64,000 nucleotides of DNA from a virus. Both the position numbers and the translations under genes were made by a program. The stretch spans positions 32,830 through 96,829 of IMG/VR virus record IMGVR_UViG_3300008261_004773; one strand, written 5' to 3'. The notes beneath the pieces were generated by a model, which was not told the DNA's origin, did no database searches, and was given only the letters and a program-made list of their open reading frames with translations. Shown here piece after piece: positions 1-64,000 of the stretch. Within the stretch, counting starts at the first letter, position 1. Each line of letters opens with the position of its first letter.

Positions 1-1
1 A

Positions 2-196
2 AAACTTGGAATTGAATGCAAGTTTGTAGGGAATTTTCCATGGGTATATCTTGACGAGATCAATGGGAAAAGAGTTACTGAACGTTTCTGTGGTAACCAT
101 GGTTTCACAATTGCTTTCCTACCTATCCGTAAGGGACAAAAAATGAATCTCACAGATATTGGGGAGATAATGAAAGTGGTAAGAAAGTATAGATGA
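2..196 (+). CDS. Hypothetical phage protein, 3' part (runs off window start)
   Basis: Open frame 2..196 (KLGIECKFVGNFPWVYLDEINGKRVTERF...RKYR-TGA), translated by hand. Confidence 0.7.
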   Translation, partial: KLGIECKFVGNFPWVYLDEINGKRVTERFCGNHGFTIAFLPIRKGQKMNLTDIGEIMKVVRKYR

Positions 197-202
197 TAAA
201 AC

Positions 203-275
203 GCGTGTGTAGCTCAGCTGGAAGAGCAGTGGTCTCCAAAACCAAAGGTCGTAGGTTCGATTCCTACCATGCGTG
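203..275 (+). tRNA. tRNA-Trp(CCA)
   Basis: Cloverleaf: TAGCTCAG D-arm, anticodon loop CTCCAAA, GTAGG-TTCGATT-CCTAC T-arm. Confidence 0.93.
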
Positions 276-280
276 CAAAA

Positions 281-412
281 GGTTGATTGGGGAATGGTGA
301 TATCAATGACTCGAGAGTGTATTTCGGTCGGTATCATCGGAGTTGGGAGAAATACACCTGAGTAATGCCAATCATAAAAGGGGTCGTCCACGCAACCATC
401 TTCCCCTTTCCT
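281..412 (+). ncRNA. Putative structured non-coding RNA between tRNA-Trp and tRNA-Tyr
   Basis: GC-rich spacer; pairings 284-290/368-374, 317-325/349-357, 289-298/395-406, 377-383/403-409. Confidence 0.55.
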
Positions 413-417
413 AATTT

Positions 418-499
418 GGGAGTATTGCCTAGCGGCAATGGCAGAAGACTGTAAATCTTCCCTCTTTCGAGTTCGTTGGTTCGAGTCCAGCTACTCCCA
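418..499 (+). tRNA. tRNA-Tyr(GTA)
   Basis: GGGAGTA/TACTCCC acceptor, GAAGA-CTGTAAA-TCTTC anticodon arm, long variable arm. Confidence 0.95.
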
Positions 500-504
500 C
501 TTAT

Positions 505-575
505 TGTCGTATGGTGTAACGGTAACACAGCAGATTTTGGTTCTGCTTTTCAAGGTTCGAATCCTTGTGCGACAA
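505..575 (+). tRNA. tRNA-Gln(TTG)
   Basis: TGTCGTA/TGCGACA acceptor, GCAGA-TTTTGGT-TCTGC, CAAGG-TTCGAAT-CCTTG. Confidence 0.95.
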
Positions 576-580
576 CTCAT

Positions 581-653
581 GGTGGATGTAGTTCAGAGGA
601 AGAACACTTGATTGTGGTTCAAGATGTCGTGGGTTCGAGTCCCATCATTCACC
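581..653 (+). tRNA. tRNA-His(GTG) with encoded G-1
   Basis: G-GTGGATG/CATTCAC-C, CTTGA-TTGTGGT-TCAAG anticodon arm. Confidence 0.95.
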
Positions 654-659
654 CAACAT

Positions 660-734
660 TGGAATGTAGCTCAGTTGGTTTAGAGCGCTAATCTGATACG
701 TTAGATGTCGGCGGTTCGAGTCCGCCCATTCCAA
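660..734 (+). tRNA. tRNA-Ile(GAT)
   Basis: TGGAATG/CATTCCA acceptor, loop CTGATAC, GGCGG-TTCGAGT-CCGCC. Confidence 0.95.
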
Positions 735-741
735 CAAAAGA

Positions 742-826
742 GGAGAGTTGCCTGAGTGGTTAAAGGAGCGGTTTGCTAAACCGTGGTCGGGAAACTGATC
801 CATTGGTTCGAATCCAATACTCTCCG
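742..826 (+). tRNA. tRNA-Ser(GCT)
   Basis: GGAGAGT/ACTCTCC acceptor, loop TTGCTAA, long variable arm. Confidence 0.95.
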
Positions 827-876
827 CATTTGACAATTAAAATCTATTTTACTATTATTTCATACAAACTTTTTTT

Positions 877-1317
877 ATGACTATCAAACAAGCTTTAAAG
901 TACAAAAACAAACTTGCTAAGAAAATTTCTGAAGAGATGATCAAAATCTCGCATTATAACTCAATAGAAGTAGGATCTGTTCGTCCTTACGATGTTAATG
1001 AGTCTTACCAAAAATATTACACCATGGTAAATGAATTGGTGGATTTAAAAAACAAAATACATCTTGCAAACGCACCTGTTTATTACCAAATTTTCCGTTT
1101 ATCTGAATTAAAAGGAATGGTGAGTAACCTAAAACAATTGGATTGTTCTGAAGGTAAAGTTGCATCAAGATATGGTAGAAGTATGGGTGAAGAACCTACA
1201 ATTAAGACCGCTGTAATTACAGTCAAAATGAGAGATGAGGCGGTGGAAACTTTGGAAACTGAGATTGAAAAAATTCAAGAAGAATTGGATCATCACAACG
1301 CAATTACAACAATTTAA
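877..1317 (+). CDS. Coiled-coil protein, DIP1984-like family
   Basis: 146 aa; N-term MTIKQALKYKNKL and C-term EIEKIQEELDHHNAITTI resemble the DIP1984-family pattern as I recall it. Confidence 0.6.
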   Translation: MTIKQALKYKNKLAKKISEEMIKISHYNSIEVGSVRPYDVNESYQKYYTMVNELVDLKNKIHLANAPVYYQIFRLSELKGMVSNLKQLDCSEGKVASRYGRSMGEEPTIKTAVITVKMRDEAVETLETEIEKIQEELDHHNAITTI

Positions 1318-1324
1318 AAATATT

Positions 1325-1501
1325 GGGTCAAGTGAAGAGGAGAGATAATTAAAAGTTAAGCTAGCAATGGCTCTACAATCAAATATTTCTGATGCAGGAA
1401 CTCGAATTGTGTATTCAAAAATTAAAATTCATCAGTTCAAAAATTAAACGTCAGATGTCAACATTCTTTCAATTTTAATTTTCAAACCTTTTCCTTGATC
1501 C
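1325..1501 (+). ncRNA. Putative ~177-nt ncRNA with long closing stem and heptamer-periodic interior
   Basis: 1325-1332/1494-1501, 1335-1340/1487-1492 and 1347-1354/1473-1480 pair; TCA/TTA at 1415, 1422, 1429, 1437, 1444, 1451, 1458. Confidence 0.6.
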
Positions 1502-1519
1502 TCCTTAAAACAATTTATT

Positions 1520-1762
1520 ATGGAACTTTTTTGGACTTATTATGTTATCTGTGTGATTTATTGTCACATTCAACTCTACAAAAGATATCGTAGAGACATG
1601 ACGCCTGGAGCGTTGAATATAACACCGGCTCTAGATTCAATCATGGTTATTATTCTCGGTTGGGCTTTGGCTCCTGTGGACTTTTTCCTAACTTGGATCA
1701 GGCTTTACAAAGAAGCTGAGGAAGCACGTAGAAGAAATTCAGACGATAAGAAAGTATTCTAA
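1520..1762 (+). CDS. Small membrane protein
   Basis: 80 aa, two hydrophobic segments. Confidence 0.7.
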   Translation: MELFWTYYVICVIYCHIQLYKRYRRDMTPGALNITPALDSIMVIILGWALAPVDFFLTWIRLYKEAEEARRRNSDDKKVF

Positions 1763-1843
1763 TTTGACCTTTCGATATAGTTTTGATATATTTATAATCT
1801 ATTGGTAAACTATTTTTTACATAAACTAAAACAAAAAAAACAA

Positions 1844-2017
1844 ATGAAAAAAGTATTGTTTTCTCTTTTGGTAATCGCAGGTTTAGCGGCTTGTAATGGT
1901 TCTACTTCTACTGAAGTTGCAACTAAAGATTCAGTTGTAGTTGATTCTACAGCAGTTTCTACAGAGGTTGTTGCTGATTCAACTAAAGTTGATTCAGTTG
2001 CTGCTGAAGTTAAGTAA
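1844..2017 (+). CDS. Small lipoprotein rich in D-S-(T/V) motifs
   Basis: MKKVLFSLLVIAGLAA-C lipobox; ATG at 1844 preferred to upstream TTG. Confidence 0.8.
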   Translation: MKKVLFSLLVIAGLAACNGSTSTEVATKDSVVVDSTAVSTEVVADSTKVDSVAAEVK

Positions 2018-2038
2018 TTTATCTTCTCACCGAAATAG

Positions 2039-2066
2039 AAAACCCACTTTTTGAGTGGGTTTTTTA
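2039..2066. terminator. Bidirectional intrinsic terminator
   Basis: AAAACCCAC...GTGGGTTTTTT between convergent genes. Confidence 0.8.
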
Positions 2067-2067
2067 T

Positions 2068-3276
2068 TTATAGTAATCTTTTGATCTGTTTTATATTTTC
2101 TCTGATGGATTCGTTTTTACTTACAGTATTCTTCTTTACCCAATCTACCCATTTGTAAGGTTGTACCTCATCAGTTTTTGAGACAGTTTTGATATTACTT
2201 GTATCCACGTCTAACGCTCTTAAAGGTTTCGTTAATAGGTCTAATATTGGATCTTTTCTTGAGTCGAGTTTAGGTCTTTCAGGTTTGATCTCCTTTCTTT
2301 TCTTGTCTTTGTCATCAACCTCTGTGTCACTGTCGAATTGTCTAAAACTTATTTTTGACTTAGATCTATCTAATATTCTTGCAACAGTATCACGACCGGC
2401 AGTTCCAATAACTTTATTCTTTGACAATGTCTGATCCGGTCTTACTTTGATATTAGATACAGAGCAAAATTCTGTGTAATAAATTTTCTTTTCAATCATA
2501 TGTTGTATGATTACAGAATCTTTACAGTTGTCTCTGTTACCAACAAAAACAACTTTACCATCCTCTGGATTCAAAACTTTCTTATCATTATCGACTGAAT
2601 ATTCTACGCTTGATATGTAACGACCATTAGACAACTCGTATACTTCGTTGATTGGGGTTATCATATCTCTGTGTTCAAGTTTCATCATCACAGCATTTTT
2701 CAGTGGCTCTAATATCTTTTTCAATATTGGATCCTCACTACGTTCTTTGGATGTGGTGTCTTTTTTGACTTGAGTATCTTTACTAAAAAAGTCATCCCAA
2801 TTAGTTTCGGATGATTTTGTCCCTGCAGACATAGGAATATTTTGTGTACCAACGTCGAACTTATCAACGTAATTCATTGGATCAACCAATTTACCATCTT
2901 TTTTCAATGTGAAATGTAAATGCGGACCACGTGAGTTACCTCTACCCGGATCATCCGATCCTCCACCTGAAAGCCCGACCACCTGACCTCTTTTTACAGT
3001 ACTACCCTGAGATACATCAACGCGTTTTACGTGACAAAATCTACTCCAAAAACCATTACCATAATCAATATCGATTGTACCACCACATTGTCTGTTATGA
3101 TTTGGGTGTGCTGTTTTTACAATACCATCTGCTGGTGCCTTTATAGCTGTGCCTGAAGGTACGGGAATGTCCACACCTGGATGTGTTTCATAACTTCTTT
3201 TGGCACCAAATGGAGAAGATACTTGGGATGATCCTACAGGATTCATAAATGTGACTTCTCTCAGTAACTTTTTCAT
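2068..3276 (-). CDS. M23 family peptidase with a second, degenerate M23-like domain
   Basis: HPGVD, FCH and GPHLHF motifs; second domain retains the DGKVVFVG/VIIQH pattern without HxH. Confidence 0.88.
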   Translation of the reverse strand: MKKLLREVTFMNPVGSSQVSSPFGAKRSYETHPGVDIPVPSGTAIKAPADGIVKTAHPNHNRQCGGTIDIDYGNGFWSRFCHVKRVDVSQGSTVKRGQVVGLSGGGSDDPGRGNSRGPHLHFTLKKDGKLVDPMNYVDKFDVGTQNIPMSAGTKSSETNWDDFFSKDTQVKKDTTSKERSEDPILKKILEPLKNAVMMKLEHRDMITPINEVYELSNGRYISSVEYSVDNDKKVLNPEDGKVVFVGNRDNCKDSVIIQHMIEKKIYYTEFCSVSNIKVRPDQTLSKNKVIGTAGRDTVARILDRSKSKISFRQFDSDTEVDDKDKKRKEIKPERPKLDSRKDPILDLLTKPLRALDVDTSNIKTVSKTDEVQPYKWVDWVKKNTVSKNESIRENIKQIKRLL

Positions 3277-3313
3277 ATAAGATAAATACCCATAAAAAAG
3301 AAAAACCGATTTT

Positions 3314-3535
3314 TCAATCGGCTTCTTTTTTTCTGTCTAATCCATATTTGATATACTTGTACCAAATACGTTCATGGATATAATATTGTATTGGTTTGTA
3401 AAGTAATTCTGCAACTCCGAAAGCGGCACCAACTTTTACAGAACCAGTTGCAAACCACATGATAAGAAAACCTATTAGTGTACTAATAATTCTGTAACTT
3501 ATGGTTTTAGCAACGTGTCTTTTATTTTGTACCAT
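3314..3535 (-). CDS. DUF2061-like small membrane protein
   Basis: RHVAKTISYRI...YYIHERIW signature. Confidence 0.8.
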   Translation of the reverse strand: MVQNKRHVAKTISYRIISTLIGFLIMWFATGSVKVGAAFGVAELLYKPIQYYIHERIWYKYIKYGLDRKKEAD

Positions 3536-3927
3536 TATACTTCGTACGAATTAACCATCTCAGTGATATCTAATCCTTCCCATCCCTGATTACGGTTCAA
3601 ATTTATACCTATAGCTCTCGGTATTTGTTCATTCTCAGGATCTTTGTCGTTAAGTATTACTCTTGTACCTCTACCTAAGTCCATAACAAGTTGATGGTAT
3701 TTGACACCAATTTTTTCGAGTTCCTGTTTTGTGAACAATTCGTATGAGCTTGGTCTAGCTGTTGTTATTACTATTACTGCCCCCTCGTCGTAGTATTTGT
3801 TTATTACATCGATAACCTCTTGTATGGGGGTCAAAACTGAAGTTGATAGTTCATTGAACTTTCTATATTGAACTAATGTTCCATCGATATCGACGAAGAA
3901 AGTTGGGTTTTTAATTGTTTTATTCAT
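3535..3927 (-). CDS. HAD-superfamily phosphatase (capless)
   Basis: FVDIDGTL, ITTAR, LNDK motifs. Confidence 0.8.
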   Translation of the reverse strand: MNKTIKNPTFFVDIDGTLVQYRKFNELSTSVLTPIQEVIDVINKYYDEGAVIVITTARPSSYELFTKQELEKIGVKYHQLVMDLGRGTRVILNDKDPENEQIPRAIGINLNRNQGWEGLDITEMVNSYEV

Positions 3928-4444
3928 TGCTTAAGAAAAAATGTATTCCTTTACTCCAGTAATCACCAAATGAACCTTCAATATCTTTGTATTTTATCGA
4001 TGTCACGTAGTCTTCACCTTCAATATCGGTAATGTTTATTTTTAGTTTTGATACGTCAAAATTCTCCTCATCGTCAATTGTAATTTCGAAGAACTGACCT
4101 TTGATATTATCTTCAACATATAACGTATTAGAGTTGTAGATTTCCGTCATTTCAGAGTTGGGATCATGTGTTTCTTGGAATAGAATTATCTGAACTTCCT
4201 CTTTAAATATGGTTGCATTTTCATCATCAAACACAGTTATTTCAGTGTTTTCAGGAATTCCACCAACTATTGAGGATTCCGTAGAGACTAAATGTTCCAT
4301 GTCAACGTTGAGGATATCGGCAACGTCCTCTAATATACACTCTTGTAAATTTAGATGTTCGAGTTGTTCTCTCTGATCCGAATCAATCGGATGTTGATAA
4401 ATTTCTGAACCTCTACCTTGTAATACAATGGTGAATTTGGGCAT
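3920..4444 (-). CDS. Hypothetical acidic protein
   Basis: 174-aa ORF overlapping the next gene by 8 nt. Confidence 0.7.
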   Translation of the reverse strand: MPKFTIVLQGRGSEIYQHPIDSDQREQLEHLNLQECILEDVADILNVDMEHLVSTESSIVGGIPENTEITVFDDENATIFKEEVQIILFQETHDPNSEMTEIYNSNTLYVEDNIKGQFFEITIDDEENFDVSKLKINITDIEGEDYVTSIKYKDIEGSFGDYWSKGIHFFLSNE

Positions 4445-4459
4445 ATGTTTTATTTTTTG

Positions 4460-4532
4460 AGCGGGAAACCGGGCTCGAACCGGCCACCTATAGCTTGGAA
4501 GGCTATCGCTCTACCAAATGAGCTACTCCCGC
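4460..4532 (-). tRNA. tRNA-Gly(TCC)
   Basis: Reverse complement GCGGGAGTAGCTCA...ATAGC-CTTCCAA-GCTAT...TTCGAG...TTCCCGCT. Confidence 0.95.
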
Positions 4533-4715
4533 TTAATATCTTTTTGGAATTATAATCCAAAATAAAATATAAATCAAAATTATTGGTAGTGGAGAAAAAA
4601 TAAGTCCTGCAAACAATATTCTGAAAAAAACAGGATCTGTGTTGAAGTATTCACCTAATCCTGAGCAAACACCACCGAAAACTTTATCGACGGGATCTCT
4701 GAAAATTCGTTTCAT
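4533..4715 (-). CDS. pspC: PspC-domain protein
   Basis: RDPVDKVFGGVCSGLGEYFNTDPVFFRI...YILFWIIIP signature. Confidence 0.88.
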   Translation of the reverse strand: MKRIFRDPVDKVFGGVCSGLGEYFNTDPVFFRILFAGLIFSPLPIILIYILFWIIIPKRY

Positions 4716-4730
4716 AAATTATATTATTTA

Positions 4731-4812
4731 AGTGAACAGTGGTTGGTGGGATACTATACCTCGGAGTCGACTTCCTTTCACTGCTGCAGACAGTTACACC
4801 AACATGTTCACC
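4731..4812 (-). ncRNA. Putative ~82-nt multi-branch structured RNA
   Basis: Nested GTGAACA/TGTTCAC and GTTGGTG/CACCAAC stems enclosing short hairpins. Confidence 0.5.
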
Positions 4813-4926
4813 ATCCGTTAAAATGTGATATTGTCCCCATGTTCAGGATAATCATCTCCCTGTCCATTGTTGGGATCGAGTTCTACCTCGTATTTCAAAT
4901 CATAACTCATCATCAACGGTTTTGTG

Positions 4927-4999
4927 AGCCAGAGACAGGAATCGAACCTGCGACCTACTGATTACAAATCAGTTGCTCTACCTGCTGAGCTACTCGGGC
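4927..4999 (-). tRNA. tRNA-Thr(TGT)
   Basis: Reverse complement has ACTGA-TTTGTAA-TCAGT and GCAGG-TTCGATT-CCTGT. Confidence 0.95.
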
Positions 5000-5010
5000 A
5001 TTCATTCTAA

Positions 5011-5223
5011 TTACTTCAAAGATAACGTTTTTTCTTCCAAATCAAAATTTTTTTTATTCATTTCTTTGATTGTTTTTCTTCCAGTTTTCCAATCAAGCCA
5101 AGTGTCCATATCACGGAGATCCATGAGGGTTTTCTCATGAACGAGAATGAAACCCTCAGGAGCAACCCCCGCGAACTTACGAACCTCACCCTCTCTTTCG
5201 AGAATCTCTTTGATATTAACCAT
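5011..5223 (-). CDS. Hypothetical protein
   Basis: 70-aa ORF overlapping the upstream gene. Confidence 0.65.
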   Translation of the reverse strand: MVNIKEILEREGEVRKFAGVAPEGFILVHEKTLMDLRDMDTWLDWKTGRKTIKEMNKKNFDLEEKTLSLK

Positions 5224-5806
5224 TATTCAAGAATTTTAAAATTTTTTCTTTGATTCCTGTTTGTTTGATTCCTTCATTAGATTTCTTTGTATGGACGAAA
5301 TTATCTAAACCCCAATCATAAACAAACTCTAAATCGTTCTCAGTTTGAAACTTACCCATATTCAAATCATCAACAGCAACCCAAGATGTTATCTCAGGAT
5401 GATCATTCAAATAGGTTTTAATTTCTAATGATCTTTCTTCTTCTAATTTGGCGTAGTTCCTAAAATTTTTTTCCCAATTTTTTGGATCAATTTCACTTAC
5501 TCTTTTTGTAACGCCAATAGGACCTTTGGTAATACCTTGATCCATATAGTACTTCTGAAGTTCTTCCAAACTCGCATAGTACCTCCAATCAGAGGAAACA
5601 ACAATTTCTGCACCAGTCTCCTCTAAAACTTCATTTAGAACCTTTACAGCCTTTTTATTAAAGTTATCGAATCTATATTCAAAAGGGATCTCACTTGGAG
5701 TCATGGATAACTTTCGTCCTCCCCATTTTTTCTGTTTTTTGTAACGTCCACCCCATTCTGTGGACAAACAGATTACACCATCATTATCTAAGAAAATCAC
5801 TTTCAT
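5216..5806 (-). CDS. HAD domain protein (Swiss-army-knife RNA-repair-like, HAD_SAK_2)
   Basis: VIFLDNDGV, IVVSSDWR and WVAVDD motifs. Confidence 0.8.
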   Translation of the reverse strand: MKVIFLDNDGVICLSTEWGGRYKKQKKWGGRKLSMTPSEIPFEYRFDNFNKKAVKVLNEVLEETGAEIVVSSDWRYYASLEELQKYYMDQGITKGPIGVTKRVSEIDPKNWEKNFRNYAKLEEERSLEIKTYLNDHPEITSWVAVDDLNMGKFQTENDLEFVYDWGLDNFVHTKKSNEGIKQTGIKEKILKFLNNG

Positions 5807-5882
5807 AAGACAAATGTACGAATATTTATTATAACACCAAAAAGTCTAAAGACATAAACTTTAAACACCCCTCAGATGGACG

Positions 5883-6107
5883 ATGCAAATAAACAGGGAA
5901 ACGTGGCAGAAAACACTCCAAGAGAATCTGTCTCAAATATTTTTAATGCTCGCTTTGTTCTTCAATCCATTTGGATTCGATGCCGTTCAGTATTCCCTAA
6001 TATTACTGACAGGAAGTTTATGGAAAGCGAACTTCGTTTTGTATTGTATTGCGGGGGTATTTTTTGGGCTTTATATCTACTTTCGAAGATTATCTAAAGC
6101 GCCTTGA
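5883..6107 (+). CDS. Small membrane protein
   Basis: 74 aa, two TM-like segments (FFNPFGFD). Confidence 0.6.
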   Translation: MQINRETWQKTLQENLSQIFLMLALFFNPFGFDAVQYSLILLTGSLWKANFVLYCIAGVFFGLYIYFRRLSKAP

Positions 6108-7578
6108 GTTTTCCTTCTTTGAATAACTCAAAATTGGGACCTTTGGTTAAAAAATAGTCTTTTCCAACCTTTCTATATCCTAAGATACCTGCGTTCTTAG
6201 CTGCGGCGAAGAATGAAGAATGTTGACCTCTTAATTCTCTTGGTTCCATTGTATAGTTACCTCTTTTGTATTTGGTTTTTCCATTGTCTGTAATTTTCTC
6301 GATGTAACCGATGTCAACTAAAAAGTCTAATTTGGTTCCTATTTTACCTGCCTCCAAGAATTTAACAAGTTTTGAAATCATCCCTTTGTTTTTTCCGAAT
6401 GTATATCCATATGTTGGAGTAAAAACGGCTTGATCGCCAATTACTTTTTTCTGTAACTCACGGTTATTCTCCACTTTATTCATAACACTAGAAAGTATCC
6501 ACCTCCTCATTGTATCTGTAGTGTTTTCAACAGTATCCAAAACCATAGGTGATTTCAGTTCGAAATTTTCTAAACCTAAATCTATGTAATCACTATCTTC
6601 CGAAGGATCATTACCTTGAAAACCAAGATCAATTTTGAATACATTCCTTTGGAACCTATGATTGAATTCCACATCACCATATGAGATCATGATTTGGTAA
6701 GAATCTAATACCTTACTCTCATTTAATTTTGATAGATATATTGTTAACTCACCCACAGCGTGATTTGGCATACCCTGTACGTTTTCAAATGCATCGATCC
6801 CGATTCCTAACTTTGTACCGGGCATCAAATAGTTTTTTGTTTGATCTAAACGTTGGTAATCGTTGAATACTTGAAATAACAATTCGTTCTTCTGAGATTC
6901 CGTGGATTTCTTTTTGTGTTCGTAGATTGCATCTGTAATATCCGAGAATGCGTATTTGAATACCTCAACTTCCCTATCCGACATTTTGTTGTCTGCTGTG
7001 TCCCACCAAGATTCTTTACCTGAGTTATCAAAGTGTACTGCAACTTTTGTGTAGTTACCTGGCTTTGAACTTTTCTTGTCGATGATGTAAAATAAAAGTT
7101 GACCTCCTGATGTATATCTACCAAAATGTCCCGCACCTTTTGAAGTTGTGCACCACTTTGTTCCTGATCCGTATTTACATGAAGATTCTTCATTTTTCGG
7201 TATTATAACAACGAATTTATCGTCCTCATAAATCTTATCAATTTGTTTTTCTAGTTCTTTTTCTTTTTGTTTTTGTTTGATAGGGAATAAAGCTGAATCT
7301 AATTCTTCAAAACTTTCATATTGATTGATGTCTTTTTTATCAAGTTGGGATTGATACTTATCAAAACTTTTAATCAAATTAATCCCAATTTCAGCGTCAC
7401 CTTCAATATGATCAGGATGAACTCCTTTCAGAACAAAATCCGTGTATTTGTGATTGAAATCTTGTAAATCAGCAATATTCAGAAACCAATCTAAAGTTTT
7501 TTCATCAAACTTGTTGGTATATTTTTTCTTTAAATCTTCTTTACGTCCTTCCCCTAATAAAATTGATATGAACTTCAT
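6094..7578 (-). CDS. Phage protein with KDINQY / KWCT domain
   Basis: 494 aa; shares motifs with 8090-9667; TATTTATA 4 nt upstream. Confidence 0.75.
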   Translation of the reverse strand: MKFISILLGEGRKEDLKKKYTNKFDEKTLDWFLNIADLQDFNHKYTDFVLKGVHPDHIEGDAEIGINLIKSFDKYQSQLDKKDINQYESFEELDSALFPIKQKQKEKELEKQIDKIYEDDKFVVIIPKNEESSCKYGSGTKWCTTSKGAGHFGRYTSGGQLLFYIIDKKSSKPGNYTKVAVHFDNSGKESWWDTADNKMSDREVEVFKYAFSDITDAIYEHKKKSTESQKNELLFQVFNDYQRLDQTKNYLMPGTKLGIGIDAFENVQGMPNHAVGELTIYLSKLNESKVLDSYQIMISYGDVEFNHRFQRNVFKIDLGFQGNDPSEDSDYIDLGLENFELKSPMVLDTVENTTDTMRRWILSSVMNKVENNRELQKKVIGDQAVFTPTYGYTFGKNKGMISKLVKFLEAGKIGTKLDFLVDIGYIEKITDNGKTKYKRGNYTMEPRELRGQHSSFFAAAKNAGILGYRKVGKDYFLTKGPNFELFKEGKLKAL

Positions 7579-7594
7579 ATGGTATAAATATACA

Positions 7595-7623
7595 AAAGGG
7601 GAGATCTATGTCTCCCCTTTTTT
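7595..7623. terminator. Intrinsic terminator
   Basis: AAAAGGGGAGA...TCTCCCCTTTTTT downstream of tRNA-Arg. Confidence 0.8.
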
Positions 7624-7624
7624 G

Positions 7625-7696
7625 TAGTCCCGCCAAGAATCGAACTTGGAATTACTGCTTAGAAGGCAGTAGTTATATCCATTTAACTACAGGACC
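7625..7696 (-). tRNA. tRNA-Arg(TCT)
   Basis: Reverse complement has ACTGC-CTTCTAA-GCAGT and CCAAG-TTCGATT-CTTGG. Confidence 0.93.
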
Positions 7697-7701
7697 ATGT
7701 T

Positions 7702-8052
7702 TTATTTCCAAAATAGTTGGATCAAAAGTATAATAAAACTTAATGATAAACAAATTATTGTTTTAGTTGTCATGGGTTCTTTGAGTATAAACCAAGCCAT
7801 TATGCTAAATACAATAACACCAATACTGAATCCAATAATACGGTTTGGCCAAGTCTGACCATCGTAGAGACTAACCATTTCCCTACTTGCCAAAATTACA
7901 AAATAACCAACAGGGACACCCATCAAAGTCATTAGGAAGGGGTGTTCTTTGATCCATTTATTCCAAAGGTGACCTTGTAATTGATAAAATGTGAAAGCCT
8001 GTGAAAACAGGTAGACTGTTAAAATAAAAATAATCGAGTAAATCTTGTTCAT
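7702..8052 (-). CDS. Four-TM membrane protein (DMT/SMR-like)
   Basis: Four hydrophobic helices, LKEP motif before the last; ATG 8052 follows TATATTTG. Confidence 0.65.
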   Translation of the reverse strand: MNKIYSIIFILTVYLFSQAFTFYQLQGHLWNKWIKEHPFLMTLMGVPVGYFVILASREMVSLYDGQTWPNRIIGFSIGVIVFSIMAWFILKEPMTTKTIICLSLSFIILLIQLFWK

Positions 8053-8089
8053 TGTCACAAATATAAAAAAAAGTTGTGACAAAAAAAAA

Positions 8090-9667
8090 TTACCTAAAAG
8101 AGTACAAATTGAAAGCTACGTGATGCCAATATTCCTCAGGTTCGAAATCTTCGATCTTGGCGTTTTTTATAAATTTTCCTGAACTATCGGAAACCTTGAT
8201 TTTATTTCTTGCTACATCGGGAAAAGATCCCTGTAAAATTAATTTGGTGTTATCTTTTGTTTTCACAACATCAATCCACTCTCCATCACGAGTTCCGTAA
8301 CGATTGAATTTTCCTTTAGCCCTTAAACTTCCATCAGGGTAATAATACACCCAATCTCCGAGTCTATTATCATTTTTACCGTATCTGCCCACAGCAAAAA
8401 CCTTCCCTGATGGATAGAAAATGGTGATCTTACCATTTACAGTTGCGTTTTGGTAACGAGAGCCTCTCGAACCACTACTTATAAATCTCAATTTTCCTTG
8501 TTCAGTAAATCCTGATATTTTAAGGTTCTTTTCGGAATAGTCTACTAATCTATGACCTCTCGAGTAGTAACTTTTTTCAAACCAAACTCCATCTTTATAA
8601 CCGTCAGGGCCATAAATTCCTTTAATTTCAAGTTTTCCATCATGATATCTTTCAAATGGCCCCTCCAAGGTTTCGAGACCTACTAATGAGTGATTACCTT
8701 TGACTGAAATTCCACCTTTGGAATCGTACACCACAAAAGGCCCTTTCAGTTTACCTTTTTCATATGTAGATACTCCAATAAGTTTGCCTCGATCATATTG
8801 TTTCCAAAGACCATTCTTCCTTCTTCTACTATCTAAATAACCCTTATCCTTAACAGGAATTTCCATATTACCAGGAAATGGGTCTTGTGTCATACTATAT
8901 TGTGGGACTCTTTCACCTACAAATTCATAGAATTTATATTGATCTAAACTCGCTTCATTATCATTCTTATCCATGAATTGATCGGACTCGAAATGTAATT
9001 GGTATGGAGATTTGGGGTCATCCAAGTTGAAGAGTAAAAAGTAATTCGAACCTTTAGGATCTGTAAGGTAACTTTTGAAATATTTGTAATTACCAATAGT
9101 ACATATGTCAATCTTAGCACCTCTATTTCTACCTTTACACCTACCTAATATATCTCTGTAAATTTTCCATGTGTCTTGGTCGTAACCGAACACTTGAAAA
9201 ACCTGATATTTGTATTTTTTATCTTGATACATACCAAGGTATTTCATACCTCCTGTAGATTCTAATTTTTCTATTTCGTTTTGTGTGACGTAGTTGTCCA
9301 GTCCTTGAATTTCATCGTAAACGATATCAGATTCTCTCACCGAAATTGCATCTTTAAGAAAATTTTTTACGTCCTCTGAAGTCTTATACAGGTGAATATC
9401 TTTGTGTTGGAATTTGTTTTTGTTTTTTTCGAAAAGCTCAAAGTATTCTTTGTATTTGTAGATATCCTCGGGCTTAATCATTCCCGTACCCACTTTCTTT
9501 GTCAACCAACTTAATAGGTAAAATTTATTACCCGTAACCTCCACAATTTTATTGAAGTCGTCCTCAGAAACAGGTTTGTCTTCACCAACATATTTGTTTT
9601 TCAAATTGACGGTGTTCTGATCTAACTGTTCTTTAAGAAGTTTCCAAATTAAACTGCGTAATTCCAT
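8090..9667 (-). CDS. Paralog of 6094-7578 with C-terminal MORN-variant repeats
   Basis: KDIHLY, DICT, YQLHFESDQFMD; repeated GxW...Y..G..xxG.Y units; ATG 9667 is 3 nt after TATTTATA. Confidence 0.75.
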   Translation of the reverse strand: MELRSLIWKLLKEQLDQNTVNLKNKYVGEDKPVSEDDFNKIVEVTGNKFYLLSWLTKKVGTGMIKPEDIYKYKEYFELFEKNKNKFQHKDIHLYKTSEDVKNFLKDAISVRESDIVYDEIQGLDNYVTQNEIEKLESTGGMKYLGMYQDKKYKYQVFQVFGYDQDTWKIYRDILGRCKGRNRGAKIDICTIGNYKYFKSYLTDPKGSNYFLLFNLDDPKSPYQLHFESDQFMDKNDNEASLDQYKFYEFVGERVPQYSMTQDPFPGNMEIPVKDKGYLDSRRRKNGLWKQYDRGKLIGVSTYEKGKLKGPFVVYDSKGGISVKGNHSLVGLETLEGPFERYHDGKLEIKGIYGPDGYKDGVWFEKSYYSRGHRLVDYSEKNLKISGFTEQGKLRFISSGSRGSRYQNATVNGKITIFYPSGKVFAVGRYGKNDNRLGDWVYYYPDGSLRAKGKFNRYGTRDGEWIDVVKTKDNTKLILQGSFPDVARNKIKVSDSSGKFIKNAKIEDFEPEEYWHHVAFNLYSFR

Positions 9668-9692
9668 TCCTATAAATACCACTTACCCAAAA

Positions 9693-9719
9693 TAAAAAAC
9701 CCCATCCGAAGACGGGGTT
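9693..9719 (-). terminator. Intrinsic terminator
   Basis: AACCCC...GGGGTT hairpin with T-tract on the minus strand. Confidence 0.65.
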
Positions 9720-9726
9720 AATTAAA

Positions 9727-10065
9727 TTAAAGTGATCTGAGAACGTAGGAGAGTAGTGATAACACACCAACCAAAATTGGCATGTAAGTTTTTGCTCCCC
9801 CCATAAGTGCGAGATGTAAAACAACCGCAGCACTCATAAATGAAGTAACCAATACCATTCCGTAAAGGGACGTTACTGGAATACAAAGTAAGATAACACC
9901 CAAAAGTTCTCCAACCCCTGTTAGTAATCTATACTTTTCTAACTTCATAAATGCGAAGTTTCCGACCATTTCTTGAGTTCCGATGATTTTTTCTACAGCA
10001 CCTTTACCTAACATAACGGCTACAACTGCAGTTAAAACCCATCCGAGAATTGCTAAAATTGTCAT
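9727..10065 (-). CDS. DoxX family membrane protein
   Basis: Four TM helices, GVGELLGVILL...AVVLH pattern. Confidence 0.75.
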   Translation of the reverse strand: MTILAILGWVLTAVVAVMLGKGAVEKIIGTQEMVGNFAFMKLEKYRLLTGVGELLGVILLCIPVTSLYGMVLVTSFMSAAVVLHLALMGGAKTYMPILVGVLSLLSYVLRSL

Positions 10066-10116
10066 ATAATTTATTTTGAAATTAAAGAATAGTTAAACAA
10101 CATGACATTGTCAAAT

Positions 10117-10144
10117 AAAAAACCCCCACCGTAGTGAGGGTTTT
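10117..10144 (-). terminator. Intrinsic terminator after the TonB-dependent receptor gene
   Basis: AAAACCC...GGGTTTT hairpin. Confidence 0.7.
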
Positions 10145-10163
10145 ATATTCTATGATGTTTAGA

Positions 10164-13100
10164 TTACTTACCAAAAGTATATCTGATACCTAACTGTGCA
10201 GACCATACATCAAATACTGATGAATTGAATTGATATGTGTCTTTGATCAAGTAAGTACCGCTTGCATCTCTTTGAGTTGCCAATCTATACGTTGGAATGT
10301 TACTAGCATCTCTGCTAACGAAGTTTAACAACTGAGGGTTTGTAGCTCTTTGAGATACACCCCATTTGTTGTTTACCATGTTTCCAAAGTTTAAAATGTC
10401 AGCTCTAATTTGGAAAGAATTTCTTTTTCCACCGATTTTAACAAATACATCCTGAGCTATTGAAAGATCGAATCTATGTAGGAAAGGAAGATCAAGTGCG
10501 TTTCTTTCAGCGTACTGTCCTCTTCTTGTTGATAGATATGGATCTTGAGATATGAAAGCTTCGAATGATGCTTGTTGTTCAGCTTCAGTGTAAACTCTTG
10601 TTCCTACTGTAAGTGGTGCAAAACGAATGTCAGATCCTTTGTTTGGTACAAATACCAAATCATTGTTATTTACTCTGTCACCGTTCAAATCACCAGCTAC
10701 AATGTAAGAGAATGGATTGTTCTGTGAACCAACATAACCAAGAGTGATTGTTGTTGCTCCACCATATTTTTTACCGTAGTCAATTCTGTAACCTAACAAA
10801 CCTACGATTCTATTTCTAACAACAAAGTCAGAAATTGATAGTCCTAAGTTATTGTTACCGTTTACAGATACTGCTGACTGCCAGCTACCACTCGCGATTG
10901 AACCCGCACTCATGAAATCTTCAGCCATAGCGTTTGTGTAAGCTACGTAACCCCAAAGACCTTTTGATACAGGTTTTTCTAATTTGAATGTTGCTGAACG
11001 ATTGTAAGCACCATTTCTGTTTGTTAGAACTGCTGCCATTGATACGTTATCATTTACTCTTACACCATTATCATTTCCTGCGAAAAGGTCTCTAGTATCA
11101 ACACCACCTAACTTACCAACTGGTTTATCTAAGTTAGCGTTGTAATAATGAACCGCATTGATGGTTTTGTTGTAGAGTAATTCAGCACTCAAAATTAAAC
11201 CAAGCCAAGGTAGTTTCTGATCAATAGCGATGTTGTTTTTCCAAACTTGTGGAAATTTATAATTCTGATTAGTGAATGCTAAATCAAACGTAGAAGGTAA
11301 AGTTGGTGTTGATGGGATGAAGTATTGATTAGGATTTGCAGTGAAACCATATTGTGCCGCTGCCGCTCCTGATACATCGATAAATCCTGTTAACACACCG
11401 TTGTTACCAACTTGGTTAGAAAGGAACACGTATGGTGGTCTACCTGTGAATACACCTGTACCACCACGGATTTGTGTTTTTTTCTGACCTTTGAGGTCGT
11501 AGTTGAATCCGAAACGAGGTTCTATTAAGAACTGTGTTTTTGGAAGAACACTTGTATTGAATCCTTCACCATTTGCGAAGATCATTGAAGACACCGCTTT
11601 ATTTTCTAAAGCTGTGTTACCTAAATCAATAACATTTGCTCTGATACCAAAAGTCAACTTCAGTTCTTTGGTTGCGTTGAATTCATCTTGAACGTAAAGA
11701 TCCAAACGATTAGCTTCCAAAACCTGCATTGGTTCTACCGCTCCAGGAAGTGCAGAATAACGTAATTGGAATCTTGCCGGTGCGAATGTTGAAGGTCTAC
11801 CACCGTTAGCAATTGATTGTCTTGCTGCGGTATAGAAGTCGTTCAGACTGTTGAAGATGTAAACTCCGTTAGAAGCTGGGAAGAATAAGTTATTTGATTG
11901 ATAACTTTGATAGTTGAAACCACCAACCAAAGTATGTTTGTTCAAATACTTTGTCAAGTTATTTGTTACGTTGAACGTCCAATAGTTCAATTTGTTACCA
12001 GGTGTGAAAGGGTCGAAACCTACTGAAGTGTAAGTTGCGGAACCTTCTCTGATATCAATAGTTGGGAACATTTGACTCAAATATGCTCTATCCTCAATTT
12101 GCTTATCGTAAGAAACGATTAAGTTATTGTGAAGTGTGTTAGAGATTTTAGAGTTAAGTTCCAAAACCGCAGAACGAGTATTGTCCTGAATAATGTAACC
12201 ACTATTTTTGAAACTCATTGCGTTGAACTGAGTAGTTCTGTTTCCTGCTCCCGCTGACTGAGAGTTTGAAATGTTAATCTCAGCAGAAGAATTGTGATTC
12301 ACATAACGAGCGGTTAACTTGTTATTCTTGTTGATGTTCCAATCCACACGAATCAAGAATTTTCTTGAATCGTTAGTGTTAGAATACCCTTCCCAAGGAC
12401 CTGTGACATAACCCAAACTATCTTTCATAAAGTTTGATAGTCTTTGCATGTCAGCAAATTTAACTCTACTGATTTGTGTACCTGTTAAAGGAGATCCTTC
12501 TGAAATCCAAGTCGTACCTGGTTCAGTTCTTACGATACTCTCATAGTTACCAAAAATGAATAATTTGTTTTTGATAATTGGAGCACCTAATCTGAAACCT
12601 TGTACCTTTTCATCAAATTTAGCCGCAGTTACTGTCGTACCCCTTGCATTGTTACCAACATAAGTAGATGAGTTGTTTCTCTGTGTTTGATACACACTTC
12701 CTTCAACCTCATTCGTACCTGAACGAGTAACAGCATTGATACCTGCACCAACGAAACCACTTTGACGAATATCGAAAGGTGCCACGTTAACCTGAAGTTG
12801 GTCAATTGCATCCAATGATATTGCTGAAGCACCAGTTCTACCACCCGCTTGAGCTGAAGAACCCAAACCAAAGTTGTTGTTGAACTGTGATCCGTCAATA
12901 GTGAAGTTGTTTAAACGTGAGTCTTGAGCTCCAAAAGAGTTTCCGTTACCGAATGGGTTGTACTTTGTGATACCATCGATAGTTCTTGCTCCCGCGATCG
13001 GAATAGAAGTAAGTTCTCTACGTCCGAATTGTTGAGCAGCTCCGGTTTTGTCTTTCGAAAAAACGTTACTCTTTGTTCCCACGACTGTAACCTCACTGAG

Positions 13101-13439
13101 TTGTTTAGAGTCGGAAAGTAGAACTACGTCCACATTACTTGTCGAGCCCAACAATGTCTGAATGTCTGTGATCTCAGCCATTTTGTAACCAACGTAACTA
13201 ACGTGGATAATGTAAGGTCCACCTACACGAACTGCTGGAATGGTATACAAACCAGATTTTGTTGAGCTTGTTCGATACTCAGAACCTGAAGGTTGGTGTA
13301 CTGCGTGTACAGTGGCACCTGCTAAAGTTTCTCCTTTTTCATTTTTCACAACACCTGACAGGGTAGAAGTTGTAATCTGCCCGAAAGATGTCAATGCCAC
13401 CATAAAGGATAAAAGGGACATCAAGATTGCTTTTTTCAT
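10164..13439 (-). CDS. TonB-dependent receptor, Oar-like, with N-terminal carboxypeptidase-regulatory-like domain
   Basis: Signal peptide, NNFTIDG...NNNFGL plug, GAGINAVTRSGTN, PRFGFNYD, C-terminal QLGIRYTF. Confidence 0.92.
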   Translation of the reverse strand: MKKAILMSLLSFMVALTSFGQITTSTLSGVVKNEKGETLAGATVHAVHQPSGSEYRTSSTKSGLYTIPAVRVGGPYIIHVSYVGYKMAEITDIQTLLGSTSNVDVVLLSDSKQLSEVTVVGTKSNVFSKDKTGAAQQFGRRELTSIPIAGARTIDGITKYNPFGNGNSFGAQDSRLNNFTIDGSQFNNNFGLGSSAQAGGRTGASAISLDAIDQLQVNVAPFDIRQSGFVGAGINAVTRSGTNEVEGSVYQTQRNNSSTYVGNNARGTTVTAAKFDEKVQGFRLGAPIIKNKLFIFGNYESIVRTEPGTTWISEGSPLTGTQISRVKFADMQRLSNFMKDSLGYVTGPWEGYSNTNDSRKFLIRVDWNINKNNKLTARYVNHNSSAEINISNSQSAGAGNRTTQFNAMSFKNSGYIIQDNTRSAVLELNSKISNTLHNNLIVSYDKQIEDRAYLSQMFPTIDIREGSATYTSVGFDPFTPGNKLNYWTFNVTNNLTKYLNKHTLVGGFNYQSYQSNNLFFPASNGVYIFNSLNDFYTAARQSIANGGRPSTFAPARFQLRYSALPGAVEPMQVLEANRLDLYVQDEFNATKELKLTFGIRANVIDLGNTALENKAVSSMIFANGEGFNTSVLPKTQFLIEPRFGFNYDLKGQKKTQIRGGTGVFTGRPPYVFLSNQVGNNGVLTGFIDVSGAAAAQYGFTANPNQYFIPSTPTLPSTFDLAFTNQNYKFPQVWKNNIAIDQKLPWLGLILSAELLYNKTINAVHYYNANLDKPVGKLGGVDTRDLFAGNDNGVRVNDNVSMAAVLTNRNGAYNRSATFKLEKPVSKGLWGYVAYTNAMAEDFMSAGSIASGSWQSAVSVNGNNNLGLSISDFVVRNRIVGLLGYRIDYGKKYGGATTITLGYVGSQNNPFSYIVAGDLNGDRVNNNDLVFVPNKGSDIRFAPLTVGTRVYTEAEQQASFEAFISQDPYLSTRRGQYAERNALDLPFLHRFDLSIAQDVFVKIGGKRNSFQIRADILNFGNMVNNKWGVSQRATNPQLLNFVSRDASNIPTYRLATQRDASGTYLIKDTYQFNSSVFDVWSAQLGIRYTFGK

Positions 13440-13465
13440 TTTGCTTTCTGTTTATTGGTTTATAA

Positions 13466-13501
13466 ATAAAAAATCCCGCGACTGTTACGTCAACGGGATT
13501 T
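13466..13501 (-). terminator. Terminator-like hairpin inside the receptor gene leader
   Basis: AAATCCCG/CGGGATTT stem followed by TTTTATTT on the minus strand. Confidence 0.6.
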
Positions 13502-13599
13502 GTTTAATTTCTATGTGTTTTTCGGTAATAATTAAGTTCCACAAAATTGTTTTTAAGGATTATCCTTGTTTCAATAAGTATAGGGCACAGTTTCCAAGT

Positions 13600-13628
13600 T
13601 GTCAAACTTCATGTTAAGAAAATGTAAA
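13600..13628 (-). promoter_or_regulatory. Pho-box-like direct repeats
   Basis: Minus strand TTTACA, TTAACA, TTGACA spaced 11 and 12 nt. Confidence 0.5.
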
Positions 13629-13657
13629 CACGGAGATATCCAACTGATTTTCAGTAA

Positions 13658-13840
13658 TTAATTTTTTAAAGAATTAATAAGATTTTTGTCTTCGTTCGAG
13701 AGATTCTGAAACCACTCAGGACTCAGATCATTATAACTTTTTTTGTTGTCGAAATCGGGATTCCCTTTTTCGTCACATGGATACACGTAGTCCTTATCTA
13801 CGTAGATGCATACGGATGCTAATTTTAATATTTCTTTCAT
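13658..13840 (-). CDS. Hypothetical protein
   Basis: 60-aa ORF directly after tRNA-Glu. Confidence 0.6.
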   Translation of the reverse strand: MKEILKLASVCIYVDKDYVYPCDEKGNPDFDNKKSYNDLSPEWFQNLSNEDKNLINSLKN

Positions 13841-13856
13841 AGTTCAGGATCGTTTG

Positions 13857-13930
13857 TACTCCGTAGGGGATTCGAACCCCTGATTTTCTCCGTGAAAGGG
13901 AGACGACTTGAGCCACTGGTCTAACGGAGC
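13857..13930 (-). tRNA. tRNA-Glu(TTC)
   Basis: Reverse complement has TCTCC-CTTTCAC-GGAGA and AGGGG-TTCGAAT-CCCCT. Confidence 0.95.
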
Positions 13931-13941
13931 GGTAAAAAAAA

Positions 13942-14128
13942 AACAGGCTTTTCGTGACCTTTTACACATCATGACCAACATATTCCTACATTGGTGGTTA
14001 CATTTTCGTCGTTGGTTAATTACTCCTGACTTATAGTAAACACTACCCTCACCGCTCTGATACCGCGAATCAAGACGGCGTCTTTGGGATTCATATACCG
14101 AGGGGTTCCACCTCAGTCTTCACCTGTC
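13942..14128 (-). ncRNA. Putative ~185-nt structured RNA directly downstream of tmRNA
   Basis: ACAGG/CCTGT closing stem; ACTGAGG/CCTCGGT, GAATC..AAGAC/GTCTT..GATTC and ACCAAC/GTTGGT stems. Confidence 0.55.
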
Positions 14129-14523
14129 TGGTGGAGATGACGGGAGTCGAACCCGTGTCTTGTTCACGAACACTATAAATGACTACACGTTTAGTACAAC
14201 GTTGTTTCTCAACGTTACGAAATATTAGGTTAGATATATGTGGGAAACCAACCTACAAACAACCTGGTCTCAGAATTATTTTAAACGAGCTCTGACCTGT
14301 CACCCGTATATTGGACTTCTGTTCCTAGGTTAACGTCCTAATCGACCCGATATGTTGTTCTCTACGATTACGCAGCAACAACGCTTTCTTCACGGATAAG
14401 ACCGATAGCAGAAAGTTTTGCGAAAGTTTCGCCGTTTGTGTTTCAAATCAGTTTTTAAGGAGTTAATTCAGCTCCTACGTGCCATCTATAATATCACATG
14501 CCAATCAATGCCGTGACATCCCC
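14129..14523 (-). ncRNA. ssrA: tmRNA
   Basis: 5' GGGGATG, 3' ACGGG-TTCGACT-CCCGT-CATCTCC-ACCA with Ala G3:U70 pair; tag ORF GETFAKLSAIGLIREESVVAA* at 14433-14368. Confidence 0.96.
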
Positions 14524-14606
14524 ATGATTTCAAATAACTTTTTCAAAGGTAAGAATAAATAGTTTCTAATCCAAACGAATTTTATATTTATATTAAAATC
14601 ATTGTT

Positions 14607-15647
14607 TTGGCATCGAGTGAATTATTTCAAATATTAAGAAAATACGTAAGGGGACAAGCGGATAGGTATGATATTGAAAGGACCGAACCATCGATACATA
14701 GGGTTGTTGAAAATCCGGTAAAGGGGTTAACAAAAATTCAATTCGAGTTCAAAAACGACGAAGAACTACTCGAAGCTTTAGGTGTTTCTCAGGACGACGT
14801 TTTCTTTGTGAATCATGTTTACTCACCTCATTCAAATTGGGGATTCACAGATGAATCTCGTGTATTCGAAGACTTCGAACAAGGATATATTGTTTTTTAT
14901 GAATTGAACGAAGAAAATTTGGAAACAATGAATTTTATTTTGAAAGTTTTGGATCCAAATTATGATTACTCGGATCTACCGGAAGAAAACACAAACAAAA
15001 GGGCAGCGGAGATTCTTTTGAAAGTTTATCCAAAACAGACTAATAGGATTTTAGATGATTATCATTCTGAGTTTGAACATGCGGCGACTCAAAAGGCGAT
15101 GGAAATTATCGACGAAGAACTTACTGAAGAACTCAAAAAAAATGAATTCACAGTTGCAAGAAAGTGGGACACAGTGAGTATCAATGTAGGTGAATTGATA
15201 ATGTTATACTTGAAAACGGGATTAGTGTGGTTGAGTTTCAAGGATCTATTTAAAGAGTTATACAAAGGAGAAGATCAAGGTTGGAATTGGTCCGAACAAA
15301 GTTATGAGTGGGGATATAACAGTGACTTCGACAAAGAATCCTTCAATCGAGATGTTGCTTGGCAACTTGATAAGATTAAAGACAACATTGAAGAAGATGA
15401 AAATCTTCCAAAATTTATAGAGTTTTATAACAGAATCACAAAAAAATTCAAACCAATGGTCATGTATGATTTACCCAAATTGAAGGGTGTCACTTTCATG
15501 ATTAAAGATTTCGATAAAGATGAAATGAAAGTTGAGGTAATCCTACGTAAAGACCTAAAATCAATATCCAGAAAAGTCTCAGAAGAAAATTTTTATAAAT
15601 TATTATACCAACCTGAATTATTTGCTGGTCCGTTTGGTGATGTGTAA
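14607..15647 (+). CDS. Hypothetical phage protein
   Basis: 346-aa ORF, TTG start after TATTTATA at 14585. Confidence 0.75.
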   Translation: MASSELFQILRKYVRGQADRYDIERTEPSIHRVVENPVKGLTKIQFEFKNDEELLEALGVSQDDVFFVNHVYSPHSNWGFTDESRVFEDFEQGYIVFYELNEENLETMNFILKVLDPNYDYSDLPEENTNKRAAEILLKVYPKQTNRILDDYHSEFEHAATQKAMEIIDEELTEELKKNEFTVARKWDTVSINVGELIMLYLKTGLVWLSFKDLFKELYKGEDQGWNWSEQSYEWGYNSDFDKESFNRDVAWQLDKIKDNIEEDENLPKFIEFYNRITKKFKPMVMYDLPKLKGVTFMIKDFDKDEMKVEVILRKDLKSISRKVSEENFYKLLYQPELFAGPFGDV

Positions 15648-15680
15648 AAGTTTACTTACTTTTGTAGTAAATTTTTATTA

Positions 15681-16520
15681 ATGAATCAAGAATTAGAATT
15701 TCTAAAATCTGTTTTGAGTGTTCCAACCAAGACTTACCAAGAAGGTGAGATGGTAAAATATCTTATCAATTGGTGTAATAAAGAAGGTTTGGATTACGAA
15801 GTAGATCAAAATTACAACGTTTACGTCACAAAAAAAACAGGTGAAATAAATGAAGGATTTTACTATCCGTGTGTAGTTGCACACACAGATACTGTACATA
15901 ACATAGACATCATCAATGTGGTTGAAGAACAACTACCAAACGCACAAGGAGAAATCAAACTCGCATTGAAGGCCTACAATGACCAAGGTCAACCAACAGG
16001 TATTGGTGGTGATGATAAAGCTGGCGTTTTTGCTTGTCTGACTTTATTGAAAGAACTTCCATTTCTGAAAGCAGCCTTCTTCGTTTCAGAGGAAACTGGT
16101 TGTCATGGATCACAGAAAGCCAACACAAAATTTTTTGAAAATGTGGGGTATGTTATTCAGTTTGATGCTCCCGAAAATTGGATGATTACCGAAAGATGTT
16201 TCGGACAAGTTCTGTTCGACAGAGACTCAGAATTCTTCGAAGTTTGTGATAAGGTATTATCTGAGGGGATGGTTATGGAAGACATGGATTATATGACTCA
16301 CCCTTATACTGATGTTTGGGCGTTGAGGTCTAAATTTGATTTTTCTTGTATTAACTTTTCTATTGGGTACTACAACTACCACACCAAAAATGAATATGTA
16401 GTTGTTGAAGACGTTTACAATGGAATTAATATGGGTAGAAAAATGATTGAGAATTTAGGATATAAGTTACATTACAAACAGAACGTACCACAGAAATCTT
16501 TTAATAGATTATGGGATTAA
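15681..16520 (+). CDS. Zn-dependent peptidase, M20/M28/M42 clan
   Basis: AHTDTVH, GGDDKAG, SEETG, QFD and YHT metal-binding motifs. Confidence 0.85.
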   Translation: MNQELEFLKSVLSVPTKTYQEGEMVKYLINWCNKEGLDYEVDQNYNVYVTKKTGEINEGFYYPCVVAHTDTVHNIDIINVVEEQLPNAQGEIKLALKAYNDQGQPTGIGGDDKAGVFACLTLLKELPFLKAAFFVSEETGCHGSQKANTKFFENVGYVIQFDAPENWMITERCFGQVLFDRDSEFFEVCDKVLSEGMVMEDMDYMTHPYTDVWALRSKFDFSCINFSIGYYNYHTKNEYVVVEDVYNGINMGRKMIENLGYKLHYKQNVPQKSFNRLWD

Positions 16521-16521
16521 T

Positions 16522-16553
16522 AAAAAAGGGGGTTTTTCAACCCCCTTTTTTTT
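16522..16553. terminator. Bidirectional intrinsic terminator
   Basis: AAAAAAGGGGGTT...AACCCCCTTTTTTT. Confidence 0.85.
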
Positions 16554-18561
16554 ATTTACCCTTCTTCAGTTTTATTTCTTCACCATCTACAATCACTTTG
16601 TAAGATGTCCCTTCTTTCACATTTCCCTTCAAAACTTCTTCTGACACAAGATCTTCCACTTTGTCCTGAATTGCTCTCTTGAGTGGTCTTGCTCCGTAAA
16701 GTTCATCATACCCAACATTAGAAATATAATCTACGAGTGTTTGGTCATAAGAGATCTTATAGTTCATTTCATTCAAACGTGAGATCAACTTCTTGATTTC
16801 AATTTCACTGATTTTCTTGATGTCATCTTCTTTGAGTGCATTGAATGTAATGATGTCATCAACACGGTTCAAGAATTCGGGAGAGAAGAAATTTTTCATT
16901 TCTTTCATCAAGATTTCTTTTTTCTGTTCATCAGAACCATACTTGGACGAACCGAATCCGATACCCGTACCGAAGTCTTGTAGTTTTTTTACACCCAAGT
17001 TAGAAGTCATGATAATCAACGTATTTCTGAAGTTGATTTTTCTACCCAAACTATCGGTAACATGACCGTCATCCAATATTTGTAGTAAGACAGAGAATAT
17101 ATCTTTGTGAGCTTTCTCTACCTCATCGAATAGGATTACAGAATAAGGTTTGTTTTTAACTTGCTCTGTAAGTTGACCACCTTCATCGTAACCAACATAG
17201 CCTGGAGGAGCACCTACTAATTTGGAGATAGTATGTTTTTCTTGATATTCACTCATGTCCACTCTGATCAAAGAATCCTCAGTACCGAAAATTTCTTTTG
17301 CGAGTTGTTTTGCTAAGTGAGTTTTACCTACACCTGTTGATCCTAAGAAAATGAATGAACCGATTGGACGATTTGGATCTTTGATACCCAAACGATTTCT
17401 ACGAATAGATTTTACAATCTTGAGAACCGCAGCATCTTGACCGATAACTCTATCCTTGAGGACTGAATCCAAATTAACAAGAGCCTTGGTGTCATCGATA
17501 GACATCTTGGATACCGGAATTTTGGTCATTGTAGAAACAACTTCATAAACCAAGTCCAAAGAGATTTCCTTCTTTGATTGAGACATTTCTTCTTCGAACT
17601 TTTTCTTTGCGTCTTCGAGTTTTACAATGATCTTCCTTTCTTTATCACGTAATTCTGCGGCTTGCTCGTAGTTCTGTTTCTTAACAACATCCATTTTGAG
17701 TTGTTTGATCTCAGAAGCCTTTTGTTTCAATTCTTCGATAGCTGCGGGAATTTTAGTTTCGAGTTGTGTACGAGCACCAACCTCGTCAAGGATATCGAAA
17801 GCTTTATCGGGAAACTCACGATCAGTAATATAACGATCGGCCAATTTCACACAAGCCTCCAAAACAGAATCAGAATAAGTTACCTTATGGTAAGCTTCAT
17901 ACTTGTCTTTGGAATTTTTGAGAATAAGGAGTGTTTCTTCCTTGGTTGCACCTTCAACCATAATTTTTTGGAAACGTCTCTCGAGTGCTCCATCTTTTTC
18001 AAAGTTGGTACGGTATTCATCAAGTGTAGTTGCACCAATACATTGAATCTCTCCACGAGATAATGCTGGTTTGAAGATGTTTGATGCATCCAATGAACCT
18101 GACGCATTTCCTGCTCCAACCATTGTGTGAATTTCATCGATGAACACAACCACATTTGGGTTAGCCTGTAATTCTTCGATGATCACTTTCAACCTTTCTT
18201 CGAACTGACCACGGTATTTTGTACCGGCAACAATTGAGTTGATATCGAGATTCACAATCCTTTTATCCATCAAATTTTTTGGACACTCACCGTTATAAAT
18301 CTTCATAGCCAAACCCTCAACGATTGCGGTCTTACCACAACCAGGTTCTCCGATGATAATTGGATTGTTCTTTTTTCTTCTCGAAAGAATTTGAGCAATC
18401 CTCATGATTTCTTTATCTCGGCCGATAACGGGATCCAATTTACCTTGTTCGGCTAATTTGATAAGATCCCTACTGAAATTATCCAACACTGGTGTTGGGC
18501 TGTCAGAAGATTGTTTCTTCTTACTCATCATTTTGTCATCGTCATCAAGTAGATCATTCAT
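16552..18561 (-). CDS. clpC: ClpC-like AAA+ chaperone/protease ATPase lacking the Clp N-terminal domain
   Basis: GEPGCGKT and GSTGVGKT Walker A motifs, UVR-type QNYEQAAELRD middle domain, IGF loop, YGARPL. Confidence 0.92.
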   Translation of the reverse strand: MNDLLDDDDKMMSKKKQSSDSPTPVLDNFSRDLIKLAEQGKLDPVIGRDKEIMRIAQILSRRKKNNPIIIGEPGCGKTAIVEGLAMKIYNGECPKNLMDKRIVNLDINSIVAGTKYRGQFEERLKVIIEELQANPNVVVFIDEIHTMVGAGNASGSLDASNIFKPALSRGEIQCIGATTLDEYRTNFEKDGALERRFQKIMVEGATKEETLLILKNSKDKYEAYHKVTYSDSVLEACVKLADRYITDREFPDKAFDILDEVGARTQLETKIPAAIEELKQKASEIKQLKMDVVKKQNYEQAAELRDKERKIIVKLEDAKKKFEEEMSQSKKEISLDLVYEVVSTMTKIPVSKMSIDDTKALVNLDSVLKDRVIGQDAAVLKIVKSIRRNRLGIKDPNRPIGSFIFLGSTGVGKTHLAKQLAKEIFGTEDSLIRVDMSEYQEKHTISKLVGAPPGYVGYDEGGQLTEQVKNKPYSVILFDEVEKAHKDIFSVLLQILDDGHVTDSLGRKINFRNTLIIMTSNLGVKKLQDFGTGIGFGSSKYGSDEQKKEILMKEMKNFFSPEFLNRVDDIITFNALKEDDIKKISEIEIKKLISRLNEMNYKISYDQTLVDYISNVGYDELYGARPLKRAIQDKVEDLVSEEVLKGNVKEGTSYKVIVDGEEIKLKKGK

Positions 18562-18614
18562 ATTTAATAATTTTTTTCAAAGGTGTATCAAAATTTGGAC
18601 ATAAACAATTATTT

Positions 18615-18689
18615 TGACAAATTGTCATGATATATTTTTTTTGTCTGTCATTTTGTCTAAAAGATTATTCTTAGACTATCAAATTGTCA
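18615..18689. promoter_or_regulatory. Three TGWCA-N3-TGTCA-like boxes at 31-bp period between divergent clpC and hsp20
   Basis: TGACAAATTGTCA 18615, TGTCATTTTGTCT 18646, TATCAAATTGTCA 18677. Confidence 0.6.
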
Positions 18690-18763
18690 CCATAAATGAA
18701 TCGGCACCAATATTGATAAACTACAGAATAAATAATAAATTTTAAAATCAAAAACAAATTATT

Positions 18764-19159
18764 ATGATCTACGGTACAAACGATTTCAATGACATCTTTG
18801 AAAAGTTTTTCAACAGTCCTAACACTTATTACAAGACTTCGGTTGTAACAAAAAACAAAGAAGATGAAAACAACTACGAAGTAAACCAAACTAAAGATGG
18901 TGCATACCTTTTATTTGAAGCACCTGGTTTCAACAAAGAAAATTTGAAGGTTGAAATCGAAGATGGTGTAATGACCATTGACGGTAAGAGAAAATACAAA
19001 ATGAACGGTGAGGAAATTTCTAAATCGATTCACAAACAATTCAAATTAGGAACTGATTACAATGCAGAACTAATTGAAGCAACGATCGAGGACGGACTCC
19101 TTACGGTTTTCATACCAGGATTCAAGAAACAAGAAAAAAAGAAGATCTCACTTCTATAA
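18764..19159 (+). CDS. Small heat-shock protein (Hsp20/alpha-crystallin)
   Basis: APGFNKENLKVEI...IEATIEDGLLTVFIP. Confidence 0.9.
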   Translation: MIYGTNDFNDIFEKFFNSPNTYYKTSVVTKNKEDENNYEVNQTKDGAYLLFEAPGFNKENLKVEIEDGVMTIDGKRKYKMNGEEISKSIHKQFKLGTDYNAELIEATIEDGLLTVFIPGFKKQEKKKISLL

Positions 19160-19218
19160 TAAATGCTCATTCAAGATCAGATCCCTCACCAAATGGTGGG
19201 GGATTTGTATTTATATTC

Positions 19219-19533
19219 ATGGACAATTGGAAAAAATTTGTTGAAGATACTTTAGCCGCTCAAGAGATACTACAAAAATATCTTGAGTTGAGACTTATGT
19301 TCCAAGAGTTGGGATACACTGAGAAACAATTGGAAAGAATTAGTTCTGGTCCCGAAAGAATGTTTGAAATCAGAGCTGAAATAGCGATGCTTATGCGTGA
19401 TCTCAAAAAACAACTGAAAGGTTTCGGTTTCGATATTCAAGATGAGGATCTCATGCTTTATTTACAGTCAAAAATGAATAAAATTGATTTATTAACACCT
19501 TTAAAAGATGGCAGTAAAGAAAGAGACGATTGA
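19219..19533 (+). CDS. Hypothetical protein
   Basis: 104-aa ORF, TATTTATA 3 nt upstream. Confidence 0.7.
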   Translation: MDNWKKFVEDTLAAQEILQKYLELRLMFQELGYTEKQLERISSGPERMFEIRAEIAMLMRDLKKQLKGFGFDIQDEDLMLYLQSKMNKIDLLTPLKDGSKERDD

Positions 19534-19750
19534 GGGATCCAAAATTATCAACGAGATTGAGTCCTCAAATATTAAAAAGACAACATACGACACGGAACTA
19601 AAATCACTTGTTTGTGAATTCAATAATGGATTAGTTTACGAATATAAAGATGTACCTCACGCCACGTACACCAAATTCAGAATGGCTGAGTCACAAGGGA
19701 AATTTTTCATGAGCGAGATTTCTAAGAAGTTCACATACAAAAAACTCTAA
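19508..19750 (+). CDS. KTSC domain protein
   Basis: ESSNI..YD..L.CEFNNG.VYEYKDVP...AESQGKFF. Confidence 0.9.
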   Translation: MAVKKETIEGSKIINEIESSNIKKTTYDTELKSLVCEFNNGLVYEYKDVPHATYTKFRMAESQGKFFMSEISKKFTYKKL

Positions 19751-19771
19751 CTCACTGAGTATTTATATCAG

Positions 19772-21778
19772 ATGAGTAATTTCCAAAAAATATTAGATAG
19801 TTTCACCCTGAGGGATACTTTAAATCCGAAAATTTGGGATAATCCTGAAGATCCTGAAAAATCAAAAATGAAGCCCAAGGTTCGTAAAGCCTTGATGAAA
19901 ATTGCAAACGAGTTTATTGACTACTTGGGTGAGGATGCGTTTGTTGAAGATATCACCCTAACAGGGTCACTTTCAAACTTCAATTGGTCCGAATATTCAG
20001 ACTTTGATCTTCACGTAATTGTAGATCTAAAGAAGTTTGGAAAACAGGAAGATACCTACAAAGAATTATTCAATCTTAAAAAACAACTTTTCAACGAAAA
20101 ACATGATATCAAAATATTCGGATATGATGTAGAATTATATGCTCAAGGTGAAGATGAAAAACATGAAAGTTCAGGAGTTTATTCATTGATGGAGGATGAG
20201 TGGATTAATAAACCACAAAAAATGAAGAACGAAATTGATAAGTCTGTTATCGAGGATAAAGTAAAAAACTGGAACGAAAAGATAGAAAATGCTTTGGAGT
20301 CTTTGGACAAAGGTGATCTTGAGAAAGGAAAGAAAAAAATAGAGGACTTGAAAGACAAGTTGAAAGAGTATAGAAAATCTGGACTTGAAAAAGAGGGAGA
20401 ACTTTCATATGAGAATTTGACATTCAAATTCTTGAGAAGAAACGGTATGATTGAAAAATTATTCAACACGTACAACAACTACATCGATCAAGAACTTTCA
20501 ATGGAACAATCAATCAAAGAAAGTATTATCAAGTTCCTTCAAGAAGCACCAATGAGTTCTCATTTGACAGGCGGTGCTGACATTACAATACCAAGAGATG
20601 GTGCACACGCAGGACAAAGTGGTTGGCACTCAAGTAATGCTTGGGATATCAAAGCAGCTGTTGGAGATCCTGTTTTTGCTTTAGCCGGTGGTACAGTACA
20701 AACCTTCTCTGATTATGGTGCAGATGTTATAAAGAGGGGTGGTAAAAAATTATATGGTCAAAGTTTCACTGTTGATAGTGAAGGTGGTTTACCTGACATC
20801 TATTATACACACTTACAAGGTGCACAAGTTAGAAAAGGAGATAAAGTTCAGTGTGGTCAACTCTTGGGGTATGTCATGGATTTCCCTAATAGTTCCTATG
20901 ATCACGTTCACATTGGTATTGAGTCAGGTCATAACATAAGAGAGTTTTTGAATGATGATGGATCTTTGAAATGTGCTAAAGGACAAAAATTAGGAAAGTA
21001 CGCCAAGAAATTTAGTGAAGACGGTGAGATATCCGATCTTGTTGGAGATTCAAGATTTTTACAAGACATCATCAGAGTGGCTGAAGGAAATAAAACCTAC
21101 AAATACGAGCCAGGTAAAATTACCTATGACAAGGACGTTGAGTTCATTCAAACCGCTTTACAGTTCTTAGGATTCTCATTACCAAAATGGGGTGTTGACG
21201 GTAAGTATGGTCCTGAGACAGAAAACGCAGCCAAAGAATTCCAAAAATCTATGCAGATCACAACTGATGGAAAAATGGATGGTTTTGATCTTAGATACTT
21301 AACCGCGATGTTGGTTATTAGAAAATTCTCAGATGATGATTTGAGTAAAATCAAAAAACAAAAAGAGGTTGATACTTCAAACATAACTGACAAGAACTTC
21401 TACGAAAGGATATTAAAGGAGTTAGGTGCTCCTGTCACATCAGAAAACCTTAAATTTTTATATGCGTGGAGACAGGCCGAGGGTAAGGGAGGAAGATATA
21501 ACCCATTCAATACAACATGGAAACTACCTGGTTCAACAAATATGAATAAGGTCGGAGTACAACATTACAAATCATTGGAGGATGGTATGATTGCGACTCT
21601 TAAAACATTGAGAAATGGAAGGTACAGTTGTATTGTAGATGGTCTCAAAAACGACATTGGGGCATCCCAAATATCAAAATGTTCATCACTTAAAACTTGG
21701 GGAACTGGAGATTTGGTTGCTAAAGTGGTTAATAGTTACGAAAAGGGAGCGTCTCCGAGTATCAAAGACCTCGCATAA
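19772..21778 (+). CDS. Multidomain protein: Pol-beta-type nucleotidyltransferase + M23 peptidase + PG-binding domain + lysozyme-like domain
   Basis: GSLSNFNWSEYSDFDLH...VELY; H..AWD, YTHL, HVHIG; GVDGKYGPET..A.KEFQ; AWRQAEG..YNPFNTT. Confidence 0.8.
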   Translation: MSNFQKILDSFTLRDTLNPKIWDNPEDPEKSKMKPKVRKALMKIANEFIDYLGEDAFVEDITLTGSLSNFNWSEYSDFDLHVIVDLKKFGKQEDTYKELFNLKKQLFNEKHDIKIFGYDVELYAQGEDEKHESSGVYSLMEDEWINKPQKMKNEIDKSVIEDKVKNWNEKIENALESLDKGDLEKGKKKIEDLKDKLKEYRKSGLEKEGELSYENLTFKFLRRNGMIEKLFNTYNNYIDQELSMEQSIKESIIKFLQEAPMSSHLTGGADITIPRDGAHAGQSGWHSSNAWDIKAAVGDPVFALAGGTVQTFSDYGADVIKRGGKKLYGQSFTVDSEGGLPDIYYTHLQGAQVRKGDKVQCGQLLGYVMDFPNSSYDHVHIGIESGHNIREFLNDDGSLKCAKGQKLGKYAKKFSEDGEISDLVGDSRFLQDIIRVAEGNKTYKYEPGKITYDKDVEFIQTALQFLGFSLPKWGVDGKYGPETENAAKEFQKSMQITTDGKMDGFDLRYLTAMLVIRKFSDDDLSKIKKQKEVDTSNITDKNFYERILKELGAPVTSENLKFLYAWRQAEGKGGRYNPFNTTWKLPGSTNMNKVGVQHYKSLEDGMIATLKTLRNGRYSCIVDGLKNDIGASQISKCSSLKTWGTGDLVAKVVNSYEKGASPSIKDLA

Positions 21779-21823
21779 ATTAAATTATTCTTAAGGAACG
21801 TATATTTATAAAGAAAAAATTAA

Positions 21824-22648
21824 ATGGCTTTAGTAACATATCTCATTGGTTCATGTGCAGGGGGTCCAGCAATACTTGTTGATTTTGACAGCAGTAATTT
21901 ACCTGCGGTCAACGGTAATTATTTCCTTAGATTCTCAGGTGCAACTGCCGAGGGTTGTTATGACATTATCGATAATGCAGAGCCAACTACAGGTGTAGAC
22001 GTTGTTACGTACATGTCCGTTGATTACGGAGATTGTGCAACTTGTGAGGCAGTTGTAACACCAACTCCAACTCCAAGTACTACTGCAACACCAACACCAT
22101 CAGTTACTAAAACACCAACGGTTACACCAACAAAAACGGCTACCGCAACCCCTACTCCAAGTATAACAGCATCACCAACGGTTACACCAACAAAAACGGC
22201 TACACCTACTCCAAGCGTGACTGCAGCGGTTACATCTACTCCAACAGTTACTCCAACAAACTCACCAACACCGAGCACAACCGCAGGTGCAACTCCAACT
22301 CCTTCAGTAACCACAACTAAAACGCCTACTCCTACGCAGTCAGGTACAGCAAGTGTAACACCAACACCTACGGGAACTGCTGCAGTTACACCTACACCAA
22401 CTTCGAGTGTCACACCAACTGTAACACCGACAACAACACCAACACCTACACCATTCGGAGTATTCAGTGCTAATACGTACTATGAATTCACAAATGAAAT
22501 GTTCGGATCTTACAGTGGGGGTACTTATGACCCAAGTGTAGGACAATTACCACGTCCAGCTAACCAAGCAATGATTGGAAGTGAAAGAGGCACAGTTTAT
22601 GACATGAGTGCAATAAAGATCGGTGGATTCGATGGATTAAATAACTAA
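21824..22648 (+). CDS. Thr/Pro-rich (TPT repeat) virion-type protein
   Basis: ~130-aa TPTPS/VTPT low-complexity linker between a Cys-containing N-domain and a C-terminal domain. Confidence 0.75.
22057..22452 (+). repeat. Coding low-complexity repeat (ACW-CCW-ACW)
   Basis: Encodes TPT repeats; exact duplicate CACCAACGGTTACACCAACAAAAACGGCTAC near 22113 and 22173. Confidence 0.8.
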
Positions 22649-22669
22649 AAAAAAACTAAAAAAAATATC

Positions 22670-24028
22670 ATGGCAGACATCAGACCATTAGGAAGTGAAA
22701 GATTAGAGGGTTTAGACAAAATCAAAAGAATCATGGAGATTGCAAAATACAAAGATGCATCTTCGAACCCTGTTAATGAAAACACTTCTTCAGAATACAA
22801 CATTACTTTCGCCGACGGCAACAGTTTCGGTATTGTTAAAGAAAAACAAGGATATATCATTAAACAAATGTTGGAGGAAGGCCAATCAGATTATATTGAG
22901 CCAATGAAAAATAGAAAATATTTTTCAAGCTATTCTCAAGCATTAAAGAAACTGAATTTAATGATCAAAGAAAACAATTCTTTAGTTGGTAACGAAGAGG
23001 GTGTTTCTTTATTCGGAGAGCAGAAAAAATTTGTTCTTAAGGCTCCTCAAGCGGCTGCTGAACAATCTCCTGTGGCACCTGAAGAACCAGTTGCACCGAC
23101 TCTACCGGAACCTGAATTACCTTCAACAGAGGAAATGCCAGCACCTGATGCTGAGGTTCCTGTTGATGATGTATCAGTAGATACTGAAATGGGGATGGAA
23201 ATGGATTCTGAACCAACAGACAACGAACCTGTGTCATTTAAAGTTATTCAGAAGTTGACAGGTAAGTTAACTCAAAAGATCAGACAATTTGGTTCAGAGA
23301 ATGAAATGTCTTCTGAGGATATCAAATACGTTATAAATATGGTTCTTTCTTCAGTTGATTTGACAAATCTTTCGACAGAGGACAAGGATGAAATTATGAA
23401 CAAATTTGAATCTGATGAAGCAGATGCGGTTGTAGACGGTGGTGATGACAAAGATGGTACCGATATTACAGATGACACTGAGGTTGAAGATATACAAAAC
23501 TTTATGGATGTTGAAAACGACGCTGATATGGTAGATGTGGGGGCACAACCTGAAGGATTTGGAAAAATCGAGGCAGAGGAACAGTGGCAAGCGGCTATCG
23601 CACCGGCAATTGAAAGAATGGCAATGTCATATGCGGCTAACAAAGCTGCTGATAAAGTTTCAGACATGTTTTCAAATGAAGAAGAAATTGAAGAAGAATC
23701 TGCAGTTGAGAAAAGTTTGTTAGATCATTTATTCTCAGAATCTAAAGTTGATAAAGTATTATCGAAATACTTTGAGGTTAAGGATTCTGAAAAGAGAATG
23801 ATCCAAGAAAAAAGAACTGTGAAAAATATTCAATTGAAGAAAGTTATTGAAAAAGAAATGAATTCAGTAAAAAAACTATCTGAGTCAATTGAACAAGAAT
23901 TAGCTGCTGAAAAATTTTTAGAAGAAAACTTTGGTTTTTCTTTGATTGGAAAAACAAACAAGAAAAACTTAGTGTTCGAAAAAAATAATAAACAAACTAA
24001 AATTTCACCTGAAGGATTGATTCTATGA
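22670..24028 (+). CDS. Hypothetical acidic head-module protein
   Basis: 452-aa ORF in the operon upstream of terminase. Confidence 0.75.
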   Translation: MADIRPLGSERLEGLDKIKRIMEIAKYKDASSNPVNENTSSEYNITFADGNSFGIVKEKQGYIIKQMLEEGQSDYIEPMKNRKYFSSYSQALKKLNLMIKENNSLVGNEEGVSLFGEQKKFVLKAPQAAAEQSPVAPEEPVAPTLPEPELPSTEEMPAPDAEVPVDDVSVDTEMGMEMDSEPTDNEPVSFKVIQKLTGKLTQKIRQFGSENEMSSEDIKYVINMVLSSVDLTNLSTEDKDEIMNKFESDEADAVVDGGDDKDGTDITDDTEVEDIQNFMDVENDADMVDVGAQPEGFGKIEAEEQWQAAIAPAIERMAMSYAANKAADKVSDMFSNEEEIEEESAVEKSLLDHLFSESKVDKVLSKYFEVKDSEKRMIQEKRTVKNIQLKKVIEKEMNSVKKLSESIEQELAAEKFLEENFGFSLIGKTNKKNLVFEKNNKQTKISPEGLIL

Positions 24029-24414
24029 GTTATCTAATCTATGTAAATGGACTTGGTCCAAATTTTAGAGGTGATAATTTGTATGAGTTTATTTTTTCGG
24101 ATGAGAAAGATGTTTGGGGTGAAAATTGGGACAGTAAACCATCAAATGGTTACCCTCAACCACCCGATTTGAAATATGTAAAGAAAGTAGGAGTTCTGAA
24201 AAATACCGATATAAAATTGGATTTGATTCAGAACTCTGATTATTTTAGTATGATAGATGCGGTTGACGGAGTAATCGCATTAGCCTGGGAATCTGATGAG
24301 GTAGAAGATAGAATGGTGTTCAGGTTTGGCCAAAGTGAGGAGGAAATAACTGATATTCTATATTCTAAAGATTTAATTCTCAAAATAGAAAAAAAGGAAT
24401 CTTATGAAAATTAA
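24025..24414 (+). CDS. Hypothetical protein
   Basis: 129 aa, ATGA overlap. Confidence 0.75.
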   Translation: MSYLIYVNGLGPNFRGDNLYEFIFSDEKDVWGENWDSKPSNGYPQPPDLKYVKKVGVLKNTDIKLDLIQNSDYFSMIDAVDGVIALAWESDEVEDRMVFRFGQSEEEITDILYSKDLILKIEKKESYEN

Positions 24415-25186
24415 TAAAAAAGCCTTGGATTTAGTTGAAGTAGGTTTAAGACCTGACACAGTTGCAAAAATGTCAGAGTCACAAATTAACACCTTACATT
24501 CAAAAATGATCTCTGAAATCACTATGGTTTCTAAAGCAGATACGAGCACTATTAACAAACTTAAAACTGAAAAGAAACCTTTCGAGGTTTACGAAAAAGA
24601 AATCAAAGAACAACCTGATACTGAAGTTAGCATGACTGACAAGACAGCAGGAGGTACGACACAAGATCCTGTACAAGTACAAGGACCTGATGGGACTGAC
24701 GACGTAGGTAATGATCAAATCAATAAAGAGAAGGAGATTTCAGAAAGAGAAACTAATCCTTGGGCTATTTGTACAGCACAACTTGGTAAAGAGTTTGGTA
24801 CAACAGAGAGAAGTGATTGGTCTAAAGGACAAATGAAAAAATATGAAAGATGTGTTAAGGACGTAAAGAAAACTGTGAAGGAAGGAAAAAATCCTGTATC
24901 TTTGTTTATTGAAAACAAGATTATGGAATTAGTATCTAAACATATCCCACCAAAAATGACTAAGGGAGAATTGATGAAACACTTAGTTGAAGACGGACCA
25001 GCGGTAGCCCCATCAAAACCAAAAACATCTCCAACAACAAAACCAGGAAAACCTGGTACTAAACCTCAGAAGCCCGGCCATCCTTTAAGGAATCCAAATC
25101 CAGGTGAAAAACCCGCACCTAAAGCTGGCCACGAAAAGGCGAAGAAAGAGGTTATAGACTTAATTATCAACTTATTAGACAAGTAA
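24404..25186 (+). CDS. Hypothetical protein (NPWAIC...YERCV motif, Pro/Lys-rich tail)
   Basis: 260-aa ORF. Confidence 0.75.
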   Translation: MKINKKALDLVEVGLRPDTVAKMSESQINTLHSKMISEITMVSKADTSTINKLKTEKKPFEVYEKEIKEQPDTEVSMTDKTAGGTTQDPVQVQGPDGTDDVGNDQINKEKEISERETNPWAICTAQLGKEFGTTERSDWSKGQMKKYERCVKDVKKTVKEGKNPVSLFIENKIMELVSKHIPPKMTKGELMKHLVEDGPAVAPSKPKTSPTTKPGKPGTKPQKPGHPLRNPNPGEKPAPKAGHEKAKKEVIDLIINLLDK

Positions 25187-25188
25187 TC

Positions 25189-26493
25189 ATGGCAAAGAAA
25201 CTGAAAGAACAATTAGATTATGGTAATAGACCGGAAAGAATGGATCCTAATTTGGAGAGAAAGTTAGCAGATCCACAGGGTCTTTATGGACAGAATCCTG
25301 CTATGAGAAAAGGACCCCAAGATGTTGAAAGATTGGTTAGCTCAAGATTCAAAAAAGTTGCCGACAAGTTAAGGTCTGTACCCGGAATGAGAGATCTCAG
25401 TCCAAGAGTGGTACAAGCTTTCTATATGCAAATGATGAATAGCCTACCAACAATAATGAGAATTGAGGGTGCGCACAAAGATGAATTGATTGAGTTAGCT
25501 AAAAAAGCTTCACTCGAAGAAACAGAAGTTCCTGATGGTTGGGTTAATATAATTGCAGAATTAGGTATGCCAATTGATGTCTCTAATTTCAGATACGAAC
25601 CTGAAGATGAAGAGGAGGAAGAAGATGAGGAGGAAAAAGAAGAAAAATTGCAATTCCAATCATTTGATGTTGAGGATCTAACAGACGCTGAACAGCTCGA
25701 GTTAGAAAAACACAAAAGAAACATCATCAACGCTATCATCCAAGGTGCTGCTAAGAAGGGACATTACATATTTCAAAAACCCTCTGTAAAGAGAGCATTA
25801 GACCGCATTGATCCACAATTATTTCCATTGTACTTGGCTATAATGGCAGTTAATGACTACATGTACTTCACTCAAGAACAAATGATTGAAATGATGAGTA
25901 CAACAGGTCAAGGTGTTGCTGGAAAAGTTGAGTTGGATCCCGAAGGAGAAGAGGGAGATGAGGGTGGAGAAGAAGGTGAGTCTGAAATTGATACTGTAAT
26001 CAAAGCTCAAGGTCTTATCTTCCCAATTTTATGCCATGAGATCATAAAAGGTATTGAAGAGTCCAAAGGAAGACATGGTTTACCGAAGGAACCCGGAATG
26101 CGTCAAAAAGTTCAACAACAAGTTGATACTTTGGCAAACGAACCAATGCAATTGAGAATCGGACCAGAAATTGTAGAAAAAATCCGTTTTTCACTTCCTG
26201 ATGAAATGTTTGATGAATCCAATAAAGGATTAATAAACTGGTTCCACATCTTGTTATACCAAATTGATGCAAAAGAATTCTTGGAAATCATAGGAGACGC
26301 TATCTCAGATGATAAATCTAAAAACAAGAAAGCTACTGCGAGATTCGAGGAGATCATGAAAGAAGCTCAGAACATGAAGTCAGAATTCGAAAATTACAAA
26401 GAAGAAAATGACATCGATTCTGAAGATGAAGGAGACGACGATGAAGGTCTCGACGATTTCTTAGGAAGTTTGGGTATATCAAGACCCAAATAA
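25189..26493 (+). CDS. Hypothetical protein upstream of terminase
   Basis: 434-aa ORF with acidic tracts. Confidence 0.75.
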   Translation: MAKKLKEQLDYGNRPERMDPNLERKLADPQGLYGQNPAMRKGPQDVERLVSSRFKKVADKLRSVPGMRDLSPRVVQAFYMQMMNSLPTIMRIEGAHKDELIELAKKASLEETEVPDGWVNIIAELGMPIDVSNFRYEPEDEEEEEDEEEKEEKLQFQSFDVEDLTDAEQLELEKHKRNIINAIIQGAAKKGHYIFQKPSVKRALDRIDPQLFPLYLAIMAVNDYMYFTQEQMIEMMSTTGQGVAGKVELDPEGEEGDEGGEEGESEIDTVIKAQGLIFPILCHEIIKGIEESKGRHGLPKEPGMRQKVQQQVDTLANEPMQLRIGPEIVEKIRFSLPDEMFDESNKGLINWFHILLYQIDAKEFLEIIGDAISDDKSKNKKATARFEEIMKEAQNMKSEFENYKEENDIDSEDEGDDDEGLDDFLGSLGISRPK

Positions 26494-26499
26494 TTTTCT

Positions 26500-28257
26500 G
26501 TGACCAGAGAACAATTAATTATCGAAGTTACGAAGTGTATGAAAAACACTCCGTACGCGATGAGAACTTATTTGCAGACTTTTGACAATACCGTCAAAAG
26601 ATATGTACCATTGGATCTATTCCCTGACCAAGTAACCTTAGTTGAGGATTATGATAATTACAACGAAAACATTGCACTGAAATATAGACAGGCGGGTGTA
26701 TCAACAGTAACCGCTGCATGGTCTTCGAAAAGGTTAGTTTTTGCAAAGAAGAACAATCCAGAAAAAATACTGATCATTGCAAACAAATTGGATACCGCTG
26801 TAGAATTTGCTAATAAGGTTAGAGGATTTACAGAACAATGGCCTGCTTGGGTTGGGGTTGGCTTTTCACAAGAAAAAAATTCACAAAGACATTTCAAACT
26901 CACAAATAATTGTGAAGTTAAGGCGGTTGCAACTTCCAAAGATGCCTTACGTGGTTATACACCTACAATCCTAATATTCGATGAAGCAGCATATATTGAG
27001 GCAGATGACGACTTTTGGGCAGCCTGTATGGCTTCCCTGTCTACGGGAGGTAAAGTGATTGTAATTTCTACCCCAAATGGTTACGATCCAATTTACTATG
27101 AAATCTATGAACAGGCATTGAGAAACATGAATACGTTCAAAGTTTCTGAAATGTTTTGGTACAAGGATCCGAGATACAACAAAGATCTTTACATGGTAAA
27201 ATGTGATGATCTGACTGATTATCTTTTAAACCGCGAAAATTACAAGAACACTGAAGTTATAGACCTAACGGTAGAAAATGCCTACGAAAGAGATTATGAT
27301 GTTGTAAAAAATTACATCTCACAAGGATTCAAACCATGTTCATCTTGGTTCGAAGGTATGGTAAAAAAACTGAAGTATGACAAAAGAAAAGTTGCTCAGG
27401 AACTTGAGTGTAACTTTTTGGGGTCAGGTGATAATGTATTCGAATCAACTCTCCTTACTAAAATAAAAGATAATGATATAAAAGATCCTGATGGAAAAAT
27501 GATGGCAGGTAACTTGTGGATTTGGAAAGATCCTGTTATGAGTCATAGATACATCATGGGTGTGGACGTTTCGAGGGGTGATTCGGAGGATTTTTCTTGT
27601 ATCCAAATTATCGATTTTGATGAGAGAGAACAAGTTTTTGAATATGTGGCTAAAACACCGCCAGACGTTTTAGCGGAAGTTGCCTACAAGTGGGGTAAGA
27701 TGTATAATGCAATGATTGTCACAGATCTGACTGGAGGTATGGGAGTCGCAACGGCGAGAAAATTGCAAGAGTTAGGTTATAAGAATTTATATGTTGAAGG
27801 ACTGACAGAAAGAAACAAATATAAATGGGATCCGAAAAGAGACGAAAAAATACCAGGGATTAACTTCAATGCTAAAAGGGTTCAAATTATTGCATCTTTG
27901 GAAGAATCTTTGAGACACGGTTTCAAAGTTAGATCTCAAAGACTTTTGAATGAAATGGGTAAATTCATTTATGTGAATGGTAGACCAGATCACCAAAAAG
28001 GTCACCATGACGATACAATTATGTCAATTGCTATGGCAATTTACGTTGGAGATACTGCATTCCAAAACTTACAGAAGGTTGTTCAACAAACTAAAGTTAT
28101 GATTGATTCGTGGCACACAGAACGTAGTGAGAACAAAATGAGATCTGATTTTTTCAATCCTACAATACCCGTAGCAGGAAATCACAATCCAAGATTTATC
28201 AACGAAGCATCCAAAGAGGACTACAGGAAATATGGATGGTTATTTGGGGGTCGATAA
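26500..28257 (+). CDS. terL: Terminase large subunit (T4 gp17-like)
   Basis: KYRQAGVST Walker A, LIFDEAA Walker B, ISTPNG, QELEC.F, GVDVSRG and HDD nuclease motifs. Confidence 0.95.
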   Translation: MTREQLIIEVTKCMKNTPYAMRTYLQTFDNTVKRYVPLDLFPDQVTLVEDYDNYNENIALKYRQAGVSTVTAAWSSKRLVFAKKNNPEKILIIANKLDTAVEFANKVRGFTEQWPAWVGVGFSQEKNSQRHFKLTNNCEVKAVATSKDALRGYTPTILIFDEAAYIEADDDFWAACMASLSTGGKVIVISTPNGYDPIYYEIYEQALRNMNTFKVSEMFWYKDPRYNKDLYMVKCDDLTDYLLNRENYKNTEVIDLTVENAYERDYDVVKNYISQGFKPCSSWFEGMVKKLKYDKRKVAQELECNFLGSGDNVFESTLLTKIKDNDIKDPDGKMMAGNLWIWKDPVMSHRYIMGVDVSRGDSEDFSCIQIIDFDEREQVFEYVAKTPPDVLAEVAYKWGKMYNAMIVTDLTGGMGVATARKLQELGYKNLYVEGLTERNKYKWDPKRDEKIPGINFNAKRVQIIASLEESLRHGFKVRSQRLLNEMGKFIYVNGRPDHQKGHHDDTIMSIAMAIYVGDTAFQNLQKVVQQTKVMIDSWHTERSENKMRSDFFNPTIPVAGNHNPRFINEASKEDYRKYGWLFGGR

Positions 28258-28294
28258 GTATTTATATTATCAACGTAACACGTAAAATTGTAAA

Positions 28295-30136
28295 ATGGAT
28301 AATAAGAATCTAACGGTATGGCAACGACTTTCTGCGGCATTTGGACCTAACGCGCTCCTTAATCAGGATTATCCTACTTTTCATTTCGACAAAGAGGTTC
28401 TTTTAAAAACTCAAGACAAAGCCCAATACGAAAAAGAAAAACTTCAAGCCCAACAAACCTTTTACTTATCTAATCAATGGGCAAAAGTTGAAAACAATTT
28501 GTATTCTCAAGCAGTATATTATGAACCAACAAGATTGGCTTCAGTATACGACTATGAATCAATGGAGTATACTCCTGAAATATCTGCGGCGTTAGATATC
28601 TACGCTGAGGAATCAACAACCACTAACGAAGACGGGTTCATTCTACAAATTTATTCTGAATCAAAAAGAATCAAGGGTGTATTAGCAGATCTTTTCAATA
28701 ACACATTGGATATCAATACAAACTTACCAATGTGGACAAGAAACACGTGTAAATATGGTGACAATTTTGTATATCTGAAATTGGATCCTGAAAAAGGAGT
28801 TGTTGGTGTACAACAATTACCAAATATAGAAATCGAAAGAGTTGAAGCAGGAATGCACGAAAAAAGAGCACAATCTTTGGAAGACCCTACAGCTCAAAGA
28901 GCCCTTCACTTCAAGTGGAAAAACAAAAACATGGAGTTCCAATCTTGGGAGATTGCACATTTCAGACTACTGGGTGACGACAGAAAACTTCCATATGGTA
29001 CCTCGATGTTAGAAAAAGCAAGACGTATTTGGAAACAATTATTGTTATCTGAAGACGCAATGTTAATTTATCGTACTTCAAGAGCACCTGAAAGAAGAAT
29101 ATTCAAAGTGTTCGTTGGAAATATGAATGACGAGGATGTTGAAGCATACGTTCAACGTGTAGCAAATAAGTTCAAAAGAGATCAGGTGTTGGATCAAAAG
29201 ACGGGTAACGTGGACATGAGGTTCAACCAAATGGCTGTTGATCAGGACTACTTTGTTCCCGTGAGAGACCCTGCAGCTCCTTCTCCAATTGATACATTAC
29301 CAGGTGCACAAAACTTAGCTGAGATTGCCGATATTGAATATATTCAGAAGAAATTACTAACTGCATTACGTGTTCCAAAAGCATTCTTGGGATTTGAAGA
29401 AGTGGTAGGAGACGGAAAAAATTTGTCATTACAAGATATTCGTTTTGCCCGTACTATTAATAGAATCCAAAAAAGTATGTTGCAAGAATTGAACAAAATT
29501 GCAATTATACATTTGTTTCTCAACGGATTTGAAGAAGAAATTGCAAACTTCACTTTAGGTCTTACAAACCCATCTACTCAAGCTGACCTTTTAAAGATTG
29601 ATGTATGGAAAGAGAAAGTTTTACTTTACAAAGATGCAGTTGCGGATCCAGGTAATGGTATTCAACCTGTATCATCTACATGGGCTAAAAAACATATTCT
29701 CGGAATGTCTGATGAGGAAATCAAATTGGATTTACAACAACAAAGAATAGAAAAAGCGGTAGGTGAAGAATTGAAGAATACTCCAGCCGTAATCCAAAAA
29801 ACAGGTATATTTGACAATATTGACAAACTATATGGTTCTACAACAGGATCTACAGCAACTGCAGGAGCAACACCTAGTGGAGAAGTTTCTGAACCTGCTT
29901 TAGGGGCCTTACCTGCTGAAACAGGTGGAGCTTTACCGGGTGAAGAGGTGGCCGCTCCTGAGGCAGCACCTGAGGGAGAAGCTGCGGGTGGAACAGTACC
30001 AGAATCACGTTTCGACAACATGAATATTTTGCTAGACTCAGATATGATTAAGGGTAGAACAATCTTAGATTTGAGCCATGGTCAACAATATTTAGGAGAA
30101 ATTGAAAAAGAGTTAGACAACTTACTAAACTCCTAA
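28295..30136 (+). CDS. Portal protein (T4 gp20-like)
   Basis: EDAMLIYRTSRAPERRIFKVFVGNM, DYFVPVR, IDTLPG, ALRVPK. Confidence 0.95.
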   Translation: MDNKNLTVWQRLSAAFGPNALLNQDYPTFHFDKEVLLKTQDKAQYEKEKLQAQQTFYLSNQWAKVENNLYSQAVYYEPTRLASVYDYESMEYTPEISAALDIYAEESTTTNEDGFILQIYSESKRIKGVLADLFNNTLDINTNLPMWTRNTCKYGDNFVYLKLDPEKGVVGVQQLPNIEIERVEAGMHEKRAQSLEDPTAQRALHFKWKNKNMEFQSWEIAHFRLLGDDRKLPYGTSMLEKARRIWKQLLLSEDAMLIYRTSRAPERRIFKVFVGNMNDEDVEAYVQRVANKFKRDQVLDQKTGNVDMRFNQMAVDQDYFVPVRDPAAPSPIDTLPGAQNLAEIADIEYIQKKLLTALRVPKAFLGFEEVVGDGKNLSLQDIRFARTINRIQKSMLQELNKIAIIHLFLNGFEEEIANFTLGLTNPSTQADLLKIDVWKEKVLLYKDAVADPGNGIQPVSSTWAKKHILGMSDEEIKLDLQQQRIEKAVGEELKNTPAVIQKTGIFDNIDKLYGSTTGSTATAGATPSGEVSEPALGALPAETGGALPGEEVAAPEAAPEGEAAGGTVPESRFDNMNILLDSDMIKGRTILDLSHGQQYLGEIEKELDNLLNS

Positions 30137-30159
30137 TATTTATAAAAAAATATTGTTCC

Positions 30160-30858
30160 ATGACCTTCGGAGAAGTAAAATCCATAATTGAAGAAAGCTT
30201 GATAGAATCTTATAAAGATTCCAAAAATTTCAAAAGTGTGATGAAAGAGTTTCACACAAATATCTTGACTAACAAGTCATTGTCTAAATTGTATTCCCTA
30301 TACGATGATTTGAATTCAGAAAAATCTTTGTCCGAAAAAGAAGCTAAGGAGTACTTGGAAGAAGGTATCTCTCTTATTAGATCTGTATTGGAAAATGCTA
30401 AGTTGCCAAAATTCACATCTAAAAAGATTGAAAACAAATACAAAGATTTGGATACATTAGTTTACACCAAAAATTTGAATATATCAGAGAGAGTTTCTGC
30501 TAAAAACAATCTTATTTCCAATTTAACTAAATCTCCTAACTCATTGAAAGAATCGATTAACCTACCTTTGACATCGATGGTTTCAGTTGCAAATCAAACC
30601 CTGAAGAATTACATTGAGACTATGGATGAGTCAACAAAAAAAGATTTCTTCAAAGTAATCAAATCTGATCAGAATGATTTGGAAAAAGAGTTTGGTACAA
30701 TCAAAGAAAGTGCAATTAATAAATTGCAAACTATTTTGGAAGGTGAAAACGAGTTTGAGTTGAAAACCAAAATATCTGAAACGATTGATAGATTGAAAAA
30801 CGAAGAGTTCAATCAAATGAATTTTGTAAGAATCAGCTCGTTAGAAAAATCTATTTAA
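30160..30858 (+). CDS. Hypothetical head-module protein
   Basis: 232-aa helical ORF after portal. Confidence 0.75.
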   Translation: MTFGEVKSIIEESLIESYKDSKNFKSVMKEFHTNILTNKSLSKLYSLYDDLNSEKSLSEKEAKEYLEEGISLIRSVLENAKLPKFTSKKIENKYKDLDTLVYTKNLNISERVSAKNNLISNLTKSPNSLKESINLPLTSMVSVANQTLKNYIETMDESTKKDFFKVIKSDQNDLEKEFGTIKESAINKLQTILEGENEFELKTKISETIDRLKNEEFNQMNFVRISSLEKSI

Positions 30859-31040
30859 TTTCCTATCTTCTGTTGTGTATAAATAGCTTTAAGCTTTTGA
30901 GTCCTTTTTTTGACTGAAGGTTTAACATACTCTTTTCTTTCGAAAAGTGTTTTTTGTTGCTTAGTCTTCATCACCTTAGATTTCAAGGTCTTAAGTGCTC
31001 TTTCAATGTTTTCGTTTTTTCCGATTTCAATAATTAACAT
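30855..31040 (-). CDS. rpsU: 30S ribosomal protein bS21
   Basis: ENIERALK..K.K.....RKEYVKPSVKKR; Tyr at position 54. Confidence 0.92.
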   Translation of the reverse strand: MLIIEIGKNENIERALKTLKSKVMKTKQQKTLFERKEYVKPSVKKRTQKLKAIYTQQKIGN

Positions 31041-31131
31041 AATAACATATATTTCGAAAAGTCAATTTTGACAATTATATTCCTTTTTCATAATATTTTA
31101 AAAACAAATAAACTATTGTATATGAAACAAA

Positions 31132-31596
31132 ATGAAGAAAGGAAAAACCTCAAAAATAAATAACTTCGAATCTCTCAAAGTAAATTATGGAACAGTAGAT
31201 TCCAAAAATTTAAAATCAATTTACATTAACATACAATCATGGGTAAACCCTAAAATTATCTCCGAGAACTGGAATAGAATTGTATGTAATTTTAGTCGTG
31301 AAATCAAACACACCATTTATTATCAATTAGACAGACAAATATTCGAGGATAAGTCAATCGTTGATTTGGATCTCAGAACGTCAGGTATAGTCTTTGGAAA
31401 GAAATCCTTTTTGAACTTGGAAATTAATCTTTTCACATCCCAAGAATTAGACTTTAAATCAAATGTAGTACGAGACTCAATTAAAAAATTAGTTTCTGCA
31501 ATCAACTCCGAAAATTTCAAGAAAAACAATTATTTTGATTTTACCCTCACTAAAAATGGAAATCCAACAAAATCAAAGTCAGAAGTATATTTATAG
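31132..31596 (+). CDS. Hypothetical protein
   Basis: 154-aa ORF divergent from bS21. Confidence 0.75.
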   Translation: MKKGKTSKINNFESLKVNYGTVDSKNLKSIYINIQSWVNPKIISENWNRIVCNFSREIKHTIYYQLDRQIFEDKSIVDLDLRTSGIVFGKKSFLNLEINLFTSQELDFKSNVVRDSIKKLVSAINSENFKKNNYFDFTLTKNGNPTKSKSEVYL

Positions 31597-31607
31597 AAAA
31601 AGTTTTG

Positions 31608-32321
31608 ATGAAACAATATAAAATACTTGGTCCACACGAAATAGGTAAAGGTATCCTTATCGAAGAAGATGCGGGATATCTTTCTCCACTTGATAAATTG
31701 AATGAATCAATTTTGAAAGAAGCTCAAGAAAGAGACTATAAGAAACCATTTGAATTTTTTGCAGTTTTACAAAAATTCAACACCCCTAATAGAAACGGAA
31801 GATTTTATCCTGAAAACATTCTGAAAAGAGAAGCGGAAAAATATAAAAAGACAATCCAAAAAGGTCTTTCTACATCTGAATTAAACCACCCCGAATCCTC
31901 TCTCATTGACCTTGATAGAGTATCTCATTTGATCACAGATATTTGGTGGGAAGGAAATGTTTTGATGGGTAAATTAAAATTATTGACATCGCCAGGATTT
32001 CATGAAAGCGGTATTGTCTCAACAAAGGGTGATATTGCGGCGAACCTAATGAGACAAGGAGTAACGATGGGAGTATCTTCAAGAGGAGTAGGATCCCTCA
32101 AGAAAATCGGTGAGAGAAATGAAGTACAAGATGATTTCGAGTTGATTTGTTTCGATTTGGTTTCTTCACCTTCAACACCAGGTGCATACCTTTTCCCAAA
32201 TGCTGAGGACAGAATGAAATATGAGGAAAACTTGGAAGAAGAAAAAATCGTTGGGTTAAGTTCGGCTGGAAACAAGTCTATTGATTTAATGAAAAAACTT
32301 ACCGATTATTTGGGAAGATAA
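31608..32321 (+). CDS. Prohead core protease (T4 gp21-like)
   Basis: NRNGRFYP, ELNHP, VSH, GVSSRGVGS, DLVSSPSTPGA. Confidence 0.95.
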   Translation: MKQYKILGPHEIGKGILIEEDAGYLSPLDKLNESILKEAQERDYKKPFEFFAVLQKFNTPNRNGRFYPENILKREAEKYKKTIQKGLSTSELNHPESSLIDLDRVSHLITDIWWEGNVLMGKLKLLTSPGFHESGIVSTKGDIAANLMRQGVTMGVSSRGVGSLKKIGERNEVQDDFELICFDLVSSPSTPGAYLFPNAEDRMKYEENLEEEKIVGLSSAGNKSIDLMKKLTDYLGR

Positions 32322-32330
32322 TTAAAAACT

Positions 32331-32540
32331 ATGGACGAAAAATTTTTTGTAGCAAAAATTACTTATGATCTTCCTGATGAAAACACAGGTAAAATCAAAA
32401 AAATTAAAGAAGAAAAACTCGTTAAAGGATTTTCAGTAACTGATGTTGAAGCAAAAGTTACCAAACGATATGAGGGGTTCTCTAATGATTGGAGAATAAC
32501 TTCTGTATCAGAAAGTAAGATTGACGAAGTAATTGATTAA
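32331..32540 (+). CDS. DUF4494-like small protein
   Basis: FFVAKITY...GKIKKIKEEKLVKGFSVTDVEAKV...ESKIDEV pattern. Confidence 0.6.
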   Translation: MDEKFFVAKITYDLPDENTGKIKKIKEEKLVKGFSVTDVEAKVTKRYEGFSNDWRITSVSESKIDEVID

Positions 32541-32564
32541 AAGTGGTTTTATACCACTTTTTTT
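32540..32564 (+). terminator. Intrinsic terminator
   Basis: AAAGTGGT-TTTAT-ACCACTTTTTTT. Confidence 0.75.
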
Positions 32565-32594
32565 ATTTTGAGGATATTTATAAAATAAAAAATT

Positions 32595-32909
32595 ATGAAT
32601 ATCCTACTTAGTACTCCATCAGGTAATGGAAGATTGATACAGGGCGGAACCATCCAAGATGGGATTACACTTGCCAATTCATTAGGACTTACTGAATATA
32701 ATGTTGCTGTTTACAATGCGGCCTCTGTTGTTGTTAATGATAACACAGGTGGTGGTTTCAACATTAACCTAAATGACGAAGGAACTACAGAGAGATTTCT
32801 AATTTTTGATACTACTTCATCTAACGTTTTGTCTTGGATCACGACAAACTACCCAACAGCTACGTTGGTTACATTCGGAAAAACTTCAATAATATTAGCT
32901 ACAGCCTAA
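32595..32909 (+). CDS. Hypothetical protein (possible virion component)
   Basis: 104 aa, T/N/G-rich, TATTTATA upstream. Confidence 0.65.
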   Translation: MNILLSTPSGNGRLIQGGTIQDGITLANSLGLTEYNVAVYNAASVVVNDNTGGGFNINLNDEGTTERFLIFDTTSSNVLSWITTNYPTATLVTFGKTSIILATA

Positions 32910-32960
32910 ATTTTTTTCGATTTAGACACTATTTATAAGTTAAAATAATAACAATTTATT

Positions 32961-34541
32961 ATGCAAGAAAATAAATCAATTGTTGAAGAGGCGTTGATTC
33001 AAATGAAAAATGTTGAACAAGCAATCGCCGAAAATGCAAAAGGAATACTTCGTTCTACAATGAAAGAAGAAATCGGACAACTGGTAAAAGAATCTCTCTC
33101 AGAACAAGATGATGAGGAAGAGGTTGACTTAGATTCAGAAATAGATACAGACGTAGAAGTTTCACCTGAAGAAGATGAAATGGAAATGGATGTTGATAAC
33201 GAAGAAGGCATGGATATGGACATTGATATGGACATGGACATGGATTCTGAAAGTCCTATCGACTTAACAGGCGCATCGGACGAAGAAATTCTTAAAATTT
33301 TTAAAGCAATGGGCGAAGAAGATGGAATCATCGTGAAAAAAGACGGTGATGATATTCATATCACTGATAACAATCAGGATGCAGAATATCTTGTTAAGTT
33401 AGGAGAATCATTAGAAGAGGACATGGATATGGCATCTTTTGATGAAACTCTCGATGAAGAGGGTAATCCTATGGACATGGGATCTGACGAAACCTCAGAC
33501 ATGGACGACGAGAAAATCGACATGATCGTTAGCAAACTTTTTGACGGTGATCATTCTCTTGAAGAAGAGGAAGATGACGAAGAAGAAGAGGAAGATGACG
33601 AAGAAGAAGTTGACGAAATCGTTTATGAAATCAGTCTCGATGAAGATGATGATATCGAGGAAATGGAAGAGGGAGCTGAAGTTGATGAGTTGGACGAACA
33701 GGACGACATAGATCCTGAAATGGCTATGGAAATGGAAGAGGGCATGGACTCAGATATGGAAGACGAAATGCACGAAGACATGGAAGAAGACATGGATGGT
33801 TTAGAAGAATCTTACGATCACAAAAAGGTCGGAGTAAAAGAGGCTAAGATGACCGTAAAACCAGTAGGTAAGGGCATCGGAAAACCTAACTTCAAATATG
33901 ATGGTGAAACTGAATACAAGTCACCTAAAAAAATGAAGCAAGGAACAAAAGGCGTTGGTATGGGTAAACCTAAGTTTGAGTACAAAGAAGGTGAAAATAC
34001 TGATGGAAAGACTAAAGTTGTTAAAGCTAAGAAGAAAGTTGAAGCTAAAGAAGCGGCTCGTACTTACGGGTTTGGTTCTAAAGACGGATCTAGAGGTCTT
34101 AGAAAAGCAATAACAGACAACAGAAATCTAACATTTGAAGCACTTGAAATCGAAGTAAAACAACTAAGAGAAAAGAATGAAGAGTACAGAAAAGCACTTA
34201 ACATTTTCAGATCTAAATTAAATGAAGTTGCAATCTTCAATTCAAATTTAGCATACGCTACAAGATTGTTCACAGAACACGCTACAACTAAAAAGGAAAA
34301 AATTAACATCCTTAGAAGATTTGATAGTGTTGAATCTTTGAAAGAATCTAAAAATCTATACAAAACTCTAAAAGATGAGTTGTCAAACACTGACAGTGCA
34401 CCTTCTAAATCAATCAACGAATCTGTTGGAAAAATTGAAAAGGTTGTATCAACAGGATCAGCAACTAATCTGATAGAAAATAAGACTTACGAAGCACCTC
34501 AGTTCTTAAGAATTAAGGATTTGATGAGTAAGATCGGATAA
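32961..34541 (+). CDS. Prohead scaffold/core protein (gp22-like position)
   Basis: Highly acidic, coiled-coil C-terminus (LNEVAIFNSNLAY), immediately before major capsid. Confidence 0.8.
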   Translation: MQENKSIVEEALIQMKNVEQAIAENAKGILRSTMKEEIGQLVKESLSEQDDEEEVDLDSEIDTDVEVSPEEDEMEMDVDNEEGMDMDIDMDMDMDSESPIDLTGASDEEILKIFKAMGEEDGIIVKKDGDDIHITDNNQDAEYLVKLGESLEEDMDMASFDETLDEEGNPMDMGSDETSDMDDEKIDMIVSKLFDGDHSLEEEEDDEEEEEDDEEEVDEIVYEISLDEDDDIEEMEEGAEVDELDEQDDIDPEMAMEMEEGMDSDMEDEMHEDMEEDMDGLEESYDHKKVGVKEAKMTVKPVGKGIGKPNFKYDGETEYKSPKKMKQGTKGVGMGKPKFEYKEGENTDGKTKVVKAKKKVEAKEAARTYGFGSKDGSRGLRKAITDNRNLTFEALEIEVKQLREKNEEYRKALNIFRSKLNEVAIFNSNLAYATRLFTEHATTKKEKINILRRFDSVESLKESKNLYKTLKDELSNTDSAPSKSINESVGKIEKVVSTGSATNLIENKTYEAPQFLRIKDLMSKIG

Positions 34542-34570
34542 TAAAAAATTAAAAACAAAAACAAATAAAA

Positions 34571-36349
34571 ATGGGAGCATTATTAGAATCAGGTCTCGTT
34601 GGTAACATTGGTCTTAAGCACCTTAAAGTTATCAAGGAAGATACTATCAACAAATGGGACAAATTAGGATTCTTAGAGGGTCTTAAAGGTCACGCAAAGG
34701 AAAACATTGCTCAGCTTTTCGAAAACCAAGCATCATATTTGATCAATGAGGCTGCAACAACTGACTCATCAGGTTCTTTCGAAACTGTAGTTTTCCCAAT
34801 CGTTAGAAGAGTTTTCTCTAAACTTCTTGCTAATGATATCGTTTCAGTACAAGCTATGAACCTACCAATCGGTAAGTTGTTCTACTTCGTACCTCACATT
34901 CAGAGATATCAGTCTCCGAATGAATTATTACCACAAGATGGTGGTGATCACTACGCACCTTTTGGAGCACCTAACGGACCAGCTTCACAAAATGCGGGTT
35001 ACAACCAAAATGACAAAGATCTTTACGATCTTTTCTATGAAGGTAACGAACCAGATTTGGATCCTCCAGGTCTATTCGACTATTCTAAAGGTACATTCTC
35101 TGCAATGACATACACAGCTTCAACGCAAGTATGGGATGCAGCAGGAAACGCACTTATCCAATCAGGATACGCAGCTGGTACTTATAGAAAAGTAATCATG
35201 GCACTTTCTGGTTTCCAAAGTGCAGGTCAAGGTCAATTGATCGGACCAGATGGTAACGAACAAGATACTGAAGCTTTCTTAGCTTCTTTACAAGTTCTTC
35301 CAATCACTAACGCAACTGCAAACGGATTCTCAGGTGTATCTTCACCTGTATTATTCAGAGTTGTAACACAGGTTTACGGTAAAGGTATTGTACAGTATGG
35401 CGGTCAGTCAAACACAACATTCCCTTCTACAGGTAATGGTGGTTCATACAACAACGTTTGTGATGCTAACGGTGTAATTTATCTTGAAGCTGATCTTCAA
35501 GTTCCTTGTGAAGTAACATCTTCTTCACTTGATGGTTATTCTGGATACACTACAACAGTGAACACAGATTACAACCAAGCATTCAAGTGTAAGTACAGAG
35601 TTTACAAAGAAATGGAATTCGAAGACAGATTGGGTGAGGTTTCTTTCGATCTACAGGCTGTAACAGTTTCTGTAACTGAAAGAAAACTAAGAGCTCAATG
35701 GTCACCTGAATTGGCTCAAGACGTTGCGGCATTCCACAACATCGATGCTGAAGCTGAATTAACTGCTTTGTTATCAGAGCAAGTTGCAGCTGAAATTGAT
35801 AGAGAGATCCTAAGAGACCTTAGAAAAGGTGCAGCTTGGAACTTAAGATGGAACTACAACGGATGGAAGCAATTGGGTAACAATGCAGTACCTTATACAC
35901 AAAAGGACTGGAACCAAACGCTTATCACAGCAATCAACCAAATTTCAGCTCAGATCCACAAATCAACTCTAAGAGGTGGTGCTAACTGGATCGTTGTATC
36001 TTCTGAAATCAGTGCAATTTTTGATGACTTGGAGTATTTCCACGTATCAAACGCGGCTCCTGAGCAGGATCAATACAACATGGGTATTGAAAGAGTTGGT
36101 ACTCTTGCTGGTAGATACCAAGTTTATAGAGATCCTTACTTCCCACCAAACCAAGTGTTGTTGGGTCACAAAGGAACATCTTTACTTGACACAGGTTATA
36201 TCTACGCACCATATGTACCTTTACAACTTACTCCAACAATGTATAACCCATTCAACTTCACACCTATCAAGGGTATCATGACTAGATACGCTAAGAAAAT
36301 GGTTAACAACCGTTTCTATGGTAGAATCCGACCAAAAATCATTATCTGA
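34571..36349 (+). CDS. Major capsid protein (T4 gp23-like); last ~6 residues suspect
   Basis: VSVQAMNLPIG, RKLRAQWSPELAQD..AFHNIDAEAEL, GYIYAPYVPL, GIMTRY. Confidence 0.96.
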   Translation: MGALLESGLVGNIGLKHLKVIKEDTINKWDKLGFLEGLKGHAKENIAQLFENQASYLINEAATTDSSGSFETVVFPIVRRVFSKLLANDIVSVQAMNLPIGKLFYFVPHIQRYQSPNELLPQDGGDHYAPFGAPNGPASQNAGYNQNDKDLYDLFYEGNEPDLDPPGLFDYSKGTFSAMTYTASTQVWDAAGNALIQSGYAAGTYRKVIMALSGFQSAGQGQLIGPDGNEQDTEAFLASLQVLPITNATANGFSGVSSPVLFRVVTQVYGKGIVQYGGQSNTTFPSTGNGGSYNNVCDANGVIYLEADLQVPCEVTSSSLDGYSGYTTTVNTDYNQAFKCKYRVYKEMEFEDRLGEVSFDLQAVTVSVTERKLRAQWSPELAQDVAAFHNIDAEAELTALLSEQVAAEIDREILRDLRKGAAWNLRWNYNGWKQLGNNAVPYTQKDWNQTLITAINQISAQIHKSTLRGGANWIVVSSEISAIFDDLEYFHVSNAAPEQDQYNMGIERVGTLAGRYQVYRDPYFPPNQVLLGHKGTSLLDTGYIYAPYVPLQLTPTMYNPFNFTPIKGIMTRYAKKMVNNRFYGRIRPKIII

Positions 36350-37500
36350 TAAAGGAACAAAGACAGCCCGAGGTAATCACAAATACTGAGACTAAAATAA
36401 ATAAATTCCCTACAACAAACTTGGGAAATAAGTTTGAATATGGGAAATATGACTCACCAACAGTGAAGACTGCAATAGAACAATTGAAGCCTCAAATTGA
36501 AAAATTTATACAAGATAGTGACTCGAGTAACTTTACAATCAACATATCAGCAGGAGAATCGAGGGTTACAAACCCGAAAGGTTTTGAGACTAAGGGAAGT
36601 TTGGCTTTGGCTAGAGCAAATAATGTAAAAAAATATTTCCAAGAATTGTTTCCCGATTTGATAAAGAAAGGGGTTTTGTTTATTAAATCACCGGAGTCCG
36701 TTGAAGAAGTCACAATCGGTAAGACTCCATATGGGGGTCCTGGTAGTGGAGATTTTAAAGATGAGGAAAAGAAGAAAAAATATAATCAAGAACAATTTGT
36801 AAATTTTGATATTGTCGGATCTGGTAGTAAAACAACAACTACAACAAAAACAAAAACATTCTGTAACGTTAAGCCATTACAGTCTGCGGGAGGATCACTT
36901 TCAGTAGATCAAGATTTTACTCAAGTAGTACCTTGGAATATCGGTAAAGGTGAAGGTAATCTATTTCTCTCGTTTGATACATTCTATATGCCCGATATAA
37001 TTTATTTCGAATATAACGGAAAAACATATGGTGACACATTATTCAGAGGTAGTAGAACACCTGAATACAGAATATATGTTGGGACTGCACTATATGCAAA
37101 ATATGGTCAAGCCGGATTACCTAAACAGATGGGACAAAATCAAATAACCAAATTAAATTTTAATGAAAATAGTTTGAAAGATGCGTTACCTGACATGAGA
37201 GCTTGGGGTTTGGAAGAATCTTTCAATAATACATTTGGTCCTGATTCTTCATTGAGTAATCCTGCGTATATGGATGCTTTTAGAAGATTCGACCAAAAGA
37301 GAGGGAATAACGGAGTTGATAGACTACTCAAAGATTTGGGACCTGATTTTCCTTGGGCAATTCTAAAATCAACGATTGGTGTTTCTTCTAGTGGAAAAAT
37401 TGGGCCGATACCCAAAGTGGATGGGTTGGATACGATTAATATTATCAACGTCGCTCCTGTGGGCACCACTCAATGGAAATTGAATCTTAGTTGTGTTTAA
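36331..37500 (+). CDS. 5'-truncated protein with OmpA-C-like domain
   Basis: Frame open from 36325 without ATG (TKNHYLIKEQ...); ISAGES..N...LALARANNVKKY resembles the OmpA PG-binding motif. Confidence 0.6.
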   Translation, partial: TKNHYLIKEQRQPEVITNTETKINKFPTTNLGNKFEYGKYDSPTVKTAIEQLKPQIEKFIQDSDSSNFTINISAGESRVTNPKGFETKGSLALARANNVKKYFQELFPDLIKKGVLFIKSPESVEEVTIGKTPYGGPGSGDFKDEEKKKKYNQEQFVNFDIVGSGSKTTTTTKTKTFCNVKPLQSAGGSLSVDQDFTQVVPWNIGKGEGNLFLSFDTFYMPDIIYFEYNGKTYGDTLFRGSRTPEYRIYVGTALYAKYGQAGLPKQMGQNQITKLNFNENSLKDALPDMRAWGLEESFNNTFGPDSSLSNPAYMDAFRRFDQKRGNNGVDRLLKDLGPDFPWAILKSTIGVSSSGKIGPIPKVDGLDTINIINVAPVGTTQWKLNLSCV

Positions 37501-37743
37501 TGTGGGGTAATATTTTTGTATGTCCTCTGAGTTGAAGTGAATATATTTTTTAGTAACCCTATCGTATGTTGTAAATTGAGTAATTTTTACAGTATCGTTC
37601 TCCACATACCATGAAATAAAAGTCACGTGTTTTTTTATAACTTTCGATACCGAATCTATGATTTGTATGCTTTCGTCTTTTTTTTGTGAAAAAGAATTGA
37701 ATGAGATTAGAGATAAAATGATTATCAATATATTTTTCATCAT
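37369..37743 (-). CDS. Secreted hypothetical protein
   Basis: Bacteroidota-style signal peptide (..FNSFSQ); TATCTTTG upstream; C-terminus overlaps the convergent gene. Confidence 0.55.
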   Translation of the reverse strand: MMKNILIIILSLISFNSFSQKKDESIQIIDSVSKVIKKHVTFISWYVENDTVKITQFTTYDRVTKKYIHFNSEDIQKYYPTLNTTKIQFPLSGAHRSDVDNINRIQPIHFGYRPNFSTRRNTNR

Positions 37744-37913
37744 GTGGGTTTTGTGACAAAGATAAAGAAATTATCTATTGTATCAAAATATTTTCTTACT
37801 ATATTTATTTTTAGATTTTAGTTTATCAGTCCCCAGTCTTAACCACTGTTGAGTATTCACGGATACGATGGTATTGGTAACATAGTCAATCAACTATTGT
37901 AAAATTAAAAAAA

Positions 37914-38711
37914 ATGAATTACGCAACAAGTGTGAGTAATCCGACCGCTCACGTAACAAAAAGAAAGTCGAGACTTAAAGTATATGGTGGTGTAAACCTA
38001 TACATGAATGAAGGGGAAACATTCGAAATTGAACTCTACAACCCCAAAACAAATTCCATCTTAGCAAAGATCAAATTAAACGGAAAGTACATCTCCTCTA
38101 CAGGTATCGTCATAAGACCTGGTCAGAGACTGTTTTTAGAACGTTTTTTAGACACTAATAACAAGTTTGTATTCACTACCTACGAAGTGGAAGATAATCG
38201 TCCTAATAGGGATGTAATTGCATTTAACGGTAATGTAGAGATTGAGTTCTACGATGAATCAACAAAACCAATTTATCCTCACTTAGTTGGTGGTAGTTGG
38301 GGATCTAGTTGGACAACGATAAACACGGGGTCTCCTTGGTTAGGTGGAAATATAACATACACAACTAATAGTATGGGAGTTCCCACCAGTAATGTGAGTT
38401 CTTTCTACTCTAATACAACACCCGAAGGTCCAAATGTCAGGAGTAAATTTGATACATCAAGAACCCCTCTGAGAGGTTCAAAAAAATCAATTGAGACCGG
38501 AAGAATAGAAAAAGGTGAATCTTCGGATCAAACTTTCACAACCGTAAATGAGGAATTCTCTTCTTTTGTTTCACATAAAGTGACTTATAAAATTTTACCT
38601 ACAGGAACAAAAAACACTGAAGTGAAGGATATTGTGAATTATTGTTCTGAGTGTGGAAAAAAACAGAAGAAAGAATATAAATTCTGTCCTTCATGTGGTA
38701 ACAAACTATAA
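37914..38711 (+). CDS. Hypothetical protein with C-terminal zinc ribbon
   Basis: YCSECG...FCPSCG. Confidence 0.8.
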   Translation: MNYATSVSNPTAHVTKRKSRLKVYGGVNLYMNEGETFEIELYNPKTNSILAKIKLNGKYISSTGIVIRPGQRLFLERFLDTNNKFVFTTYEVEDNRPNRDVIAFNGNVEIEFYDESTKPIYPHLVGGSWGSSWTTINTGSPWLGGNITYTTNSMGVPTSNVSSFYSNTTPEGPNVRSKFDTSRTPLRGSKKSIETGRIEKGESSDQTFTTVNEEFSSFVSHKVTYKILPTGTKNTEVKDIVNYCSECGKKQKKEYKFCPSCGNKL

Positions 38712-38715
38712 ATTT

Positions 38716-38743
38716 AAAAGGGTCCCGTGAGACCCTTTTTTTT
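38716..38743. terminator. Bidirectional intrinsic terminator
   Basis: AAAAGGGTC-CCGTGA-GACCCTTTTTTT. Confidence 0.85.
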
Positions 38744-38955
38744 TATACTTTATGATCGATTATTCTGAGTGATCTTGAAATTGCTTCAGATTCTTTAATA
38801 TCATATAGACCATTCCTGAAAGCGTGTTGTAATGCTTCGGTCACTATCATTATAGCCTGTTCTTTTTTTAGGTTATCTAAGAATTTACCTAAAGATTCAT
38901 TATCGGTATATTGAATCGTGTCAAATAAGAAATACGACTGAGTTGATCCTGTCAT
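38743..38955 (-). CDS. Hypothetical protein
   Basis: 70-aa ORF ending at the terminator. Confidence 0.65.
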   Translation of the reverse strand: MTGSTQSYFLFDTIQYTDNESLGKFLDNLKKEQAIMIVTEALQHAFRNGLYDIKESEAISRSLRIIDHKV

Positions 38956-38988
38956 AATGTGTTTTTTTAATATTTATAATATAGAATT

Positions 38989-39583
38989 ATGATTGTAAAA
39001 ATAAATGAGACAACTAGAACCAAGGGTTCTGGAAGATATGAGATACCAATAGTAATGGGTCCCGAAGATTGGAAGAAAAGCAGTCTTCAACCCTTTACCA
39101 ACGCAGTTTCTAATTATGTGAGCCCTGAAAACTCTCACGATTCGTACGATGGTGATATGGACCGAGACCAAAAACAAATTACAAAAGACGAAAAGTTTTA
39201 TAAGAAGGTAAAAAAGATGTTGAGTCAAGCTTCGAATAGGAAAGATGATAAGGGTAACGATATTCATGGTTATCATCCTGAGACAGTAAAAAAATACAAA
39301 AAAAAGTTTAACATGAAAGAAGAAAAAGACATTGAAAAATCCACCATGTGGTAGACCTGAAGCCGAGGATAAGTCATACCCTAAATGTAGAGCCATGGGC
39401 GTTGCGAGAAGAATGTCTGACTCTCAAAAAAAATCTGCTTGTTCTCAGAAAAGGAGAGCAGAAAAAAAGGACACACAAACAGGTAGAGGTCAAAAACCTG
39501 TGATGACCTCTTATAAACCGAGAAAAGAAAGTTTGGAGAGTATTATAAAGAAAGTCCTTAAAGAATCAATCAAGTCTACCTAA
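38989..39583 (+). pseudogene. Single gene split by a frameshift near 39338 (ORFs 38989-39354 and 39332-39583)
   Basis: Protein-like reading switches frame from KEEKDIE to PPCGRPEA..YPKCR; no credible start for the second ORF. Confidence 0.6.
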
Positions 39584-39997
39584 GATAGTCTTAAGAGAAT
39601 GTTGAATATTTTTTCTTATTTCTATTTCTAATTCTTGTCGTCTATTTTCTAAGACCTGATCGAATTGTTGTGTGAGTCGGTCAAATTCCGTTGTATTTTG
39701 TAGATAAACACTGTAACTATAAACGTGATTAATAACATGGATGGTATAACTTTCCATCACAACATACATGTTTTTTTCCTCGTTTTTGATAATCCTCTTT
39801 CTTGAAATTGGGGAAAAACTAAGTTCGGATCCTGTGTTTGATATGAGTTTTTCACAAATTGCCGATGCCGAAATCTCTTCGTCTGAGGAGATTGGTTTGG
39901 GGTCGAATTTTTCTTTTAGGGTTAAAAACAACTTGTATAGTAGGTTGGGTATAATACCCACAACTTTTTCAGGTTTCATCTTGTAAATATAATTCAA
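39566..39997 (-). CDS. Hypothetical protein
   Basis: 143-aa ORF (start may be the ATG at 39979). Confidence 0.7.
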   Translation of the reverse strand: MNYIYKMKPEKVVGIIPNLLYKLFLTLKEKFDPKPISSDEEISASAICEKLISNTGSELSFSPISRKRIIKNEEKNMYVVMESYTIHVINHVYSYSVYLQNTTEFDRLTQQFDQVLENRRQELEIEIRKNIQHSLKTILGRLD

Positions 39998-40006
39998 AGA
40001 ATTGAA

Positions 40007-40331
40007 TTAACAATAGGTACCTGAGCAACGCTTGTTACCATCCAATCCTGCAATTCTTCCTTTGCAAACAGAAACCGCATAACCGTTAGCGTATGCTGAA
40101 GGATAAACTTTGAATTTTGCCTTAGCGGCTGCTTTACCTCTTGCACACAACTTAGTCCCTGCTTTCTTTCTTCCTTCTTGGATATCTTCATACTCAACAT
40201 AGGATTCCTGCTTCTTCATCTCATTCATGAAAAAATCAAAAACCTGAGTTTTCTAATTCTTGTTCTCTAAGTACCTTTTTTACTAAATCACCTAATTGTG
40301 ATTCTGTTAGTTTTACAATTTTTTGTGCCAT
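40007..40331 (-). pseudogene. Single gene split near 40247 (MAQKIVKLTESQL...ELEN / QVFDFFMNE...YPSAYANG..C)
   Basis: 31-codon ORF 40331-40236 couples to the upstream stop; coding continues in another frame. Confidence 0.6.
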
Positions 40332-41851
40332 TATTTCTTATTTACGATTTGGAATTTAAGTTGTTTTTTATAAGTATCTTTCTCACCACTAGTATTTACT
40401 CTGATATCAACAAAATACTCGTTAGGGATTTTATCTCTCATGTCGAATATGAAATAAAACTCATTTGGAGTTCTGTTAATTTTTGTCCAATTTTGAACTT
40501 GAACTTCAGTCTGACCTTCCATAACATAAACACGATAATACGCTTCGACATTTTGTAAAACGGTGTTTGATGTGTATGCTTTTTTAACCACAACACCAAC
40601 TTTTCTGATGTCAGTATTGAGTATCTTTTCATCTTGGTTGATACCATAGAAACTGAAACCGAATTTAGAAGGATCCTGAGATTGTGATCCAATAATAACA
40701 TTAGCTTGTAAAGGCTGTAATACAAATTGGTTTTTTACTGCGGGTAAACTTTCGCCATTCAAAATCAAGTCTGACCAATTATCATAGAAAATACAAGGTA
40801 CTGGATAGGATCCAAAATCATTGGGTACTGACACTTCATATACCCCTCTTGTTTTCAAACAAGTTGTTAAGTTTTCTAAACCTGGAACTACAACACCGTT
40901 ACCATCTAAAATGTCTACTGTTGGTAGGTCATCTAAGTTAGCGAAGTCACCGTTTTGATAAACATATAGGTATAATTTATTGATTCTTCCTTTAGTGAAA
41001 GTGTTTCTGTCATCATCAATCAGATCATCATAATTTGTGAGAAGATAGGGTTGATAGAATGTTTGTGTGTGTCTCGAAAAGAAAGCAACACTATAGTTTT
41101 CAGTTAACCCTGTAATATTTTCGATTTGAGGTAGATATGCAATCCCCCATCCTGTTACACCTGTTAGGGTTCCTTGAAGTATTGAATTTATTTCGGTGGT
41201 CATATCAAAATTGATATCTTCATTACCGAATTCAAAGTGTTGAACGTCTACAATAGTAAGTGCAGAATAGTTGCATCCTGTTAGTCCTGTCAGAGAGTTA
41301 GTGTTACTGTATATTCCATATTCAGACCAATTCTTGATGGTACTTCTTTGATACCAGTTTGATGGTCTATCCGAGAAGGCTTTGTCTGTGAAAATAACAT
41401 CAGGCGAAAATTGACCTGTTGCAGAGTTCCTTGTGGAATCAAAAGGGAAATAGTCATACCCCACACCTTCATCCCAAGTTTGAGGGTCCCCCGTTGTACC
41501 TGAAACTTTCGGGATTCTGAATAAAACTAAATCAAATGAAGTTGCTCTTCTTGCGCCGTCAGACATGTAGCCGTTAAGTAACTCCTCATCAAAAGATGAA
41601 GTGTTGGTCATAGTTAGGGTATGGGTGATTCCTGAGAACGAAGTACATCCTGTTGATATTTCACCTGTTGCAACCTTGTCAATAAGGGGTTGTAGGTCTA
41701 AATTAAAAATGAATCTTGAAAATCCTGCAGGAGGAATAATTTGTTGATCCGATCCGAAATTCAATTGCATCACAGGGTTTCTACCTGTATTTACAGTGTT
41801 ATTAGATACAATTGTATTGTTCTTATTGAAATATGATCTGAAAATTGACAT
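40331..41851 (-). CDS. Putative virion structural protein
   Basis: 506 aa beta-rich, WDEGVGYD motif, late-type motif upstream. Confidence 0.65.
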   Translation of the reverse strand: MSIFRSYFNKNNTIVSNNTVNTGRNPVMQLNFGSDQQIIPPAGFSRFIFNLDLQPLIDKVATGEISTGCTSFSGITHTLTMTNTSSFDEELLNGYMSDGARRATSFDLVLFRIPKVSGTTGDPQTWDEGVGYDYFPFDSTRNSATGQFSPDVIFTDKAFSDRPSNWYQRSTIKNWSEYGIYSNTNSLTGLTGCNYSALTIVDVQHFEFGNEDINFDMTTEINSILQGTLTGVTGWGIAYLPQIENITGLTENYSVAFFSRHTQTFYQPYLLTNYDDLIDDDRNTFTKGRINKLYLYVYQNGDFANLDDLPTVDILDGNGVVVPGLENLTTCLKTRGVYEVSVPNDFGSYPVPCIFYDNWSDLILNGESLPAVKNQFVLQPLQANVIIGSQSQDPSKFGFSFYGINQDEKILNTDIRKVGVVVKKAYTSNTVLQNVEAYYRVYVMEGQTEVQVQNWTKINRTPNEFYFIFDMRDKIPNEYFVDIRVNTSGEKDTYKKQLKFQIVNKK

Positions 41852-41870
41852 TAATCTTTTTCAATAAATA

Positions 41871-43367
41871 TCAATTGATTCGGATATTACTATTAAGGAT
41901 TTTTTGTGTTCCTTGTTGGATTTCTTGAAGAATGTCGGGAACTGAGGTTCCGTTTGTGGCGATCGATGTTGGTGGCATTTGATGGTAGGGATGAGAATGA
42001 CCTACTAAGAACTTGACAATCAGACTTAATAATTTCAATAATTCTTCACCTCTTACAGTGCTTGATGTGCTATTTATCAGATCGTCAGCGAACTTATCTT
42101 GACTAATTCCGTAAAGAGTTCCATCGAGATTGATTACCTGTTTTCCAGGTATTTGAGATTTATGGGACAATAAGTACAACATGTCAGCACCTACGGCACC
42201 GATAGATTGTGGAGTCGGAGTGTATTCGATTATAGGCTCAACCACTTTTTCAGGGCTATATTGTTGACCGTAGGCGTTTTTGAAGAAAACTAAACCTGAT
42301 CCTCTAACATTAGCACTTGCATTTGGTTTTACTTGAGTGTATAAGAAAGATACATTCGTGACAGTAGGGTCTGTTTGAGCTCCAGTGTTTACAGTTGAAG
42401 CCGAAGAACTAGTTGAGATATATTGAGATATAGTTTCTGCTGGTCTGAAGAAGAATGGTGTATCATTATTGTTATTATACCCCTGAAGAACCCCATTGAT
42501 TTTGAGAATCACATCTTGCATTGATAGATTTTCAATTTTTACGATTTCTTTCAAAACAGTATCACTATATTCTTTCGTCAAACTAAACTCATCGTTTGTA
42601 AGTGTAGTACCATTGAAGGTGTAGATATTAATTTCCCCATTAAACACATTGGCTTGGTTCTCAGGATTATACAACGTATATTCGATGAGATATTTCATGG
42701 GAAGAACGATCTCATTTAGTTTACGATATTTTTTAAAACCGTTCTGTCTTTTTGTTTGTGTGAATTGTGAGAGTTGAAAGAAAGCTCTTCCATTGTATCC
42801 GACTGGTAATTCACGTGGATTAGTACTGAAGGTTTTACCTGCTCTCAGCAAAACTTCGTTCTTTTTTACAATTAAATCGGCATTACCTCTACCCAAGAAT
42901 CCATTATCTCCTGGTTCGGGAAATATACCGGCACTTCTTGCGTCTTCATAGGTTCCTGTAAACTTATTTTTAATAGATGGGTATTGTTTGTATTGTATAC
43001 CCGTACCCAACATACTGTTGGCCCCTTGGTTATCCTGTCTACTCGTCAACATTGGTGACGAGAATGGACCTTGTATGTAAAACTGATTAGAATATTGTAC
43101 TCTTGGGTTCTGATAAATTATTTGTACTAACTCGGTAGCTTTCGGAGTTTGGCTTACGAAATATGGTAATAAAGGAAGGAACACAAATGGGTCTTTAGTA
43201 CTCCAAGGACCTTCGACAGGATCCCAATCAGGAATTGCGTTGTATATTGCCTGTACGTTATCGGTCTGAGCTGAAGCTCTGATTCTTCCAAGCATAAGAG
43301 GGTCTTGGTCATCGAAGACATTTGCTTGGAATATTATCTTGGAATAAATTAAATTACCGTCAGACAT
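41871..43367 (-). CDS. Putative baseplate hub/spike protein (gp5/VgrG OB-fold-like N-terminus)
   Basis: VFDDQDPLMLGRIRA, FLPLLP...P, C-terminal HSHPYH. Confidence 0.6.
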   Translation of the reverse strand: MSDGNLIYSKIIFQANVFDDQDPLMLGRIRASAQTDNVQAIYNAIPDWDPVEGPWSTKDPFVFLPLLPYFVSQTPKATELVQIIYQNPRVQYSNQFYIQGPFSSPMLTSRQDNQGANSMLGTGIQYKQYPSIKNKFTGTYEDARSAGIFPEPGDNGFLGRGNADLIVKKNEVLLRAGKTFSTNPRELPVGYNGRAFFQLSQFTQTKRQNGFKKYRKLNEIVLPMKYLIEYTLYNPENQANVFNGEINIYTFNGTTLTNDEFSLTKEYSDTVLKEIVKIENLSMQDVILKINGVLQGYNNNNDTPFFFRPAETISQYISTSSSASTVNTGAQTDPTVTNVSFLYTQVKPNASANVRGSGLVFFKNAYGQQYSPEKVVEPIIEYTPTPQSIGAVGADMLYLLSHKSQIPGKQVINLDGTLYGISQDKFADDLINSTSSTVRGEELLKLLSLIVKFLVGHSHPYHQMPPTSIATNGTSVPDILQEIQQGTQKILNSNIRIN

Positions 43368-43579
43368 TACGTTCTTTTTTCATACTCCTCCAAAATTGTG
43401 TTATAAGATTCCTCAATCTTGTCGAAATAGTGTGTTAGGTTTATTATCTCTTTTTTTATAAGTTCATGTTCAGAACTGAGATGTTGCATCATCTCAACCA
43501 ATTTTTTATTTGGTAGGCTTTTAAGGTCAGTGATACTTTCTTTTATCTCTTCGAATTTCATATTAGAATTTTTTACCAC
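43367..43579 (-). CDS. Small coiled-coil protein
   Basis: 64-70 aa ORF. Confidence 0.65.
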   Translation of the reverse strand: MVKNSNMKFEEIKESITDLKSLPNKKLVEMMQHLSSEHELIKKEIINLTHYFDKIEESYNTILEEYEKRT

Positions 43580-45210
43580 TCATTGTTAATTGTCCAGGTC
43601 TTCCTGAAGGAAGAATAATGTCAGGAGGTATTGCAACTTGTACAAATCCTGATGCTGCCTCTGATAATTCTTGACCTTTTTGTCTCGCAAGTTCGGCAAT
43701 CAAAGACAAGTTAGGGGTTCCGTCTGCAGATGGACCAGTAGGCAGACCGAACTTTTGTAATTGTTCGATAACACTTATAGTTGTACCCTCGGGGGTCGTC
43801 CCACCCAACAGAGGCGCAGCTAACATTAGAGGATATGGTATTCTCAAGTTCAAGTTTCTACCGATGATACTCAATAAACTCAATATGTTATCTATTAGTG
43901 ATTTACATTTTCTATAGTCATCAATTAGAATTGCAACCGCAACTACAACTTCCAAAAGAGATGCTATCATTGCGTATTGTTTGGCTATTTTAGATCTTGA
44001 TATTTCACCTAAAACCGATTGGACTAATTGGAGAATATCTCTTTTTATTATTTCAAAAAGTTCTTCAACAAATAATGCACCAACTTTAGAAACAAATGAT
44101 ATGAAAAATCGTTTGAATTTTATTTAGGTGATAAAACTGAAGCAACAATAGCTAAAGGAATTTTCGTGAGTAAATCTTCATCTATTTTTAACTTGACGTT
44201 AAAATCATTTGGTATTTTCAATTTCCATGATGGGTCGTCGGATGCTGAGTTCACTATTTTCTCAATGTTAGCTTGTAGAACCTTAGGATCATCAATATTT
44301 TCGGTGGTAATTGCGTCCACCATTTGATTTACGATGTTATTGAAATCAACGGTAACCTTAACATTATCACACTCTACAAATTCCAATGATCTTAATTGAA
44401 TATTTGATATTTGGTTTTGAATGATTGCTCTATCAACGTCGGTCATTTCAAAAAACGAATCGTCAACACCGTCCAATTCTGCAACCTTGGAAATACCACT
44501 TCTCCTACATTACCCAAAGACTCTCTGTTTTCTAATTTTACTTTGAAAAAGTCGCCAGTGACACCACGTGCATTCTGTGTTACATAACTAATATCGAATA
44601 ATTTCTGTTGAGACGAACCGTAGTATGGATTACCAAAGAATGCCGAAAAAGTCTGTCCTGGTGATTGTGTTCGGTTGTACAGTTCTTTATTCATCGCAAA
44701 AGGAAACTCGTTGTATATTGGAGTTTCTTTTTCATACAATAATTTTCCAATTGGAGAACTTGGATCTGTTTTCAGTTTTCCGAATATATCGATAACCTGA
44801 ACAGGAATATAAATTGAAGATGAAGGATTATATTTTTGTTCTTGTGAACATCCGACGGCTTTGAGCATTTCTTGCTCCATTATCTGTTTTATCTTAGGTT
44901 CACATCTTGTGTAGGCTTCCAAAAACTTCTTCTTGATCTCACCTATGAATCCTGTACCTGACCCAGCGTTTTCTTTGGCTAAACTTAAAAGATTCTGCAT
45001 TTGAGACTGACCCTGTCTTTGGTATCTCTTTTTTTGTTCCTTTAATTTTTCTAGAGGTGATAGGAGGTTTTTATCAAACTGATCAAAAGGTATCTTCTGA
45101 TTCGAGGACTCCAAATTTTTTGCGGCGTCAGAAATTTCTCTGAAGGTTTTCAGAGATTTGATTTTTTCTTGAGCTTTTTGGTAGGAATTATTTAAATCTA
45201 AAGAAGCCAT
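43563..45210 (-). pseudogene. One long gene broken at ~44500 and ~44121 (ORFs 44443-45210, 44120-44476, 43563-43970)
   Basis: Each downstream frame is open and protein-like right up to the junction (GISKVAELDGV; KFKRFFISFVSKVG, 50 codons before ATG 43970). Confidence 0.65.
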
Positions 45211-45216
45211 AATGGA

Positions 45217-45579
45217 TTATAGTTTGTACGATCCCTCGTCACTATCCACTTCTTTTTGAATTAAATTTTGAATTAAGTCGTCGTCCAAATCAGACAATGA
45301 AAAACTTTCCTGTTGACTATTGGACTTTTCCCAAATTGAGGATTGTAGTTTAGACAGGCTCAACTTTTTTTCAACACAATCATTGATGATTTTCTGTTGT
45401 TTTTCAATTACAGGGCCGATCGTTTGCATGTCTTGAGGATCCTTCATGAAAGTCAGCATCTTATTTTGAACTCTTATTGCAGTATTTCTTTGTTCTACAA
45501 GTTCATTGTAGATTTCTTGCATAAGAGACAAAATCGACTCTTTAGTAAAATTTATTTCTTTTCGTTGTGGACGAGGCAT
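45217..45579 (-). CDS. Hypothetical protein
   Basis: 120 aa, TATTTATA 4 nt upstream. Confidence 0.75.
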   Translation of the reverse strand: MPRPQRKEINFTKESILSLMQEIYNELVEQRNTAIRVQNKMLTFMKDPQDMQTIGPVIEKQQKIINDCVEKKLSLSKLQSSIWEKSNSQQESFSLSDLDDDLIQNLIQKEVDSDEGSYKL

Positions 45580-45598
45580 ATTCTATAAATACTGACTG

Positions 45599-46345
45599 TT
45601 AAATTTTCATTTTAGATTGAGTGAAGAGATATAGTTTCTTGAATCTTTTCATTGCACTTCTAATCTCCTTTGTACTCAGGTTTGTCATCTCCCTTAGTGA
45701 AAGAAGAATGACGTTTTTGTTGAACTTGTTGTTGTCCGCTCCTGAGAAAATCAATTCATAATTTTCGAATATTTCTATCAGGGCATATCCTAGTTTTTGT
45801 TCATTTTCATTGAGGGACTCCGTGTCGATGAAGGTTTTCAGATCGGTAAGATACTTTTTGATTAATCCTTCAACATCCATCAGATCTTCATCAATTCTGT
45901 AAATTAAATCAGGTCTTTCCTCCAAAGAAGAGGATATGTCTTCGTAAGAAACTTTTCTGTTAGTTTCTTTCTGATCTTTAATGATTTGACCCATCAAGTA
46001 GTTCTTGCAGATGGTACCGAAATAAGAATACGCTTTCTTATTTTTTGCAGGTTTGAACTTATCAACCTTGGTCATCAGGAACGAGTGGGTGTCCACATGA
46101 ATCTCGATAAAATCCATGTCCTTACGATATAGTTTATATCGTCTGATAATCGAAGAGATCATCTTATCAAGAGGGGCTCTCAAAAATTCGTTGTAGATTT
46201 TGTTCTTTTCCTCCATCGTTTCGGCGACAAGGAAATTTCTAACTGCGGTTTCTTCTCTTACATCGAAATAGTTTTCTTTGACTGCTTTTCTACCTCTTTT
46301 TTTGATTAGTGTTTCTTCTGTTTGACCAGAAAGAATTTCTAGCAT
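45599..46345 (-). CDS. Late-transcription sigma factor, T4 gp55-like
   Basis: NYFD near N-terminus and KFKPAKNKKAYSYFGTICKNYL sigma region-2-like motif. Confidence 0.7.
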   Translation of the reverse strand: MLEILSGQTEETLIKKRGRKAVKENYFDVREETAVRNFLVAETMEEKNKIYNEFLRAPLDKMISSIIRRYKLYRKDMDFIEIHVDTHSFLMTKVDKFKPAKNKKAYSYFGTICKNYLMGQIIKDQKETNRKVSYEDISSSLEERPDLIYRIDEDLMDVEGLIKKYLTDLKTFIDTESLNENEQKLGYALIEIFENYELIFSGADNNKFNKNVILLSLREMTNLSTKEIRSAMKRFKKLYLFTQSKMKI

Positions 46346-47151
46346 TATTCATTCGTTGTTTGGTATTTTATTGACCTGTCGTCAACGAAGAAATATTCTT
46401 TTTTGGCAGTCTGTAACCAAAACTTAACTTCGTCATCTGTAAGAACTGATTCACCGTTCTTATAATTCCAAAATATTGACCCTTCCCTCATGTTAGTGTG
46501 TTTGTATCCCAATCTTGGAATAGACATTATATTAACAGAGTTGTAAGTTAATCTCAACAAAAATTCATAAACGAATGTAAGTTTGATTGAGGGTTTGAAT
46601 CCACCGAAATCTTGTACTGCGCTTTTTCTTAGTACCATCCCTGCGGTTTGGAAGTTTGAATAATCATTTAATGTTTCATTAGTTAAATAACCAAGTTCTT
46701 GAGAAAAATTCGCGGCAAACGCTGCTTCGTTCGTGAAACCTTGAAACACTCCTTTATCATTAGTGTCTACTACTATTGGTAAAAATGCATCCACTGTTGG
46801 GTAGGCTTTCATGTATTTTTCTACATTCTTAAACCAAATACTAGAATACTCATCATCAAATTCGAAAAATGAGATCCACGGATTCTTTGATTTTTCGATA
46901 CCGAAATTCATTTGAGAACAGAAGTTTGGTTCTTTATCCCAAACGTATTTGTTCACGTTCAAATCTCCGAAATCGAAACTATTCAATAAGGTTACTAAAG
47001 ATTCCTCTTGTGTATGTACAATAACCAATTCATCTACTTGTAATTGTTGATTCTTAATTGATTGAATTGCTTTTGTAAAATAATCATTAAAGTCTCTAAC
47101 AACTGCGGACTTCAACGGAAGTATAATCGATACGTTTAATTTTTCTGACAT
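46345..47151 (-). CDS. Glycosyltransferase family 2
   Basis: VSIILP, NFGIEK, FFEFDD. Confidence 0.8.
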   Translation of the reverse strand: MSEKLNVSIILPLKSAVVRDFNDYFTKAIQSIKNQQLQVDELVIVHTQEESLVTLLNSFDFGDLNVNKYVWDKEPNFCSQMNFGIEKSKNPWISFFEFDDEYSSIWFKNVEKYMKAYPTVDAFLPIVVDTNDKGVFQGFTNEAAFAANFSQELGYLTNETLNDYSNFQTAGMVLRKSAVQDFGGFKPSIKLTFVYEFLLRLTYNSVNIMSIPRLGYKHTNMREGSIFWNYKNGESVLTDDEVKFWLQTAKKEYFFVDDRSIKYQTTNE

Positions 47152-47153
47152 AA

Positions 47154-48218
47154 TTAATTATTTTGTAATTTTTGTAGTTGATTTTCAAATGATTCTGCTC
47201 TCTTAAGTTGGTAGTCTTCGAAAAGTTTGGTCACCTCTTGATCGAACTTTGCAGTATCTGTGTACTTGTTTGCCGTTTCTTCCATCTTAACAAACATGTC
47301 TTCATTTAGGTTATCTTCTAACCAATTTTGAAGGAAATCTGATATGAAATCCACGATCATATTTTTGTCTGCGATCCAAACACCATTTTCTTCTGTCATC
47401 CACTCCGGCATCAAATCAGGAACTTTACCGATCACAGGAACACCACATTTCATAGACTCTAATGGGAAAGTACCAAAACTGCTTTCGTTATCAATCCACA
47501 CAGATAAACAACAGTCTTTCAAAGTATTTGCGAATTCAGTTTCACTCAATCCTCTCATATCTCTGAAAGTAATCCAACGATATTGTGGATATTTCAAATA
47601 GAAAGTTTTGATGATGTTGATCGTGTCCCTCTGTTCTTTTGTGTGGACAGCAACGATTGTTTTAGCGGGGAATTTAGATTTTTCAAAACATTCAGAAATC
47701 ACAGGCGTAATTACATCAAAGGTTACGTTCTTCATTACACTATTCACGTAATCTTTTTGTTTTGTGGTTGTGGTAATACATTTGTTGATTCCAAACTGAG
47801 ACCAGTTTTCACCTGGTTGAAGTGTTTCGAGTATTGTGGAATATGATTGTGATAATACAATTTTTCCTGCTGGAAGATTTTTAACTTGTGCTAAGACGTA
47901 ACCAAATATTTCAGGTACTACGATTAAGTCTTCAGGAGAAATTTCTAAATTTTGGTTTTCAATTGACTTATGTGGTAGATCTGTCATGAACTTTTCACCT
48001 AACCATTTACCCACACCAACGTAATCATTTTTTTCGTGTAGCATGATTGGATTGAATCCATTTGTTTTTAAAGACATTGCCATCTGATAAATGTATCTAA
48101 CAGATGCTTTGGCATTACCTTTAGTGTCTTGAACGAAGAAATAAATTTTCGCTCTTTTCTCTTTTAATTTGTTTATAGAAATTTGGACTTTGTCCAAGTT
48201 CAATACTTTTTGTTCCAT
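47154..48218 (-). CDS. GT-B fold glycosyltransferase
   Basis: IVVPEI, SSFGTFPLESMKCGVPVIG. Confidence 0.82.
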   Translation of the reverse strand: MEQKVLNLDKVQISINKLKEKRAKIYFFVQDTKGNAKASVRYIYQMAMSLKTNGFNPIMLHEKNDYVGVGKWLGEKFMTDLPHKSIENQNLEISPEDLIVVPEIFGYVLAQVKNLPAGKIVLSQSYSTILETLQPGENWSQFGINKCITTTTKQKDYVNSVMKNVTFDVITPVISECFEKSKFPAKTIVAVHTKEQRDTINIIKTFYLKYPQYRWITFRDMRGLSETEFANTLKDCCLSVWIDNESSFGTFPLESMKCGVPVIGKVPDLMPEWMTEENGVWIADKNMIVDFISDFLQNWLEDNLNEDMFVKMEETANKYTDTAKFDQEVTKLFEDYQLKRAESFENQLQKLQNN

Positions 48219-48219
48219 A

Positions 48220-48489
48220 TTAATAATGTTGTATGATTTTTTTATTTAATAGACTATTAAATGCTAAACTGAATGGGGTTGATGTTGCGTTCCTATTTTT
48301 TATTCCTAAATTATCCTCGATAGGTAATTCATCGGATAGTACGACTTCCACCATCATTTTTACCAATTCGTATTTAACAATGTTGATTCTCATTTCTGTA
48401 TTCCCACTCACTTCTTCGTGACCCATGTCAACATATTTTTCGATTTGATCTAAATCGATAAAATAGTTTTCTCCAAGTACCTTAATCAT
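48220..48489 (-). CDS. Hypothetical protein
   Basis: 89-aa ORF in operon. Confidence 0.7.
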   Translation of the reverse strand: MIKVLGENYFIDLDQIEKYVDMGHEEVSGNTEMRINIVKYELVKMMVEVVLSDELPIEDNLGIKNRNATSTPFSLAFNSLLNKKIIQHY

Positions 48490-49082
48490 AAAATTTCCTC
48501 CAATTTGGTTTTTAACTCTTTCAAATTTTTGATTGTGTGTTCACAGTCAATGTTTTTGTTATAAGATGTTTCAAACTTGATAATGATTTTGTTATCAGGT
48601 TTTTTTAATAGTAGGTCAGGATTTGCTGTAAGTAAAATGTCCAACTCGTCCCACATAGAATTTAGAGTGATTTCTGAGTAAAATTTTATTTTCTCAATCA
48701 AACAACCAAACTTTGATAGAAAAAACAGAGATGCTGGTTTGGATTTTCCAATTTCATCAGATACAATCATGATCTCATGGTTGTCTCTCATTTCGTAATA
48801 GAACTCATTCAGATCATGCATCGTAGAAAGTTCTACAGATGGAGAGTGACCGAAAATTTCCATTGGATGTTCTTCATACATAAAACTATAGAAATCGTCT
48901 TTACTTGGAAAAGTAAAATGATTCATCAGGTTAAGAGAATCTATCGGTTCAATAATTTTATACTCAAACTCGGGTTTCTCCGGTAAATCCAAATATGGAT
49001 CAATATAAAATTTTTCATAAAGTTGTTTAAACTTCAGAATAGTGTCTCTTAGAACACCATTCATTTCTATTCCAATTCTCAT
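48486..49082 (-). CDS. 5'(3')-deoxyribonucleotidase-like HAD protein with degenerate motif I
   Basis: MRIGIEMNGVLRD, TSYN near C-terminus. Confidence 0.65.
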   Translation of the reverse strand: MRIGIEMNGVLRDTILKFKQLYEKFYIDPYLDLPEKPEFEYKIIEPIDSLNLMNHFTFPSKDDFYSFMYEEHPMEIFGHSPSVELSTMHDLNEFYYEMRDNHEIMIVSDEIGKSKPASLFFLSKFGCLIEKIKFYSEITLNSMWDELDILLTANPDLLLKKPDNKIIIKFETSYNKNIDCEHTIKNLKELKTKLEEIL

Positions 49083-49810
49083 TCTTCGTATCTTTTCAGG
49101 ATGTGTGTGATTAGTGGGTTTCTAACAATATCTGTATCTTCAAAAACGAAAACACCTACGTCATTCATATTTTTCATTCTTTGTATTGCATCCCACAAAC
49201 CACTTTGAGTTTTATCTTTGTATCGGTCGGTTTGTTCCAAATCACCTGAAATAAAAAATTTGGAGTTAAATCCGATCCTCGTCAATAAAAGCTTCATTTG
49301 GTTCGGAGTTGAGTTTTGTGCTTCCTCAAATATCAATATTGAATTATCAATATTCATACCTCTCATATAAGCCAAAGCAAAAACTTCAATAGCTTCGATG
49401 TCTTTTAATTTTTCTCTCATCTCCTTACCAATTATTTTGTTAAGAAGATAGTAAGATGGGAAAATATAAGGATCTAATTTCTCCTCCACATTTCCTGGGA
49501 GAGACCCTAATTTTTCTTCCGCCTCAACTGCAGGTCTAACTATGATTATTTTTTCATAGGGTGTCTGTGGGTCTGCTAAAAGATCTATTGCCGCTTTCAT
49601 GGCTACGTAGCTTTTTCCGACTCCCGCAGGACCTGAACAAACGGTAATTTGATTATTTTTTAAAGTGTCGTAATAAATTTTTTGGTTTTCTGATAAAAAT
49701 TTTTCTCTGGTTTTTCTTTTGATTAATGAACAAATGAAGTCTTTTTTTGTTTTCATTTGTGTTTCAGTTGTACTTGGAGTAACAACTGGTGTTTTTTTGA
49801 TTTTACCCAT
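49079..49810 (-). CDS. phoH: PhoH family ATPase
   Basis: GPAGVGKS, RPAVEAEEKLGSLPG, AYMRG, EEAQN, LTRIG, GDLEQTD. Confidence 0.95.
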   Translation of the reverse strand: MGKIKKTPVVTPSTTETQMKTKKDFICSLIKRKTREKFLSENQKIYYDTLKNNQITVCSGPAGVGKSYVAMKAAIDLLADPQTPYEKIIIVRPAVEAEEKLGSLPGNVEEKLDPYIFPSYYLLNKIIGKEMREKLKDIEAIEVFALAYMRGMNIDNSILIFEEAQNSTPNQMKLLLTRIGFNSKFFISGDLEQTDRYKDKTQSGLWDAIQRMKNMNDVGVFVFEDTDIVRNPLITHILKRYEE

Positions 49811-50907
49811 TAAATTGATTTTTTTTCTGTCGATCCGGGTTCTCTTTTCGTGACGGTTTTACCTCCATCAGGACTTTCGTAGATCCACGGGGTTTCAGTT
49901 TCATGTTTATCAACCTGACTCTTAATCCAATTATAGGTTTTTTTGAGTCCTATGGAAAGAGGTTGACTAACTTCCCATCCTATCTTTTCTCTATACAATT
50001 TATTGTCTGAATTTCTTCCTTTTACACCAAGAGGACATTTAAATCCGTATTTCTTTACGAACTCTTCTCCTTCAATGTTTTTTATTTTTATATCTTTTCC
50101 TGATATTGAAATTGCCATACTAGCTAGTTGGTTGATAGTAACCATTTCTTCTGAGCCAATGTTTACAGGTCCCGTGAAATCAGAATCCATTAATCTAAGA
50201 ACGGCCTCAACACATTCCTCAACATATAGGAATGATCTTGTTTGTAGTCCATTTCCCCAAACTTCTATCTCATCACCGTCTTTGCTCTCAGCTGCTTTTC
50301 TACACATAGCTGCTGGTGATTTTTCTCTACCGCCTTTCCACGTTCCTTGTGGTCCGAAGATATTATGAAATCTTGCAATTCTAACATCTAATCCATAGTT
50401 TCTATGAAATGATAGATAAACTCTTTCTGAGAATAATTTTTCCCAACCATATTCTGAATCAGGATTTGCAGGATAGGCTGAGCTTTCTTCACAGTTCGGA
50501 TTTTCAGGATCCAACTGGTTATGTTCGGGGTACATACAAGCAGATGATGAATAGAATACTTTCTTAACTTTTTTCTTTACACATTCTTTAGCTACGTTGA
50601 GATTGATGGTCGCTGAATTGTGCATTACATCTGCGTCGTGTTCACCTGTGAAGATATAAAGTGCTCCACCCATATCCGCGGCTAGTTGATAGACTTCATC
50701 CACGCCTTCCTCGATTACTAAAGATACAACATTAGGATCTGTTAGATCACCTAAAATGAACTCATGGCATATTTCATCGTGGAAAAAATATTCGTGTTTC
50801 TTTATATCACAAATTCTAACGTGATTTCCCTCTTCTTTTAGTCTCTTTGCAAGATGGCCTCCAATGAATCCACCACCACCCAATACTAATACTTTTTTTT
50901 GTTTCAT
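49810..50907 (-). CDS. NAD-dependent epimerase, GDP-mannose 3,5-epimerase-like
   Basis: GGGGFIG, LAADMGG, YSSSACMYP, YGWEK, RFHNIFGP.GTWKGGREKSPAAMCRK. Confidence 0.85.
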   Translation of the reverse strand: MKQKKVLVLGGGGFIGGHLAKRLKEEGNHVRICDIKKHEYFFHDEICHEFILGDLTDPNVVSLVIEEGVDEVYQLAADMGGALYIFTGEHDADVMHNSATINLNVAKECVKKKVKKVFYSSSACMYPEHNQLDPENPNCEESSAYPANPDSEYGWEKLFSERVYLSFHRNYGLDVRIARFHNIFGPQGTWKGGREKSPAAMCRKAAESKDGDEIEVWGNGLQTRSFLYVEECVEAVLRLMDSDFTGPVNIGSEEMVTINQLASMAISISGKDIKIKNIEGEEFVKKYGFKCPLGVKGRNSDNKLYREKIGWEVSQPLSIGLKKTYNWIKSQVDKHETETPWIYESPDGGKTVTKREPGSTEKKSI

Positions 50908-50908
50908 A

Positions 50909-51517
50909 TTACTTAATGATTACTTTTCCTTTTTTTCTTAAAATAGTTAACCCATGATTTATGGGAATTGTCATCCATTCCCATTTATTTTTGTCTAATT
51001 CTTCTACCGCTCTGTAAGGTCCACCCAAACCCCACTCTGAATTTTCAGGATGGTTAATAGGGTTAAAAAAATGTGGATGACAACTTTGTCCCATAACGTC
51101 GTGTAAAAGAATAATTGTATTTTCATCCGATATTCGGTCTATTTCTTCGAGTTCTTTTTTCACGTGAGGGTAGCTATGCCAATCATCAACATAAATTAAG
51201 TCGTATTTTTCCTCGTTATTTTTTAAAAATTCAATTGCGTCTGATTGAACAAATGTTTGATACTTTGCTAAATCATCAGGTGCTCTCCAAACTGTTTTTG
51301 ATATATCTACAGAAGTTAGATGACCTCCGAGAACTTTGCAAGCAATTAAAAAAGGATAACTTGACCCACCGTTTCTAACCCCAAGTTCTAAAATTTTTTT
51401 AGTTTTCATTTGCAGAGCAATTGAAAAAAAAGTTAGAACGTGTTCAAAATATTGTGTTTCACCGTCATTCTTGGTTTTTAATGTGCGGTTCATTAACTCC
51501 ATCAAATAATTTTCCAT
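50909..51517 (-). CDS. Class I SAM-dependent methyltransferase (Methyltransf_24-like)
   Basis: ILELGVRNGGS, DLIYVDDWH, LLHD. Confidence 0.85.
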   Translation of the reverse strand: MENYLMELMNRTLKTKNDGETQYFEHVLTFFSIALQMKTKKILELGVRNGGSSYPFLIACKVLGGHLTSVDISKTVWRAPDDLAKYQTFVQSDAIEFLKNNEEKYDLIYVDDWHSYPHVKKELEEIDRISDENTIILLHDVMGQSCHPHFFNPINHPENSEWGLGGPYRAVEELDKNKWEWMTIPINHGLTILRKKGKVIIK

Positions 51518-52326
51518 TACAAAGATTGTATGACTTTATTTATACCCTCTCTCAGAGAAATTTTTGGTTTCCAAAAATTTAATATGTAAGGATCAGGTTC
51601 ATTTCTTTTATTCAATTGAACTGTATCAATTTCTTTAGATGGAATAATTTCACATGGTATTTCATCTTTGATGATTTCTGCAATTTCTAAAATTGTATTC
51701 CATTCAAAATTGGTTATGTGAAGATTGGTATTTCTGTCGATTTCATCATATTTTTGAGATAAAATCATAAGTGCTCTTGAACAGTCTTCAGCGTGTAGAA
51801 ATTGTCTTTCCTCTTTACCGTCGGTCATCATTTCAATCTTACCTTCTTTTGCTTTCAAAATGAAGTCAGTAATTACATGTGATTTTTCTAGATCATGTTC
51901 AGGTCCGTAAACGTTCCAAAACTTAACGGTAAGTCCACCAAGAGCTGTTGAGAATATTTCTCCTAAACTCTTACAAACACCATACGGAGAGTAAGACATA
52001 TTAGCCATCTGAGATGATGCGAATATGAAAGGTTTTTCATATTTTTTTATTGTCTCAAAAGTGAATAAAGTTAGTTTGGTGTTGTTTTCGATAAACTCAT
52101 ATGTATGTTGATACTTCTTCAAGTATCTTGAACCACCTACGTCAAACGCTAAAAACATAACGAAATCACATTCGTTGATCAAATCTTCTAACACACCGGG
52201 TATTCTCAAATCCTGAGTTGGGTCTGTAGCGATATCGAAAGATAAAACGTCATGTCCTTCTTTCTCTAAAAATTTACATAGCTCATGACCAATTTGTCCT
52301 GCTGATCCTAATACAAGGTACTTCAT
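51517..52326 (-). CDS. NAD-dependent epimerase/dehydratase
   Basis: GSAGQIG, YGVCK, NVYGP. Confidence 0.88.
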   Translation of the reverse strand: MKYLVLGSAGQIGHELCKFLEKEGHDVLSFDIATDPTQDLRIPGVLEDLINECDFVMFLAFDVGGSRYLKKYQHTYEFIENNTKLTLFTFETIKKYEKPFIFASSQMANMSYSPYGVCKSLGEIFSTALGGLTVKFWNVYGPEHDLEKSHVITDFILKAKEGKIEMMTDGKEERQFLHAEDCSRALMILSQKYDEIDRNTNLHITNFEWNTILEIAEIIKDEIPCEIIPSKEIDTVQLNKRNEPDPYILNFWKPKISLREGINKVIQSL

Positions 52327-52327
52327 A

Positions 52328-53164
52328 TTATACTAAATTTTTCAAATAATTTTCCCACATGTAGTCTTCTGCAACTGGGAAATCTTTAGCCTTCAAGAAA
52401 TTTCTTTCAATTGCTGGCATCATAGATTTATATTTTTCAACAGATACTGTTTCTAAATTTGGATCATCCTCCAAGAAGATAACCCCTGTTGGATCGAAGT
52501 ATTTTTCAACCGCTTTTCTTGAACCATAGTAAATTGGTACAGTACCCATTGCAAAACAATCCGTTAATTTTTCCGTGAAATATACATCCGAGTTATCGTT
52601 CTCAATTGCAACAGAGAACATATAGTCTTTCAAACCATCCTCTTTATCTCTTAATTGATTTGGTCTGCCTGTTCCAAATAGATCTACCTTGTCTTGTAAT
52701 TTTTCAACCCACTGAAGTCTATTCTGATGACCTCTTAACCAACCTTTGTTCGATGCAATCATGGAAACAAGTTTAGTTTTCTCGTGTATTTTTCTGTTAT
52801 CAGGCCATATCCACGGGGCGGCATTCGTAATACAATATTTGAAAGGTTCTCCTAAAGCCAACAATTCATCCATACAAGTAAAAATCATCTTGTAGTGTGA
52901 TCTTGTTTTTTCTAAATCTTCGGTTAAAACTCTGATAGTTGCTTCATTCATTTGAGGTGACTCTAAAAGCCATCCAATTTTATCAGATCCACCGTCTCTA
53001 AATCCCCAATCTTTAATGTAGTTGTCAACATACACACTAAGGGTGTATGGATCTGCAGTTTCTCTAGAAAGCCAATTAATATATCTTGGCATATTTCTGT
53101 TTGATGAACAATCATATTCACCCCACCAGTCTGATACTTTTCTGATTTTTACTTTTTCTGACAT
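52328..53164 (-). CDS. GT10 (alpha-1,3-fucosyltransferase-like)
   Basis: YMFSVAIEN...YFTEKL.DCF..GTVPIYYG. Confidence 0.85.
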   Translation of the reverse strand: MSEKVKIRKVSDWWGEYDCSSNRNMPRYINWLSRETADPYTLSVYVDNYIKDWGFRDGGSDKIGWLLESPQMNEATIRVLTEDLEKTRSHYKMIFTCMDELLALGEPFKYCITNAAPWIWPDNRKIHEKTKLVSMIASNKGWLRGHQNRLQWVEKLQDKVDLFGTGRPNQLRDKEDGLKDYMFSVAIENDNSDVYFTEKLTDCFAMGTVPIYYGSRKAVEKYFDPTGVIFLEDDPNLETVSVEKYKSMMPAIERNFLKAKDFPVAEDYMWENYLKNLV

Positions 53165-53167
53165 ATG

Positions 53168-54010
53168 TTATTTGTTTGTTGGTATTAATAATCCATCTTT
53201 CCATTCAACATCAACCAAGTTCCAATAGGATTCGTAGATGTCATCGGCTTTGGGCCCACGAGGACCGAACCAACGGGAAGGACATACTATTTTTTTATTT
53301 TTATTTTTGTTTAAGAAAGTTGCCCACCATGAAAAAGTGGAATTAGAAATGATATGATTTTCACATAACCCCATCAAATAAAGTTCTTTCCAATCTTGAT
53401 CTTCGTTTGGAAATACAACGTTTGGAAAAGAAAAATTATTCATAACAAAATCTCTACTACCTGGCCATCTTGACTCATCTTCAGTAAAAAGGAATACTGT
53501 ACTGTATTCTCCAATAATTTTCAATGCCTCTTGAATATACTCGACAGATATTGTTGGATGTATTTCAGGGAACTGAAGATATTCACCACGTCTTACGTGT
53601 ATGGATAAAGTTTTGGGTTGGTTTAATTGAGGGTACTTTGATCGCAACTCATCGATTACTTCTTGTGATGGTTGGAATATTTCACGTATTTGATCGTCAA
53701 AACCGAACCAATTTTTCGTGCTTTGGAAATAACCGTCGAATACTGTATTTTCCTCCACAGGATTAACTTCACTGTATTCAAAGGGACCTTCGGTTACTCT
53801 TGTGAATCCTTCTAAATTATCTACAAATTTTAAGTTTCTGAAAACATTATTAATATAGTTTTCTGCACCACGACCCTGTCCTGGTGTCCATGATCTTGGA
53901 ATAAAAACAACTTCTCTGTTGTGTTTCCAACCTTGTGATAATGCGTGAGCGGCTTCGAAAAGTTGATTTCCCAAACCACCCATTAAATTACATGATATTA
54001 GATTACTCAT
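53168..54010 (-). CDS. GT11 (alpha-1,2-fucosyltransferase-like)
   Basis: GGLGNQLF, GYFQS, HVRRGEY, NSTFSWW. Confidence 0.92.
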   Translation of the reverse strand: MSNLISCNLMGGLGNQLFEAAHALSQGWKHNREVVFIPRSWTPGQGRGAENYINNVFRNLKFVDNLEGFTRVTEGPFEYSEVNPVEENTVFDGYFQSTKNWFGFDDQIREIFQPSQEVIDELRSKYPQLNQPKTLSIHVRRGEYLQFPEIHPTISVEYIQEALKIIGEYSTVFLFTEDESRWPGSRDFVMNNFSFPNVVFPNEDQDWKELYLMGLCENHIISNSTFSWWATFLNKNKNKKIVCPSRWFGPRGPKADDIYESYWNLVDVEWKDGLLIPTNK

Positions 54011-54654
54011 TTTTTAACGTATAAAGTATCACCCCATTTTGGATGCCAAGCGGAGTGATATGATTTTATGAACCCTTTGGATTCCATATATTCTGTTATT
54101 TTTTCTTCTATTACTTGACCGTCGTAGAGTTCAATACTTGCAGTCTCTATTACAATTGCTTCGGCTGAGAATATAAACTCACTTGTTGTCAAAATATCGA
54201 AATCATTACCTTGTGTATCCAAACTAACAATATCGAATTCTGTGGACAAATTGTTTTCATTCAAGAAATCATCTATGTTGACAACATTGACAATTACACT
54301 GTTCTTGAATTTTATCTGTGGGTACATTGTTGCATGTTCCTTCAAACCTCTGAGTGAGGAACACCCTGGATTTGATCCGTGATCATCCCCGATAATGTTG
54401 AAGGGTAGAGATCCGTTCTTTTTACCAACAGCATAAGGAAACAAAACACTCTCGTATTTTTCAGATTTAATTTTTTCGGTAAGTTCAGGGATTAGATTTG
54501 GGTTTGGTTCGAACCAATAGACCTTTTCAGGATTCAATGTATCGTAGAATGATTTTTCTTCACCTAAGCACGCGCCAATGTGTAATATGTTTTTGACTGT
54601 TGAATCTTTGAAAAGATTAACAATTCTTTCTTCCATGTCGGGTCCGAACGCCAT
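54007..54654 (-). CDS. FkbM family methyltransferase
   Basis: LHIGA, FEPNP, LDTQG, WGDTLY. Confidence 0.88.
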   Translation of the reverse strand: MAFGPDMEERIVNLFKDSTVKNILHIGACLGEEKSFYDTLNPEKVYWFEPNPNLIPELTEKIKSEKYESVLFPYAVGKKNGSLPFNIIGDDHGSNPGCSSLRGLKEHATMYPQIKFKNSVIVNVVNIDDFLNENNLSTEFDIVSLDTQGNDFDILTTSEFIFSAEAIVIETASIELYDGQVIEEKITEYMESKGFIKSYHSAWHPKWGDTLYVKK

Positions 54655-54696
54655 AGAACTAATTATACATCAATCACGTGTAAAAAAAATAGGTAA

Positions 54697-55308
54697 TTAT
54701 AAATTCTTGTTCTCCCAAGATTCGAAGACATATGGGTATTCCCAATTACAAACAAACCCTTTAGATCTTAGTCCTTCTTGAATTTTTTGTTTTCTCTCTT
54801 CGTAGTCAGTACCCATTCTGTGAAATTGAATTTGTATGAATTTGAATTTACTCAGTATGTCTGATTTCAACCAATGCTCGAAAAGAGGAAACTCTTCACC
54901 TTCAACATTAACTTGCATCAGGTCTACTTTATCAACATTATATTTCTCAAGGAAATATTCTAATGGTTCACAATGTATGGTAATTTGATTAGAAGTTTGT
55001 TCGAGATATTGAGAAGACGCATCACCATTGTGAGAAATCAAAACGTCTTTAGATTCTGTAGAAATCCCAAGTTGTTCGATTTTAACTTTCTCGTTTGAAA
55101 AAAAATCTCTTTTGATAACACTACAAAAATCTTCAATTGGTTCGATGACAATAATATTGGATTTGTAGTTATCGTATATTCTCCTTGTCCAATTACCCAT
55201 GAAACCTCCGAGTTCGATTACCCACGATTCTTCTGTTAGTGGATATGTTGCGACTAAAAAGTGATTACCGTTATCCTTGTCCCATCTTGCGTTGTGTTCT
55301 GTATACAT
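54697..55308 (-). CDS. FkbM family methyltransferase
   Basis: ELGGFMG, IEP, VNVEGEE, QIQFH. Confidence 0.85.
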   Translation of the reverse strand: MYTEHNARWDKDNGNHFLVATYPLTEESWVIELGGFMGNWTRRIYDNYKSNIIVIEPIEDFCSVIKRDFFSNEKVKIEQLGISTESKDVLISHNGDASSQYLEQTSNQITIHCEPLEYFLEKYNVDKVDLMQVNVEGEEFPLFEHWLKSDILSKFKFIQIQFHRMGTDYEERKQKIQEGLRSKGFVCNWEYPYVFESWENKNL

Positions 55309-56019
55309 TTAAATTTTTTTATAAGGTGTTTTATTTGCTATAAGGTTGTGTGTGTTTCTGACTTTATTGAGATCAATTTTGTGATCATTGATTGGATTAG
55401 ATTCATTATAAACATATAGTACTTCATCAATAAATTTAAAATGTTCCAATCCTGACATTTCTATCATCGGCCACATAAATGATAAGTCACCAGCAACACT
55501 CCAATAATTACCATTACCATCTTTTAAATCCCTTTCATCGATCTTTTTCCACAACCAAGATTTCCATGTTCTGAGATGGGAAAGGGTAAAATTAGATTTT
55601 CTTATATTATCTAAGGAGGTTATCGGTCTGTTGAATCCTGGTCTGCCGTCATGATACTTGAAAGAACCACTTGTCATCCAAACATTTTCATCTTGATATA
55701 TCTCATTGATTTTGGATAATACATTTGGATTTGGTAACCAATCATCCCCATCGATTTCTACACAAATTTCATCACCGTCCAAAGCTCTCCATCTGATTAT
55801 TTGATCGTAATTACCTGGTTGATATAACTTACTATGATTTTCAATCAATATGAATCGATCATCTCCCTGAATAACTGATTTTATTTTTTCTACTGTGGAG
55901 TCTGTTGACATGTCGTCTGTGATGTAACATTTGAAATCTTTGAATTTCTGAGACATTATACTCAACAAACTTCTTTCAATAAATTTTTCGCAATTATATG
56001 ATGTTGTTAGAATTGTCAT
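55309..56019 (-). CDS. Glycosyltransferase family 2
   Basis: TSYN, DDMSTD, IDGDDWL. Confidence 0.88.
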   Translation of the reverse strand: MTILTTSYNCEKFIERSLLSIMSQKFKDFKCYITDDMSTDSTVEKIKSVIQGDDRFILIENHSKLYQPGNYDQIIRWRALDGDEICVEIDGDDWLPNPNVLSKINEIYQDENVWMTSGSFKYHDGRPGFNRPITSLDNIRKSNFTLSHLRTWKSWLWKKIDERDLKDGNGNYWSVAGDLSFMWPMIEMSGLEHFKFIDEVLYVYNESNPINDHKIDLNKVRNTHNLIANKTPYKKI

Positions 56020-57176
56020 AGTTCAATTTGGAATCCCTCTGGTTTAGTGGTGTATCTGAAAAACTTGAGTCTTGATCCAAACTCGCTCATATCTTTCTTT
56101 TTGAATTGTTCAATTACAGATTCTATTTCCTGTACATAAACTGTATATCCTCTTTCTAATAGTTTCAAACAAAAATTATACTGTTGGGAGTCAGTGAGAA
56201 TATCGGTACCTCTCTTATAAGAGATGTGTCTCATTACAAATGGTATGGTCTTATCAGGGTTCAATTCTGAATAATATTGTGCGAGGAATTCGGTATGTTC
56301 ATTATTCATCAAATCCACTAAGTCTGATAACTTAGCATCACCCCCATGTTTTTTTGCATGTACGGAAAGTGCTCGGTTGTCTCTTGGAAGACAAGGTCCA
56401 CCAAATCCGAATCCATACTTCAAAAATGAATTACCGATTCTTGGATCCGATCCTACGGCTTTTAATATATTGTTAATTTCACTACCGACACCTGTTTTGA
56501 TTGCAATTTCACCAATCATATTGGCGAAAGAAATTTTAGTAGTCAGAAAACAATTGATTGCTATTTTAGTGAGTTCAGCGGATGTGTAGGACATCACATT
56601 GAAATGGGTACTTGTTCCACAAATTATTCTATAAAGATTAAGAATTATTTTCAGATCGTGTCCATCGGGGCAACCTATTAATACCATTTTTGCATCCTCT
56701 ATACCCTTAACAATTTCTCCTTGAGCAACAAACTCAGGGTTATAAATTACATTAATTGAATATTGGTTCAATAGTTCGGCAATCTGTTCAACATCACCAG
56801 GGTTTGTTGTACACCCCACAATGAAAGTTTTACCCATGACTTGTTCTCCATTCTTGAAAGTGGATACAAAATCGTCAACTACAGACCATAATTTAGTAAT
56901 ATCATAGGTTCCATCCGAGGTAGATGGGGTCTCAACAAAGGTCCAAATATATTCACATTCTTTTATAACCTCCTGATTAGTATCTACAACCTCTAAGAAC
57001 CTTTTTTTAGAAAACATTTCTGTGATCTGAGGTTCGTTAGTGATACAGATCCCGTTCTTCAAGTTCTTTCTATAAGTTTCATTGGAATCTGATATGACCA
57101 TAGGTATTCCATGTCGATCACAAACCAGTGCAAAAGACAATCCTAGTCTACCAGCACCAATCACACCTACTTTCAT
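56016..57176 (-). CDS. UDP-glucose/GDP-mannose dehydrogenase family
   Basis: GAGRLG, YNPEF, AELTK, KISFAN, GFGGPCLPRD. Confidence 0.92.
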   Translation of the reverse strand: MKVGVIGAGRLGLSFALVCDRHGIPMVISDSNETYRKNLKNGICITNEPQITEMFSKKRFLEVVDTNQEVIKECEYIWTFVETPSTSDGTYDITKLWSVVDDFVSTFKNGEQVMGKTFIVGCTTNPGDVEQIAELLNQYSINVIYNPEFVAQGEIVKGIEDAKMVLIGCPDGHDLKIILNLYRIICGTSTHFNVMSYTSAELTKIAINCFLTTKISFANMIGEIAIKTGVGSEINNILKAVGSDPRIGNSFLKYGFGFGGPCLPRDNRALSVHAKKHGGDAKLSDLVDLMNNEHTEFLAQYYSELNPDKTIPFVMRHISYKRGTDILTDSQQYNFCLKLLERGYTVYVQEIESVIEQFKKKDMSEFGSRLKFFRYTTKPEGFQIEL

Positions 57177-58798
57177 GAATTTAATATTTCGATATATTTT
57201 TCTTTTATTGTTTTCGCAACATTGTCTGAATAGTATTTCTCTAAATCAGTCGGGGGTTCGTAAAGATTCTTCTCCAAAATACCACCTGAAGAATCAACTT
57301 TATAAATGAATCCTGGTTTACCACACATCCAACCTTCGATAGTTGTTCTACCTAGCTGAATACCCGCAGTCATTTTACATTTTTGGATGTACATTTCTAC
57401 AGACCAAGTTGCCTTGAAGTGTTTTACGTGTTTGTTTTCTAAAATTTCTTTCAGGTAGTTTGACTTGTCTTCACCAACTAACCATAACTCCATACCCTCT
57501 TCTTTGGTTTTTTCAATTAAGTCTCTAATTGCGTTTTCTCTCAAATAATCTATTGTACCAACAAATAAGATTGCGTTTTCTTCCTTAATATTTTTAGGTT
57601 TGAATTTAGTATTATCAACAGGGTTATAGATTACCTCAACGTCTGTCATTTCAAACTTGTCTTCCAAGTAAGATTTTATTTCAGGTCTGATTGCAACATA
57701 CTTTTTGATAGAAGGATCAATGTGAGGGTCTTCCAAACTGATAACTTCAGAATGAATTGTAGTCAATTTTGGTATCTCAGGATATAACTGACAAATTCTT
57801 TCTGTGATCGGTTTGTGTTGTGTATGGATGATGTCATAAGTAACATCAGAGATTTTGTAGAACACATTTGGTGTCGAAGGTTCAACTCCATTTGGAGTGT
57901 TGAATCCCCACTTCCCATCACCCATTTTAAAACCTGGAGGTTCCATGTGTGAAATAGTTTTGATACCTCTTTCTTTAGCTAACTTACTGAGCGGACCATC
58001 AATTTCAGAAAGCACGGTCACATCACAATTAAGTTTTTGTAACCCTTTGGCTAGCTCATAAACATATAACTCTGATCCTGTAAAAGTTTTGAAGAATAAT
58101 GAACTTATCAAAACTTTGAGTTTGTCTTCAAATTTATATTTTACTTTGGCGGGTAAATGATCTTTATATTTTTCTGCGAATATTTTTCTGTTTTCATCCC
58201 ATTGTTGGTTAACCATTCCAATGGATTTGTGAGTGATTCTCACGTTTGTGATAACCCCAACCTTCACTCCATCAATAAAGTTTTTGAAACAAAAATTTAC
58301 GTCGTACAAGTGAAAACCTGGAACATTCTCATCGAAAGTGTGTTTGATTTTTGTTTTATCTAAAACAATAAACAGTCCATCGACAATCACAGTTTCTTTG
58401 ATCCCATTTCCTAATGAGTCTGAGTATTTTGATTCCCATTTTTTTCCTTCATGCTCGTGATTAACAATTCCAACCATTCTCCCTTTTTGTTCCCACCACA
58501 TTCCACTCTCTGGCATAAAAGTAGTGCCTGCAACACCTAAAATTCCGAAATCTGATTTTTCGAAATGTTTTAGTATTTTTGAATACCAACCATTCGTGTC
58601 AAACAAAATATCATCATGACATAGTACAATTATGTCAGTATCGGATTCAGAAATGATTTCATTATAAACTTGACTGAGACTTTTTTCCCCGTTGTTCACC
58701 TTTTCGATGACGTTAATTTTTTTGAATCCTGAAGTCTTTTTGATATACTCAATGAACTCAGGATTACTCTTCCTTGTACTATATCCTACTGTTATCAT
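57173..58798 (-). CDS. Bifunctional glycosyltransferase (GT-A + GT-B)
   Basis: LCHDD, VDGLF, GFHLYD in N-half; TGSELYVYELA, NPVD, GRTTIEGWMCGKP in C-half. Confidence 0.85.
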   Translation of the reverse strand: MITVGYSTRKSNPEFIEYIKKTSGFKKINVIEKVNNGEKSLSQVYNEIISESDTDIIVLCHDDILFDTNGWYSKILKHFEKSDFGILGVAGTTFMPESGMWWEQKGRMVGIVNHEHEGKKWESKYSDSLGNGIKETVIVDGLFIVLDKTKIKHTFDENVPGFHLYDVNFCFKNFIDGVKVGVITNVRITHKSIGMVNQQWDENRKIFAEKYKDHLPAKVKYKFEDKLKVLISSLFFKTFTGSELYVYELAKGLQKLNCDVTVLSEIDGPLSKLAKERGIKTISHMEPPGFKMGDGKWGFNTPNGVEPSTPNVFYKISDVTYDIIHTQHKPITERICQLYPEIPKLTTIHSEVISLEDPHIDPSIKKYVAIRPEIKSYLEDKFEMTDVEVIYNPVDNTKFKPKNIKEENAILFVGTIDYLRENAIRDLIEKTKEEGMELWLVGEDKSNYLKEILENKHVKHFKATWSVEMYIQKCKMTAGIQLGRTTIEGWMCGKPGFIYKVDSSGGILEKNLYEPPTDLEKYYSDNVAKTIKEKYIEILNS

Positions 58799-58802
58799 TT
58801 CT

Positions 58803-59399
58803 TTATTTTATACCTGTTGAACCAAATCCTTTATCACCTCTGTCTTTATCTAAGATCTCATCTTTCTCGATCAAATCAACCCATCGACCATTTACAACAG
58901 GACATAAAACAGCTTGAGCAACTTTCATACCGCATGTTATGTTGAATGGGGTTGGGTTTGTGTTGAAGACGGGAACTTTACATTCTCCTGTATATCCATT
59001 ATCTACTGTACCTGGAGAGTTTAGTACTATCAATCCTTGATTGATTGCTAACCCTGATTTTGTTCTGATTTGAATTTCATATCCATCGTCAATATCAAAC
59101 TTCAATCCTGTAGGAATTAAAGCACGACCAAAGGCTGGTATGGTTATATCAATCACTGAATGGAGGTCAAATCCTGAATCAGTTGGATAGTTGTATTTTG
59201 GTTTAATCGCCAAGGGAGATATTCTTTGATATCCCAAACCTCTATTCACAGAGTAGGATGATTCATCCATAAGGTCTTGTGATGAAAGACCTAACAAGGC
59301 ATCTAGTTCTTTGATGTCGTTTTCTTCATCGAATACATTTTCGAAACCCTCTATTTTCTTAACGGCATCTAATAATTCCTTTTTAAAACTCTCATTCAT
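58803..59399 (-). CDS. dut: dUTPase (trimeric type)
   Basis: SGFDL, KSGLA, GTVDNGYTGE, AQ, RGDKGFGSTG. Confidence 0.95.
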   Translation of the reverse strand: MNESFKKELLDAVKKIEGFENVFDEENDIKELDALLGLSSQDLMDESSYSVNRGLGYQRISPLAIKPKYNYPTDSGFDLHSVIDITIPAFGRALIPTGLKFDIDDGYEIQIRTKSGLAINQGLIVLNSPGTVDNGYTGECKVPVFNTNPTPFNITCGMKVAQAVLCPVVNGRWVDLIEKDEILDKDRGDKGFGSTGIK

Positions 59400-59400
59400 A

Positions 59401-60102
59401 TTATAAAAGATTTACAAATTTCTTTACTACTTCGTACAATACTACAACATCTTTCTCACAGTAGGTGTTTATTTTATCTATATTTTTTTCATCCCAATAT
59501 ACAGTATGAACCTTCGATCCATCCATTTCGTCAGATTTTGAAGACTCGACTCCCATCACACCACACATTAAATCTAAAGTTGATATTGTTGCGTATTGAC
59601 CATATTGCCACACATCTCGGGTATCGATCGCTCTAATTTCCCATGGTTTGGTATCGTATGATGGTAATATTTTTGGTGGGTTTAATCCATTGATAATCAT
59701 ACGTTTTGCTAACATAGGAATATCAAAATTTTTAACATTATGACCACACAGAAAATATCCCATTTCTCCACATTTGAAAAGTGTTTTTCTCAACTCAACC
59801 AATAAAGTTCTTTCGTTATCGTTAGAATATACTGATGTTTTGAATTTACCGTTCTGATCAATAATACCTAAACATACAGTTACTATTTTGGCAAACTCAG
59901 GTACTAAAGCGGCCCTTGTACTGAACAACTGATTGAGATTGGCGTCAATGTCCTCAGGGAACCTTTTTTTGAACCACGATTCATAATGACTAAATAGGTC
60001 TGATAATCTCTTATCAGATTTCTCCAAGTTGTCGAAGTCCTTTTGACAACCAACGGTTTCTATATCAATGAATAATATTTTTTCTAACGGAACATTTATC
60101 AT
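59401..60102 (-). CDS. 3'-5' exonuclease, PolB-exo-like
   Basis: FIDIET, GHNVKNFDIP, YCEKDV. Confidence 0.88.
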   Translation of the reverse strand: MINVPLEKILFIDIETVGCQKDFDNLEKSDKRLSDLFSHYESWFKKRFPEDIDANLNQLFSTRAALVPEFAKIVTVCLGIIDQNGKFKTSVYSNDNERTLLVELRKTLFKCGEMGYFLCGHNVKNFDIPMLAKRMIINGLNPPKILPSYDTKPWEIRAIDTRDVWQYGQYATISTLDLMCGVMGVESSKSDEMDGSKVHTVYWDEKNIDKINTYCEKDVVVLYEVVKKFVNLL

Positions 60103-61307
60103 AAAAAGCTCTTGTAAAGTTGTGCTCTATCTTTAGTTACTTTGTTAAGATCATAAGTGTCTTTAACGGTTTCATACAATCTTTCACCTAAATCTTTAAT
60201 CCAATTAGGATTCTTGATTAATTTCTCGATGTATTTTGCCCAATCGGAGTGATTTCTGTTTTCGTCAACCAAAAGAGCATTACCGTCTGTGAAATTACCA
60301 TTTTGTAGTGAATGTTTCAAATCTATTGTGTAAGGACCAATGTTCGATGCAATAAGGGCTTTCTTATAGAATCCTGATTCTATTACTTTCAACTGTGACT
60401 TTACTCTGTTGAAGATGTGGTTTTTTAAAGGTGCTAAAGAAATATCAAACTTGGAATAGTTTCTTGCATATGCAGTTACAGGTTTTGTCCAAACTCGAAC
60501 ATAAGGTTGATCAAATTCTCCCTCGAAAGGATCTTGTGTATACTTCAAAAGATATTCCTTGTATTCAGGACTAACAGTTGTGTAATTTTGGGTGAAGACT
60601 TTTTCATATGTTGACCAAACTGTTTCTTCAGGTAAAATGTTTCTTTTCTTTTGTTCACCTGTTTGACCGTTGATTTCAGTCATTGTTCCTCTTGTGTCAA
60701 ATCCACAGATAACAAACTGAGTTTGATCTTTATATCTTGTTAGTTTACTAAAAGATTGATCCAATAATAGGATATCTGAAAGATGAGATGAACCACCAAG
60801 CCAACCAACACGGATCCTTTCAGACTCTAAAGTTGGTTCATTGAACTGACCTTCTTTTGGATTGATTGCGTTTGGTAGAATAAAAACATTCTTATTTACC
60901 TTTTGGATTTCATCTGCAAAAATAGAAGTAGTTGTTGTTACATATTTTGCAACACGAATACAATTTACAATCTTTTCATTGATTTTGTTCACTCGAATAA
61001 CATCGTGAATTGGGTGATCCTTTGTCGGCATCCAATAGTCATCAATGTCACATACTGTGATAATTCCTAATTTATTGAGTTCTTGTACTAATTGAACTCC
61101 CGCATCGAAGTCCAACCCAATATTTCTATGATATGAAACAATATGATAATCCTTATAATAGTTTATATCATATGGAGGATCATAAACAATATCAACATGG
61201 AAATCATCTGAGTGTTGATTTTGTAAGAAAATGTGTGGATCTACAGATCTAAATTTACCAACACCAGTTCTGTCTGAGGGTAATACCAATACTTTAATTT
61301 TGGACAT
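60099..61307 (-). CDS. GT-B fold glycosyltransferase
   Basis: DIDD, PNAI, VGWLGGSSH, DISLAPL...FNRVKSQLKVIE. Confidence 0.85.
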   Translation of the reverse strand: MSKIKVLVLPSDRTGVGKFRSVDPHIFLQNQHSDDFHVDIVYDPPYDINYYKDYHIVSYHRNIGLDFDAGVQLVQELNKLGIITVCDIDDYWMPTKDHPIHDVIRVNKINEKIVNCIRVAKYVTTTTSIFADEIQKVNKNVFILPNAINPKEGQFNEPTLESERIRVGWLGGSSHLSDILLLDQSFSKLTRYKDQTQFVICGFDTRGTMTEINGQTGEQKKRNILPEETVWSTYEKVFTQNYTTVSPEYKEYLLKYTQDPFEGEFDQPYVRVWTKPVTAYARNYSKFDISLAPLKNHIFNRVKSQLKVIESGFYKKALIASNIGPYTIDLKHSLQNGNFTDGNALLVDENRNHSDWAKYIEKLIKNPNWIKDLGERLYETVKDTYDLNKVTKDRAQLYKSFL

Positions 61308-61360
61308 ATTATAATTTTACTTGGTAAAATATAGTATTTTGTCCTGATTAAAGAAAGTTG

Positions 61361-61915
61361 TTATTTGATTTTTTTGACTTTAGTTACTTTTCCTTCGAAA
61401 ATATGTGAACCAACTCTGAATGAAAAACTCTCGTTAGTTTTTTCAGTTTCTTCTACTAACAATCCATTTTCTCTAAGTGCTTCGTTCACCGCTTGTTTAA
61501 CCAACTTGTTGATACTCGATAGATCAATATTTGAAGTTGATTTAGATTCTAAAACTGGCTCAACCGATGGTTGTTTTTTACCCATAAGTCTCGAAGCCTT
61601 TTCAACTAATTCGTCTGACAATACAGGTGAAGATTGTTGTGGGGGTACGATAGGGTTTTCTAACATCAATTTTTTTATTGAGTCAGGTAGTTTAGATTTC
61701 TTGATCGCATCCACAGAAGGATTTGCAACATCTTTCGTGTTTTCGAAAGAACTTTCTGAAACTAAACCGTTCGGAATATTATATTTGGCTTGTGGTGCTG
61801 CGAACTCTTGTAAAGATGTATCAGGTAATTGTACAGGATTATTTCCTCTTGGGATTTGATTATGTTTGTCCATGATGGCTTTAGACACCATCAGTTTTTG
61901 CATTAAGTCACTCAT
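61361..61915 (-). CDS. Hypothetical protein
   Basis: 184-aa ORF. Confidence 0.7.
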   Translation of the reverse strand: MSDLMQKLMVSKAIMDKHNQIPRGNNPVQLPDTSLQEFAAPQAKYNIPNGLVSESSFENTKDVANPSVDAIKKSKLPDSIKKLMLENPIVPPQQSSPVLSDELVEKASRLMGKKQPSVEPVLESKSTSNIDLSSINKLVKQAVNEALRENGLLVEETEKTNESFSFRVGSHIFEGKVTKVKKIK

Positions 61916-61916
61916 T

Positions 61917-62303
61917 TTAGGTAAATTTTACAACAATAATAACACTACTCATAGATTTGTCACCATTTGGATTGAAGTTAGGTCTTGGTGCATCAAAAAT
62001 TTCGTTTGTTGGTTTCAGAGATAAAATTTTATCCAATCTGAAAAGTCTCCATCCAGGTAATGGTTGTTCTCCTTTATATCCCGTAAAGGATGCACCTTCT
62101 TCATCCCAAGCTCGTAAAGCTAAGTTATTAGTTCCTTTCATCCTACCCAAACATACGGGTTCAATTTGACGCAAACCTCTACCACCTGGTTCATCACCAT
62201 CGTAGTAGATTATACATTTCTGTCTCTTTTTGATGCAATCAACAACGCTATCAACAGAAGCAATCTCTACAATTAACTCTTTTAGAGATTCTTGTAATTT
62301 CAT
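61917..62303 (-). CDS. WYL domain protein
   Basis: IYY..R.IEP..LG...LRAW...WRLFRLDKI. Confidence 0.8.
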   Translation of the reverse strand: MKLQESLKELIVEIASVDSVVDCIKKRQKCIIYYDGDEPGGRGLRQIEPVCLGRMKGTNNLALRAWDEEGASFTGYKGEQPLPGWRLFRLDKILSLKPTNEIFDAPRPNFNPNGDKSMSSVIIVVKFT

Positions 62304-62599
62304 TAAATAGAGAAGTTCGGATAAGGTTTATTGGCGTTGTATTTGTTAATCTTGATTTCATTCTTTCTCTCGCCAACATCAAGTCCTGTACCCGCATTTT
62401 GATTATACACATCAAGGAAAACGCCAGTACCTCTACCCAACTCATCACCATCAGCAATTGCATCTGGACTATTAACTGAGTAAATTACTTTTTCTGCGTT
62501 GTAATCGTTTCTTGTGATCAATTTTTTTCTCTCAGTGTCTGCGATTGCTGTAAGTTGATTTTCAACGTCTTGACTCAAATCTATTGGTAAATCTGCCAT
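62303..62599 (-). CDS. Hypothetical protein
   Basis: 98-aa ORF in operon. Confidence 0.7.
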   Translation of the reverse strand: MADLPIDLSQDVENQLTAIADTERKKLITRNDYNAEKVIYSVNSPDAIADGDELGRGTGVFLDVYNQNAGTGLDVGERKNEIKINKYNANKPYPNFSI

Positions 62600-62601
62600 A
62601 G

Positions 62602-63063
62602 TTATCTGTTCATTAAATTGTTTATTCTTTTAAGGCTTTCAGTTACAGCGGTATCATACTTCTGTAGAGTTGACTTGTGTTTTTGTGATGGTCTAACGTT
62701 CGTATAATCTTTTTCATGATTCTTGATATGTTGGTTTTCCATACCAGTTTCAGATTTATTGTGTTTTGTCATGTAAACTGAGTTTCTAAGGAATGATAAA
62801 GCTCCATCTACCCATCCTTTCATTTTTTCACCACCATTCAAAACAAACGGATCTTCGTTTGTCTTACCTTTGAAATTATCAAAGAAGTTTTTAATCCTTT
62901 TTAATTGTTGGTAAGTTACAGAGTTTTGAGATTGTAGCTCTTGGTTTCTATTATACCCCTCGGTGTACTGATTTGCATTCTGAACCGAACTGAAAGAACT
63001 TTTCATGTGTTCTTTCATTTCATCAGGAAATTTCACCCTTTTATTATAAAGATCACTGTTCAC
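62602..63063 (-). CDS. Hypothetical protein
   Basis: 153-aa ORF (LKRIKNFFD..LNGG..W motif). Confidence 0.7.
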   Translation of the reverse strand: MNSDLYNKRVKFPDEMKEHMKSSFSSVQNANQYTEGYNRNQELQSQNSVTYQQLKRIKNFFDNFKGKTNEDPFVLNGGEKMKGWVDGALSFLRNSVYMTKHNKSETGMENQHIKNHEKDYTNVRPSQKHKSTLQKYDTAVTESLKRINNLMNR

Positions 63064-63883
63064 TCTCGAATAATTTTATAATGTCGTTTTTTGACATACC
63101 GTTTTTCTTTGCTTGTTTAACCAAAGATTTTATATTCTTCTTGATCACTGAAAGTGATTCATTATCATCAGAATCTTTATCCTCTATTTGTTTTTTTACT
63201 ACGTCAGATTTGTTTGAACTTTTGTTCTTCATTAAGATATCTTCAACAACCTTCAACATTTTTTGTCTTTGGATTTCTTCTATCTTTTCTTTCTCGGTAA
63301 TTCTTTGTCTTACAAATGCACCTTTCTTTTTCTTCTTGTCAAGTTTAATAGTTTTACCCATCTCATCTGCTCTTTCAACTGCATTGTCCACACCCATTTT
63401 ATCTAAAATCTTGATTGTTTGTGATGGAGTTTTACCTGAAGTTTCTTCATAACCAAAGGCTTTAGATAAATCCTCTTCACCGATTTCTTCAATTGACTCA
63501 CCATAATAAACTCTGTATCCACGTGTGATTGGATCGTTTGTAATTGTTGCTGCTGGTACCGTTTGGTCCATAGTTTTCTTTGGGTGTAATTTAGGATCTA
63601 AAATTGGTACCTTAGAATTGGCCATTGATCCATCGGCAGTAACTAACTCTTCAATCTCACCTTTTAGTTCTTTGGTGGATTTAACTTTTTTTTCTTTAGC
63701 AATCTTTGATAGATGTTTTCTCACTTTATCACCGTGTTTTTTATCAAAGTCAACTTTCTCATCTTTTTTCCTGGCTTCGGACAAAGTAGTCTCTACTGAA
63801 AAATAAAGAGAATATTTATTTCCTTTATCTCTCAATAAGAAATAGTATGGATTCGAATACAGTTCTTGGTCTATGGCTATCAT
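63053..63883 (-). CDS. Hypothetical protein
   Basis: 276-aa ORF, TATTTATA 14 nt upstream. Confidence 0.75.
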   Translation of the reverse strand: MIAIDQELYSNPYYFLLRDKGNKYSLYFSVETTLSEARKKDEKVDFDKKHGDKVRKHLSKIAKEKKVKSTKELKGEIEELVTADGSMANSKVPILDPKLHPKKTMDQTVPAATITNDPITRGYRVYYGESIEEIGEEDLSKAFGYEETSGKTPSQTIKILDKMGVDNAVERADEMGKTIKLDKKKKKGAFVRQRITEKEKIEEIQRQKMLKVVEDILMKNKSSNKSDVVKKQIEDKDSDDNESLSVIKKNIKSLVKQAKKNGMSKNDIIKLFESEQ

Positions 63884-63897
63884 CCTCTTTTTTTAAC

Positions 63898-63925
63898 TAT
63901 AAATACTTTGAAGCGGGTATTTATC
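63898..63925. promoter_or_regulatory. Back-to-back TATTTAT motifs for divergent genes
   Basis: TATAAATA 63898-63905 (minus) and TATTTATC 63918-63925 (plus). Confidence 0.65.
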
Positions 63926-63932
63926 ATTAATC

Positions 63933-64000
63933 ATGGCTTATCAGAATATAAATCAATATAATTTCAGAAAGTGGTATCTCAAGCCTGTCAATGAAATAAC
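63933..64000 (+). CDS. Start of a gene running off the window (MAYQNINQYNFRKWYLKPVNEI)
   Basis: ATG 7 nt after TATTTATC, open to the window end. Confidence 0.6.
   Translation, partial: MAYQNINQYNFRKWYLKPVNEI

What the first reader, a model, noticed from the sequence alone, without database searches (positions are those of the whole stretch)
877..1501. DIP1984-like coiled-coil gene paired with a stem-closed RNA carrying seven heptad-spaced TYA triplets: candidate new protein-RNA system
Seen: 7 nt after the stop codon begins a 177-nt non-coding segment whose ends pair through three nested helices (GGGTCAAG/CTTGATCC, AAGAGG/CCTTTT, AATTAAAA/TTTTAATT). Inside, TCA or TTA recurs at 1415, 1422, 1429, 1437, 1444, 1451 and 1458 (period 7, once 8), including a duplicated TTCAAAAATTAAA. 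A period of 7 is not codon-related. Established: regularly spaced trinucleotides are how oligomeric ring proteins such as TRAP read RNA. Inference: the uncharacterised coiled-coil protein oligomerises on this RNA (one triplet per subunit) as an RNP, autoregulatory element or type III toxin-antitoxin-like pair, transcribed with the tRNA array.
Basis: partly seen in the sequence, partly recalled or inferred. Interest (0 to 1): 0.8.

Follow-up and report, generated by a model that had tools for sequence, protein, structure and literature searches.

The report
Heptad-repeat RNA behind DIP1984-fold gene
Right behind a small helical-protein gene of unknown function, this lake-water giant phage encodes a real, conserved, stem-closed RNA of 177 bases carrying a row of seven evenly spaced 7-base units; the same gene-plus-RNA pair recurs in well over a hundred phages and in scattered bacteria, is in no RNA catalogue, and is probably an undescribed protein-RNA particle whose job is unknown.

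Summary
The gene at 877-1317 encodes a 146-aa protein with the DIP1984 fold (PDB 3KDQ, Z 13.2). It carries T(C/T)A words at 1415, 1422, 1429, 1437, 1444, 1451 and 1458. That chain is unique in the 64-kb window, and 1 of 5000 shuffles reaches it.

The element is conserved. The 88 distinct homologous loci whose downstream sequence I read carry a comparable element, always on the coding strand and starting 0-8 nt after the stop codon in the 45 measured. They come from freshwater jumbo phages, two huge phages, and Bacteroidota, Planctomycetota and Fimbriimonadaceae contigs. The outer stem covaries (7 of 8 pairs change on both sides). The 7-nt period is a family trait (TCA-TCA distance 7: 133 seen, about 10 expected). 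Its CAA core survives a change from 30% to over 60% GC. No other neighbouring gene is conserved.

Rfam, including RAGATH-27, and PADLOC have nothing, and a full-text search found no paper on the family beyond its annotation label. The protein models as a symmetric dimer. That the protein reads the heptads is inferred, not shown. The type III toxin-antitoxin features tested were not met.

This scan has reported the same gene-RNA family on other DNA at least eight times.

The parts
830..858 (+). Sigma-70-type promoter-like site (TTGACA, 17 nt, TATTAT) between tRNA-Ser and the gene; a possible own promoter of the gene-RNA unit
   Evidence: 11 of 12 consensus matches. This is a pattern match only. 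The host is probably a Bacteroidota, whose promoters differ.
877..1317 (+). Gene for a 146-aa helical protein with the DIP1984 (3KDQ) fold, a distant relative of Pfam DUF6847; predicted symmetric homodimer
1325..1501 (+). Conserved structured non-coding RNA ('heptad-repeat RNA'), 177 nt, beginning 7 nt after the stop codon
   Evidence: Fold z -3.5. Covariance model R1 scores 120.9 bits, E 1.4e-19, and this is the only plus-strand match (E<=1) in the 96.8-kb record; its reverse complement scores 15.9 bits, E 0.755. No Rfam match.
1325..1332 (+). P1 5' strand (GGGTCAAG), pairs with 1494-1501
   Evidence: in 58 distinct rows 94.8% of cells are paired and 7 of 8 pairs change on both sides
1334..1340 (+). 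P1b 5' strand (GAAGAGG), pairs with 1487-1493 and includes G-U pairs
   Evidence: helix 2 is 76.7% paired and all 4 modelled pairs covary
1347..1354 (+). P1c 5' strand (AATTAAAA), pairs with 1473-1480
   Evidence: Minimum-free-energy fold. An equivalent third tier appears in single-sequence folds of relatives but was not tested for covariation.
1359..1372 (+). P2 hairpin (AGCTA-GCAA-TGGCT), followed by the conserved single-stranded CTACAA (1373-1378)
   Evidence: A small P2 is the only interior helix that survives the covariation scan (3 bp, 75% paired). CTACAA is conserved in alignment A3.
1389..1407 (+). Conserved 'GAU block' (CTGATGCAGGAACTCGAAT), the family motif YUGAU..GAAC/GAU
   Evidence: The first GAT is invariant in 45 aligned sequences. 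The block is also present in the Planctomycetota versions.
1415..1466 (+). Heptad array of seven units starting 1415, 1422, 1429, 1437, 1444, 1451 and 1458 (TCAA/TTAA/TCAT/TCAA/TTAA/TCAG/TCAA). It ends in CAACATTC (1459-1466), the local version of the family's near-invariant UAAAACUC.
1473..1501 (+). 3' strands of P1c (1473-1480), P1b (1487-1493) and P1 (1494-1501)
1520..1762 (+). Next ORF on the same strand: 80 aa, hydrophobic N-terminal half, no family match. It is not a conserved partner.

Best explanation
The region is a self-contained two-part module. It consists of a gene for a small dimeric protein with the DIP1984/DUF6847 fold and, on the same transcript immediately 3' of it, a structured RNA of about 180 nt. 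A long interrupted closing stem (P1, P1b, P1c) and a small hairpin (P2) frame an interior in which no conserved helix was found and whose predicted pairing is lower than in the closing stem. That interior holds a conserved GAU block and a row of about seven 7-nt units with a (U/G)CAA core, ending in UAAAACUC. The most likely mechanism is that the row of heptads is a binding rail for several copies of a sequence-specific protein, one unit per binding site. The partner is most probably the protein encoded just upstream, for example about four dimers on seven or eight units, so that gene and RNA together make a ribonucleoprotein particle. Shown here: the RNA is real, conserved, strand-specific and always linked to this gene, and the period and core word are under selection. 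The context hints at a role in phage-host conflict or RNA or tRNA damage control.
For: 1. Linkage. The RNA lies on the coding strand downstream of the gene in all 88 distinct homologous loci whose downstream sequence I read. These came from IMG/VR phage contigs, two huge-phage records and 33 bacterial or MAG contigs, with protein identity falling to 27-36%. Model R1 finds one plus-strand site per locus, next to the gene.
2. Copy number. Two complete or near-complete jumbo-phage genomes (321 and 291 kb) hold exactly one gene and one RNA, adjacent to each other. The window's own record holds one.
3. Spacing. The gap from the stop codon to P1 is 0-8 nt in 45 of 45 measured loci. The pair also survives insertion of a small ORF between gene and RNA in L024/L027 and L089.
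4. No other partner. No other neighbouring gene is conserved; the largest neighbour cluster occurs in 15 of 92 loci.
5. Structure. P1 covaries: 94.8% of cells paired, 7 of 8 pairs changed on both sides, covariation 0.453 against 0.179 in shuffles (0 of 500 reach it) and at most 0.19 when the partner is slid. G-U pairs are common and A-C rare, so the structure belongs to the plus-strand RNA.
6. Periodicity. Across 92 downstream regions, TCA-TCA distances peak at 7 (133 against about 10 expected), 14/15 (74/80) and 22 (68). Flanking DNA shows only the coding period of 3.
7. Core word. It persists while composition changes: UCAAAAN in AT-rich phages, UUAAAAG four times at an exact period of 7 in LR756511, and UCAAGGN or GCAAGNN in Planctomycetota at over 60% GC.
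8. Reach into DUF6847 proper. One bona fide DUF6847 gene (163 bits) has a downstream heptad row with a different core, CAC (CTTACAC CAGCACA CCTCACA CATCACC CTGCACA). This is what a protein-specific code would predict, but it is a single case.
9. Protein. The homodimer model scores ipSAE 0.69 against a best control of 0.00. That mark was reached by 20 of 30 proteins solved as pairs of one chain and by 1 of 23 solved as single chains. The runs agree in at least 96% of contacts and partner pLDDT is at least 90. The tool notes that these counts hold only roughly because my own alignment was used, and the pass may reflect memory of 3KDQ.
10. Candidate ligand site. Residues conserved in 93 distinct proteins that lie outside the dimer interface cluster in the N-terminal helix (A6 L7 K8 x K10 N11 x L13; net charge of the first 20 residues +4 at the median) and in the C-terminal helix (I130 Q134 L137 D138 N141).
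11. Accessibility. The array has lower predicted pairing (0.2-0.5) than the closing stem (0.7-0.9), and no interior helix other than P2 survives a covariation scan.
Against: The protein is neutral overall (window pI 6.9, family median 6.8). Its fold (3KDQ) has no assigned function and no known RNA-binding relatives. A two-fold symmetric dimer does not by itself explain the reading of direct repeats. Many of the conserved residues are already accounted for by the dimer interface. Strict adjacency on one transcript would also be expected for a purely cis-acting 3'-UTR element. The interior alignment is weak, so conserved interior structure, including pseudoknots reported for sister families, could have been missed. 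The CAA-versus-CAC difference rests on one locus.
Confidence: 0.5

Rival explanations
1. The RNA is a binding rail or decoy for some other factor, not for the neighbouring protein. Candidates are a host or phage single-strand RNA-binding protein, a nuclease, or a tRNA-directed enzyme. The 7-nt units of the form N-U-CAA-R-N have the length and layout of a tRNA-Leu anticodon loop. Alternatively it is a Y-RNA-like scaffold in RNA-damage control. In this reading the DIP1984-fold protein acts as a helper, or in the same pathway without reading the heptads.
For: The window's module sits directly after six tRNA genes. tRNA genes lie just upstream in L021, L030, L040 and L093 (tRNA-Leu just upstream in L021, L030 and L093; in L040 tRNA-Arg upstream and tRNA-Leu about 1.1 kb downstream) and in the bona fide DUF6847 locus L149 (tRNA-Gly and tRNA-Val). 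A HAD_SAK_2 ('Swiss Army Knife RNA repair') gene is a neighbour in 9 loci and lies at 5216-5806(-) in the window. L149 carries a T-arm-like GTGGGTTCGATCCCCAC.
Against: The only constant companion of the RNA is the DIP1984-fold gene. tRNA genes are near in only 4 of 92 loci plus the window. RtcB is not adjacent to the module in the 5 bacterial genomes checked. The base before CAA is G rather than U in several Planctomycetota units, unlike U33 of tRNAs.
Confidence: 0.17
2. The RNA is a cis-acting 3'-UTR or intergenic control element. It would protect the mRNA 3' end, couple folding to translation termination (P1 starts within the footprint of the terminating ribosome), or act as a HutP-like switch. 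In the last case the protein binds heptad-spaced triplets just downstream of its own gene and so controls read-through of the following terminator into downstream genes.
For: The element is on the same transcript, with a stop-to-P1 gap of 0-8 nt in 45 of 45 loci, and 27 of 45 loci have a hairpin plus T-run within 80 nt after P1. From my own knowledge, the layout of the B. subtilis hut operon is similar: a regulator gene of 148 aa, then NAG-N4 repeats at a terminator, then structural genes.
Against: Downstream genes are not conserved. Eighteen of 45 loci, including the window, show no terminator after the RNA. The array does not overlap the terminator hairpin. The pair persists when an ORF separates gene and RNA. 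About 180 nt with several near-invariant sequence blocks is far more than a 3'-end protector needs.
Confidence: 0.14
3. The module is a type III-like toxin-antitoxin or abortive-infection pair. The small protein would be toxic and the repeat-bearing RNA would neutralise it by direct binding. This is a special case of the RNP reading.
For: It is a small protein with an adjacent repeat RNA that travels as a unit. It occurs on phages and sporadically in bacteria (1 of 401 sampled Bacteroidota genomes). In Arcicella aurantiaca DSM 22214 it lies directly upstream of a type I restriction-modification system with a PBECR3 nuclease, followed by HTH_17 and AAA_25 genes that suggest a mobile element.
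Against: There is no PADLOC match and no Pfam match to ToxN, CptN or TenpN. The fold is a helical bundle without a recognisable nuclease site. The gene order is reversed relative to type III systems, and no terminator lies between RNA and gene. The units are 7 nt rather than 34-45 nt. The module is a single-copy, widely conserved gene of one jumbo-phage group, which fits a phage function better than an addiction module.
Confidence: 0.1
4. The element acts at the DNA level (iterons of an origin, a packaging site) or is a short protein-coding gene (a 26-codon ATG ORF at 1367-1447).
For: The 22-nt direct repeat resembles iteron spacing. An ATG-initiated 26-codon frame is visible in the sequence.
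Against: The closing stem uses G-U pairs that would be A-C on the other strand. Fold stability is greater on the plus strand in the window (z -3.5 against -1.0) and, on average, in the family (-2.3 against -1.7). The element is always on the coding strand directly after the gene. A 7-nt period does not match the pitch of the DNA helix. The small ORF is not conserved, lengths vary by non-multiples of 3, and the downstream regions lack the period-3 signal of the flanking genes.
Confidence: 0.02

Closest known systems
DIP1984 family / Pfam DUF6847 (PF20935; crystal structure 3KDQ of Corynebacterium diphtheriae; often annotated 'septicolysin')
   Same: The fold is the same over the whole protein: Z 13.2, rmsd 3.1 A, 140 of 146 residues, well above the next hit at Z 9.0, and Foldseek TM 0.66-0.69. 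There is weak sequence similarity (E 5.6e-6). Language-model neighbours include DUF6847 and 'putative septicolysin' clusters. A bona fide DUF6847 gene also has a downstream heptad row.
   Different: It lies below both curated cut-offs (26.6 against 70 bits; 13.5 against 27 bits), and Pfam DUF6847 fails to detect the bacterial relatives of this branch. The family has no known function. The papers that mention 'septicolysin' or DIP1984, judged from their titles and abstracts, are mainly genome and plasmid surveys, and none is about the protein itself. No RNA partner is described.
HutP with the hut terminator RNA, and TRAP with the trp leader (Bacillus subtilis)
   Same: In both, a small oligomeric protein reads regularly spaced short words on single-stranded RNA. 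HutP reads NAG-N4, a period of 7, directly downstream of its own gene. TRAP reads 11 (G/U)AG triplets. This comparison rests on my own knowledge of these systems.
   Different: The protein folds are unrelated, and Pfam gave no HutP or TRAP match. The word here is (U/G)CAA. The array is enclosed by a long closing stem rather than embedded in a terminator or antiterminator. There is no conserved downstream operon. A ring oligomer is not supported; only a dimer is.
Phage T4 gene 32 translational operator
   Same: A folded nucleation element sits next to a poorly structured stretch of more than 40 nt carrying several UUAAA/UAAA repeats, on which monomers of the phage's own protein bind cooperatively (PMC535899). 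The AT-rich versions of the present array contain the same UUAAA-type words. From my own knowledge, the gp32 site size is about 7 nt.
   Different: The T4 operator lies 5' of the regulated gene and overlaps its ribosome-binding site. gp32 is an OB-fold single-strand-binding protein. Here the array lies 3' of the gene, the period is strict, and the core is CAA even at high GC.
Type III toxin-antitoxin systems (ToxIN, CptIN, TenpIN)
   Same: They pair a small protein with an adjacent repeat-bearing RNA that binds it, and they occur on phages, plasmids and defence islands.
   Different: There is no family match. The RNA lies after the gene and on the same transcript, not before it with an intervening terminator. 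The units are 7 nt, not 34-45 nt. No endoribonuclease fold is present.
RAGATH-27 RNA motif (Rfam RF03100), named by earlier notes of this scan as the catalogued piece of sister families
   Same: It is an orphan candidate RNA of unknown function. Earlier notes report that it lies at the start of the RNA partner of DUF6847-like genes in other phage groups.
   Different: It is not detectable here. There is no match at E<=1 in window 1-8000 or in 15 diverse loci. The best score in five whole phage records is 24 bits against a gathering score of 76, away from the module and no better than in control genomes.

Membership tests
DIP1984 family (NCBIfam NF038048) / Pfam DUF6847 (PF20935) | Sequence score at or above the curated cut-off | tested here: not met
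   NF038048 scores 26.6 bits against a cut-off of 70 (E 5.6e-6, residues 5-85 only). PF20935 scores 13.5 bits against 27.
DIP1984 family (NCBIfam NF038048) / Pfam DUF6847 (PF20935) | Same three-dimensional fold as 3KDQ | tested here: met
   The AF2 model has pLDDT 91. Its match to 3KDQ_A has Z 13.2, rmsd 3.1 A and 140 aligned residues, with Foldseek TM 0.66-0.69 and probability 1.00.
Type III toxin-antitoxin (ToxIN/CptIN/TenpIN) | Toxin belongs to a ToxN/AbiQ, CptN or TenpN endoribonuclease family | tested here: not met
   No such Pfam hit, no PADLOC hit at E<=1, and a helical-bundle fold.
Type III toxin-antitoxin (ToxIN/CptIN/TenpIN) | Antitoxin is a tandem array of repeats of about 34-45 nt upstream of the toxin gene, separated from it by a terminator | tested here: not met
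   The RNA lies 0-8 nt downstream of the gene. Its units are 7 nt, with a 22-nt super-period.
Type III toxin-antitoxin (ToxIN/CptIN/TenpIN) | The protein is toxic and is neutralised by the RNA | not testable with these tools
   Needs expression assays.
HutP / TRAP type RNA-binding attenuation proteins | Protein of the HutP or TRAP family forming a hexameric or 11-mer ring | tested here: not met
   No Pfam match. The fold is that of 3KDQ. Only a symmetric dimer was modelled, and higher oligomers were not tested.
HutP / TRAP type RNA-binding attenuation proteins | Regularly spaced triplets on single-stranded RNA that overlap a terminator or antiterminator of a downstream operon | tested here: inconclusive
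   Regular spacing is met. A terminator follows in 27 of 45 loci but does not overlap the array. Downstream genes are not conserved.
Any Rfam 15 family (including RAGATH-27 RF03100 and YrlA RF02553) | Covariance-model score at or above the gathering threshold | tested here: not met
   There is no match at E<=1 on 1318-1519. RF03100 is absent from 15 loci and scores at most 24 bits against 76 in 5 phage records. The YrlA hit at 601-713 (31 bits against 69) lies on the tRNA genes, not on this RNA.
Heptad-repeat RNA with DIP1984-fold gene (the uncatalogued family defined here and in earlier notes of this scan) | Covarying closing stem starting within a few nt of the stop codon of a DIP1984-fold gene, same strand | tested here: met
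Heptad-repeat RNA with DIP1984-fold gene (the uncatalogued family defined here and in earlier notes of this scan) | Interior row of at least 4-7 units with a 7-nt (occasionally 8-nt) period and an NCAA-type core, ending in a UAAAACUC-like word | tested here: met
   The window has seven units at 1415-1458 followed by CAACATTC at 1459-1466. The family-wide periodicity is shown.

The most novel reading that the evidence does not exclude
DUF6847/DIP1984-fold proteins as a whole are the protein halves of an ancient, widespread ribonucleoprotein. Dimers line up on a heptad 'rail' RNA encoded immediately 3' of their gene, and the protein clade sets the word that is read (CAA in this branch, CAC in DUF6847 proper). 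The particle acts in tRNA or RNA-damage conflict between phages, mobile elements and hosts. This would give a first function to a protein family now mislabelled 'septicolysin'. It would also add a new class of sequence-periodic RNA recognition beside TRAP and HutP.
Probability: 0.35. Interest if true: 0.9.

Novelty: categorically new. Interest (0 to 1): 0.8.

Why it matters
If the pair is a ribonucleoprotein, it gives a testable function to a domain of unknown function that has a solved but unexplained structure (3KDQ) and is widely mis-annotated as 'septicolysin'. It adds an uncatalogued structured RNA family found in phages and at least three bacterial phyla. It also offers a clean new model of periodic single-strand RNA recognition, with 7 nt per site and a core word that stays the same while base composition changes. 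Its presence as a single-copy gene-RNA unit in jumbo phages, beside tRNA arrays in some loci and beside a restriction-modification island in a cultivable bacterium (Arcicella aurantiaca DSM 22214), makes the biology experimentally accessible.

Tried and rejected
- Rfam: cmscan at E<=1 found nothing on the element. RAGATH-27, a lead from earlier notes, was not found in the window, in 15 diverse loci, or above noise in 5 phage records.
- Protein libraries: PHROGs and PADLOC gave no match for the protein or the downstream ORF. An HMM search of PDB sequences gave only coiled-coil noise.
- DNA and protein searches: DNA similarity to deposited phages found nothing. tblastn of a relative (P0116) against plasmids found nothing, so the Acinetobacter plasmid 'septicolysin' loci could not be examined.
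- Interior structure: MAFFT with RNAalifold on 20 mixed sequences gave no structure because the ends were misaligned. Averaged pair probabilities on 45 sequences recovered only P1. An all-against-all covariation scan found only P1, P1b and a small P2. Candidate helices between the GAU block and UCA words occur at non-homologous positions in different sequences. A 10-bp helix enclosing the array (GGGGAUUCCG with CGGAAACCUC) is confined to the Gemmata-like group. I therefore do not claim any interior helix besides P2.
- Chain counts: strict counts of exact TCAA or CAA words were too insensitive because the words are degenerate. The window itself scores only 2 on CAA. The distance spectrum is the better statistic.
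- Neighbours: no universal partner gene was found. RtcB is not adjacent to the module in 5 bacterial genomes.
- Literature: searches for DIP1984 and septicolysin returned papers that, judged from their titles and abstracts, are mostly genome surveys and are not about the protein; the search for DUF6847 returned none.
- The 141-nt gap between tRNA-Trp and tRNA-Tyr (277-417) does not fold better than shuffles without pseudoknots (z -0.15).
Full report
**Setting.** The window is part of a 96.8-kb IMG/VR virus record estimated to be 31% complete, so the source is a jumbo phage with about 35% GC. Its genes lack Shine-Dalgarno sequences. The closest cellular carriers of the family are Bacteroidota contigs, so a Bacteroidota host is likely; this is an inference. 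On the plus strand the order is as follows:
- six tRNA genes at 203-827;
- a near-consensus sigma-70-type promoter-like site at 830-858;
- the 146-aa gene at 877-1317;
- the RNA at 1325-1501;
- an 80-aa hydrophobic ORF at 1520-1762;
- a small lipoprotein ORF at 1844-2017;
- a hairpin with a T-run near 2041-2070, read directly.
The minus strand beyond 2068 carries an M23 peptidase gene, further tRNA genes, and a HAD_SAK_2 'RNA repair' family gene at 5216-5806.

**Checking the observation.**
- The 202 nt after the stop codon fold to -42.3 kcal/mol (z -3.5, 0 of 200 shuffles as good) on the plus strand, but only to z -1.0 on the minus strand.
- The seven T(C/T)A words at 1415-1458 (steps 7,7,8,7,7,7) form the only chain of six or more such words in the 64-kb window on either strand. 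One of 5000 dinucleotide-preserving shuffles of the element reaches a chain of seven.
- No Rfam family matches at E<=1.

**The protein.** The Pfam and NCBIfam hits are weak and lie below the curated cut-offs: DIP1984_fam at 26.6 bits against 70, DUF6847 at 13.5 against 27. An AlphaFold2 model built on 23 homologues is confident (pLDDT 91). Its only outstanding structural match is 3KDQ, the function-unknown Corynebacterium diphtheriae protein that defines the DIP1984 family. The match has Z 13.2 and rmsd 3.1 A over 140 of 146 residues, with the next hit at Z 9.0, and Foldseek TM 0.66-0.69. Language-model neighbours are viral clusters that partly carry DUF6847, and a bacterial 'putative septicolysin' cluster. 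The protein is therefore a distant relative with the same fold, not a member by the curated sequence thresholds.

A two-copy complex prediction passes. It scores ipSAE 0.69 against a best control of 0.00. That mark was reached by 20 of 30 proteins solved as pairs of one chain and by 1 of 23 solved as single chains. The three runs agree in at least 96% of contacts, and partner pLDDT is at least 90. The tool notes that these counts hold only roughly with my own alignment, and the pass may reflect memory of 3KDQ. The predicted interface is two-fold symmetric.

I compared 93 distinct family proteins, including ones only 27-36% identical. The conserved positions outside that interface form an N-terminal A-L-K-x-K-N-x-L motif and a C-terminal I-x3-Q-x2-L-D-x2-N motif. 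The first 20 residues carry a median net charge of +4, but the whole protein is neutral, with median pI 6.8.

**The RNA is conserved and tied to the gene.**
- Homologue counts. A protein search found 140 homologues. Scans of IMG/VR returned 6 and then 80 loci, out of 170 that matched. The downstream sequences all show a non-coding stretch of 150-200 nt with a closing stem, a GAU block, a run of UCAA-type words, and a near-invariant UAAAACUC (alignment A3).
- Covariance model. RNAalifold on 15 alignable sequences predicts P1 (8 bp) and P1b (4 bp), with 9 of 12 pairs changed on both sides. A covariance model built from this alignment (R1) finds one plus-strand match per locus, always just 3' of the gene. 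The only minus-strand matches are weak reverse-complement echoes of the same sites.
- Pair statistics. On the 58 distinct aligned rows, P1 is 94.8% paired. Seven of its 8 pairs change on both sides. The covariation score is 0.453, against 0.179 in shuffles (0 of 500 reach it) and at most 0.19 when the partner is slid. The alignment was fitted to the model, which favours pairing. However, the P1 sequences found independently per locus give the same picture (GGGTCAAG/CTTGATCC, TGGTCGAG/CTCGACCA, GGATTGGG/CCCAATCC, TGTGTCGTTA/TAACGACATA and others).
- Strand. G-U pairs are frequent and A-C pairs rare, so the structure is specific to the plus-strand RNA.
- Position. P1 starts 0-8 nt after the stop codon in 45 of 45 loci, and 27 of 45 loci have a terminator-like hairpin plus T-run within 80 nt after P1.
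- Copy number. Two complete or near-complete jumbo-phage genomes contain exactly one gene and one RNA, side by side. The window's own record contains one.
- Neighbours. No other neighbouring gene is conserved; the largest cluster covers 15 of 92 loci.
- Insertions. In L024/L027 a small zinc-ribbon-like ORF has been inserted between gene and RNA, and in the huge phage LR756511 a lysine-rich mini-ORF has. The RNA persists in both.

**The heptad period is a family trait.**
- In 92 distinct downstream regions, TCA-TCA distances of 7, 8, 14, 15 and 22 occur 133, 47, 74, 80 and 68 times. About 10-12 are expected from the flanking DNA, which shows only the coding period of 3.
- The most informative cases are the remote ones. 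LR756511 (30% protein identity) has UUAAAAG repeated at an exact period of 7, ending in UUAAAACUC.
- Planctomycetota contigs and chromosomes (27-36% identity, high GC) have runs such as UUCAAGG UUCAAGG CUCAAGGA CUCAAAC, or GCAAGAC GCAAGGU ... GCAAGAC.
- The selected features are therefore a CAA core, usually preceded by U or G, and a 7-nt register. The AT-rich TTA/TAA words in the window are degenerate versions of it.
- One bona fide DUF6847 gene (163 bits) from a Bacteroidota genome is preceded by tRNA-Gly and tRNA-Val. It is followed by a T-arm-like hairpin and then five to six heptads with a CAC core. The RNA partner thus seems to extend to the wider superfamily with a different word, but this is a single case.

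**Interior structure.** Apart from a small P2 hairpin, which is followed by a conserved CUACAA, no interior helix is supported. This holds for averaged pair probabilities and for an all-against-all covariation scan. Predicted pairing of the array columns is 0.2-0.5, against 0.7-0.9 for the closing stem. GAU words and UCA words can pair, but they do so at non-homologous positions in different members. A helix enclosing the array is seen only in the Gemmata-like group. The working picture is a long stem that displays a largely open loop carrying the array. My alignments are weak in the interior, so pseudoknots cannot be excluded.

**Distribution and context.**
- Cellular carriers include Bacteroidota (among them the isolate Arcicella aurantiaca DSM 22214), Planctomycetota (Gemmata, Tautonia sp. 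JC769, and an 8.3-Mb chromosome-scale contig) and Fimbriimonadaceae.
- The family is sporadic. It occurs in 1 of 401 sampled Bacteroidota genomes, and that one is the query genome itself.
- In Arcicella the module is followed by two unknown small ORFs and a type I restriction-modification system with a PBECR3 nuclease. HTH_17 and AAA_25 genes come next, which points to a defence island or mobile-element setting.
- tRNA genes lie directly upstream in the window, in L021, L030, L040 and L093 (in three of the four the upstream gene is tRNA-Leu; in L040 it is tRNA-Arg), and in L149. That is only 4 of 92 loci plus the window.
- HAD_SAK_2 genes recur nearby, in 9 loci and in the window.
- RtcB is not adjacent to the module in five bacterial genomes.

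**Interpretation.** The strict one-to-one linkage over very large evolutionary distances is the main argument. No other conserved partner gene exists, and selection on the array acts on a word and a register rather than on base pairing. These points are best explained by a protein-RNA particle in which the heptads are binding sites. The CAA-versus-CAC difference between protein branches fits this, but n = 1. I put this reading at 0.5. The rivals are:
- a different reader, or a decoy or Y-RNA-like role connected to tRNA or RNA repair (0.17);
- a cis-acting 3'-UTR or HutP-like termination switch (0.14);
- a type III-like toxin-antitoxin, whose tested defining features are not met (0.10);
- a DNA-level element or a coding ORF (0.02).

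**Comparison with known systems.** In mechanism the closest analogues are HutP and TRAP, which read periodic triplets as oligomers (my own knowledge). Another is the T4 gene 32 operator: a folded nucleation site next to an unstructured run of UUAAA/UAAA repeats bound cooperatively by the phage's own protein (PMC535899). Membership in any of these families fails on the protein fold and on the layout. The RNA is in no Rfam family, and no paper on the family itself turned up.

**Earlier notes of this scan.** The scan has reported the same gene-RNA family on other DNA at least eight times.
- I agree with their core reading.
- I could not reproduce the RAGATH-27 link for this branch.
- I found no RtcB adjacency in five genomes.
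- I could not test circularity.
- I add three points: persistence of the CAA core across GC content, the CAC-type array behind a bona fide DUF6847 gene, and the defence-island context in a cultivable Arcicella strain.

Noticed in passing
window 277-417 (+): There is a 141-nt gap between tRNA-Trp and tRNA-Tyr inside an otherwise tight tRNA array. A simple fold here is no better than shuffles (z -0.15), which does not test pseudoknots, and Rfam has no match.
   Followed up: partly
L021, L030, L040, L093 (upstream of the gene); L149 1187-1398: Where a tRNA gene lies directly upstream of the DIP1984-fold gene, it is tRNA-Leu in three of four loci (anticodon UAA in L021 and L030; CAA and CAG in L093). 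In L040 the upstream tRNA is tRNA-Arg (UCU), and a tRNA-Leu (UAG) lies about 1.1 kb downstream of the gene. The heptads (N-U-CAA/UAA-R-N) have the length and layout of a tRNA-Leu anticodon loop. The numbers are very small, and the bona fide DUF6847 locus has tRNA-Gly and tRNA-Val instead.
   Followed up: partly
window 5216-5806 (-); 9 related loci, e.g. L051 1888-2487: A gene of the HAD_SAK_2 family ('HAD domain in Swiss Army Knife RNA repair proteins') recurs near the module. In the window it lies among tRNA genes (tRNA-Gly 4459-4532, tRNA-Thr 4926-4999, tRNA-Arg 7624-7696, all on the minus strand).
   Followed up: partly
L125 (Arcicella aurantiaca DSM 22214, G001:C4:141000-159000) 9719-17417: Directly downstream of the module lie a type I restriction-modification system (HsdR, HsdS, HsdM) with an embedded PBECR3 nuclease gene, and then HTH_17 and AAA_25 genes. 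This looks like a defence island on a mobile element in a cultivable strain.
   Followed up: partly
L024/L027 about 2940-3125; L089 1987-2076: Small ORFs are inserted between the gene and its RNA. One is a protein of about 62 aa with two CxxC pairs (L024/L027). The other is a 29-aa lysine-rich peptide (huge phage LR756511).
   Followed up: no
window 10164-13439 (-): A 1091-aa ORF has CarboxypepD_reg and outer-membrane beta-barrel (TonB-dependent-receptor-like) domains. This is unusual cargo for a phage, or a sign of host-derived DNA in the contig.
   Followed up: no
L149 2018-2036: A tRNA T-arm look-alike (GTGGGTTCGATCCCCAC) sits just before the CAC-type heptad row behind the bona fide DUF6847 gene. 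No such element is seen in the window's RNA.
   Followed up: no
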